In this document: in pieces, positions 1-64,000 of the stretch | How positions within the stretch are numbered: position 1 is the stretch's first letter | How the letters are laid out: each line of letters begins with the position of its first letter | NCBI GenBank assembly: GCA_965649765.1 | Contig: OZ287753.1 | Location: 28,024,001-28,088,000, forward strand | Length of the DNA stretch: 64,000 bases | DNA from: Bispira polyomma | Lineage: Eukaryota | Reading direction: 5' to 3' | Translations under genes and position numbers: made by a program | Notes under the pieces: generated by a model | The model's database searches: none | What the model was told of the DNA's origin: nothing | Seen by the model: only the letters and a program-made list of their open reading frames with translations

Positions 1-1344
1 CAGGAAACAGATATTATGTAATAAAACCAGCAATGACACTGAAGTAAAAAAGAGATCTAATGCTATTTAAGCCTTGGGGATACCTCATTTTTATCTAGTA
101 CTGAGTGTTAAGGCAAATCACCATCTTGTACTCTAATGGCCTGGGTCATTTGTCACTACTGAGCAAACCCAGTACACACCTAAGATGTCTTAAATAGGTT
201 TCTCTCAATATCTTATCTATGCCTGCTATTTTATCATTTCTGAGGATACAGATATGTTATTATGTATTAAGCTACTGATAATAAGTTGTTACTTATATAT
301 TACTAGTTTGATAAAGCAAAACTCCACATAATGAAAATAAAACAAAATCTCAGTTTCATTCATCTTTAAGTTATCATATCTTATAGATATTCGACATACT
401 GTTGAAGATAGGCTAAAAATTTATATAGTGATAATTTATTAAAGATATATATACTTTAATGGATGGAATATATTATTGTTTGCAACTTATAAAATGATAT
501 AGTATTTATCTATCCCCCCAAAAAATTAAAAAAAATATCAATTAAAAGTCACTTCAGGCTAAACATATGCTGCTTACCATTCCATTGGTGAATGGTAGTT
601 AAGTACTAGACAAAGTTAGTTGGTGATTGATCTTGAAGACTTCACTGTCTAATCTCCCTCAACAATAAATTATCAAACAGCGGACCTTTTCTGTAGCCTG
701 ATGATCACGGCATATACTGCAGCCTTAGCATGCAACGGCAAATATGTTTCTAAAGATCAAATCACCTCATTATCAAAGTCGTATTAAATCTCAAGACAGA
801 GACATGTGGGACTTACATGTAGTTATTAATTAATTTTTTTAATCTAATAATAGTTTTTGCTAAAATGTGACAAAACCCTAAGACCAACAGAGCAAAAAGT
901 GGATATATATATATATATATAGGCATAATTTTTTCTTTCATTGTTTCCATTTATTTGGTTAAAATATTTGATACTTCAATTTCCATTTGCTGAAAGCAAG
1001 CTACTCTTTGCATTGTCAGTGCAAGATTACCATAACAATTGCTTATTGTTATAATGACTGAGATAAATATATCATTGCTATTTATATTTTGTTTAAAGGT
1101 TACAGGTCTCCTCGTATCCAGCCAATAATGTGTATCCTCTTCTATTTATGTCAATAACATTTATAATAAGTCTATAGTTAGGATGAACGAATTATTGCAT
1201 GTTCACTAGAGAACAATTCATACCAGTAGATTCAATAACATAGAGATGTGTAGTTATGCTATAATGCGATTGTAACCTTTATTTTATTTTGTTACTTTTA
1301 ATATTTTAAATTAGCCATTTTAAATTAGCTTTATTTCAATTTTT

Positions 1345-1470
1345 TTGGCCTCTGTTGCCAAGAGATTAGAGTCCTTGATTTTGGATCAGAAGGTCTCAGG
1401 TGTGATTCTCGCTAGAGATTGCTCCTTTGTACTTTACACAAAGTTGTCCCTCCCCACACAGGTATATACT
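1345..1470 (+). mobile_element. Degenerate tRNA-derived SINE remnant
   Basis: Eroded A-box/B-box-like head (ggcctctgttgccaagagattagag...gatcagaaggtctcaggtgtgattctc); similar heads at ~24750-24870 (-) and ~26255-26360 (+). Confidence 0.4.
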
Positions 1471-1934
1471 ATCATTTACCAAAACTATTATCAAAACACA
1501 AAAGTTTATTTAAAGATGTATATTTGTATATGTATATGTGTGTATATATAACAGATATGATTCATATATGAGTGATTCATTTTTGTCTGGTTTCTTTCTA
1601 TAATATACCCCCTCTGGTCAAGGAACGTCCAAATGATTTAAGCATTAACCCAACCATAAAAGAAATATGATAAAATAATTTACAAAAAGATCTGATGCTA
1701 TGCACTAAAGCTTTATGGATGCACCCATTGAACCACTAATAACAAGAAGCACAATTGACTTGTAATGATTCAAGTTTTATTCATAGCCCTGGGTGGTTTT
1801 TATGACTTAATCTTTGGGCTCCAGTTTAAAATATTTAAGACTGTTTGGTTCAAACTAACATTCTTTCGACCACAAGAGAAAACAATCGCCCATCAAGAAC
1901 TAAAGGAAATTTTTCAGCAATAAGTTCCAGATAG

Positions 1935-2070
1935 CTGGAGTCACTAAAACAGACACCACAGACTACTTCCGGCATTTAATCACAGTATCATATATTTATT
2001 TTATATATTTATTAGGTTACACATAGCTTGAGTCACTAAAACACACTCCACAGACTACTTCCGGTATTCA
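1935..2070. repeat. Short local duplication (gagtcactaaaacasacwccacagactacttccgg x2), with a related partial copy at ~16822-16862
   Basis: Two near-identical ~40-bp units read directly. Confidence 0.6.
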
Positions 2071-3273
2071 ATAAGGGTCTCAAATATAATTTAATTTAAC
2101 GGAAAGTTGTAAAAGCAGATTGTGAAGTTTGCTGAAAACTAAAAGAAGTGAAAACTAAGAACAGTGACTTCCAGCATCTATTCGGTTTAGTACTTTCAAA
2201 TTGGCCTGGGGATATTCTTACTAATTATATGACATAACCTTGTAATTTCTTGGGGTATGTGTGGGTGTGTATGGGGAGGAGTCAAGTTCCACCAACACAC
2301 AGTGCCAAAAAAACCTGTATAAACAATTAAGGTCCAATCTCCACAGCACTAGAAAACCAGTCAGAGAGTATGTAGGTGTGCCTTGGTACATCTGTCATAA
2401 ATATGGGAAGTAGATAAAATGCATCGCTTACCTCACCACTTTCTCTGTTTATTGGTAAGTCATAGAGAGGAATTTTTCATGAAAATCTTTTCTGAAACTT
2501 AAGCTCATCTTAGACACAACATATCCTGGGCTTCTCTCTTTTTTGTGGTTATTTTAAAGAAAGGATTGCCAGTATTTTTCACTATCTGAAAACATGTTGC
2601 ATTGTAATTCAGTGTTTATGAGTATATAGCTTTGAAGAACATTAAATCTAAATTTACAATTATCTTTAAACTGATCAAAGAGTAGTATATTATTAGAAAT
2701 TAAAATAGACTTATCACTTGATGTACTGTTTTAATATATATTACATTCCCTTATGGTAAAACACACACATACAAATATACATATATATATATCTATAACA
2801 TAACCATTGGTAACTTACCCCAAACAAACCCAAAATAAGTCTCTACCAATGACTAAGTAAAATAGCAATTTGAGGCTATGGCAGCTTTGAGCATAAGTAG
2901 AACATACATGAGAACTATTTATTATCAGATAAGGTTTCCATTTGTGTCTGTTTGATTGGACTTCTAGCACTGTTTGTTATCACTACTAGTAGTCAAGTGA
3001 TGTGAGTTTATTTGTAAATATATCAACATGTATTATATAGCCTCTAGAAAATACTTCAGGAAGTTATTCAGTGCCTGTGACTTCAATTATGTTATGAGTG
3101 TTTGGGGATAAACTTGTCAGTTGGCCGGATATTGTGGTTACACACACATCACTGACGGTAGAGCTGGTGGGCCAGTCAATGGGACCAAGACGTCAAATCT
3201 AAGGCTATTTTGGGGGTTAATGGGTATCACATGACATATATAGATTATGATATGGCTAATACCTTGATATACA

Positions 3274-4367
3274 GGGGCATCATCGTATACACAAAAGACT
3301 GAAGTCTTAACTTAGTCTCAAGCTTAACATTTTAGTCTTTGATTTTGGCCGAAAATGTTCAGATTTTGGTCTTAGTCCAAGTGAGAGTAAGAAAACATCT
3401 TTGCTTAGTATTGATGGACAGCCAAAACTTTGAAATACACATTGGTGACTGTGGACTATGTGCATCAGACTGTGTCCAAAATCTGGGTGTAGTAATAGAT
3501 AGGCTTCTTACTATGGATGGATATGTCAAAGCAAAAGCAAGAGGTATCAATGCCCAAATATGAAAACTTTTCTGAAAATTCTTATCACTGGAGTGCAGTC
3601 TTCTATTAGGGATTAGGAAATACAATCCGTCACACCTACAGGGTATTTAAAATTTTGCTGCGTGTCTCATATACAGAATTCCATCCTATGAACATGTTAC
3701 CAAACTACGTTATGATTTACACTGGCTACCAGTAGAGCAAAGAGTGAATTTCACCATTCTCACATATGTATTCAAATGTCTACACAACATGGCACCAAAA
3801 TAATTATCTGAACTTGTACAAGTATCTGTTCCACAGCAGCAACTAAGATCAAGCTCCTGCTTAAAATTATTGCAAAACTAAGACAAACAATAAGGCTGGA
3901 GATCGGGCTTTCACAAACTGTGGTTCTTTCCTATAGAATCAACTACCAGACAAAAGTGTTAGTGCTAGTAGTGTTCAGTCTTTAAAAAAAAATTAAAAAC
4001 ACACCTTTTCAAAATAGCGTATTGACTTTTTATGTTCTTAAGTGCTACACTGTTCTTTTTATCTCTTTTGAATTTTTACCTAATTTAATTCTAGTCTTGT
4101 ATTTTTCACACAGCTTTGATATTTTTCATTATTGTGCAGCGCTTTGAGCTACCAAGATAAAGCGCCATATAGGTAATCATATAATAATAATAATATAAAT
4201 GTGAAGCTAGGACTACAGGAAGCATCTAAGGAAAAATCTTTGTTTACTGTTAACTTTGAACTTAACATTGAGACTATCAATAGGTAGTCTTAAATAGTTT
4301 AAACATATCAATGTCAAGCTTAAAAACTAGGTTAACACTAAGACCATTTTTTGTGAATTTGGCCCCT
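3274..4367. mobile_element. MITE (Harbinger-like ends) apparently split by an L2 LINE insertion
   Basis: Left end ggggc...tacacaaaa...agtcttaacttagtc and right end actaagaccattttttgtgaatttggcccc resemble the ends of the copy at 5929-6160. Confidence 0.4.
3385..4198 (+). mobile_element. 5'-truncated L2/CR1-group LINE, 3' end (decayed RT C-terminus plus tail)
   Basis: Translated remnants DCVQNLGVVID, LHWLPVEQRVNF, GDRAF and KTHLF are typical of L2-clade ORF2 C-termini; ends ...gcgctttgag...aagcgccatat... followed by a (taa)n tail. Confidence 0.8.
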
Positions 4368-4892
4368 GGGTTGCAAAAATGATGGATACACCCCGCTTAA
4401 ATTGAGAAAAAAATGGATTCACCTAATTTGTACCTGATGTTGACTGAATTGGGCACATTCATCAAGAGATGTTAAAACCTTCAATTTAATTGAACAAGCT
4501 TTACACGGGAAGAGTGGAAAAATTTATCCCAAGAAACTTTCCAGAACCCTTGTTCAGAGCATGCCTCAAAGGATGGCAGTTTTTTGTGCAGGCCAGAGGC
4601 TTTCATGAAAAAAATACTGAACAAATTAACTGTCGTCAAGTGATACATAAATTTAAATGAATTTATATTAAATATATATTAATTGTTGTTGGTAGCTACA
4701 GTTTATTTAATGTCGTGTTTTAATTAACTGCAATTGGCAACTATTATGCAAAGAAAACTTTTTAGAATGCCACTGAAAATCATGAACCCACATTTGGTTA
4801 ATATTCCGGCGTACTGATAATACAATAAAAAAATTTCAAATTTCAATTTCATTAAAAATAAGGTGGAGTATCTACCATATTAGCAACTCTGT
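4366..4892 (+). mobile_element. Tc1-like DNA transposon, internally deleted remnant
   Basis: Imperfect TIRs (ctgggttgcaaaaatgatggatacacc / ggagtatctaccatattagcaactctg); remnant LVQSMPQRMAV resembles the Tc1 transposase C-terminal LVxSMPxR motif. Confidence 0.55.
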
Positions 4893-5928
4893 ATGCAATG
4901 TATACAGGTTTTTATATAATACCTGGTATATCACATGATACCCCCTAATCAGAAAATTTAATGACCACCCACCTTCAATTGCTGCATGTGAAGTAAAACT
5001 AAGTAGAACATTGTTCTAATCTAATCTTTGTATTTATCGTCATATTCTCAGGCTCGACTAATATTTAAGCACAAAGCTCTTACATAGTGAAAATCCTATA
5101 TATCACATCTAAATTTAATCTAAGCTTTAGTAAAATTTCAGACCACAGCATGGACTATTTCTATACACACAAGGACGTCAACATATCCACAAATAGTTTT
5201 AACCAGATTTATCTTTGTTCAAAGTCTCGAGAACCAATTCACTCAAGGTATACCTTCATTTTGCATCTACCATAACATAAATATAAGTCTAACCTGTTCG
5301 TGTATTTTATCTCAACATAACTGAAAAATGCAAGCTAAATTGCATTCAAAAATGCTCATATTTGTAGCATGAATTAAAGGTGTGTGTGGAATACAGGTAT
5401 AATTACTGTAATATCAGTGTACGCTTCCGGGCTTTCCCCTACAGCTCAACTGTGCACTGGACTATTAATCTCAAGATACGGGACAACTCAGGTTCGTATC
5501 CCAGCAGTAGCAAGCCTCTCTTTGTAAGTTTACAGCAGAGCCAAGTTAAAATCTGTTGTTTATATTACCAAGTTTTAACCAGATACATCTTGTTCAAAGT
5601 CGCTAGTACATTTCCAGCCCAAATATACCTCCATTTTGCATATACCCTGTTGATGTGATTTATCTCATAACTGAATTAATGCAAGCTAAATGATATGAAA
5701 AGTAATTCATCTCTCAGTACCATGAATTAAAGGAACGCGTTGACTAGAGGTTGGTTTTGTTATTATCTCCATCATGGAAGCAGCGCAGATCCTAGACCAA
5801 GTTCTCTGTCAACAAAACAGCCGTGTCAGCGACAGCGAGTTGTTTACTATTGGAAATCATTGCCGTGCATACTATCAATAAAAATCAAAGCATCGGCCTT
5901 TTGACACAAAAGTCGCTGTAGGCAGATC

Positions 5929-6160
5929 CTGGGGTCGTATTCACAAAATGTCTTAGTCTTAACTTAGTCCTAAACTAAACATTTATGTCTAAAAAATTTA
6001 AGACTGCACACGCTTAACCTCAGTTGTTATGTATGCAAGGTTTACACTAAGCAAAGGTAAATTGTTTATGTCCTTGGGACTAAACCCAACATCTTTAACT
6101 TTTTTGGCCAAAATCAAAACCCAAAGTCTTAAGCATTAGACCTTTTGTCAAAATGGACCC
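5929..6160. mobile_element. MITE, same family as 3274-4367; shorter relatives at ~8030-8135 and ~8158-8267
   Basis: Imperfect TIRs ggggtcgtattcacaaaa / ttttgtcaaaatggaccc; relatives end in ttttgtgaataccaccc. Confidence 0.5.
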
Positions 6161-9100
6161 ATGATTTTTTCACTGATTTGTGGCACCTTAGTAGAGGTAT
6201 GCACTCCACTGAGTGTCTGTCTAGTCATACAATGAGTTTGAGTTACAAGCTGGCTAATTTGCAGAGAATGCAGCCCAAGTAACTGAGATAAGTTCACATG
6301 TGTTGGTTCATTCACACACTCAACACAGTTGTTCTTCCACAAGAGAAAGAAAACAACTTTCTTAGATGTATTTATATTTATTTTTCTCAATCAGAGTGAA
6401 AGTGCAATCTTTATTGGCTCCAGTGTTGATTGCAGGTTGTTGAATACAAATGGAGGATTAACACATAAAGAAACTAATTTAGCTAGCATGCTATCATCAT
6501 ATATTTTTGGTTTTGAATTTTATTAACAAATTTATCATTTATGTTTAATATTTTACATATTATGTTATGGGATCTCTATGTTTTTCCACATAAATTCTCA
6601 CCCCGTCAGTATGTTCAAATAATTGAGATTTTCTTGAGTCCTGTGCTTAGTCACTTCTGTTTTTCAGGTTTTAAGTGAAATACTCAGACCCCAGTTTTGC
6701 AAAGCCCTACTATTTACTGTTTAAAACATATTTTGGAGAACTTTCCACTTTTGGTTTAAAAATTTTAACTTTTTTGTAATTTTCAAATATAAAATTTCAA
6801 ATTTTCTTAAATTTAGAATCTTATATTACATTTTAATATTTAATTTTTCAAAATTTAAATATAATTTTCTTACAAAGTCAGAATATCAGATTTGATTTTT
6901 CTAATTTTAAAATTCTATTTTTAATTCTAAAAATTTAATTTTAAGATTATTTATTTTTAAATCTTATGCTAATATGGAAGTTATGGTAAATTTTTTCTTA
7001 AAAAATAATAATTGTTGCAAAAAAAAAATACAATTTTGAGGATATACGTACATCCACACTGCACTGGATCCGGATTAGTTATCCCAAAATGGATCTTGTC
7101 TGTTTCCTATCCACACTGGACAAAAAATTCGGTGAAACTATGTGCTATGATGTAAGCATCAGGATCCACCGAAATTTAAAAATTAAATCTTTGTACAATT
7201 TATCCGGGACGGTGTGGATGTTCACAATGTTTTATTTGTGTCAAAATTATACGGAGCGCCAACCCGGATCCAGATTGTATAAATGGACCTTGTCATGTAA
7301 ATAAATGTCCTCTATTTTAAGAATAAGGGCTCTCCATCGGAATAGAACAAGTCATGTGACCACTTCTAAGCCAAGAAAAGGATTCTCTGCGGAAGTATAA
7401 TGTATTAGTAGGGTACTATTGCAATACTAGTATCTTATTACTACTGGTGACCTACTATATGTTTCACTGAGACAGAAGCTAACTAAATATTTAGTCATGT
7501 GTGACTGTTACCATGGCAAAAAGGATGCTCAGAATCTCTACCTGTATGTATGTATTGGTTATCTCTGAAGTTTTTAAGAGTCTGCTTTAATATCTCACTA
7601 GCCTCTCACCTCTGCTTCCTTCATGTGAAAAACTTGTGCCATGTACTTGCTATAGGTAGGTATAGGTGGCATGGCATGGCTCCCAATACCAATAATACTG
7701 ATTTTATGTCCTTCAAAATATATATCTGACCATCAAAATATGACCATTATTGTTGACAGTGATGTAAAACCAGAAATAATTTTTGAATACAAACTCCACT
7801 ATGTATGAACTTCTGCATGCATTTAGTCGGAACTTTGTGATACAATTAAGCAGCCCATACTATATAATTTCAGTAAATTTAGGACTTAGTTATCATACTG
7901 TTTGTTAATGTTAGGAGAGTTTTCTCAAACTGCTGCCAGATAATTCATTGGTATATACTCAGCGGATGACATCAGATTCTATTTCGGTCTCATAACACTT
8001 CCAACATCTTCAGCTGTATAGCGATGACCAGTGGCGGTAATCACACAAAAGTCTAGATGTTATCCTCAATCTAGTACAAGAGAATAGTAGATCCAAGACA
8101 GAGTCTTGCCTTAGCCCTTTTGTGAATACCACCCTTTATTTATTGGTGGAAGAAACCAGGGTTAGTATTTACAAATGGACTAAGCCTAGACATTGTTCTA
8201 AATTTAGCACAAAAGGTAGATGTGAGGCAATAGTTTTGGTTTAGTCCATTTTGTGAATACCACCCCAGTACTTTATTTAGGCATCAGTAAATTTACTGTA
8301 AACCATTAGGCCAACAAAAAGTATTTCACATACGTTCACACAGTAAGAAACCAGTAGGATTCGATCCACATTCCTTACATGTGTAAGCCATGTCAAGCAA
8401 TTGTGAGAGGTACTTCGTAAGAGCAATGTCATTTTGAAGCCATAGTACATGCTTTCAGGACATGACTTTTCCTAGAAACAAGAGAAAAAAAACATGCCAA
8501 GTACATTGTAACCTAAAAAAATCTTATTACAAACATCAGTAGAATACCAGTTTTTTTGTTGTTTTTTTTTAAATCGTGTTATAATTTTCATCCATGCATT
8601 AATTTTATAGGGAATAAAATCTAGTTCTACAAGGTAAGGAAACTAAAACAAACAACAACAAAAAATCGATTTTACAAGCTAATATAGACAGAGTCTTCCT
8701 CCCTCTACAAATTGAATAAAAGAAAAATCGAACCCTAACAGGCTAATTCAATCTCTGGGAGTTCATTCATGGGATTTACGATGTCGTAAAAATGATGTGC
8801 TAACTGATTGTTTACCTTTCCTAGAACCCATGTGTGGCCCCGCATATTGTACATGTCTATCAAAGCCGACTAATTGGAAGAGTGATTATTTTATGAAAAG
8901 TTCTCGACAGTTTGACGGCCATATAACCAACTACTACTAGGAGTAATCTTAATATTTCTTCTTCTCAACTAATTCTTAATTTAGAATCTTAACCTTGGAC
9001 TGTTAAACTGTATGTAGTCACAGTTTTTAAATGAAGAGTAAGAGTATATTTTTTTATAATCTGTAATAAATCAAAATAATTAATTTCAACCAAACCATGG

Positions 9101-9431
9101 ATGTTGTTTTACAGTAATTTCCATTTATGAATTGATATCAGAACACGATTTTTAAGCTTGAGAATATTGACAAGAAACAAAATTGAGGTTTTTTCATGCT
9201 ACATAAGTACAATAATTATTTTTAACATAAATATAAAAATAAGTATGGGTAGATACAAAAAAAATATCAGGTTCACCGTGGCGAGTGGGATAAGAGGATA
9301 AGATGTTTATGTAACTTTGTAATTATCCACAAAGTTAAAAAAACTTGGAACTAAAAGACAGACAAGTAACACCACAGTAGACTCTTATATATATTGACAT
9401 TTCAATGACACTGTAAAATACATCAATGACC

Positions 9432-9627
9432 CAGTCCCCATGATAAGTATAAGGTAAAGTTAAGGTCAACCAAAGGTTTTCTATGTGTCAGGTAAATGTG
9501 AAGAAAGTAGTAAAACAATTCGATTGAGGGTTTATTTTCTACATGTTAGTACATATTTACATATTATACATAAGGTTAAAAAATTAAATGCTTAAAAACT
9601 TTTAATTTATAAAACATTTGAAGCCCC
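9432..9627 (-). repeat. Element 1 terminal repeat B2
   Basis: 196 bp, near-identical to 10532-10727; contains a sense AATAAA (tttatt at 9531-9536). Confidence 0.95.
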
Positions 9628-9840
9628 CATCTATAGGGTACTACAAATAACCAGAAGGACTAGCCAAAACAGACTATCCAGTTAAAATTACAGTTCACAA
9701 CATATATAATATGCCACCAACTTGGTAAATCAGCATATCCTATACACAATAATAATGGTCCTAAAAAAGAACCCAGTTTAAATCAAAGTCATAGATTAAC
9801 TGCTACCATACAGACAATTATTTTGCATATTTTACAATTG

Positions 9841-10299
9841 GTCCTTATAGTTCACCTCAGCCCCCAATTCAGGTGTGCTGTGTATTTTCCTGCATAATTT
9901 TCTGGAGTAATATATATTCTCCTATTATTTATTTATACAGAGGACCGCCATAGACGGCCCTAAATCGACAGGTTTGAATTGTTATTCAGAATATCCTAAT
10001 TTGTAAAATTTTTCCTAGTAGTTAATATGTTAACCTATGCAAGCACTTTTGATATCATTTCAACCTTCCCGACTAGAACTGGTGGCCTAGGACAACACCG
10101 CCTAGCAAGGGTAGGTTCAGCCTCTCAGAGCCTCTATTCCACCCTGGCACCCCAGTGGTTTGCTCAGGGGAAGGTTAAAGTAGACTGAACCCCGCCCCCA
10201 CACGGCCCCCAGCTCGGTCTAAGATGACTCATTCTCTGTACCTAATTCAAAGTTCGATGAAAGTACTTAAGTTAGCTGTGGTAAAGGGAAGATGGTGGG
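9841..10299 (-). ncRNA. Candidate structured RNA in the A2-B2 spacer of element 1
   Basis: Several long stems and sequence blocks shared, with compensatory changes, with 51245-51510 (see findings); no ORF. Confidence 0.55.
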
Positions 10300-10531
10300 T
10301 TGCTTAAAATATTTTCCACTGTTGTCATTTCAGTGGTAAAATTCAATATGGAGGAATATTCCAAAATAGCGGGAATTAGCTAGTGGTGGGGTAATTTGAT
10401 TGGTCTTAACCAGGATGGACAGAAGAATAACTGTGGTGCTATAAGATTAAATGTTTAAGGTAGTTAAATAGATATGTAGCTATGTGTATGTGGACTGAAG
10501 CAGTAGTTCCCTAAAGAGGTCCTGCTTACCA
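10300..10531 (-). repeat. Element 1 internal repeat A2
   Basis: Near-identical to 15844-16080 (few substitutions, one 5-bp indel); directly abuts B1. Confidence 0.95.
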
Positions 10532-10727
10532 CAGTCCCCATGATAAGTATAAGGTCAAGTTAAGGTGAACCAAAGGTTTTCTATGTGTCAGGTAAATGTG
10601 AAGAAGTTAGTAAAACAATTCGATTGAGGGTTTATTTTCTACATGTTAGTACATATTTACATATTATACATAAGGTTAAAAAATTAAATGCTTAAAAAGT
10701 TTTAATTTATAAAAAATTTGAAGCCCC
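10532..10727 (-). repeat. Element 1 internal repeat B1
   Basis: Copy of 9432-9627; begins just after the YR stop. Confidence 0.95.
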
Positions 10728-10735
10728 AAGCCAAA

Positions 10736-11707
10736 CTACAAAGAGGAAGGAATAGCTGCAGCAAATGTAAGGGGTACTACCGAGGCTGCTTGTGGGGTTT
10801 TTTGTAGGTAAGCTCATACTGAAGAGGATCTCCAGAGACCATGGGCCATAATGTTCTGGAGAGAAACATTATGGTTGAAAGCAAAGGTGGCTCCCGACCT
10901 TCTGAAGGTGTGGAAGCCATGAGAGCTATATTGAATTCCTATGTGTTCTAATATGTTTTGCAATGCTGACCTAACATGAGAATCTACTATTGTATTAAAG
11001 GGCGGTTGATTTGCTGCAAATAGAGGGGCAGAGGGGCCCAGGGGCCTAGAATCTAACAAGGCTTTGATAGCAGTGACTGGACAGATACTCCTATTTTTCA
11101 GAATTGGTATCTGTATCACATGAGTATCCGTACGATTTTGTAGGTTCTTAGCCCATTTGAGCAGTATGTGTGCCCCAGGGTACCTAAATATGATATCCTG
11201 TCTTAGAAAATGTCTAGAAGAGTCAAATACAGCCCTAGAATGAGGTGCTATGTTAGATACTCTAAGAAAGGCAAAAAATGCCAGCAAGAATGCTGCCCTG
11301 TATAGTATTGGATCATCTAGGATCTGACATGCCATCTGACATGAGATCTGTTGTAACTGTTCGATTGTGAAAATGCCCTTAGGTTTGGGTTTGAACCCTG
11401 AGTTGTGTGTAAGACTCCTTAATAATAAAGCCACCGAGTTGTGAGTGAATGGGGACAAATCCCAGTTGTATTTGTTTGCAGTGAATCTAATGGCCGCCAT
11501 GTAATTGCTTATGGCTCCAGGTGACAGTTGGTTCTGTATTAAGTACTCCACAAAAGTTATAACTGCATGTACAGTTATGTGATTAATGCCAGCAATTTTT
11601 AGAAAAGCTAAAAATGTTCTGAAATGACCCTTATAAGCTGTGGTAGTCTTTGGTCTGAGTGATGTATTAATCCTTCGCCAAGCAGAGGACATCAGTTGTT
11701 GAGTCAC
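10736..11707 (-). pseudogene. Tyrosine recombinase of element 1 (premature stop before the catalytic Tyr)
   Basis: FLRVSN, KWAK, HTFRRSGA and HGLWRS motifs; TGA at 10814-10816 (likely from TGG) interrupts ...SSV*AYL..., and the frame continues to TAG at 10736-10738. Confidence 0.92.
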
Positions 11708-11725
11708 GTGACTAGCACTTGAAAT

Positions 11726-13678
11726 TTAAATTGACAAATTTGGATTGAAATAATCCACCGGTATTGGTTTCCAAACAAAATTCTTCATCAGTGTTTCTAG
11801 TATTATATCACTAGGTGGTTTGCTGGAATATATCCTTGATAGGTGGTCAGCTATTATGTTTTTCTTGCCTGGTATATGTTTTATATTTAACTTAATGTCA
11901 AAAGCTGCTGTAATCAGCCATATGTTTCTCAGGCAAGAAGCCAGAAAAGAATCTTTAGTTTTTTGAGATCCGACAACTAGAACCACAGCCATATTGTTGC
12001 AGTTGATGCTAACTGTCTTATGCTCCCAAGCTCCTGCCCATACGCGTAAAGCGACAATAATAGTTAACATCTCCAGATGTACAATGGTAAGTTCTTTATC
12101 AAAAAGGTTATAAAAGGGGGTGGCATATACTTCGTTGTTGTATATGCCCCCAAATCCTGTTAAGCAGGCATCTAAATGTAGCTCGTCAGCAAATGGAACG
12201 TTCTCATGCTTTATAAAAGTTTTTCCGTTCAATTTTTTCATGAATCGAATAAACCATTGTAGATCACTTTTCATATCTTGAGTGACCTTGAAACACTTTC
12301 TATTGTGATTGTTGCGGAAAGCTGCTAACAATCTATTTATAAAAACACGCACTGGATTTACACATTTGTGGATATATAGCAATTTCCCTAACAAGGATTG
12401 AAAAGTACTCTTGCCTATGTATTTTTTGCTGTTTACGTCAACGCAAGCTTCATAAATTTCCTTCAATTTTTCTGGTTGTATACTAATAGTTCCCTCATCA
12501 AGATCAAAATTGATACCCAAGCAGGTGAGTTTTCTGGTTGGGGGGGTTAACTTGTCTGCGTTCATGGGCAACCCTAGGTCTGTCATCAACGCGTGTAACG
12601 TTTTAAAACCTAATTCTGCCTTGTCTTTGCTTATTACGCCCATGTAGTCATCGATGTATCCGAAAACGTTAAACCCGCGCATGCGCATGTGTGATGTGAT
12701 AGAATCGGTACAACGCTGGAACGCGGCACTGCCATGCACCCACCCGAACGCAATTGCCGGGTCAATGCAGAAACCTTTGTTCCAACTAATTCCTAATTTA
12801 ACTGCGTCCACGGGGTCGACCCTTAAATTACGGAACGCCCGTGAGACGTCAATTTTGAATAACAAACCGTTATCAGTATTGCAAATCCCTTCTGTGATGT
12901 TATCTATAGTCGGAAATTTAAGAGTGAACGCAACGTTGTCGAATTTGTCTCTAGTAACGTCATCGTTTAATGAAGCCCCATACGGGTGCGAAAGATTAAG
13001 TATTACACGTCTTTTGTCTTCGTCTTTGGGTCTCGTGAGCAGGGGAGAGCAGTTATAATCATTTGAATTTATTTCATCAACTGGCCCTAACATGGCACCC
13101 TGTTGCTGTTCCTTTTTTAAGTATTCACCCACCTCATAGGGAAACTGAAGAGCAGTGAAGCGATTTTTTATGTTTTTGTTTGTAATAATATTTTTAAGAG
13201 AAAGGGGAAATCCAAATTTGATGTATTGGATTAACAATTCATCTGGGTAATTTTCCAACATTGTTTCCCAGGCCTTAATATTTAAACCTGAGCTTACAGG
13301 TATTCTGGCCTGTCTATAATTCGGGACTTGAGTTTCTCTAATTGTCTCAGCAATTTTTAAAATTTTTGGAATGGAATCAATCTTTATAGGTAGTTTGTCA
13401 GGTCCTTGGAATTGAAATTTTGTGGGTGATAATGCCAAGAAACCTATATTCTTGTTTTTATCATTAATATCAGTGAGGTCCCTGATCACAGGGTCCCCAT
13501 AGTCTTCCTTAAAGGTAAAGTCCTTAAGTTTGGGAGAAGAAGTCGGACGTACGTATCTTTTATCACAATGTACTTTACCTGTATTTGTTTGGTCTGTCGC
13601 AGCTCTACCTACTTGCTGTTGAGTACTGCTGTCTTCCACATACAGTTTCACTAGTACATTTTGTTTCACAGTTATCAA
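11726..13678 (-). CDS. Reverse transcriptase / RNase H of element 1
   Basis: KIDVSRAFRNL, FGWVHGS and YIDD; RNase H DAC, LEML, CNN (D>N) and ADHLSR. Confidence 0.93.
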   Translation of the reverse strand: MITVKQNVLVKLYVEDSSTQQQVGRAATDQTNTGKVHCDKRYVRPTSSPKLKDFTFKEDYGDPVIRDLTDINDKNKNIGFLALSPTKFQFQGPDKLPIKIDSIPKILKIAETIRETQVPNYRQARIPVSSGLNIKAWETMLENYPDELLIQYIKFGFPLSLKNIITNKNIKNRFTALQFPYEVGEYLKKEQQQGAMLGPVDEINSNDYNCSPLLTRPKDEDKRRVILNLSHPYGASLNDDVTRDKFDNVAFTLKFPTIDNITEGICNTDNGLLFKIDVSRAFRNLRVDPVDAVKLGISWNKGFCIDPAIAFGWVHGSAAFQRCTDSITSHMRMRGFNVFGYIDDYMGVISKDKAELGFKTLHALMTDLGLPMNADKLTPPTRKLTCLGINFDLDEGTISIQPEKLKEIYEACVDVNSKKYIGKSTFQSLLGKLLYIHKCVNPVRVFINRLLAAFRNNHNRKCFKVTQDMKSDLQWFIRFMKKLNGKTFIKHENVPFADELHLDACLTGFGGIYNNEVYATPFYNLFDKELTIVHLEMLTIIVALRVWAGAWEHKTVSINCNNMAVVLVVGSQKTKDSFLASCLRNIWLITAAFDIKLNIKHIPGKKNIIADHLSRIYSSKPPSDIILETLMKNFVWKPIPVDYFNPNLSI

Positions 13679-14495
13679 TTAGACAATCGATTACATCTTC
13701 CATATAATGTGTGTAATTTTTTCCACACAAGTCATTGTATTTTAAATCTTTCTTATTATTGGAGATACTATTTTTAGCTTGTTTTGTCTCTTCAATAGAT
13801 CTCACTTCAATTCTAGTAGGTACCAACTGTAGTGTTTGGTACAAAGTTTCTTGATACACACTAGTGATTTTTAGTAATCCACTTGGTTTAAATAGGACTG
13901 GGAAATACTCTGAATTAGCAGTGACCCTATTCTCAGTTTTGTAATAGAATCCTTTGTTATGACCCTTAATGTCAGAAATGTAGACTATTGGAAACCCATC
14001 CGTAGCAGTAAAGTGGTTTTTATAATTCCAATTCGTGGTAGAAATGGTAACTTTGACCTCGTGTTTTTTATATTCACTGCTAGTTTCAATTTTATTTCCC
14101 TGTCCCTTACCATATCTTGGGCTTAGTTCACTAGGTTTGATATTGTTGGCTTTAGAGTTATACTGACCCTTTTGAGTCGCATTCGGATCAGACTTATCAT
14201 TCGTGTGCCCACTTTCCACACCCTGTTGACCCTTTGTCTCAACAGATGGATAACACTCTGAAAATTTTTTGTCTGCAATAATAGAAGACATATTACTGGT
14301 ACATTTTAACACATTATTTACCTTAGTCATAAGGTTCTCCTGAGAGACATGGTTTATTTTACTTTCTAATTTGTTATCATTAGATTGTTGGTCACATTTA
14401 CCCTTCACTTTACTATTAACAAAACATATAGTAACACTATCAGTACTCTTAGTTTGACATTGCTTAGTCCACTTTCCTAGTTGTCGGTCAATTTC
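13605..14495 (-). CDS. Low-complexity N-terminal extension of pol (ORF2), in the gag frame and frameshifted relative to RT
   Basis: Frame is open from directly after the gag TAG (14496-14498) to 13605 and overlaps the RT frame. Confidence 0.55.
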   Translation of the reverse strand, partial: EIDRQLGKWTKQCQTKSTDSVTICFVNSKVKGKCDQQSNDNKLESKINHVSQENLMTKVNNVLKCTSNMSSIIADKKFSECYPSVETKGQQGVESGHTNDKSDPNATQKGQYNSKANNIKPSELSPRYGKGQGNKIETSSEYKKHEVKVTISTTNWNYKNHFTATDGFPIVYISDIKGHNKGFYYKTENRVTANSEYFPVLFKPSGLLKITSVYQETLYQTLQLVPTRIEVRSIEETKQAKNSISNNKKDLKYNDLCGKNYTHYMEDVIDCLIDNCETKCTSETVCGRQQYSTASR

Positions 14496-15728
14496 CTATT
14501 TATTGCTAGTATTGCTATCTATCTTACTGGCATTGGCCTTGAAGCATTTGAACTCTGGGTGGTTGACCTCTTTACCCAATACTTTGGCACAGTGCCAACA
14601 GTTGTGTTTATAGTTTCCATGGTCGGATTTGTATGTACATTTACCACTATTGAAGTGCTTACATATGGTTTTGTTCTCTCCTGTGAAGTTACCCTGTGAG
14701 TTAGAAGTATTGCCCCCTGAGTGGTTGTTAACTAGTGCTAGTTGAGAGGCGTTTAACCTGTTGATTGCCCATTGTGTGTTGTCTTTCCAAGTTAACCTGC
14801 CCTCCTCCACTTCCTGCATGTTAAGTGACCATGCAGAATGGACAACCGGCCACGGAAGAGAAGCAGCATCCCGGAGAGAGTACATGAGCTGTTGAATCAT
14901 ATCTCGCATAACTGTGACGTCAGATACTAAGAGGGCGTTCGAAAGCTGTCCCGCGGCCCACTGGGGGAGCGATAGCTCGTCAAAAGTTGGTTGTTTTTTT
15001 ACAGATCCGCCTACCTATCCCTCGTTTGGCCAACGACGTTTAGCATCAACTGTGGCTATGTCTGTGCTATTAAAACGGCCTGACTTAAGGTGGGGGTTGA
15101 GCTTACCTTGGGTGAGTTCTCTTAACGCTACAGCCTCGTACTGTGCCAGTTGCTGAGTTACTGCTGCCTGCACCGAAGGTAGTCCCCGTAACACATCCAG
15201 GTTGGGAACAATTCCGTCTTTAGAGAAATCTTGCTGGTTCACAGCAGGCGGTTGGATTTGTGTCGCCGGGTTGACACTTGGGACGTGAAGTTGTTGCGTT
15301 TGTAAACTCGCAAATGCAGGCAGTGATGACTGATTTTGCATGGGAAGTGGTGCCTGAGTAGTAGTTAGACTGGGTGGAGGTCTGGGTGTCGCATTCGTGC
15401 GATAGTTGGCCTCAACTCGATCCATTCGTTGTGATAAGGCAATATTTGAGGTCTCCAATCTTCTTAATATGTTTAACATTTCGTCCTCAAGGCCAGATTG
15501 TGTACTAGTGGTGGGGTTTGGACGAACGGTAGCATTTAACGGATCAACACTGATAGCACTGTCATAATTACCCACGTCTGTGTCTAATACTGCTTGCAAG
15601 TTGCGAGAAACAGAATGTGATACCTGACGACCTTCTGACATGTTTGTTGACACTACTTTAGTTCTCCTGGCTGAAGGTTTCTTTGTTGTCGCTGTATTGT
15701 TCAACGGCGTTTTCTTTGTTCAGCCCAT
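14496..15728 (-). pseudogene. gag-like ORF1 of element 1 (two premature stops)
   Basis: Single frame MG*TKK...WPNEG*VGG...FDELSLPQW...DAASLPW...; C-terminal CKHFNSGKC...H..CWHC...H...C Cys/His cluster; homologous to the gags of elements 2 and 3. Confidence 0.85.
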
Positions 15729-15843
15729 AATTGATATGCACGTTTCCGAAACACTATAGCAAGCAGTCAATGTATATATAAAAACAATGTAAAACTTATA
15801 AACTAAAATATTGACTAAAAACTCTATGTAAATGTTATCACGC

Positions 15844-16080
15844 TTGCTTAAAATATTTTCCACTGTTGTCATTTCAGTGGTAAAATTCAATATGGAGGAA
15901 TATTCCAAAATAGCGGGAATTAGCTAGTGGTGGGGTAATTTGATTGGTCTTAACCAGGACAGACAGAAGAATAACTTAAGTGTGGTGCTATAAGATTAAA
16001 TGTTTAAGGTAGTTAAATAGATATGTAGCTATGTGTATGTGGACTGAAGCAGTAGTCCCCTAAAGAAGTCCTGCTTACCA
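15844..16080 (-). repeat. Element 1 5' terminal repeat A1 (putative promoter)
   Basis: Copy of A2; begins TGGT; contains CCAAT and TTCCCGC in the sense orientation. Confidence 0.95.
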
Positions 16081-17629
16081 AAATGTTCGCTGATTACCTT
16101 ACAAAAGTTTCAATTACTTAAAAAATAAAGAATACAAAATATAAAAGATGATTCCCAAAACCCATAGATCATCATTAACATTAGCAATGATTGAAAGGTA
16201 TATATCTGATATCTTACTTCTGTGTGGTCAAAAATATCACATGATATTTTGTCAATATGCAAATTAGCCTCACAATTCTGTAAAAAAAATGTTTTAACCC
16301 ATTGACATAAAAATTTACTATGCCAATGATAGTTAAGCATCTAATCACCATTGATCTAACATATTGATACAAATATTACAATCATCTGTCAATGTTTTTC
16401 TCTTTCAAGTTTAAGGTTAAAGCCAGTGAATTCATGGAGAGTAGGTTTGTTTTACTTGTGCATTTCTTTCCATCACCACATAAGTCTCAATTAAGAAAGA
16501 ATGTTATGAGAACCTAACACTGGAAAACATCCACAGCCCTAGTACATTGTTTACATTGACAGCAAAAATTGTGCTTTCTTTAGAACTAAAATGAGGCCCT
16601 ATACCCCCCAGTTAAGAACATCTATTGGAAAGCCTACTCACCGGCCGGATATACAAGCAATAGAAAAATAAAAGTAAAAAAATTGATTTTAGGCCTTACA
16701 TTTGTATTTATTCATTGTATAAAGTTTTATGTATTTGGAACACTCTTTGAAATTGGTGGTTTCTGGATAAAACAAAATACGTTTTGAAGTATTAACCCTT
16801 TGGAACTGATAGTAAATTTAAATAGGTTACACATAGCTTAAGTCACTAAAACACACACCAGAATTCAGTAAGCGCCTCGTATATAAGTATATAAGACAAA
16901 TCAGCCTGTTGTATAAGTTTATAGACAAATCAGTCTGGTGTACTAACAATTTCCTATTGCGAAGAATTGGAAGAAAATGAAATAATATTTTTACTTTCGA
17001 ACAGACGTAGTAGGCTCTGGTAGTAACAAATGCTGTCGACTGCTTGCAGACAACACAGGGGTTGAAAGGGTTAAAATAACATAGAATTTGCTTCAGATTA
17101 ATTGCATATTGGACATATATAATTACAATGAAATCAACGATTGAATATATTCAGGTTTACATACATAATGCCTTTGTAGTGAGATACTTCGACTACTGCA
17201 ATATATAAAATAGTAACCAATTCAGTTACTTACTAGCATGAGACCAATTGCATTTGCAATGCTGGTTCAAGATAAGAAATAGGAGAATTATAGGAATTAA
17301 GGCTGTAATTGCTATTGCCCGTCTGGGCTACCATAGGGCTAAATTTCACCGACCACACATTGGTCTGTTTATTCCAACAGTAACAACATACAGTCAAACC
17401 ACTTCACAAACAGACATTATGCGGAAGCCCAAAAGATTGTCTTTGTAGAGCTCATTTTTTTTACACAGATTTTGGAAAAAAACATTAGCAAAGGGTATTT
17501 TTAGTTATTTATGCCACAATCACATATCAAATTTTCTGCCACGTTTATACCAGTTTCCCCTTTAACATTAAATTTTAGGTTGTATGGAGAGAATGGGTGA
17601 AAATGGTCATTTGCATATCATTCACCAGA

Positions 17630-17915
17630 TCATGCCCAGGATATGCCCAGTGTATACACTGGATTTGCTCTGCTTAAGCCCAGTTTATGCCCAGATATGC
17701 CCGACCAAACCCCTTCTTGTCCTCAGTTCTCTCCAGATGTACTTTTAGAGACGAACACCCACAGAACTTTGAAACATGTTCGAAATTTCCGCCTCTGCCT
17801 TCCGTTCTGGCCGATCCCTCCAGTTTAGGCCCAAATGTAAATCGTTTTCTCCAGGTCACACAAGTTCTTGACATCTAGAGTAAACGGCTTTATAGAACGC
17901 AAAGGTGTGAACGCC
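17630..17915. mobile_element. Non-autonomous DNA-transposon-like remnant related to 58161-58583
   Basis: Shared words cagtttatgcccagat and cacaagttc, and a gtgtgaa-type terminus. Confidence 0.35.
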
Positions 17916-18328
17916 ACATAATTACATGTGATTGTTTAATACAGGATGTTTTTTATACATGTATCAATCTATTTGTAAAAACAACAAACTGTGAATTATG
18001 TGTTGTACTGATCTTATAATTATACGTAAGGATAAAACATATGGATGAAACATATGGAGAAATCCTATTGTGTTCTAAACATATAGACCATTAACTTTGT
18101 TTCTGTATGTTATAATTTCAACAGAAACATAATAAATATTGTAGTATTTATACATCAAACAAAAATGAAACATTTCCTGAAAAAATATACTGTGTTTTTG
18201 ATACCTTAGATTTCTTGCCATCACATTAAGGCACTTTCTTTTCTTATCCCTTCACAGAATAGCCTAAATTTAGACTTGTGCAAAGGAAAATTCGCAAGTG
18301 AAAACAAGCAAAAGCTTGAGACTACACA

Positions 18329-19195
18329 TGGAAAACAGAAGCATTAATCCTATTGTAATTTGTATAGGTATACAGAATTCAAAGCAATATCATGCATCTG
18401 CAATAAACTACATATATCTGCATTAAACTAAAGATGTTACCAAACTCCCCCTTGTGCCCTGTCAGTGCTCTTAAGTTGCACATTGCCACCCTTCCTCCCT
18501 CCTCTGACATTCCCCTTTTTTCCTTCCCTCATCGTTCCTCTTTGAAAATTCTCACTGCTTTTCAGGTTAGGAAAACGTTTTCAACCATTCTCACTGCCCT
18601 TGGGTTTGATCCTTTACACTTTGGCTTTCACTCCTTCAGGCGTTCCGGGGTAGCTTGTGCCTTCCATAACCAAGTTTCCTTACAAAACTTAAAATCACAT
18701 GGTGGTTGGAATTCAGATGCCATTCATTCCTACCTTCACCACACTCCCTTGGCTTCCTCCAAAATTCCTTTAATGTTTCAAAAACTACTACAAAATTAAA
18801 CTACCTTGGGTTGGGATTCTCCCCTTACTCTAAATTTTTAAATTTATTCTTTTAATTTGTGGTTACACCGTGTTGGTGTTTAATTGGTTTTAAATTGTAT
18901 GTTTATTAAATAAATGTTTATTAAATAAATGGTAGTGCCCAACTCTTGCTGTATTATTCAACTGTTCTCCCTCCTATTCATTTCCTGCTGAGTTATATTC
19001 ACCTGCCCTATTTACCTTCTTTAACTTTATCTTATGGTTTCATCTTCATTCCAACCTCACAACTTTAACTATCTGGGGGTGTGTGACTGGAAAACAGAAG
19101 CATTAATCCTATTGTAATTTGTATAGGTATACAGAATTCAAAGCAATATCATGCATCTGCAATAAACAACATATATCTGCATTAAACTAAAGATG
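18329..19195. repeat. 108-bp direct duplication (18329-18436 / 19088-19195) flanking a YR-element fragment
   Basis: 107/108 identical by eye. Confidence 0.9.
18437..19087 (+). mobile_element. 3' fragment of a further Ngaro-type family: YR C-terminus plus B-type repeat
   Basis: ORF 18434-18799 has LCPV, HSFRRSG and HGGWNSDAIHSYL (catalytic H-x-x-R, H/W, Y); followed by TTGGGTTGGG, AATAAA x2 and a GGGGG-TGTG end. Confidence 0.88.
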
Positions 19196-19778
19196 CTAAA
19201 TATATAAAAATGTAGATGAGTAAACAGGCAAACTAACAGATATTTTGCTCTGGAGTTGCTGTATCTTGCTGATAAGAGGTGTCATTGACCAACAGTTCAG
19301 TATTTACTTATACATATAATTATTGAATACATAAATCGTAAGTGGATCACTAAAACAAATCAAGATGTTCAGCCTCTTTCTAAAGAGAAGTACATTTTCT
19401 ACAACAGAAATTGTAAATTTATTCATCTTTCTTCAATATAAACCAGCTGTAATATGATTAAAAAAGTGAGTCACCCATATATTTCAGTTCCAAGAAGTAT
19501 ATGATAAATAAAATATATAAACCATCGTTCACCAAGCCTTCTGTATATGAACAGAAAGAAGACTCTGGTCTACTTCAAGCTATTTGCATTTGTAATTTGC
19601 TTTGTATCTTTTTGCTAGTGCAAATGTCTCATTACTTAACCTGTTTCTTACTTGTCACTTAAGAGTCATCTTCAGACATAAACCCTAGATATAAAAACAA
19701 ACATACATAAATAAATGGGGTGGGGAGAAAAGAACAAAAAACACAAAAAAAGAAACCTAAAAGTTGTCATTTATTTAC

Positions 19779-19924
19779 CCATTGCTAAGCAACCTATCTT
19801 CATCATCCTCCTCCTCTTCACAACTGGTGATAATGATCCTCTCTGGACAGGTCCTCAGCATTAATCCCGGCGAGCTGTAACTGCGCTGGCACCGAGATCT
19901 ACTGTATGGATCCGAGTTGTACAT
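19779..19924 (-). CDS. Candidate first coding exon of a host gene (48 aa plus phase-2 donor)
   Basis: GC-richer island encoding MYNSDPYSRSRCQRSYSSPGLMLRTCPERIIITSCEEEEDDEDRLLSN, ending GG|GTAAAT; no transposon similarity noticed. Confidence 0.55.
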
Positions 19925-20817
19925 ATCTTTGATGTTTTATAGTTTTGTTATCATTTAATTGAAAGACTTTATAATTTTAATGGCTTTAATTTTTCTACCT
20001 AAAAATATATGTGCTTTTTTTGCAAGGTAAAAATTTCAAAATGTTTCACAAGGATATTTCCAAGCTATATATATGTATATATGTATATATGCATTTCTTG
20101 TTTAACACCAATAGATTTGTATCCTGTATCTAAAGGTGTATTTTACTCCATTAAGTGTTGCATCCCACAAGTCAAGCAATATGCCTAAAACAGGTCTAAA
20201 TCATCACACAATTTTAAAGGCATTATTCCACACACTGATTCGTTGTAAAAGTGTTTCTTTTAAAACCTAGAAATCATCAAGCTTAAATCATTATATATAT
20301 TATAAACTTTGCATATGAAGCAAATTATGCATATAGTAATACATTGTCGTTCAATGGTTTATGTTCACTTACATATTTCCGACTCTTTTTTTTAGCTACA
20401 CATCAGTCTTGCTGTTCTAGATTCTTCACCTTCCTATTTGCGTTTTTTTTGTGTGATTCACATTAAGTTATTTTTGTGGGCAACTAGCAGAAAATAGTAA
20501 ATAACGGAAATAAGAGTAATCCCCTCTTTAGCTTCTGCATTTGCCATTTTTTATTTCCCCCATAAGATCTGTGGCAATTAATTGACAATATATCAAAAAC
20601 GAGCTAGGTAAAGAGTTTGATCCGATGGCGGTTAATGATTCTTTCACATCTCTGTGGAACGAGGAGGGGAAAAAAGATCAAAAGAAAAAAGTACCTTGCA
20701 GGTGAAAGAACATTTTCAGGTGAGGATTTTCAAAGAGTAATGTGTTTGTAGCCACTGAGATGTAAACATGGGCTTGATAGCATTACCCTGTATACCTGAG
20801 CTTCAAATTACCGTAAA

Positions 20818-20890
20818 GCACTAAATAACTGCCTCTCTATAAATAAATAACTGCCTAACTAAATAACTGCCCACTAAATAACTGCCTCTC
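20818..20890. repeat. Short tandem repeat (taaataactgcc x4)
   Basis: Read directly. Confidence 0.7.
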
Positions 20891-22268
20891 TGAGCTCTGT
20901 AGTTCTGTGAAATAGCTGACTGCAATGGCGGAAAGATTAATGGGTTGGGGGATAGTTGACGCAACTAGGGCTGAGGATTCAGGTAATTTAGATTTATATT
21001 AGTTTAAACTAATGTGGCTTATGCCCTGTTAACACATTGGCGGTATGATAGTTGATACCAGAAGTAACTTGTTTTGACCACTTGTCATACCAGCTGTTCT
21101 ATCTATGGGAAATAGACCCTCTCATATGGAGGGATACGGACACGCGATTTCCATAACGTATCTTACCACCTCTCCATACCATAATGGTGTAAACCCCACA
21201 TTAGTGGGTAACATACTTACTTTTAAACACCGATGACTCGGCTTCGATTCCAGTTTCGGAGATATATATATATAAAGGCCTAATAACCACTTAAACTGGT
21301 GGTCCTATACCATTGGGTCTTATCTTTGATTGACATTATCTGATTGAGATTCAAGAATGATAGGATTATAAATAATGGTCTTCCTTTAGCCTCTGTCTTA
21401 AAGAAAAAGATTTTTTTTTTCACTTTTCTGATTATCATTTAATATTTTACAAAAAAAAGACCCTTGGGATCAAAACATGTTTTTATTGTTTCTATTAATT
21501 TTGTATTATAAATTTTATTACTAGTATGGCATTGTGAACTTTGCAGATTGCTAAACTAAAGGATTGTCAATAACCGCCATTACTAAAGCACATAACAACA
21601 TTAAAAATGAGTCCAACTTGTACAAAAGATGAGGTTTTCTAAGCATCCAGAGCTCCACAACATATCGAGTGATGCAGAAACATAGGATAGAAAAAGACAC
21701 TATGGTATCTGTTATCTGGTATCCAAACTGCTAGTGCAACATGCTAAGATTACATTTCTGTAAATTTTAAAAAACTGAATATGGAAATGAATAAAGTGAA
21801 TAAAGGCTCTGATACCTTCATCCTCAAGGTCTATTAAAGTGACAAGTGCTAATTCATCTGCAACATAGTTTGACATTGTGTGTTTCTTCTGGTTCTGTCT
21901 TTGTATTTTGGAAAGGAGCCATTAAAACAAACTCTACTCTATTTTGTTTTAGGTAGTTTCAGCTATTTAACTGTTCCTACCTATGGAAAATGTGTATTTC
22001 ATAAAATATATGTAATATTCTGTCAAGTTGGAATTACGAATGTAACTTTCTATTTGTTAAATACATATATCCCATCTAATCATTTTAATGTATATATCAC
22101 ATTTGGATGCCATTGTGAAAACAAAGAATATTAATATTCTCACTTGATAGTCAGTTTTAAGTATTCTAGTCTAGTTTAGCTTAAACATTTCAAAATAATA
22201 TAAACCTTGACTTAATCCTTTAATTACAATTAACTAAAATCTTTGTGCAGAGATGCTCTTCTGCAGTA

Positions 22269-22524
22269 TTTTGAATTGGGATATTTAACTTCCACTCTAG
22301 TACCTGTTTAGGTTATATTGGGATGGGTAGTTGGGAACACTGGAGAAAACATTGCATACAGTTGATCAAGGTTCTGCACTGAAACCAGTGGCCCACAGTA
22401 AGGAACTACCACCTTTCCCACATAGGCCTCGATGGGAGTCGAACCCACGCCACCCGATCACATAGGTGAGAAACCAGTGATTGTGAAGCGCAATGCTTGC
22501 TAACCACTAAGCCACCGCGGCCCA
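22269..22524 (-). mobile_element. Full-length tRNA-derived SINE with 13-bp TSD
   Basis: A box GGTGGCTTAGTGG, B box GGTTCGACTCC; TSD ctcttctgcagta at 22256-22268 and 22525-22537; same family as 47637-47888. Confidence 0.9.
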
Positions 22525-36475: not shown

Positions 36476-38249
36476 CATAAAATAGTTGTACATGATGAGA
36501 TGTCTAAAATAAAAATAAAATTATCAGATGGTAGCTTGTTCCAAAGCTTATTTTGTTACAGCTGACTTAGTTTGTATCATAGGTTGACTTATTTTGTATC
36601 ACCAACTAATGCTCTAATTTCCTTTGCTAGGTTATATTGTTTATTTCAACTTACACCTACTACTGCCTGGTGTAATTTTCTCATTATTCTCATCACTAAA
36701 CAGGCAAAAGTGAGACAGCAAAAAATAGAACAGCAATAAAACAATAGTATCATACACCAAACAACAGCACCATTTGGCCGTTTACAAATGTGTGTGCGAC
36801 AGCTTCATTAGAATCATTATATATTTTTCTACTAAGGTCTTGGTCTATTTATTTGCTTTTTCTGAAAATACAGTTGATGGTATTTTTATGTAGTTTTGTC
36901 AGCATATTGATTGACATTACCTCAGCTGTTGCTAAGTTGATGCTTCTTTTGTGATAGTTTTGTCAATGTGTTGATTGACATTGCCTCAGCAGTTGTTAAG
37001 TTCATGGTTTTTCAAAGTAGCGACAGGTAATACTCGGAGATCAAAGCGTTTAATCCATTGAAGTTAATACTTCACAAAATTAATTTTCAATAATCCTATG
37101 GGGAATGCAATTACCATAAAATCTTCAATTGCTGCTCAGTAGTGTCTTTTGTGTTAGGATAAATGTAACACTGATAAAGAGGTTACGCTTTTACCTGTGT
37201 CCGTTTATTTGTCACCAGGTTATACCCAAATCTATGGCACTGATTTACATGAACTATGGTTTAGGAACAGAGCATGGGCCAATAAAGAAGAATCCCATAA
37301 ATTCTGGACCAGATCTAGGTGGATTTTTGTTTACTTTTTACACTGTTCAGAGCGGTAGAAGTATACATTCTACCGATTGCCCTTCTAGTTTGTATAATAA
37401 ACTGTTATTTGAATGGTTAAAGTAAAGTTATAAGTAAAATTAAGGGGTATTTTAAGTGTTCCAATGATTTTATAACAAAAATTTATGTCTAGTAAATTTA
37501 AAAAGTAGAAACTAATAAAATTTAATTGCAGCTAAAAAATTTATTGTGTACATTTTTATTTATCACCAAATACAAATCTAGACACATTAACTGTGTATAA
37601 CTGAGAAAGGTGTTAAAGCCAAACACATCTTCCATGTGACAAAGTCCCAGGAAAAAAGGTAAACATAAAAACCTATTTCATCTGCATTTCACTTGTTAGC
37701 ACTGACAATGTAAACAGGCAAAAGTGTGACTGATCTAACAGCTAAAACTGCATAAGCAGATTTTTTTTTTGTATGACTACTAAGGCCTTGCTCCACTTTC
37801 ACCACCTTAGCTAGCCATTTCGGAGGGATCTAGGCAATCTAAGCGACCTACAATTCGGACTGGTTGTACACTGTTCATACTAGATTTATAGTAGACTTTA
37901 GTAATTGCCATATGCAAGTTCTCAACTGGCTCCTAACTTGACTACAACTCATTCTTTCTGTGACTATTACCTTATGTCATGAATGTAAAATATGTAAGTG
38001 TTGGTACAATTGCATGTGGGTCAAGTTGAGAATGCATCACATTTTCTGTAGAAATATGGGTAGGTCTAATTAGGTAATCATGGGACAACCAAAACACATT
38101 GCTGACACAACAGCCGTGATCTTTGCTAAACTACTGTGCTATCCTTAAGATGACAATTGGTGGTCAACTTGACCCTGGTGATTCTAATCTTGCATACAGT
38201 TGTTTAAAGGGTTTTTGTAAATGATATTCATCGTAAAAATGTGCTTGGA

Positions 38250-39680
38250 ATTTAGTTTGCTGTTACAGCGCTTTCAAAAGCTTAGGTCATAGTCATATCA
38301 TGACGGCCAGGTTTACTGGTGGAAGAGACCAGTGGTAAAGCATTATAAACCACCGACCCATCCCAAGTACCTGACTTATTGTTTCCAACATGAAGGAACG
38401 AACAGGATTCAAACCCAGGCGCTTCTAACTACTAGGCCACGTGGTATAAGGCTCACCACTGTGTAAAAACTAGACTTCCAGTATTTAGTATAATATTAAT
38501 CCCATTTATCTAATGTAACGGGGTAACTAGACATTTGTGTTCAATACAAGAATAGATAACTATGTTTTTGTCTCAAAATAGAAAGAGCAGAAACAGGTAA
38601 AAATAAGTTCCTACAAAAAATATTTGTAAAATTACAAATACAATTTGTCTGGCAAGATGAAAAAAATAAAAGAAATTTATGGTACATCAGGATCACAAGG
38701 CACCCTTAACCTACCTTAATATATTAATGAGCACATTGTTGTCTGTGGTGTTCTACTTCATCAATACTCTTTTACGTTTTTTTCAAGGACATTCCTAAAC
38801 ATGTACCTTAAAAGGTGTCGAAGAACAATCCACGATAAATGAAAATGAAACCATTTTTGAAAAAGTCACCTATTTCTCAAATATTCTTTGTATTTAGAGG
38901 ATTAATACAATTTTAATTATATATTTTTCATACTTCATTACATGCGTTTTATGTCATGGCTCATATCAGCTAGAAATATTTTGCTATATCTATAATAGGG
39001 TTTAATGACTAATCATAAATATACAGTTGTCAATACCTTTAGCAGCTATAATCACCGATATCTAGTGCAGTATCTTTCTGTAAAATAGCGGTATTACAAT
39101 TGTAACTTGTAACACAGCCCAGATGTGTCAATGGTCAATTGATTAGGTTGTATACAATTAGTATTTTACAGCATCAAATCGAAACCATTTAATAAAAAAT
39201 CCCATTCTCAAGATTAGAAACTTAATATGGCTAGATAGCTCTTTACATATATTCAACGTTGGCTGCAATTATGTTTAAAAATTAATATTTAAAAGACAAT
39301 CTCTTTTCAGTAATGCCTGCCATCATGGAAATCAGTGACATAATTATACTTTTATCCAATAACATATTTATTTTTCACAATAAAATACCTTATCCCCTTT
39401 ATATAGGCCAGTATCTTTGGACAATGAATAGACTAAACACCATAATTGTCAATTACATGCTTCTTATAAGTAATTCTAATTTAGAGAGGGATATCAATTC
39501 ACATAACATACTAGACTACATACATCTCTTACACTCGTGATATCTACTGTCAAAATAGGATATATTGCCAAGAGATAATTTTGTGAAAGTATGTAGTGTT
39601 AGTACAGCGAGGAAGGGGTCTCTTTAGACCCCTCGAAAACTAAAAAAGACAGTGACACCCATTTATAGATTTTGCCTAAT
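38250..39680 (-). repeat. Composite repeat unit, copy D (partial), starting with a SINE at ~38255-38440
   Basis: Direct homologue of 30920-32230; SINE body similar to 55890-56090. Confidence 0.8.
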
Positions 39681-40140
39681 CGACACCTGGCAAGTTACTA
39701 TGTCCTCATGTAGATACAATAACTGAGGCGAAAACAAAGCTAGTGTCTGATCATACCCGAACTGTGTACGTATACTCAATTTATGGTGGAACTATTGTAA
39801 ACAAAAGAGCCCCAGTAAAGATTTTATAGGAACTAAACCTGGTTAAATATAGTGATTGAAGCAAATATTTGTTTTATTTTGAAATTAACCTTAGTCATGG
39901 ACCTTGTACAAAAGCAGCAGCTGGGAAGTATAGTTGGTCTATTGTTTATGTTAAACTAAAATGTTCACACAGACTGTAACAGTGAAGTGAGTTTAACACT
40001 TTAATTACATTTCTTAACTTACAATTATTACTAAAGCTCCACGGTGTTTCTAAAGATCTAATTAGATTCCTTCATCGTAATTGATTGCAGTGTAGTAAAA
40101 AAAAAGTTATAGAAACAATGCTATTTAATTTATATATATA

Positions 40141-40264
40141 TGTTACAGTAAATATGTAAAATCAGTAAATACGCATATTTACTGAAATTTTCAGTAAATA
40201 CGCGTATTTACTGATTTGGTCAGTAAATACGCGAATTTACTGATTTCACATATTTACTGTAACA
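40141..40264. mobile_element. 124-bp fully palindromic MITE-like element in a (TA)n tract
   Basis: TGTTACAGTAAATATGT...ACATATTTACTGTAACA termini; three internal 24-bp palindromes at 29-bp period. Confidence 0.8.
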
Positions 40265-43200
40265 TATATATGGGTGACTTAAAATTCTTTGGGTAATCTA
40301 AATATACATTAAGAAAGTATTCCTTGTGAATCAGGCCTTCCCAACTGCAGTATACTGGTTTTTAAGCTAGTAAAATTTCAACTAATACTTGGCAAAGTAC
40401 ATGTATATGATATTCTATACTAATAATATACTAAAAGAAGAAATGTCACAAAAGGCTTTTCTCTGGTGTTAGATGTTAGTTATTACCAATTTTGAAAAAA
40501 AAACTTACTCTAGTAAAAACAATATGTTCCCTACCTTGAATCTAAGGCGTACTTAACAGTTACTGGTTCTTTAGGAATCTGGCCCAAGAATTATACTTCA
40601 AAGAGACTTTGTCAAGCCTTCACACTAGTAATTTCCAACAATGACAAGTTTGTCTACTGCAGGCAAGCTGTAGGCAGCACGCCTGAGTTTGAAGCTATTT
40701 GAAGAGAGATTTATTGGGGTAAAGGTCAAATCAGGATTGTGAAACGGGGGTATTAAGACCAGAATAGCTTTTGTGAAGAAACCAGGCCTTTGCAGTTTTC
40801 ATCTAGGTATCTTTGCTTTGGTTATATTTAGAAGCATTATATCAACAATTATTTTATATTTCTCATCAAAGAGCAACCGTTACAAGGCAATAGATACACA
40901 ATTTATATATATATAAGAACAGGACTCATGTTAGTTTTTATTCCATCATATCCTACAAACTATAACACTGGGTCACAAAGATTCAAACTGTGAAATGGCA
41001 TTATCTATGTTAGCACAATAACAATACTTCTGTAGGCCAATATTGGTTTTTAGTAGTTCAACATGAATCAGTGGTCAGAGTTATACTTCAACCAAACTTC
41101 AAAAGTATTAAGATTAGTAAACTAAGTACCCTAAAATAAATCTATGATCTTTTTTATATCAATATTATGCATACTTACAGACAACTGATTCTTGTGTACA
41201 TATAGATTAACAGTATGTAAAGATAAAACTATAATATTATACACATAAGTAAGTAATACCACTTGAATGACTCCTTTTTAATGTAAAAATAGATATTAAA
41301 CAAATTAGATTATGCTTTTATAATTAGGTATTACTTCATTTTTAAATGATCACAGTGTACCTAAAACAGAAGCCCACAAGTAAATTATCTTCAAAACTGC
41401 CCCCATCATAAAAATTCAGTTGAAATCCAAATTGTGAAAGGTGTATACTAATGTTTCAGAGTGTCAGTGTAAGGCTAATCTTAAATTAAGTAAGATAACA
41501 AGTGCTCTGTAATGTATGAGACACTATCAAAACAAAGGGATGAGCAAAAGTGGATTTAATTAACCACCCCTGTCCCCCAATTATTTCCCCAGTCGATTTT
41601 TTCCCTTTCCGGGGGTTTTCATCTATAGAAGTCAATTTAGTGATCACCAAAAACTAGAAGTGAATTGTTTGAGATGTATACCCTGGTGTGGTCTAAACAA
41701 AGAGAATATTTAAGGCATATATCTTTTGATAGTGTTACCTTTTTCATTGAGGGCAGAGTAAATAAAATATCCACATGATCTAATAAAGATGTAGAGCAAA
41801 ATTTTGCTATGAAAAAAAACACATAGAATATCAGGACATTATGAGTTCCAAAAGGTAGCACCATAAAGAATTGATTTATCACATCAAATGGTCTATTTTT
41901 AATACCGCATTTTTGGCAAAGACGGGTACATAATATGAACAACTTCAATTCAATGTTGTACGGTAATATACCCTCCTCCTACTCTTTACAGTTGATATTC
42001 CACCAATAATATGCTAATACCTCGGCAAATAAACTTCATTTTTTGATGTATTAATAACATCAAAAGCAATAAAAGGAAAGAGTGATTACAAGAATATTAA
42101 CGTCCAGGGCCATTATTTACTCAAGTAACTGAGGACTATTGCTACAGAATAAACTAAACCATGTTAAGGTCACCTTTAAAATATCTAGATTCTACAGGGT
42201 TTTTGGCATTAAAACTTTGCAAGTGGTTTCTACAGAGGAGGGTTTAATGCATTGTATAATTAAATTTACAGTTAAGCTTTAAATATATAAATTTAATATT
42301 GGGGCAGACTATCTCTTAAGTGGAATACTAAAAGTAAAATTTATGAGCTTCTTTATATTTATCTAAAAAGTATTTGGAACAGCACAATGTAGTAATGTTA
42401 AAATAGAAATAAAGTCAAATTAAGATTTTCTTAAAACAATAATCCTACAAATCCAGTACCATAGCTAAATCTAAATGAACTGCAAGGTATGTTTAACATG
42501 CAGACTATACTAATTTCTTATTTATATATATGCAAGTAAAATTTAACATTACTGTCATACAGGTCACAAAATGAAACTTTAAAGTTAAGGTTAATCTCCT
42601 ACACACTTGACCAACAAAATCAACCAAGGCCAGTTTTTTGTTAATAAAATGGATACATTTTGGCATGCAGCATCAAAAAGTATCTTAGCTCTAAAACCTA
42701 AATCTCAAAATGAAACTCTTATCATATCTACTAGAAATAACTCATAGACATGCAAGTACTTTTGCATAACATTTTTTTTCCAATACTTATACTTTTTATA
42801 ATATGAATACTGAATACTTACTAACAAAAATATTTCCAGAACTAAAAGCATTTTTCTCCTTTTTAAAAGTGTCGTCCTGTTGTGGTTTTAGGATCTAAGC
42901 TGTGTTTTTTTTTGTCTTTTGACTCCTGCTATTTGGTGGTAGAAGTGGGGGTTTGGAGGGTGATATGGTTTAAGCCCTTAGACACCTTTCCTCATAAAGC
43001 TTCATTACAAAGGCAAACTCTGTCAGCTCAATAGGCAATCTTGTCAGTGGGGCTACTAACAGCACCCACCCCTGCTCAATTGACAGCATGCACCTCGAGG
43101 TCAGTGGCCCGGCCCTTTTTTGGTGTGGTGTGTGAGTATGTGGAACATTAGGAAAGGAGGGTGGGGCTTCTTTCTTAATTTTTACAGTTTTTTCCCCTTT

Positions 43201-45601
43201 CTTTATTTAGTTGTTCAAAATGGCTTAGTTTGAATGTGTATTAAGACATTCATATTGGTTTGTTTTTAGATTTGATCTGTAATTATGGGAAGAGAGTTTT
43301 CTGGTTTTGGTTAGTTTAAAATACTTAATGTTATCTTACTGACTGGATCCTTGACTTGTAAAATGCTTGGACCATGTAAACTGAAAACTTACTTCAGTAC
43401 ATTTATTATACATTACTTCTAATCCTGCCTCCAGCCAAAAATAACCTACTCGAAACTATTGAACTATATAAAATCTCAAATTTAAGTTTCCCTGGGGAAT
43501 ATAATGATAAGAAAATACAATGCCATCATTTGGTAGATGCTGTTATAAAAGTTGTGAATTTTTAAACGGAGCATGTATTGGCTAGGTTACTGTATATATC
43601 TCTCGTGAAGTTAAAGCAAACGCCTGATGAGGTATGGGAAGATGATAAAGAAAAAGCTGTCAACCTAACAAAGCAAGGGATTCATCATGTTTAGTTGAGG
43701 ACTGGGACACTCGTTTACTCTTTTTACTCTTATTACCAGCACTGTCTGGGCATTGGTGTTTCTAAAATACAACATAAGGTCTAAATCAGTATGAAAAAAT
43801 CTGTTGATATTTTGAATGCAGTATAAACTAATAAATTATATAAAAAAATTTAATTTATTCACCTTGGTCAACATTTCAAATACATTAGGTCAACAGTCTT
43901 TTATAATTTCTTTGTTTGACAGTATTTGTAGCTTGGCCACATATATTTTAAAATGAAATATGACTATATACCTACATGGATTTACCATATAAACTTAACC
44001 AAATTTTGAATTCTCTATTGGGAAGCTACTAGGGTCCCGGATTATTAGTGGTAATTTATGCTCACACTATGTACAGTTTTTGGTGTCTATAATTTCATCT
44101 AGATCAGCAAGATACATTCACCATAATCCAAACTATTGATTATATAAAAAGTTGACCTATAAAGTACAAAATATTCCACATGCAATTAGGGTCCCAATGA
44201 TTATAGTACTCAGCAAAGTTGTGTGATGTAATTGACTTGGAATTTATATATCCACTGGGATAGTGAAGTTATGCATAGTGAACAAAAACTATGGTATATG
44301 AGTAACATTCCTTATACAGAGTTTTAGTTTTATAATAACTGCTATGTTATTTTTCATGTATCAACTACAAACTGTCAATGGTCATTATCTCATGATCGAG
44401 ATTCATGGTATGTTGGTGTGGGTTTGCCTGTTGATTAAGGTTGTCAATGTGAGTTTTATTTCTCTTATTGCACACACTGAAAGGCCTTCTTAGGAGTGAA
44501 AAAACACCGTAAAAAGACGTGACCCCAATAAACTGTAACATTAAACGCAATCTGGCGGCAAATTACTACTACTGTATTTAGCTGTTCTTATCTTGAGATC
44601 TTAACGATAACATTTTAGTTGTTACAGTTTGACTTACCATAGAATTCTCTTCTGTGGACACTTGTGTCAATGTACTTAAATTTTTCAGTATTTTACTTAA
44701 CTCCAATTTTGAGGTTTTAATTTGAATGAATAAGATACATTAGAAGAGTTTGCAAATTCTTTTCAATTTTTGTTTAAAAAATAGGTTTTTCCCTCCATCT
44801 TAAAACAATGACCAGACCACTTATTTTGTGAATGAGCAGAGTAAATGGGTAACAGTTTTATGTGATGTTTGGCACACAAGAAATGGTGTGACTAAGCTCA
44901 TAAAGTACCATAGTATTCTACAGTAACCAAGGTCAAAACAAGAAAAACTCTTACTATAACAGTCTTATTGCCAGCTCAAGGCTAAGATTTATTTCTCAAT
45001 TATCTTTCTGCACTACTTTTGCAGACATTTTTGTTGCCTTGGTCTGCTGAATTACATCTTAAAAGTTCTGTGTCTCTTTTGGGTCTTTTATTGAAAAAGT
45101 ACCTCATTTTTTCATTTCATTTGCTTCTCAACAGTTTGGTATGTCAAAAGTCTTTGCTGTGTCAAACTTCAGTATCCCAGTGTTAAGAAAGAACTGAGTT
45201 CAAAGTAAAATAAAATGGCCAGTGTTAATATCCATCAAAGAAGATAATTGTTTTTAAGATAAATTTTAGTTGATAGTAGATATATTTAATTAGTAGTGTA
45301 ATAGCATAACCTTAAATTTTTAACATTTGTAAGACCATTAACATCATTTTTTGCTATATGATCATATTTCAGATATACTTGTAGTGGTAAAAGAGTGTAG
45401 ATATGGCATTTGTTAATCTCTGGTTTAATGCCAGCTATTTAATATTTATTTTCAGGCATAGATCTTTGCAGTCAAAACCCATGCATCACACTTTCCACTG
45501 AAGTAATTGTCCAACACCATGGTATAGTTCATGCCACTGTGATCTGCAAAAAAGATAGATGTCATCATGTGACAGGTTAACATATATTCTCTGATACTGA
45601 T

Positions 45602-45764
45602 TGGTGGGCTGACGCCTATGCGACAGCCCCCTTAGTTCTAGTGGCAGATCACTGGGGGGCCAATTAGGCCACCTGGGGTCACGGGGGCAAGTATAAAGGG
45701 TTTGCCGCCAACATGTGCCATCATTATTTTAAAAGCATTTGATAGATAAGGAGTGTTTTAAAAC
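45602..45764 (+). repeat. Element 2 repeat A1 (putative promoter)
   Basis: Copy at 51080-51244; 5' hairpin gggctg/cagccc, CCAAT and GTATAAA. Confidence 0.93.
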
Positions 45765-45817
45765 TAGGGCTTTACTACCCGTAATTTTGTTTTCAACCTC
45801 ATTTTATATCTATGTAA

Positions 45818-46802
45818 ATGCCTAACAAAGAATACCCTTGTGGTGTGTGCTCTGGTTGACATGAACGTCCGGTTGGCAAAAAGTGTAAATATAACTTGGT
45901 GGACAGCGTCGCCGATGAAATGGCTGCCGTCAGTCCTGCTACTCCAGAGGTTTCGGATTCTGTTTCTGGTTTGATTCTACAACAAAGCGATGAACGAAAA
46001 GATGAATAGCATGGACCGGCGAGTGCAGGCTACAGAGGCGGCGCTGTGTACATCCAGTGACAAGACATGTAACACTTCTTTTAAATCAGTTCCTAGTGTA
46101 CCTAATACTAGTGAACCAGTAGTTGAGGCTGTTGTGCCATCCCTAGAGTATTTACGTTCTAATGCAGGGTTACAAAAGCAGGTTGATCAACGTCTGCTGC
46201 AGTTGCAGCACTTAAATGACTTAACGGGAGGTGAATTTAAGTCCCAGAGAGGTGGTGTTGAGGCCCCCATAAAGCGAAACGTGGAATGGCCACAAAATAT
46301 GACTTGTCTGGTGCAAAAAAGATTTGACCCATCTATGATGACCTTACGTTGGTTTAATTCATCTCTGGCTTTATCCAGTGCAGCCAACAGCAAAAGGTCC
46401 GAGAGGCCATGTTAGAATACCTTGCCAATTTAATGGACGACGCCCATGATTTTTCATGGGATGCTGCCAAAGCCTCTCATGCCATTTTATTAACTAATAT
46501 GGAAATGGATCATCTCAGTTGGACAGACGTTGACAAGGTTGACCAGATAAGGCATGCTCATGCACACCATCATATTACCTCGGCATCGGGTGGGTCTGGC
46601 CCTTCTAAAACCAGTGGTAATGGTAAAAACAAAGTACAAGCTAAAACTCCTGGAGTTAACTGTCGTTTCTTTCAAGATGAAATGTGTAAATTTAAGGCCA
46701 GCGATCAAACCTCTAGACAGTGGTTCAAACACTGCAGTGAGAGTTGAGAGGGTACTCACCAGAACAAAGCTATGTCCTAAGAAAGTGGTGACAAAAAACT
46801 GA
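45818..46802 (+). pseudogene. gag-like ORF1 of element 2 (stops and frameshifts)
   Basis: MPNKEYPCGVCSG*HERPVGKKC; VVPSLEYL; VEWPQN; DAHDFSWDAAKA; CRFFQ; ends VVTKN*. Confidence 0.88.
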
Positions 46803-46828
46803 GGGGCCACTGTGACAGTGCAGTGGTT
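46793..46828 (+). promoter_or_regulatory. Putative -1 ribosomal frameshift signal (A_AAA_AAC, 5-nt spacer, hairpin)
   Basis: Heptamer in correct phase immediately before the gag stop; stem ggccactg/cagtggtt; the -1 frame is homologous to that of element 3. Confidence 0.7.
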
Positions 46829-49464
46829 AACAAGAAATTTGTACATAGAATATACTCTAGAGTTGGATGTAAATCTACCTTTTCAGATTTTAAACTGTTT
46901 AACCATGTAGTTTTAATTCTAATGTATATGTGAAGCAAATTGTCCCAAGGCCTTATCGGGACATGCTGAAACAGGGCACAAGTGGTGTCGTTGGAAATTT
47001 CAGCAGAAAACCTAAGGTTAGTGAAATTGGAGAAATACTTGAAGCCATGGCCCCTATTGCTACAGTCATGTCACGAAAAGGTGGTAAACATGTTTCTAAC
47101 AATCCATTGTTCCCTACAAAACGTGGGGACAAAAACAAAATCAATCCTGTTGCCAACAAACCATTGTCTAGGTTGAATGTTTGAACTGTTAAGAAACGTG
47201 TTGAAAACAACTCAGTAAACGTGTCAAAACAGAACCATGGTTCCTCTGTCAAGCCAATTAAGTTGAGTGTTATCAACTCTAACAATGGACAGGGGTTTCC
47301 CCCATTGTCAAACCAATTAAGTCGGGTTAAACAGAACAATGAACCTGATAGTTTCAGGTTGGCCCTTTATAATAGGTTTGCTTGATTGAACAGTGCGTGT
47401 GTAGAAACAATGGAATTAGGTGACACTTCACTTGAGGGGGGAAGTCCTTACTGTGGTCTGACTTTGACACAACATAAAAAACCGACTACAAAATTAACCC
47501 ATTGTGATGACAAGTATGCTTTAGACCTCCTTAGAGGCCCTGACAAAAGACAGCGCTTAAATGAAGCTAAGGACTGTGTGACATACAAATTGTGGGACGT
47601 GCAAAATAGTGGCAAATATGGGTTCATTCCTACTAGTGGGGCCGCGGTGGCCTAGTGGTTAGCAAGCATTGCTCTTCACAACTACTGGTCTCTCACCTCT
47701 GGGCGGCGTGAGTTCGAATCCCGTCGATGCCTCTGTGGGAAAGGTGGTAGTTCCTTACTGTGGGCCGCTGGTTTCTCTGCAGAACCTTGACCGACTGTAT
47801 GCAGTGTTTCCTCCAGCGTTTCCAACTACCCGTCCCAATATAACCTACTAAAAGGTACTAGAGTGGACGTTAAATATCCAAATTCAAATTCATTCCAACG
47901 AGCTTTTACTTTACACAAGCACCTTAGGTTGGATGGATGTCACAACTATAGGGGCCTACAAATACCTGTTAACACACAACCCAATGCTCAAGTGTGGGCC
48001 AAGTATTTGAAGAATTATTGGGATTGGGAACTCCCCTTACTAATAAAATTCGGGTTTCCCCTAGACTGTAATGGTAAACATGAGTTTAAGTCTGAGATTA
48101 GTAATCATTCTTCTGCCTATCAATATCCCAACCACGTGGCTCATTACTTGGAGGAAGAATGTTCATTGGGTGCCATGTATGGGCCGTTTGCAGTTCCCCC
48201 TATTGAAAACATTCACACTTCCTCATTCATGACTAGAGACAAATCAAGCTCGATCAACCGAAGAGTCATTATAGATTTAAGTTGGCCAGCAGGCCATTCG
48301 GTTAATGCATCGGTGTCTTCCAATTCATATTTATACAAGGAATACTTACTTACCCTTCCATTGACATCATCACCAGCCAAGTTTTGGCCATGGGTAGGGG
48401 TTCCTTGATATTTAAAGCTGACATTAGTCGAGCCTTTTGACACGTGACTATTGATCCGAAAGACATAAATTTGTTGGGTCTATACTGGGATAGCTACTAT
48501 ATCGATGGCTCGTTACCCTTCAGTTATCGGCACGGATCAGTTATTTTTCAAAGAATTTCAGGCAAAATAAGGTACATAATGGAAGGTGAAGGTCACCAAA
48601 TCACCAACTACATCGATGATCTGTTATGTTGCTCTATTACGTCTAAAATATACAAAAGCAGAGCTAGGCCTGACCCTTAACCAGAGGAAGCTGGTTCCCT
48701 CAGCAACTAGGGTGTCATGCCTTGGTATAGTCATAGACTTGGTTCAATTCAACACTTCTATATCAGAAGAAAACTTAATCAATATCAAAAACAAGTGTAA
48801 CAAATGCAGTAATAAAAAATCTTGCACAGGGTTCCTTGTTATATGTGTCTAAATGGTCAAATGTGTCAAGAATGTTGTAACTTCTGAGAAGCAATCATAA
48901 AAGTAAAAGTATGAAAATTACCCCTGAGTTCCAAAAGGATCTGAACTGGTTTACTGCTTTCCTTTATAAATATAACCGGGTGGCTTTTTTCCATCATGCC
49001 CCCATCACTGCCATGATTGAGTTAGATGCCTGCCTCACAGGTATGGGGGGAATTCATGGAAAACAAGTCTACTACCTCCCTGTTCCTGTTGCTATGCAAC
49101 ACCACAATATTGCCTCGTTGGAAATGTTAAACATTCATGTCGCTCTCAAGTTGTGTGGAAGACATTGGCATGGTCACAAAATACTAGTAAAATGCAACAA
49201 CCAGGCTGTTGCAAGTGTCCTCACTCATGGTAGAACTCGAGACAGTTAATTAGCCTTGTACTCCCGAAATATATTTATTTCAGCCAGCCAGTTTGATTTA
49301 GAGCTAAAAATAGTGTATTTATAGGAAATGACAACACAACTGCTGACCTGCTGTTTTGTTGGATAAATTCTACTAAAGATAACGTTCTCTTGCAGGAGCT
49401 GGCTGGCACTGTCCAATGGTGTACACTGACTGAAGATCACTTGTTGCTTAATGACCATATATAA
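46799..49464 (+). pseudogene. pol (RT/RNase H) of element 2, heavily disrupted and SINE-interrupted
   Basis: RVIIDLSWP, DISRAF*H, YIDD, LDACLTG and LEMLNI fragments in different frames. Confidence 0.9.
47637..47888 (+). mobile_element. tRNA-derived SINE inserted in element 2 pol
   Basis: A box GGTGGCCTAGTGG, B box GTTCGAATCC; imperfect 14-bp TSD ttcattcctactag (47623-47636) / ttcattccaacgag (47889-47902). Confidence 0.9.
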
Positions 49465-49507
49465 TGTATTACTGTGTCCTCTTTCTCTTGGCAGTACTTT
49501 GTGTTAG

Positions 49508-50473
49508 AGGAAAGAGTCCTCTGCAACAGTTACTCTAAAAAATGCAACTAAGAAGCTGCACCTGGCCTTCTGCAGATCAACCGACAAATCATATGCAGCC
49601 ATGTATAGGGTGTACTTAGCTTATGCCACATTCTCGGATCAGCCCGTTGATCAGGTGACAGTTATTGATCTTTTTGCATTTGTAGAATTGTTGCAGTATA
49701 ACTATTTATCTGCCATTTAAGGCTAAGTGTATTGTGTATAATGTACCAATTTGTGCCTTCAGTGACCCTCGTGTGGCCTATTATCAAAAAGCTGTGCAAT
49801 TAGCTGCCCCCCTCCATGTAAAACTTAAAAGATTATAGATATACCACTTTTGACCAGTATTGTGAGTACTTCCCTCACTACTTACATGGGCTTAATTTTT
49901 AAAGCACTTTATCTTGTCAGCTACTTCTCTTTTCTTAGGCTATCAAATTTAGTACCTCACTCCAGTGTTCAGTTCTCCCCTTTAAAACATCTAGCTAGGG
50001 AAGATGTTATGATTCACAGGAACAAAGCTGTCCTCCTTGTAAAATGGTCTAAAACAATGCAAAGAAACAACCAAATTAAGTTGATTACAATTCCACGACT
50101 GCTGGGTTCCCCCCTTTGCCCGGTGATGTCACTGGAGGACATCTTGGCTATTACCCCTTCTGAACCAAACGTCCCTTTATTTCAGTTTAAAGATAATACA
50201 AAATGGGTTCCCCTTACCAACACTCGGGTTCGTTTGCATTTCAAAAATGTACTTGCCAGGTTCCAACTAAAAGATTCTGGTCTCACCCTACACGCCTTCC
50301 GACGTTCGGGTGCCACGTTTGCTTTTAACCACAATGTTAGTATTGAAAATATCCAAAAACATTGCACTTGGATGTCGGACTGCGTGTGGAACTATGTCAC
50401 CGACTGGGTGGATGCTGGGCATCAGGTGGCTCATACATTCAGGCAACATCTCTCTACTACCTCCCCTTCTTAG
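49508..50473 (+). pseudogene. Tyrosine recombinase of element 2 (N-terminal half disrupted)
   Basis: FLRLSNL, KWSKT, LCPV, HAFRRSGA and HCTWMSDCVWNY. Confidence 0.92.
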
Positions 50474-50491
50474 ACTCCTACCTGGTGGGCT

Positions 50492-51078
50492 TGGGTGTTT
50501 GTAGTCAATTAGTCAACCTTAGTTTATATGTAACTTAAGTCATTAAGTAATATCCTTTGATTCAATGTACTGAGATGGTAGTAATGTACAGTGTTGTCTG
50601 CACATTACAACTAGTTCTTTAACTTAGTAGTATTTGCATGTTACAACAATTACTTTAACTTATCTTCTTAACTTACTCTTAACTTAAAATAGTTAACTTT
50701 GCAATAGAGGTTAGTAACACTATTTAAGTGCAACTCCTAAAATTTAACTCTCTCAGTTCAAAAAACTACGGTCACCTTATTTTTGTAATTAGCCTACGGG
50801 CTGTGTAAATTTCTATTAACAGTAACCTATATCAGGTGACCTTACCCTTTATTAGAATCATGGTACGTAAAATATTTATTATTATTTAAGTGACCTTAAG
50901 TCACCGAATTGGTAATTGGTTCAACTTTAGTTAAGGTCACCTTAACTCTTTCGTATTAAAACTTTTTTTTATATTTTAACACTTATACTAACAATAAAAT
51001 AAATATCTTACTGCATTCTGTTGTTATACTTATCTTGCCTTCTTGACCTCTGACCTCTGGCCTGTCACGCGGGGAAAT
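50492..51078 (+). repeat. Element 2 repeat B1
   Basis: Near-copy of 51720-52303; AATAAA near the 3' end. Confidence 0.93.
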
Positions 51079-51079
51079 G

Positions 51080-51244
51080 TGGTGGGCTGACGCCTATGTG
51101 ACAGCCCCCTCAGTTCTGGTGGCAGGTCACTGGGGGGGCCAATTAGGCCACCTGGGGTCACGGGGGCAAGTATAAAAGCATTTGTCGCCAACAGTCGCCA
51201 TCATTATTTTAAAAGCATTTGATAGATAAGGAGTGTTTTACAAC
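51080..51244 (+). repeat. Element 2 repeat A2
   Basis: Copy of A1; retains the TATA box (gtataaaa ~51169-51176). Confidence 0.93.
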
Positions 51245-51510
51245 CCACCATGTACCCTCCCATTTACCAGCTTGTTGTAGTTTCAGAATGCAGTTCACCA
51301 TGGCTTCCACAGTTAACAGTGACAACAGTACCCTTATGGTATAGCTAGCTGCTTGTACTCTGGTGGTCTAGATCCTCGATATTCATGTTAGGTAGGGTGC
51401 TATTTTGCTTAGCCATGCAAGGGACCCAGGATTTAGCTAGAAGGATCTCTGTAAATAACCTAGTCAACATGGTTTATCACTAGATAAGGCTTAAGGTGAA
51501 GCACATGGAC
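51245..51510 (+). ncRNA. Candidate structured RNA in the A2-B2 spacer of element 2
   Basis: Stems ttcacc/ggtgaa, catggct/agccatg and agtaccct/agggtgct plus a crossing helix; blocks shared with the element 1 spacer. Confidence 0.55.
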
Positions 51511-51719
51511 TGTCCGGATTTTAAACGAAGCAGACATTTACGTTAATCAGTTTTAATTCTTTTAACTTTACACTTATACGTACTAATAATTATCTATTGT
51601 AACTATTTTACTTGTAACTGTTTTATATTGCTTACCTGCACGTGAGCGCTTTTCTGTTATCCTATGAAGTATTTTAATTACAGTATTTTTATGCGGTTGA
51701 TCCACTAGCTGTTTTGTAG

Positions 51720-52303
51720 TGGGTGTTTGTAGTCAACTAGCCAACCTTAGTTTATATGTAATTTAAGTCATTAAGTATTATCCTTTGATTCAATGTACTG
51801 AGATGGTAATAATGTACAGTGTACAACTCGTACTTTAACTTAGTAGTATTTGCATGTTGCAACGATTACTTTAACTTATCTTCTTAACTTACTCTTAACT
51901 TAAGTAGTAGAGGCTAGTAACACTATTTAAGTGCAAATCCTAAAATTTAACTCTCTCAGTTTAAAAAACTAAGGTCACCTTAATTTGGTAATAAGCCTAC
52001 GGGCTGTGTAAATTTATATTAACAGTAAGCTATATAAGGTGACCTTACCCTTTATTAGAATCTTGGTACATAAAATATTTATTATTATTTAAGTGACCTT
52101 AAGTCTCCAAATTGGTAATTGGTTCAACTTTAGTTAAGGTCACCTTAACTCTTTCGTATTAAACTTAGTATAACCTTAAGTCATCTTGCATATAGTAGTT
52201 TTAACACTTAGACTAACAATAAAATAAATATTTTACCGTATTCTGTTGTTATACTTATCTTGCCTTCTTGACCTCTGACCTCTGGCCTGTCACGCGGGGA
52301 AAT
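51720..52303 (+). repeat. Element 2 terminal repeat B2
   Basis: Near-copy of B1; ends cgcggggaaat. Confidence 0.93.
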
Positions 52304-52326
52304 TAGTAGTTTTTGGCAATACTTAT

Positions 52327-52570
52327 GGGTGAGGGCAACTCTGGACGTAGGGAAACTTTGGACGTAGGGATATTCTAGAAGCTATAAACAAACACGTAGC
52401 AATGTTCAATTAAGAACGCTAAAACCCCAAAAATTATAAAAAAAATATTTAACTGATCATGAATGATCAGTTCAATACTTTTTAACTAGTTTTCTTTTGT
52501 CATATTTCATTTTTGCAGCATGTTCGCTTATAGCTTCTAGAATTACTCTACGACCAGAATTGCCATCATC
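52327..52570. mobile_element. MITE with TIRs
   Basis: ggtgagggcaactctggacgtag / ctacgaccagaattgccatcatc plus the sub-terminal inverted repeat ttctagaagctata / tatagcttctagaa. Confidence 0.7.
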
Positions 52571-53599
52571 TGTGTACCTTGTCTTAGCCCAAACCATCAA
52601 ATACTATGATTGCCTGAGCAAAGTATTTATGATACATCAGAGGGTGAACACCATTTCTTGCACTTTATACATGGATTATGTCAGTATTGGATTGTAATAT
52701 ATATTTGTAACGTGCTGTATTTATGCGAGGCATCTTCTAAAGCCCCAACAACCGAATCAATACACCCAAAACATAATATCTTCAAAAATAAAATATTTAG
52801 GAAATAATAAGGTTAATGTAATACCCTGGATTAAATCAAAACTCGGAATTAAAGTCCATTTAAAAAAATCTGTCAAAATCTTAGATCAAAACTTTTGGCC
52901 ACTAACTTTTATCTTGATAATTACGACACAATATATTTTTTCAAATGATCGAAAAACTAAGATCTTAACATATATCATTTACAAAAAATAGCTAAAACCA
53001 AATATTTTGAACAGGGAATGTTGTGCAAAGTGAATAATAACTTTGAGGGATTTAAATGAAAATGGTTGACATGTCATGCTATCTTGCTATATATACGTGT
53101 GTGTGTTTGTAGATGTACCTAGTTAATTTGAACCTTTGCTCTTTTCTAATGTAATTAAATAACTGTATGAAAAATTACTAATCTGAAGGTAGTTAAATGA
53201 CTATATTGGAAATTATTAATGTGAATGTGTTTTTGTTGTTGTTTTTTTCATTGAGGTTAAATTTGTGTCATATTTCTGTTTGATATCAAAAACAGCAAAA
53301 ATAAAAAAGGGTTATAATAATTTGCTCACAACCTTAAGGAGACAAAAGTAGTAGTTTTAGTACAATCCAGCTGGAAACCCAATTGCTTATATATTAAATC
53401 ACCTGACACAAGGACACAAAGAAAATGAAAAGGAAAAGAGGCCTTCCCGCCAATCAATGTGCAAATGTCGTCTGCTTCTGACTGATAGCTCATGATTGAA
53501 TCATATGATTTCTCACATTTTGGCCCTTATTATTTCTTCCCCAGATTAAATAGGAGATAAGGCCCCTACTAGTCACCCTCTTGGTGGCTCTTTATGTGA

Positions 53600-53850
53600 G
53601 CCTGAATTTGCTTTATATTTCCTTTGGCTACAAGCAGCCAACCTGCAGTGCCTGACTTTAAGTTTTTACTAAAAATAAAATATGGTTTGACCAGCTTCGG
53701 CCTGAATTTGCTTGGTATTTGCTTTGCTACTATCTGTCAAACTACAGTGTATGACTTGAAGTTTTTACTAAAACTAAAATATACAGTAAGTTTATGCTTG
53801 AATTGGTTTGTTTTTTGCTTTCCAACCACCTGACTTTTAACTTTTTACGC
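53600..53850. repeat. Degenerate ~100-bp tandem repeat, ~2.5 units
   Basis: tgaatttgctt...tgactt.aagtttttacta recurs. Confidence 0.6.
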
Positions 53851-55889
53851 AAATATATAGGAAGTATTTTTTCTATATCGAATGTATTATAGTAAAGATA
53901 GCTAATGTTTTTCATATAGATCTAAATATATTGGTTTATTGAATGAGTACAATTTCTAGATCCCATATACACTAAATGTTTTTTAAGCTGAGATACAGCG
54001 TTTAAGCTTCAGGATGTTTTTTGTTTTTTTTTTTTGTTTTCTATCTCATATTTGCTATCTCACATTACTTGGGGCTGGTGGTTGGTTCTCTTTGATGTGT
54101 CTTCTGTGAATGTATCTATTGCATGTTAAGTAGATTTAGATGGACATTTGGGGATTTGTTTGTAAGTTAAGTGGACATGGGTCAGTGGACATTCCACTTT
54201 TATCTCGATGTAGTAAATGGTTTATGTAGGGTGGAAATGGAAGGAGAAACAATGGTAAAAAGGGTAGGGTAGATATTTTCAAGTGATGAGTAAAATCACT
54301 CTTGTTTATTTTGGAGAGCATTGAGTTTGAAAGGGATTATTAATATAACATTTAAATATGTTAGTCGATTATTATTGCAAAAACAAACACTCAAGTTCCT
54401 GACAATAAAAATATGCATAATATATCATATTAAATGAGTGGTAGTGGCATAAAAAGGTGTTGCATCACATATATATGTTACATGGCAGTCATGAAATAAG
54501 AAAATATGAGACAACAACTAGAATGATGATATATCACGAATATTGTCACTAACCATAGATATATGCAGTTTTTACTTATTATGCTTGCAAAGATTTTAAT
54601 AATTAAGGTGTTTTAATGACTGGCATATTTAAAATGTTGATTATCTTATTAAATCCAGCAGCTTTCTGCAATAAAGTGTATTGATAGATTTTATTCCTTT
54701 TCATAAAGTGTGTTTATGCTTCCAGCATCACATGTACAAAACAACAATCAAAATAAGGCCATGTCCTAAATAAGTTATGTGTGACAAATTCCTATCGCAA
54801 TTATCACCATTTGAGACAAATATCAGTTATTTATTCACTCATTGTTGATATCATTGATAAATGTAACGACCTATTTTTTATATTTGGCCCAAGCACTTTA
54901 TAGTTATTAAATTGTCCTATTCAAATCAATGGATATAATACCATGTTGTGTTCACGATCAGGATAGAGGGCAATCTATTTACAGTCACACTTGAAACTGT
55001 TAAAGACAGTCAGTCAACTACCACCTCTATAATAAGTAATCGACTATTTTCAGGGAGAAAGTATTGCACACATACCACGTGACAACAACACAAAGTCATC
55101 ATCTATAAAATGCAAATCCACACTAAAACTCACTTTTAATCTCAGAAACTGAACCCAGGATATAATTGCATATTTTGTCATATACATTGAATGAATACAA
55201 AGACTCTAAAGTCCCCAAACATTACTTGTTGTTTTCTCTATTCAATATTTTCAATCATTTTTTTCATTGTTTAATCTCCCTTGGGCTGTATTAAACTGGG
55301 TCCCACAGTGGTGTGGCAGGGAGACTTTGATTTGGGTTGTTTTTTTTTAATATGACTACATCATCAGAGAGATAAGCATGTCTACAAGATCGAGTTGACC
55401 AAAAAGGCCAGAACACATCAGAACGGGGTCCTAATAACAAGAAGCCCTGAAATCAAGCTCAATAAGGAAGGAATTAATCAGACTATCTATTTTCCTATAA
55501 ACTCTGCCACCACACTGCCAGCAAAAACCACCAACCAGCCCCCACTTGTCCCTCCCACATTTCTTCCGCCCTCCCACTTCTACTCCAGTCTCAGTTGTCT
55601 GTTTTATCCCCCCCCCCGGGTTTTCCCCTTACTCCACTCACTGTTAAGTTGTTGGGACTGCTTTAGGAAGTTGAAACATCAAAGAAGTAACAAAAAAATA
55701 TAATCTACTAAAGCTGCAGATACACCTACTGGTATGAAGTGGGATCAGGAATATAAATGTATGACAAACATTTAGTGACTCAAGGATGTTTATTACTGAA
55801 TATTACAGTTGTTTTTTGTTGTTGTTATGGTGAAAAACATCTGTTTTTATAGCAAATAATCCAAATCAGTTTAACGGAATGTTAATCTT

Positions 55890-56430
55890 GTCTAGCATGG
55901 TTAGAAATGGGGTATCCAGATTTTGGCTGCGGTGAGGTGTGGATATGAATCCTTGTTCATTCCTTCATGTTTGAACATTTTACCGGGTACTTGCCATAGA
56001 TGGTGGTTTACAGCGCTTCAGCACTGGTTTCTTCCGCCTTTAAATCTGTTCTTCGTGATATAACCCAAGTGACTTAAAACCCAACTAATTATTCAAAAGT
56101 GTAGATAAAACACATAGTATGCAAGCTCCTTCTAGAAATCCACTTTACCAGAGCTCTAGAAAACAATTTTAATTCTTTTAAACCCACTGGATACTTAAAT
56201 AGTCGATCCTCGTTCGCTACAGATTTGATAACTATATTAATACAAATCAGTGCATTGTTGGGACTTCATCATAAGATCCACAACAAAGAAAAATGCAACA
56301 GATTCATTCTTCATGTGAGAAAGTTTGTCAGGCACTTGCCGGTGGCCAGCATTGGTTTCCCCCACCACTAATCCTGGCCGTGGCAATATGACCAAAGCTG
56401 TTGAACTTGACGTAAAACCCAAATAAATAC
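55890..56430 (+). mobile_element. Two degenerate SINE copies (~55890-56090 and ~56300-56430) with a Meta/MESC-like central domain
   Basis: catgtgagaaagtttgtcagg.acttgcc...ggtttcc.ccacca...gctgttgaa...gacgtaaaaccc resembles mollusc SINE bodies as I recall them. Confidence 0.6.
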
Positions 56431-58160
56431 ACTTAATACAAAGAGATATGCCCAGTTTGCTGCTTAATATGTCATTTACCCCTAGTTTGTTTTAGATATT
56501 GGTAGTTTTAAAGCATACATGACCCAACTAGTCTTACTTATGTAAATTTTGGGAGGATGTGTTCCTGCTTTAAAGATGCAGTCTCAATGGAGCTAATGAT
56601 AACTCATAGAGGGGAAATGTATCAAATGCAAGCTAGCACTTTTTTTAGTAAATTTGATTTTGAGAAGAGAAAGGAGGTACAGGGGGAGGAGGGGGGGGGG
56701 GTTTAGTCCCAGCAAAGAGTAGATTGATGATAAATGGAGAAGTTGAAGACCATTTTGGTGAGAGAAAAAATGCCCCCTGTAGAAAAGCTAGGTGAACACA
56801 TGATTGGTTGACTGAATATGTCCAAACTGATTTGTGCTAGATTTTGTCATGTTTCTCATTATATTCTGTATTCCCTGAAAAGGGAAAGTTGTTGTCTGCT
56901 AAGTCTCATTAACTGATTGCATAATGTTGTATTTTTCCTCTGTTTACCAAAAAAATGTAATTTTTGAATTTAAAAAAAAAAAATTTGCAATGATTTATTG
57001 GCAATGTAGTAGTTCTGTGTAGTAGTGAGTCAAATTAGTTCTAATATAAACAAATACCAATAAACATAAGGTTTTGTACAGTTCTGTGTATGTGTGTACA
57101 TGGACTTTAACCCTTTTGATAAGACATTCTGTATTAGCCTGTATCAGAGAATTTTGCCATAGTACAGACTACTACCAACAAGGGCATATGCCATGACAAT
57201 TGCAGTAATGCGTGATAATCCTGCTATAAGGGCTGACTGAAATTTACAAAGTACTTTCAATGGTTTATTTGGTTGATGGCCACTAATATTTTTGCAACTG
57301 CCACATGTGAACCATCAGACACGATGAAATGGTAGATTCTACACTTAATGTATGGCATGATCATGGGAACTTTGAATACAGAGTAATTTGATTATAGTAT
57401 TATTATTATTATTATTATTTTACCTGTGGTCAAGTTTGTGGTTCATTTGAATTCATTTACTTTATGTTTCAAATGATTTTAATTTGCTACAAAAACAAGT
57501 ACCATGGCCATACTAACAGTTTTAGAAAAATATAATGTCACATTTAAAAAAAGTTTAACCTGTCAGATTTACTTCTGTAAGTAAAGTTTATAAATAGGTT
57601 GATAAAGTATATATCAACAAAACAACCTGTATCAAAGTTTTTGTCATTCTTACGGATACAATGCTGAGGTAAATAATAAAAATATAGTGAATGAAATTTA
57701 ATTTTCAAATAAAATTTTAATATACCAGATGTAGCATGGGATGAAAATATGTAGCATCAATTAGTATCTTGGGATGCTACAGTCTAATTTTATTAATAGA
57801 TGCTAATGGAGATGGAAATAAAAGATAAAGAATTAATGTTATTTATCCTTGTGATAGCCTGTCATTTTGTGGGGCAATTCTGCCACTATATGAATAATCT
57901 GTTACAGCGAAGACACTACATCACTTTGGGACTAAAATACATTACATGTCATACATACAATTACATCACATCTTCACTCATACCAAATAAATTATTTTTG
58001 TTGGGTTTTTTTTTTCTCTTTAACATGGAATTACAGTATAATTACAAAAAAGTATATGTCAACTTAAGTTTAGATACCTTCTCCACAGATATAAACTTCT
58101 GCTTTTCCTGAAGATTGATTGGATGAATATCAAAACTTGCCACAATATGCAACAGATCAA

Positions 58161-58583
58161 TAGTGCTATCACACTGTCGAAGTTCTCGTCCCGATGCTGG
58201 CTGTTTATACCCAACTATTAGAACTTGGCAGATTGTGTTGTTGTTATGTTTTGACCAGTTTATGCCAGTTTGCGTCCCGGCGGCATCCTGTTTATACCAA
58301 TTTTAACCTCGACTACAAGTTTTCTCAGGACCACACATTATGCTAGGTTCTCACAAGTTCATACCCAGGTCATACTCCGATCATGGCTCTTTCTCACCCT
58401 TTCTCATCCTCACAATCCATCTAGAAGTTCCAGCTCTACCTCCCATTCTCTTTGTTCACCCTGGATCACATCAGTTCTTTACACAGTTTATGCCCAGATG
58501 TCAAACGCTTATCTAAGAGCACACAGGTTCTCAGAAAGTGACTCGAACGGGTCCAGAGAACATGATAGTGTGAAGGCCCCATA
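58161..58583. mobile_element. Non-autonomous DNA transposon / MITE (Harbinger-like ends)
   Basis: Imperfect TIRs tgctatcacactgtcg / catgatagtgtgaaggcccc; GC-richer than the flanks. Confidence 0.45.
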
Positions 58584-59926
58584 AGGACAAGAGCCCCTAG
58601 TGGCCCTGGTTTAAACTTTTTAAACACATAAGGCATTTTAAACAACAAATAATGGCATTAATCAACCTTTTTATTTATAAACCAATGTACCTGCATTTGT
58701 AAAGCTACCAGTGACATAGCCCTGTAATATAAACAATATCTCATATTGAGTAGGCTCAATATGTCAAACTTTTTTTGAAAAAGTACTGCCATATTTTAAC
58801 AACAACAAAATGAAATATCGATGAATGGTAATTTCTGATGTATGTCACGACCCTATTAGTAGATTTATAACCTCAATAAATACACCAAATGGCATCATGA
58901 TGTATAGACACGAACCTGTCAGTTTATGCTCTCATAGTTGTTACTGAATGTGACAGTTGGCAAAAATAAAGTGATAATTGATAGACTGATCCACCTTGAT
59001 AAATAATATTAAATAAGTGCAACCAATAAGTACATCTTTGGCATCAAATGAAACCGAAAAGGGAAGTAAAACTGCGTAATAATTGCTTAAAACATTGTTG
59101 AAAATCATAATTTTATTTAATCTATGAAATCCGAGTTTTGTCTCTACTTAATCATTACAACCTAACTGTAGATAATTATGCAATTTATATAGTGAAATTA
59201 TTTTCAAAGTTTTACAAATTTATTTAAATTTATTATAATAACTTATTAATTAAACTTTGCAGTTTTGTGGTCTAATGTAAATAAAATAATATATAAGAAT
59301 TATAGTAGCTTAGTATCCAATCTATTACTTTTTAGGTGCTTCAAATATCCCTCAATCAGCCAGCCAAATGATCATATCCTGCTCTTTGGCTTTGTCACCA
59401 GCTGTCCTGACTTATTCAGAATCAATATTACAAAAAGGCTGTGTGTTCTTTAATTTCTCCTCACTCCTTGGATGTCAATGAAAATTACATAAATATGTAT
59501 TTTATGTATTAGATTTTTTAAAAATCCATCATGACTTAGTGATAATAAAAAAAGTATCATCTTATCTAAAAAAAGAAAAGGTGAACAAAACTGTAAATTA
59601 TGACCCATTAGGCAGTATGGCAGTGTCATTTACCTTTTACAGCTAGAGCTGATAGCTACCATTTTCTGGGTACATTTTTTCCCCTCATGATTTTGAAAGC
59701 TAACGCCTCCAGCGTTAGTGGCCTCAGTTCTGGGGTACCAGGCTGTCCACTACTATGGGATGGATGGGCGAGTATATAAGCCATCCCCCTTTCAAATTCT
59801 CCCGCCTTTTATCGTTTGTCAGCAGAAGCACTAGGAAAATTTAAATACTGTTTGGGTGACAAAGAGTGTTTTATGTCTATACTGTTTATTTGGTTTTAGT
59901 ATTTTAGTTCAATATACACTCAAGTC

Positions 59927-60960
59927 ATGCCAGGTAAAAAGACTGTGTTTTGTCCGAAGTGTTTGCAAAAACATGAGAGACCTGTTGGAAGAAACTGTTC
60001 AGTTAATATGCCTGATATCTCGGGTGAGGGGGTGGAAGTTGATGCTGGCTCCCATGAGGACTCGCTGGTTCATCCGAACGAGGCTGTATCTAGCGCTATA
60101 CTACAGCAGTTGCAATCTCTCAGCCAGGTAGTGGAGAGGATGGATCAGCGAGTCCAGCAGACGGAGGCAGCGTTGGCAGCTAACCTCACCAGTAGTAAGG
60201 CAAGTAGTACCGTTACTTCTAGTATCACTCCTAGTGTTTCTAAAGATTTAGTCTCTGCTGACGAAGGTAAAAGCCCACCTACTGGCCCGGATATTGTCGT
60301 TCCGAGTGTCGAATTTTTAAGTCAGAACGCTCAGATTCAGTTGCAAGTAGAACAGAGGTTAAAAGAACTCCGGTCTCTTAATGAAATTCCCTCAGGTAAA
60401 ATTAAGTCTCAGAGAACTGGGGGGAACGAGGTTAATGTAAAAAAGGCGGTCGAATGGCCCCAGAATTATGTGCTGACTGGCAAGACTCGCCCTAGTTATG
60501 ACGACTTAACCCTCGTACAATGGGTTTGTGGCGTCACCCGGATCGCTCACGAGGAGAAGTCGATTGAAATTAAGAACGCTATGCTAGATTACATGAGTGG
60601 CCTCATGGAGGACGCCCAAGATTTTTCGTGGGAGGCAGCGAAGGCCTGCCACATGGTAGTCCTGACAAATATGGAGATGGACAAGTTCGGGTGGTTGGAT
60701 GTCGAGAAGGTCGACCGGATCTGCAGGGCACACGCCCAACGCCATGTAGGTGTGTCCAGATCTTCTCATGGGGCGAATGGCCGTGCTGGTAGCACTGGCA
60801 GTAGTAAAACTAGTCAGAAAAAGTCAACACCTTGCAGGTTCTTTCAAGAAGGAACTTGCAAGTTCTCTAACTCACATAATACAGGTGGGCAAATGTACAG
60901 GCATGGTTGTGAAACTTGAGGAAGACCAGTATGTGTAGCAAAAAGGAGGCAAAATACTGA
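59927..60960 (+). CDS. gag-like ORF1 of element 3 (open to 60919; probable original end ...CSKKEAKY* at 60960 after a small deletion)
   Basis: N-terminal C-x2-C-x3-H-x7-C; coiled-coil-like segment; EWPQN, SYDDL, DAQDFSW and CRFFQEGTC. Confidence 0.9.
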
Positions 60961-60984
60961 GGGGCCACTGCTTGGATGCGGTGG
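60951..60984 (+). promoter_or_regulatory. Putative -1 frameshift signal with mutated heptamer (A_AAA_TAC) plus hairpin
   Basis: Same position and context as in element 2 (ACTGAGGGGCCACTG identical); stem ccactgc/gcggtgg. Confidence 0.6.
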
Positions 60985-61536
60985 ACAGAAAGGTTAAAAA
61001 ATTTAAGGTTGTAAATAGAACTGTTTATGGCACAGGCTTTAAAGATTTTCATTTGTTTGAGGAAAATGTGTATCAGAAAATGTGTAAATATATGAAGGTC
61101 AAAAGGCCGAATGTTAGCTATAGTGAGGCTTTACTGCTAGTACCAGAAAATCAATGTTTGTATATAATACAGGGCATACAGGAAATCTGAGGTATAAGGG
61201 TGAAGTTCACAGGTTTAGCTCTGGGGAGGTGAAACAAAAGGGCAGGTTTTGCCAACCACAAAAGTTTGGCAGAGCTGAACTCAATAATAATGTTGACACC
61301 TCTGCTGCCACATCTATTCAAATGTTTAAAAAGTTAACACCGGTAATTGGTACCTCCATTCAAGTGGCTAAGAAGGTGACACCTATTGTGAAGCGACCCC
61401 CATGCACAAAGCACCAGAGCGTGGAGACAAAAGGTGTTAGAATATCGATTCAGAGGGGGGCGAAAAGAGCCGCGTCAATAAAGCTCACTGTGGCCTTCAG
61501 CTTAACAATCGGTTTTCCGCGTTAACACAAATACCT
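60957..61536 (+). pseudogene. N-terminal extension of pol, element 3 (two frameshifts)
   Basis: LRGHC...FKDFHLF and NRFSAL match element 2 LRGHC...FSDFKLF and NRFA*L. Confidence 0.65.
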
Positions 61537-63477
61537 GTGGAGGACAATGCAGCTATTGTGAGGGTCGTTCGCTCTAGTAGCATGCCGGGTAACAATGGGG
61601 GCTTTGCAAAGCACCAAGAGACAGGTACTTGCACAGAACGTGTTAATGAAAATGTTGAAATCTCTGATAAGTATTCGTGTGCTTTAAAGCACAAGAAAAA
61701 TAAAAGGGAGTTGCTGCAGAAGGCGGCCTCGAATCAAATACACAAAAAATGGCAGGACCAAAGTAGTCATGCTTATGGATTTATTCCTCTCTCAGCTTTG
61801 GGCAGTGAGATTGCTGACCAAGGTGGGGGAGGGCACGAATTATCCATATTACAAATGCATGAGAAACTACGTCTTGATGGCAGACATAATTATGCTGGCC
61901 TCCAGATTCCTGTTCCTTCCCAATTAAAAGCAGAAACGTGGGGGAAGTATTTACAAATCTACTGGGATTGGCAACTGCCTCTCCTTATAAAATATAGATT
62001 CCCTCTTGATGTGTGTCAAAAAATTCATACCGAATCGAATGAAACTAACCATAAGTCGGCGGAGGAATGTCCTGAACATGTAGACGCCTATATGAGGGAA
62101 GAATGTGACTTTGGGGCAATTCTTGGTCCTTTCGACACCCCACCAATTCAGAATTTGCATTGTTCCCCTTTAATGACCAGACATAAACCAAACTCGCTTA
62201 ACAGGCGTGTGATTGTGGATTTGAGTTGGCCTCAGGGGGCTTCAGTAAATGCAGGTGCTTCCCCGACTTCGTATCTGGGTGTCGATTTTTTACTGTCTTA
62301 CCCTTCTATTGATCATCTTACTGCTGAAGTGTCTAAATTGGGAAAGGGTTGTCAGATATTTAAAATAGACGTAAGTCGGGCGTTTCGCCACGTCCCCATC
62401 GACCTTGGCGACATTGACCTCTTAGGGTTGAAGTGGAAATCTTACTATGTTGATAAATTGCTGCCGTTCGGTTATTTGAATGGCAGTACTATTTTCCAAC
62501 GAATTTCGGATGCAGTGCATTTCATAATGCACTCAGAAAATCATAACGTCCACAATTATATCGACGATTTATTATGTGTATCACTTCCCAGCAAAATTCA
62601 GAAAACGTTCATAAGATTGCAAGAATTGCTTGCTGAACTGGGTCTTACAGTTAGCCAGAAAAAATTGGTTTCCCCCAGCACTGAGGTAGTCTGTTTAGGC
62701 ATAATAATAGACACAGTCAAATGCACAACTTCTATCCCGTCTGAAAAAATGGCAGAAATCCAGAGCAAGTGCAGGGATTGGGATTCAAAACATTATTGTA
62801 CCAAGAGAGAACTACAGTCCTTACTGGGCCTTTTGCTATACATCTCTAAATGTATTAAATATGCTCGGGTTTTCTTGAATAGAATGTTGGAACTGCTACG
62901 AGATAATCATAGTAAAAATAAAATTGTAATAAGTGATGCATTTAGACGTGACTTAAATTGGTTTACAACTTTTGCAGAGCAGTTCAATGGTGTTTCCTTT
63001 TTCTTACATAAACCCATATCAGGTGAGATAGAATTGGATGCCTGCCTCACAGGTATGGGGGGGATTTATGGAAATCAAGTATACCAAATTAAAGTTCCTA
63101 CAAGTATGGCAGAGTATAACATAGCTTCTCTTGAAATGTTGAACATTTTGGTAGCAATAAAATTATGGATTCAAAAATGGAAGGGTCAGAGAATTTTAGT
63201 AAGATGTGACAATCAGGCAGTAGTCAGTGTCTTACAGACAGGACGTACTAGAGACCCCATATTGGCCACCTATACTAGAAACATATACATGTTAGCCAGT
63301 AAGTTTGACATTGAAATTGTTGTGGTCCATATTCTAGGTAGAGAAAATAAAGTGGCTGACTTACTTTCCAGATGGGCCGAGACAGAAAGTAACCACCTAT
63401 TACTAAACCAATTGGCTGGACCTATTCAATGGCTTCCTGCTCCTGGAAATCTGCTTTTTGTGAACACTCTTATATAG
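61537..63477 (+). CDS. Reverse transcriptase / RNase H of element 3
   Basis: RVIVDLSWP, KIDVSRAFRH, LPFG and YIDD; LDAC, LEML, CDN and ADLLSR intact. Confidence 0.95.
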   Translation: MEDNAAIVRVVRSSSMPGNNGGFAKHQETGTCTERVNENVEISDKYSCALKHKKNKRELLQKAASNQIHKKWQDQSSHAYGFIPLSALGSEIADQGGGGHELSILQMHEKLRLDGRHNYAGLQIPVPSQLKAETWGKYLQIYWDWQLPLLIKYRFPLDVCQKIHTESNETNHKSAEECPEHVDAYMREECDFGAILGPFDTPPIQNLHCSPLMTRHKPNSLNRRVIVDLSWPQGASVNAGASPTSYLGVDFLLSYPSIDHLTAEVSKLGKGCQIFKIDVSRAFRHVPIDLGDIDLLGLKWKSYYVDKLLPFGYLNGSTIFQRISDAVHFIMHSENHNVHNYIDDLLCVSLPSKIQKTFIRLQELLAELGLTVSQKKLVSPSTEVVCLGIIIDTVKCTTSIPSEKMAEIQSKCRDWDSKHYCTKRELQSLLGLLLYISKCIKYARVFLNRMLELLRDNHSKNKIVISDAFRRDLNWFTTFAEQFNGVSFFLHKPISGEIELDACLTGMGGIYGNQVYQIKVPTSMAEYNIASLEMLNILVAIKLWIQKWKGQRILVRCDNQAVVSVLQTGRTRDPILATYTRNIYMLASKFDIEIVVVHILGRENKVADLLSRWAETESNHLLLNQLAGPIQWLPAPGNLLFVNTLI

Positions 63478-63501
63478 CAGGTTGTAGTTTTCTTTTTTCA
63501 G

Positions 63502-64000
63502 GCACTCACCCTGTGGGTCTGGCTCTGATGAGACGGGCTTGTGATAGGCTGAACTCAGCTCTCACTCCAGCCACTAATAAAGCATATGACAGGATGTTCC
63601 GACAGTTCCTAGCTTTTGGAGTCTTTATGTCTTGGCCTCCCCACAAGGTGACTGTGTTGCAAATTTTAGCATATCTAGAGTTCATAAATTTCAATGGTGT
63701 TTCGGCCTCTCAGGTAGTAAATCACATGTCGGCTGTGAAGGCAAAATGTGTCATGTTTCATATAGATGTGCAAGTATTTTCTGATCAGAGAATTTCTTAT
63801 TTCACTAAGGCCATGGCTATGCATAGACCTTTACAGGTGAAGTTGAAGTCAATTTTTGATGTGCACTTGCTTAGGGCTCTGATTAGTAAATGTGATAGTA
63901 CTTACATGGGGCAGATTTTCAAGGCTGTTTATTTGACAAATTTTTTCACATTTTTGCATTTATCCAATCTGTGTCCTCATTCAATGGGGTCATACTCTCC
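63502..64000 (+). CDS. Tyrosine recombinase of element 3, N-terminal part (not in the ORF track because it runs off the window)
   Basis: Open frame ...LMRRACDRLNSALTPATNKAYDRMFRQFLAF...FKAVYLTNFFTFLHLSNLCPHS; the first catalytic Arg reads His (CAT 63957-63959); first ATG at 63528. Confidence 0.9.

What the first reader, a model, noticed from the sequence alone, without database searches (positions are those of the whole stretch)
9841..10299. Conserved, covarying structured RNA in the A2-B2 spacer of two divergent Ngaro-type families
SEEN: elements 1 and 2 have unalignable terminal repeats, yet their ORF-free A2-B2 spacers share ordered blocks and helices (sense strand, element 1 vs element 2). 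Start: AACCCACCAT...CC.TTTACCA..GCT in both. Closing helix: UUUACC or UUCACC pairing with GGUGAA. Helix 2: UAACUUA/UAGGUUA (10268-10274 / 10031-10037) vs CAUGGCU/AGCCAUG (51299-51305 / 51411-51417). Helix 3: AGUACUUU/AAAGUGCU (10260-10267 / 10042-10049) vs AGUACCCU/AGGGUGCU (51327-51334 / 51394-51401), a UU:AA to CC:GG compensatory swap. An internal GAUAUY can pair with the downstream block AGGAUAUUCUG-AAUAAC (9981-9997) vs AGGAUCUCUGUAAAUAAC (51442-51459), which would be a pseudoknot. 3' block: GGCU-GAGGUGAACUAUAAGGAC (9841-9862) vs GGCUUAAGGUGAAGCACAUGGAC (51488-51510). KNOWN: split-direct-repeat YR elements lack a tRNA primer site, and to my knowledge their priming is unresolved. INFERENCE: an element-encoded functional RNA (RT-binding/priming scaffold, packaging signal or ribozyme). 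I do not recognise it as a known family.
Basis: partly seen in the sequence, partly recalled or inferred. Interest (0 to 1): 0.9.

Follow-up and report, generated by a model that had tools for sequence, protein, structure and literature searches.

The report
Ngaro spacer: candidate priming/packaging RNA

Summary
Both elements are Ngaro-type retrotransposons and the quoted strings are present. The claimed shared fold is not supported: outside the 5' block the two spacers align no better than shuffles, helices of that length occur at chance frequency, and helices 2/3, the closing helix and the pseudoknot break in closer relatives.

Modules are optional: one spacer is 68 nt.

Best reading (inferred, about 0.5): the spacer is the equivalent of a retroviral primer-site-plus-packaging leader behind an internal 'LTR' (B1+A2). 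No primer was identified and no expression data could be obtained. The scan noted structured spacer RNA and the B|A junction hairpin before on other DNA of this genome; my look-ups showed no note on the edge-block argument.

The parts
15844..16080 (-). Element 1 repeat A1; not followed by a C-rich block
11726..13678 (-). Element 1 RT/RNase H ORF (YIDD motif)
   Evidence: (RVT_1 E 1.4e-8)
10814..11707 (-). Element 1 tyrosine recombinase ORF; open frame shorter at the C-terminus than in sister copies (303 vs 327 aa)
10723..10735 (-). G-rich motif at the left edge of B1 (consensus TTGG(G/C)TT|TGG), conserved before B1 but not before B2; PPT-like or fold-back primer candidate
10532..10727 (-). Element 1 repeat B1, with AATAAA at 10631-10636
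10492..10537 (-). Hairpin across the B1|A2 circle junction; lower arm covaries between families; candidate folded attachment site of the recombinase
   Evidence: helix 1 only
10300..10531 (-). Element 1 repeat A2, promoter-like, CCAAT about 104 nt before the spacer
10276..10299 (-). C-rich block at the A2 edge; candidate primer-binding site
10070..10220 (-). Module X: three-way junction with long variable P2 arm and near-invariant junction core (CCGUGUGG ... UGCUAGG); sense-strand fold
9942..9960 (-). Hairpin Y, kept with substitutions in L003-L013
9628..10299 (-). Element 1 A2-B2 spacer (672 nt, about 135 nt shorter than sister copies)
9432..9627 (-). Element 1 repeat B2, with AATAAA at 9531-9536
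45602..45764 (+). Element 2 repeat A1
49850..50473 (+). Element 2 tyrosine recombinase ORF piece, 35% identical to element 1's; the RT region upstream is broken into several frames
50484..50497 (+). G-rich motif at the left edge of element 2 B1
50492..51079 (+). Element 2 repeat B1, AATAAA at about 50993
51074..51116 (+). Element 2 B1|A2 junction hairpin
51080..51244 (+). Element 2 repeat A2 with TATAAA at 51171-51176
51244..51270 (+). Element 2 C-rich block at the A2 edge
51371..51447 (+). Element 2 clade module: GAUCCU/AGGAUC helix (invariant in 4 copies) enclosing a hairpin with a 7-nt UAUUGCU-type loop (51398-51413) shared with L084-L086
51245..51719 (+). Element 2 A2-B2 spacer (475 nt)
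51720..52303 (+). Element 2 repeat B2

Best explanation
The spacer is a cis-acting replication region of the read-through genomic RNA, the Ngaro counterpart of a retroviral primer-site-plus-packaging leader. SHOWN: B1+A2 form one internal LTR-like unit (poly(A) signal in B, promoter motifs in A, a covarying hairpin at the B|A joint), bounded on the left by a conserved G-rich motif and on the right by a conserved C-rich block; A1/A2 identity stops at that block; folded modules follow, differing by clade. INFERRED: messages that end at the B1 poly(A) site cannot rebuild the element, and the spacer is the only unique stretch of the read-through RNA, so signals placed there select the replication-competent RNA. 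First-strand cDNA starts at the C-block, which is why repeat A ends there, as an LTR ends at its primer site. RT copies A2 and B1 and this A-B copy transfers to a B repeat at an RNA 3' end. The primer is unknown; the most economical candidate is the element's own G-rich motif before B1, folded back on the block with 4-7 bp and cut Tf1-style (weak support). Module X and the other folds are accessory Gag/RT-binding or packaging structures, not a universal catalytic core.
For: CCC[A/T]CC at the A2 edge in 18/18 spacer lineages tested (background 0.36 per kb) and again in L091, fetched afterwards, whose spacer is only 68 nt. It spans clades with 34-35% YR identity. A1/A2 identity ends 0-1 nt into the block in 11/11 outside families and in elements 1 and 2; the block does not follow A1 in any of them. 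The 23-nt clade-1 version has 439 genomic matches against 20 controls. G-rich motif before B1 only; register-constrained pairing with the block scores 217 for own family, 202 permuted (p 0.03), 149 for the B2 control. Module X: 93.5% of cells paired, 10 pairs with changes on both sides, 0/500 shuffles reach the covariation score; sense fold is 6-19 kcal/mol better than antisense in 11/11; core motif 188 matches against 5 controls. ORF-only and spacer-only insertions with exact A and B ends exist, as a shared A-B intermediate predicts. No primer is known for DIRS-order elements (PMC7192593).
Against: No primer identified; the block has no consistent long partner inside the element. The pairing permutation p of 0.03 is inflated by relatedness, and the unconstrained version of that test gave p 0.73. 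A plus-strand stop signal would put a conserved motif at the same edge. The solo forms are equally explained by ordinary A-by-A and B-by-B recombination. Covariation counts on 11 related sequences are not a probability. Outside families come mostly from one assembly (ERZ22147071).
Confidence: 0.5

Rival explanations
1. The C-block is a plus-strand stop (or template-switch) signal, not a primer site. First strand starts at the RNA 3' end in B2; plus strand starts at the G-rich motif before B1, copies B1-A2 and halts at the block, giving a B-A bridge that sets both sharp edges.
For: Explains both the A right edge and the B left edge with one intermediate; the G-rich motif sits where a polypurine tract would; a 3'-end hairpin primer was proposed for DIRS-1 (cited in PMC7192593).
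Against: No known stop mechanism without a primer at that site; the motif before B1 is U/G-rich rather than a purine run.
Confidence: 0.2
2. A2-spacer-B2 is a separate Pol II unit making a 0.3-1.8 kb non-coding RNA that acts in trans (RT or Gag scaffold, primer donor, decoy), in the spirit of retron or telomerase RNA.
For: A2 carries CCAAT at -95 to -110 or TATAAA at -71 to -74 and B carries AATAAA in 17/17 families, so the unit is complete; sense-strand folds; solo A-spacer-B copies.
Against: Those signals are forced copies of A1 and B1; modules are optional and a 68-nt spacer is found in a complete element; no expression data.
Confidence: 0.14
3. Module X is a self-cleaving ribozyme of an undescribed class that processes the genomic RNA.
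For: Near-invariant junction nucleotides with freely varying arms is the pattern seen in small ribozymes; retrotransposons often carry ribozymes (own knowledge).
Against: No match to any Rfam ribozyme even at E up to 10; absent from element 2, from the young L014 family and from all outside loci.
Confidence: 0.08
4. The conserved pieces are DNA-level or incidental: the C-block is a KLF/Sp-type or splice-acceptor-like sequence and the folds are neutral inverted repeats.
For: Pyrimidine run followed by YAG in several families; folding z-scores along the spacers are mostly unremarkable.
Against: The block does not follow A1, the main promoter copy; no consistent donor; conserved G-U pairs and sense-strand bias in X.
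Confidence: 0.08

Closest known systems
Ngaro-type tyrosine-recombinase retrotransposons (A1-ORFs-B1-A2-B2)
   Same: Repeat order, RT/RNase H then YR, no methyltransferase hit (PMC8547959, PMC9210276).
   Different: The papers I could read describe no spacer signals, edge motifs or RNA folds. Goodwin and Poulter 2004 was not available, so earlier mention there cannot be excluded.
PBS plus packaging leader of LTR retrotransposons and retroviruses
   Same: Conserved short signal abutting the repeat edge, followed by lineage-specific structured non-coding RNA; a second conserved signal at the other edge of the repeat unit.
   Different: The block starts CCC, not TGG, so it is not a tRNA 3'-end site; it lies near the 3' end behind an internal repeat instead of in the 5' leader.
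Tf1/Tj1 self-priming LTR retrotransposons
   Same: Primer site next to the repeat without tRNA complementarity; fold-back and cleavage would supply the primer (PMC4600332).
   Different: In Tf1/Tj1 the partner is the 5' end of the message; here no such partner was found and the candidate partner gives only 4-7 bp.
DIRS-1 internal complementary region (ICR)
   Same: Internal non-coding signal needed to rebuild ends; in clade 1 part of the block is complementary to the B|A junction over 9-10 nt.
   Different: No compensatory change between block and junction in L011-L014; ICR acts after first-strand synthesis (PMC7192593).
SIRE of trypanosome VIPER
   Same: A2-spacer-B2 unit found on its own (PMC6681497), like the solo A-spacer-B copies here.
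   Different: SIRE's internal part is about 30 bp and no fold is described in that paper.

Membership tests
Ngaro retrotransposon | Split direct repeats A1-ORFs-B1-A2-B2 | tested here: met
Ngaro retrotransposon | RT/RNase H followed by tyrosine recombinase | tested here: met
Ngaro retrotransposon | No methyltransferase domain (separates it from PAT/DIRS) | tested here: met
   no Pfam methyltransferase hit in any ORF; absence of a hit only
Ngaro retrotransposon | Groups with named Ngaro elements in an RT or YR tree | not testable with these tools
   no named reference sequences on hand; the tree has unnamed rows only
tRNA primer-binding site | TGG next to the repeat edge, complementary to a tRNA 3' end | tested here: not met
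   block starts CCC in 17/18; tRNA-fragment priming not tested
Tf1-type self-priming | Primer site abuts the repeat edge | tested here: met
   (position only)
Tf1-type self-priming | Site complementary to the 5' end of the element's own message | tested here: not met
   best-duplex scan finds no common partner; alternative partner before B1 inconclusive
Tf1-type self-priming | RT/RNase H cleavage releases the primer | not testable with these tools
   needs biochemistry
Known small ribozymes (hammerhead, HDV-like, twister, twister-sister, pistol, hatchet, hairpin) | Match to the family covariance model | tested here: not met
Known small ribozymes | Self-cleavage | not testable with these tools
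   needs an in vitro assay
ICR-like or recombinase guide RNA | Complementarity to the recombination junction that covaries between families | tested here: inconclusive
   9-10 nt complement in part of clade 1, not compensated in L011-L014; permutation p 0.013 on related families
   no ORF signal; 76 of 188 X cores have the C-block 85-115 nt upstream, control 0; modules follow the YR tree; remaining X copies could not be read

The most novel reading that the evidence does not exclude
Ngaro elements self-prime in a way not described for any retroelement: the G-rich motif before B1 folds back on the C-block, the RNA is cut at the B1 edge (by RT/RNase H, or helped by the three-way-junction RNA acting as a new catalytic or RT-binding module), and one A-B strong-stop cDNA then jumps to any of three RNAs, giving full, ORF-only and spacer-only insertions, with the spacer unit also made as its own non-coding RNA.
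Probability: 0.15. Interest if true: 0.9.

Novelty: new variant of a known kind. Interest (0 to 1): 0.63.

Why it matters
How tyrosine-recombinase retrotransposons start reverse transcription is unresolved (PMC7192593). A motif that sits within one base of the A-repeat edge in every complete family examined gives a single-nucleotide prediction for where a cDNA strand starts or stops, which one end-mapping experiment can test. The spacer also holds at least one well-supported RNA fold with no Rfam family, present in hundreds of copies in this genome.

Tried and rejected
Guide-RNA pairing of the block with the B|A junction: no compensation. Pairing of the block with the B2 left edge: no signal. 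Splice-acceptor reading: YAG after the block is common but there is no consistent donor after A1; left open, low weight. Homology between module X and the repeated module in L061/L082/L083: looked similar by eye, no profile hit either way. Group II intron domain V or telomerase CR4/5 likeness of X: recalled resemblance only, no Rfam support. Viral contigs gave no relatives. In one search my second helix was mis-registered; only helix 1 counts.

Full report
CONTEXT. The window lies in a 1.04-Gb animal genome with about 14 large contigs (the host was not identified). It holds element 1 (minus strand, 16080-9432), element 2 (plus strand, 45602-52303) and the start of a third element cut by the window end. 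Both have the order A1-ORFs-B1-A2-spacer-B2 with RT/RNase H and tyrosine recombinase (YR) and no methyltransferase hit, which is the Ngaro layout (PMC8547959, PMC9210276). Their YRs are 35% identical and fall in two separate, well-supported clades. I compared 60 loci from this genome, complete elements from a second assembly, ENA ERZ22147071, and JGI contigs.

CHECK OF THE OBSERVATION. The inference of a shared fold fails four tests. First, with the 5' block removed the two spacers align at chance level (210 of 500 shuffles as good; with the block 5 of 500), and profiles of each clade do not detect the other. Second, helices of 7 bp or more are as common as in shuffles (75 vs 79 in element 1; 30 vs 30 in element 2). 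Third, relatives much closer than element 2 break them: helix 3 keeps 0-4 of 8 pairs in L005, L007, L011 and L013, and the pseudoknot loses a pair even in the 97%-identical sister copies. Fourth, the ensemble probability of those helices is 0.05 or less. Rfam gives nothing and there is no ORF trace.

WHAT IS UNIVERSAL. CCC[A/T]CC lies at the A2 edge in 18 of 18 spacer lineages, against 0.36 per kb in the window. It was then found, as predicted, in a distant family fetched later (L091, 34% YR identity to both elements), whose whole spacer is 68 nt. A1/A2 identity ends 0-1 nt into the block in all 11 outside families with both copies and in elements 1 and 2, and the block does not follow A1 in any of them. 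A 23-nt clade-1 version has 439 matches in the genome against 20 for the reversed control. The other edge of the B1-A2 unit has its own motif, TTGG(G/C)TT then TGG, before B1 and not before B2. B holds AATAAA in 17 of 17 families; A holds CCAAT at -95 to -110 or TATAAA at -71 to -74 from the block in 16 of 17. The B|A joint sits at the top of a 5-7-bp arm that pairs with a box 31-34 nt into A, with compensatory changes (helix 1: 92% paired, two pairs changed on both sides). I found this hairpin before looking up earlier notes, which report it on other DNA. So B1+A2 behaves like one internal LTR with a conserved signal at each edge and the recombination site in the middle.

WHAT IS LINEAGE-SPECIFIC. 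Eleven copies at 59-99% identity fold the same way: 93.5% of cells paired, 10 pairs with changes on both sides, no shuffle of 500 reaching the covariation score, and slid registers at 37-56% (related sequences, so not a probability). Several G-U pairs are invariant and the sense strand folds better in 11 of 11, which points to RNA rather than first-strand cDNA. A covariance model finds at least 150 copies above 100 bits; by eye at least 35 lie 0.5-0.9 kb behind a YR listed (both lists are capped). The two junction words alone match 188 places against 5 controls, with arms that differ freely between families, and 76 of these have the C-block 85-115 nt upstream. X is absent from element 2, from the young L014 family (sister to L022, which has it) and from all outside loci. 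Element 2's clade has another module: an invariant GAUCCU/AGGAUC helix (probability 0.86) and a 5-bp hairpin with a UAUUGCU-type loop that recurs, with an A-U to G-C swap, in L084-L086, its sister group in the YR tree. That support is modest: seven sequences, weak E-values, and the hairpin is not favoured in the window copy's own ensemble. L061, L082 and L083 carry yet other repeated modules, including a covarying hairpin with a CUGAC loop.

INSERTION CLASSES. In one young family, 20 copies are complete and 17 copies, 97-100% identical, end exactly at B1; roughly 40% of the 60 loci do the same. Copies that start exactly at A and hold only spacer and B also exist, like SIRE of VIPER (PMC6681497). 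These fit a shared A-B intermediate, but also plain recombination between repeats, so they do not decide the mechanism.

MECHANISM. Shown: the anatomy above. Inferred: only the read-through RNA contains the B|A joint needed to rebuild both ends, and the spacer is its only unique part, so priming and packaging signals placed there would select it over messages ending in B1. A repeat that ends at a fixed conserved motif is what a primer site produces in LTR elements (established knowledge). I therefore read the C-block as the first-strand start and the folds as accessory Gag/RT-binding structures (0.5). The primer is not a tRNA 3' end, since the block starts CCC. The best internal candidate is the motif before B1 folding back with 4-7 bp, as in Tf1-type self-priming (PMC4600332), which would also explain the sharp left edge of B. 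Support is weak: 217 for own-family pairing vs 202 permuted (p 0.03, related families) and 149 for the B2 control, and no signal in the unconstrained test. The main rival is that the block stops plus-strand synthesis (0.2). A separate trans-acting RNA (0.14), a new ribozyme (0.08) and incidental conservation (0.08) follow.

NOVELTY AND LIMITS. The element class is known. The edge block, module X and the clade-2 hairpin match no Rfam family and are not in the papers I could read; the founding Ngaro paper was unavailable. No primer is known for DIRS-1 (PMC7192593). Earlier notes of this scan describe a structured spacer RNA and the junction hairpin elsewhere in this genome; they are AI notes, not independent support. 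Outside families come almost all from one assembly, so universality beyond these hosts is untested.

VERDICT. Observation partly confirmed; the specific shared fold is not supported; the spacer is very likely functional RNA territory with one universal edge signal and optional folds. Interest 0.63, new variant of a known kind.

Noticed in passing
window 10492-10537 (-) and 51074-51116 (+); L061, L078, L080, L082-L088: Covarying hairpin across the B|A circle junction, with the cut point at the top of the lower arm; resembles a folded single-strand recombination site (integron attC or CTXphi attP type, from memory).
   Followed up: partly
G000, family of L047: 17 near-identical copies end exactly at B1 against 20 complete ones; a high share of ORF-only copies for so young a family.
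   Followed up: partly
G000 C5:548194, C5:78914130, C7:14262081, C4:81424032, C11:41431828: Solo A-spacer(-B) insertions; tandem B-A-spacer duplication at C1:106.44 Mb and two X copies 1079 bp apart at C4:81.135 Mb, which would regain an internal B|A joint.
   Followed up: partly
window 59700-64000 (+): Third Ngaro-type element with an intact-looking RT ORF (61537-63477), cut by the window end; its spacer could not be fetched.
   Followed up: no
window 18329-19198: 3' fragment of a further divergent YR element between 111-bp direct repeats.
   Followed up: no
window 10242-10250 (-): The nonamer UACAGAGAA (METTL16 site of U6 and MAT2A; weak Rfam MAT2A_D hit, E 0.5) occurs in element 1's spacer; not kept in L003 or more distant relatives, probably chance.
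   Followed up: partly
L061:8424-8803, L082:8485-9016, L083:8565-8814: Spacers of the second host carry repeated modules: a hairpin with CUGAC loop and swapped stem pairs, and a GACCCC-hairpin-GGGAG module; not shown to be related to X.
   Followed up: partly
L078:8360-8385: The G-rich motif that normally precedes B1 is degenerate in this family, while a near-exact copy of it sits inside the spacer.
   Followed up: no
B repeats of most loci, e.g. window 51050-51065 and 10545-10570: Clusters of TGACCT (nuclear-receptor half-site-like) words near the 3' end of B, upstream of A2 but not of A1.
   Followed up: no
window 22270-22523 and 47639-47888: A 250-bp repeat is inserted in element 2's coding region and has an inverted copy 25 kb away.
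   Followed up: no
window 27400-39700: Large cluster of direct and inverted repeats with a 78-nt tandem array at 34912-35301; not examined.
   Followed up: no

Follow-up and report, generated by a model that had tools for sequence, protein, structure and literature searches.

Ngaro elements are retrotransposons with the layout A1-gag-RT/RH-YR-B1-A2-B2 and without a methyltransferase, as described in the excerpted parts of three sources (PMC3783388, PMC3266345, bioRxiv 2021.08.05.455354); the excerpted Ngaro literature speaks of ORF overlaps only, whereas the elements described here carry a predicted frameshift signal at the gag-pol junction. An excerpt of PMC13003380 cites a proposal (Poulter and Butler 2015) that programmed frameshifting operates where RT/RH and YR overlap in Ngaro. 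The idea of frameshifting in these elements, of which the original prediction knew no demonstration in Ngaro or DIRS-order elements, is therefore not entirely new, but the excerpts contain no description of a signal at the gag-pol junction. Going by the excerpted literature, the question of how reverse transcriptase (RT) and the tyrosine recombinase (YR) are made in DIRS-order elements is not settled.

Ribosomal -1 frameshifting itself is textbook knowledge, and MMTV and HTLV gag-pro use the slippery heptamer A_AAA_AAC. This heptamer is among the shiftiest (PMC5009743), and a canonical signal consists of X_XXY_YYZ, 5-9 nt and a structure (excerpt of PMC3542737). The junction described here shares with the retroviral sites (beta- and deltaretrovirus gag-pro, and the lentivirus gag-pol stem-loop; excerpt of PMC3542737) the heptamer, the 5-9 nt spacer, the 3' structure, the overlapping -1 frame and, by prediction, the Gag to Gag-Pol ratio. 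Unlike retroviruses, the Ngaro-type elements have no protease, DDE integrase, env or LTR and, unlike the stimulators of the retroviral sites, theirs would be a simple short hairpin whose loop is free, and the fusion is probably not self-cleaved. The animal retrotransposons with a -1 gag-pol frameshift are LTR elements, which the Ngaro-type elements are not, and the excerpt of a review on frameshifts in animal LTR retrotransposons and PEG10 makes no mention of DIRS or tyrosine recombinase.

Element 2 and its gag-pol junction

The window is the whole analysed stretch of 64,000 nt, and element 2 within it is a decayed Ngaro-type retrotransposon with split direct repeats, gag, RT/RNase H and tyrosine recombinase (Table 1). 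Split direct repeats in the order A1...B1-A2-B2 are found in elements 1 and 2 and in several longer relatives, with 99-100% agreement in the youngest, and gag, RT/RNase H and tyrosine recombinase are co-oriented in that order, as in Ngaro. RVT_1 and RVT_3 score above the Pfam cut-offs, as does Phage_int_SAM_1 for element 1; Phage_integrase falls under its cut-off (E 0.003) with H-x-x-R present, methyltransferase, protease and DDE integrase give no Pfam match up to E 1, and pol ends just after RNase H. Assignment to the DIRS1-like elements, with their inverted terminal repeats, ICR, methyltransferase and long pol-YR overlap, was rejected, as the elements do not show these features. Split direct repeats also occur in PAT, a methyltransferase-bearing element of the DIRS1 sister group; a PAT-like assignment was set apart on domain content, given the repeats but no methyltransferase.

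Table 1. Features of elements 1, 2 and 3 in the window
Feature	Position	Strand	Remarks
Element 1, Ngaro-type, in-frame UAG clade	9432..16080	-	split direct repeats
Element 1 repeats	A1 15844-16080, B1 10532-10727, A2 10300-10531, B2 9432-9627	-	split direct repeats
Element 1 gag-pol junction AAA TAG G, pol in same frame	14478..14501	-	candidate UAG readthrough; then C-r-A C-x-A C-y-A G motif
Split direct repeat A1, element 2	45602..45764	+	92% to A2
gag, element 2	45820..46802	+	decayed; C-terminal Cys/His zinc-finger region
Candidate phase-1 splice donor inside element 2 gag	46227..46238	+	G|GT before K-S-Q-R motif; inferred
Slippery heptamer A_AAA_AAC (AAAAAAC) at gag 3' end, element 2	46793-46799	+	
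gag stop TGA, element 2	46800..46802	+	other subfamilies: TAA; group 2: one codon further on
Predicted stimulatory hairpin, element 2	46805..46828	+	9-bp stem (arms 46805-46813 and 46820-46828), 6-nt loop
-1 frame, pol N-terminus (LRGHC...), element 2	46799..46933	+	shortened by one-base deletion; stop at 46931-46933
pol (linker, RT, RNase H), element 2	46799..49464	+	several stops and frameshifts
tRNA-like SINE within element 2 pol	47640..47895 (ends approximate)	+	pairs with 22309-22455; gap against a relative
Tyrosine recombinase gene, element 2	49500..50476	+	decayed; T-rich candidate splice-acceptor region upstream
Split direct repeat B1, element 2	50492..51078	+	87% to B2
Split direct repeat A2, element 2	51080..51244	+	A1 counterpart
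Split direct repeat B2, element 2	51720..52303	+	B1 counterpart
Element 3 junction: heptamer with one private substitution, TGA, hairpin	60951..60984	+	same layout as element 2
Pyrimidine tract and AG before element 3 YR frame	63488..63505	+	candidate phase-1 acceptor

The gag of element 2 ends in the heptamer and TGA, with 5 nt between the heptamer and the full stem, exactly where the original prediction had placed them, and the conserved 7-bp core of the stem begins 7 nt 3' of the heptamer. The -1 frame reads LRGHCDSAVVNKK...FSDFKLF from the C of the heptamer. A fold of -13.3 kcal/mol (z = -2.3) is predicted for the 45 nt 3' of the heptamer, and the same stretch in 12 other folded copies gives z = -1.6 to -4.8. 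Junctions of this type have the parts of a canonical signal, namely a heptamer whose phase matches the upstream ORF, a spacer of 5 nt (to the stem) or 7 nt (to the core), an overlapping -1 ORF and a predicted structure. The element 3 junction (60950-60990) likewise has the predicted one-substitution heptamer and a hairpin with a different loop; the substitution is private decay, the exact heptamer and stop being present in 27 of the 30 family-3 copies, compared with 28 of 30 family-2 loci.

Element 2 itself is a dead fossil of the frameshift arrangement: gag contains stops, a private insertion adds one base ∼30 nt 5' of the heptamer and a deletion removes one ∼110 nt 3' of it, which leaves only the last gag codons in phase with the heptamer. 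The pol also harbours a tRNA-like SINE, and an ARAGORN scan of the 64-kb window gave no tRNA gene.

Conservation of the signal at the nucleotide level

Across the genome, A_AAA_AAC lies 7 nt 5' of the hairpin core in ∼800 places (340 in group 1 and 461 in group 2; controls 0). The exact heptamer-stop-hairpin pattern matches 340 times, compared with 0 when read backwards, so that the signal of element 2 is not a chance occurrence, although, the copies being related, the hundreds of matches amount to perhaps a few dozen subfamilies in three lineages. The exact heptamer is present in 340 of the 359 Lys-Asn-stop-hairpin junctions of group 1 (95%). The corresponding figures are 461 of 525 Lys-Asn-coding junctions in group 2 (88%) and 28 of 30 loci retrieved by the Gag protein alone, where the group-2 search pattern was drawn up after the protein tails were known and one Gag query itself ends KNE. 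Background codon use in gag is AAA 128 : AAG 70 and AAC 52 : AAT 67, and 207 of 802 four-fold codons have A as their third base, whereas the residue before Lys-Asn is variable with its third base always A (GCA 44, TCA 21, ACA 8, four others). In the underlying hairpin-anchored tally, which leaves out loci L109-L138 and L229-L230, the palindromic hairpin was counted on both strands, so that 166 matches represent about 83 sites, 78 of them with the exact heptamer. Young copies, among which loss of the heptamer had been named as grounds against the original prediction, retain it.

The 7-nt spacer is constant while the stop shifts by one codon and can be TAA, TAG or TGA. Nearly every loop is different among the 26 distinct hairpin variants, the outer pair of the stem reads C-G in 6/6 group-1 variants and G-C in 19/20 group-2 variants, compensatory change being clear at this pair only, and the loop-closing pair is able to pair in 14 of the 26. 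With 7-10 bp and about -13 to -22 kcal/mol, the conserved stem is short, and its arms also code for His-Cys and Ala-Val in pol, so that protein constraint may contribute to its conservation. A third lineage keeps the heptamer, followed by a different sequence without the hairpin. A pseudoknot as the stimulator was not supported, since the loops differ freely and 90-nt folds have only the hairpin in common. The signal fits in a reporter-ready 35 nt, and the hundreds of natural variants reveal which bases matter.

Frame relation and routes to Pol

Young copies have pol in the -1 frame, and its reading frame runs uninterrupted for ∼850 codons, beginning at the heptamer and continuing through RT/RNase H. 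Among the 18 longer family-2 stretches, this frame is open for 820-870 codons from the heptamer through RT in seven, and in most of the others it opens at the heptamer. The first in-frame ATG lies 17 to 389 codons 3' of the junction, at no shared position, in 17 copies that were picked for long open frames; a conserved pol ATG, another finding that was to count against the prediction, is absent, and the term 'ATG-less' applies in this sense but not literally, since in-frame ATGs do occur at scattered positions. Annotation that relies on ATG starts cuts 17 to about 390 codons from the pol genes of these elements. Over the ∼60 codons from the hairpin to the first Met, dN/dS is 0.33-0.42 in five between-subfamily pairs; two within-subfamily pairs yield 1.95 and 0.58, and one pair is saturated.

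Going by these features, the heptamer and hairpin very probably direct -1 programmed ribosomal frameshifting to Gag-Pol in a large Ngaro-type clade. Most ribosomes would end at the gag stop and yield Gag (∼330-370 aa), and a minority would pause at the hairpin 7 nt 3' of the heptamer, where the tRNAs for Lys and Asn would slip one base back on A_AAA_AAC and reading would go on in the -1 frame, with a ∼1170-aa Gag-linker-RT-RNase H fusion as the product. Because no protease is encoded, the fusion probably remains uncut, and its Gag part probably carries RT into the particle; that ribosomes slip, how often they do so and what becomes of the fusion are what we infer from the sequence. If true, tyrosine-recombinase retrotransposons join retroviruses and LTR elements as users of -1 frameshifting.

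The foremost rival, that pol is translated from an ATG of its own (by internal initiation, reinitiation or from a subgenomic RNA), with the heptamer and hairpin serving, for example, in packaging or as a palindromic DNA site, appears improbable: most copies have in-frame ATGs, the hairpin is a DNA palindrome and PAT elements reportedly have separate transcripts, but the first ATG is not common to the copies, the frame before it stays open with dN/dS below 1, and an in-phase heptamer at a fixed 7-nt distance is ribosome-scale geometry. Splicing from the phase-1 gag donor to a CAG in the 3' arm of the hairpin, giving Gag(N)-Pol, is still less probable. The donor is conserved, and the CAG is invariant and, with its phase 1 in the pol frame, compatible with the donor; in group 1, the CAG nearly always follows T-G (TGCAG), with a CTRA branch-like word ∼21 nt upstream. 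This AG is, however, buried in the stem without a pyrimidine tract, quite unlike the T-rich YR acceptors of the same elements, group 2 lacks CTRA and has A, G or T before GCAG, the third lineage keeps its heptamer though it lacks the hairpin, and splicing leaves the heptamer and the 5' arm of the stem unexplained. An extra A, added by a polymerase that slips on the A6 run while transcribing, would yield an identical fusion product, and all copies have the run, but it is just six long, ends in C, is always in ribosomal phase and is followed by a hairpin at ribosomal spacing, which makes this the least credible of the alternatives to ribosomal frameshifting.

At the protein level, Gag homologues with a terminal zinc finger from other assemblies number 54, of which 42 end in KN* or KNx*. 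A search of metagenome contigs with the Gag alignment gave no matches; the RT alignment found two short loci, both without the junction, when used to seek junction DNA of other species, and no loci in viral and prokaryote contigs; and a search for long fused Gag-Pol proteins returned two proteins, neither informative on the junction. Separately, three unlabelled contig runs over a young copy cover flank and element alike, with no candidate donor-acceptor joint among the matches listed, an observation that carries no weight either way.

In-frame UAG and recombinase expression

Not every Ngaro element here uses the predicted frameshift: at the element 1 junction, gag and pol are separated by an in-frame UAG. 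The element 1 clade forms one side of a 100/100 branch in a tree without a named Ngaro reference. TAG-G ends gag in 28 of 30 element 1-type loci. Of another 20 stretches, which come from other subfamilies, 18 have it too, and in 10 of these 18 the same frame is open for at least 700 codons, with the RT motif in 9. The first ATG comes 15-89 codons past the UAG in a frame that is open, with 1-24 stops in each of the other frames. It is thus fairly likely that this clade makes Gag-Pol by readthrough of the single UAG.

Type III readthrough has the context UAG-G, and AAA-UAG-GUA is the luteovirus context (excerpt of PMC3542737); the element 1 clade has the same in-frame gag-UAG-G-pol as the gammaretroviruses, and several of its subfamilies carry the luteovirus AAA-UAG-GUA. 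Unlike type III readthrough, there is no compact local structure (none in the 100 nt 3' of the UAG in 24 sequences, z -1.0 to +1.5); instead, a linear C-r-A C-x-A C-y-A G motif lies about 10-21 nt 3' of the UAG. The rivals to readthrough are reinitiation at a nearby ATG and splicing to TAG|G, which is formally an acceptor, but the pyrimidine content 5' of the UAG is low (0.35 vs 0.63 at YR acceptors). Related elements within one genome are thus predicted to switch between frameshift and readthrough, and the frameshift clade and its readthrough sister clade may parallel HIV/MMTV vs MLV.

A broader reading is tentative: Ngaro may have independently reached the full retroviral plan, with plain Gag, Gag-Pol by -1 frameshift or, in the sister clade, by UAG readthrough aided by an undescribed, structure-free linear stimulator, the recombinase from an env-like spliced Gag(N)-YR message, and all enzymes packaged as uncleaved Gag fusions. 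The location of the predicted signal at gag-pol calls into question the proposal, as given in the review excerpt, that the recombinase is a frameshifted product. A spliced Gag(N)-YR message is probably its source, to judge from the candidate sites in Table 1; the YR frame varies relative to pol (0, -1, +1), and an acceptor-like site precedes YR.

Three decayed Ngaro-type elements

The window, which is AT-rich and comes from a genome of 1.035 Gb in 75 contigs, probably that of an animal, contains three decayed retroelements, each with gag, RT/RNase H and tyrosine recombinase (YR). In elements 1 and 2, split direct repeats are arranged as A1 ... B1-A2-B2, and a Pfam search of one young relative detected no methyltransferase, protease or integrase. 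By structure, this layout is that of Ngaro as defined in PMC3783388, PMC3266345 and bioRxiv 2021.08.05.455354. In element 2, ∼480 nt (51245-51719) lie between A2 and B2, and spacers about as long, or longer, are seen again in relatives. A younger family-2 copy, L045 (contig position 27999641, ∼24 kb ahead of the window start), forms a local cluster of Ngaro insertions with the three window elements. Other dispersed repeats, direct and inverted, are clustered at 27400-40300; a 78-nt tandem array occupies 34912-35301, and ∼62-nt repeats 32980-33235.

Coordinates of the elements and of junction and putative splice features in the window
Feature	Position	Strand	Remarks
Element 1	9432-16080	minus	gag, RT/RNase H, tyrosine recombinase
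Element 2	45602-52303	plus	gag, RT/RNase H, tyrosine recombinase
Element 3	∼59.7 kb to window end		gag, RT/RNase H, tyrosine recombinase
Element 1 gag-pol UAG-G junction	14478-14501	minus	in-frame; common to whole clade
tRNA-like SINE	47640-47895		interrupts pol of element 2
Candidate phase-1 donors in gag	46227-46238; 60392-60403; 15099-15110 (-)		both clades
Candidate phase-1 T-rich acceptors before recombinase	near 49500, 63500, 11720		both clades

The gag-pol junction of element 2 and its relatives

The original prediction of a retrovirus-like -1 frameshift signal between gag and pol holds for the sequence of element 2: the heptamer A_AAA_AAC (46793-46799) precedes TGA and is followed by a 5-nt spacer and a 9-bp stem with a 6-nt loop, and the -1 frame reads LRGHC... 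as claimed. Element 2 is a dead copy, with repeats that are 87-92% alike, compared with 99-100% in young copies, gag and pol both broken, single-base indels on either side of the junction, and a SINE insertion in pol (a second, inverted copy of this tRNA-like SINE lies at 22309-22455, 22.3 kb). The case for frameshifting therefore depends on the relatives.

The heptamer with the stop is found in 28 of the 30 family-2 loci and 27 of the 30 family-3 loci, and together with a 7-bp stem core in 27 and 24, respectively. Among the longer family-2 stretches, all 18 have a gag that terminates at the heptamer; in seven of these, the -1 frame, opening 42-51 nt upstream, continues for 820-870 codons through RT, and in the rest it is broken further downstream. 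The exact group-1 pattern has 340 matches in the genome (control 0), rising to 359 when the first base and the choice of Lys-Asn codons are left free; all 100 group-1 matches listed have a 6-nt loop of highly diverse sequence. The group-2 pattern, drawn up from the C-terminal tails of Gag proteins of other assemblies, consists of the heptamer, one additional codon, stop, G and a hairpin in which G-C replaces C-G as the outer pair. This pattern is matched 461 times (control 0), or 525 times when relaxed (control 1), and many of the relaxed extras listed have AAT ahead of G, consistent with CpG decay. Although the stop has shifted and all three stop codons are used, the stem core starts 7 nt past the heptamer in each group. 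Among the 26 distinct variants in the loci compared, the outer stem pair is C-G in 6/6 and G-C in 19/20, and the loop-closing pair is able to pair in 14.

The heptamer is present in 28 of 30 loci retrieved with a protein query; seven of the 30 represent a third lineage that keeps it ahead of unrelated downstream sequence with a possible longer stem. Loci L139-L143, L153, L156 and L189 belong to this lineage and may form a longer stem or a pseudoknot. The residue varies (Ala, Ser, Thr or others) at the codon whose last base opens the heptamer, yet this codon ends in A (26% of four-fold sites in gag as background), which indicates that conservation acts on nucleotides rather than on Lys-Asn. Because the copies share ancestry, the 800 matches do not count as separate events; the independent evidence comes from dozens of subfamilies belonging to three lineages. 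Four single copies (L226, L227, L102 and L107) have lost the gag stop or the junction, so that a single open frame spans gag and pol; these changes seem to be private.

Other assemblies yielded 101 Gag homologues, at most 62% identical to the sequences compared from this genome; 54 have a zinc finger near the end, of which 26 end in KN*, 16 in KNx* and 12 otherwise. A few broken outside Gags, translated across the junction in other frames, give P-L-Q-x-C-S-G or A-L-Q-x-C-S-A, the sequences that the two hairpins would be expected to encode. Searches of metagenome, viral and prokaryote contigs for junction DNA of other species found none.

Expression of pol by a putative -1 frameshift

In 17 copies selected for long frames, the first ATG lies 17-389 codons past the heptamer, and the +1 frame has 3-53 stops across the same spans. 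Over the ∼60 codons from the hairpin to the first Met, dN/dS is 0.33-0.42 in five between-subfamily pairs; one pair was saturated, and within-subfamily pairs gave 1.95 and 0.58. These comparisons indicate that the -1 frame codes for protein ahead of any ATG. Separate initiation of pol fits worse than frameshifting and is improbable; use of the stem's CAG as a splice acceptor, also a worse fit, is less probable still, and polymerase slippage, again fitting worse, is the least probable.

The element 2-type junction matches the canonical -1 signal in heptamer, spacing and structure, the signal being described in an excerpt of PMC3542737 as X_XXY_YYZ, 5-9 nt and a structure; A_AAA_AAC ranks among the shiftiest heptamers, according to part of PMC5009743. 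The signal is real, strongly conserved and, judged by sequence, a canonical one. Frameshifting by -1 at the heptamer would yield an uncleaved Gag-Pol and is very probably how pol is expressed. In the literature found on frameshifting in Ngaro, DIRS and tyrosine recombinase elements, no gag-pol slippery site is described; Poulter and Butler 2015 and Goodwin and Poulter 2004 may cover gag-pol. The relevant parts of PMC8547959, PMC6681497, PMC7192593, PMC5633606 and bioRxiv 2022.06.16.496473 are silent on such a site, and the only direct statement found, by Poulter and Butler 2015 as quoted in an excerpt of PMC13003380, suggests programmed frameshifting at the YR overlap. The signal seems undocumented so far in this element class; the mechanism is already known and half-expected here, and its support is comparative.

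In-frame UAG and recombinase expression

Element 1, which lacks the heptamer, closes gag with AAA TAG G and keeps pol in the same frame. TAG-G is retained in 28 of 30 element 1 relatives and in 18 of 20 stretches of other subfamilies, 10 of the 18 being open for at least 700 codons, and the first ATG in this clade is 15-89 codons downstream of the UAG. No local RNA structure was found at the UAG junction, but ∼10-21 nt downstream of it there is a recurrent motif, C-r-A C-x-A C-y-A G. An unrooted RT tree built from 30 rows separates the 11 in-frame rows from all others by a 100/100 branch and unites frameshift groups 1 and 2 on a branch of 95/93. Readthrough of UAG is a reasonable, somewhat favored candidate for Gag-Pol production in the element 1 clade.

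Subfamilies differ in the YR frame with respect to pol (0, -1 or +1), which speaks against a fixed frameshift at the pol-YR boundary. In 45 of 47 copies, the T-richest YAG ahead of the conserved YR start lies in phase 1. A mid-gag Gly is encoded by GGT in 49 of 51 distinct contexts, compared with 55 of 160 in the background, pointing to a phase-1 donor. YR is likely translated from a spliced Gag(N)-YR message.
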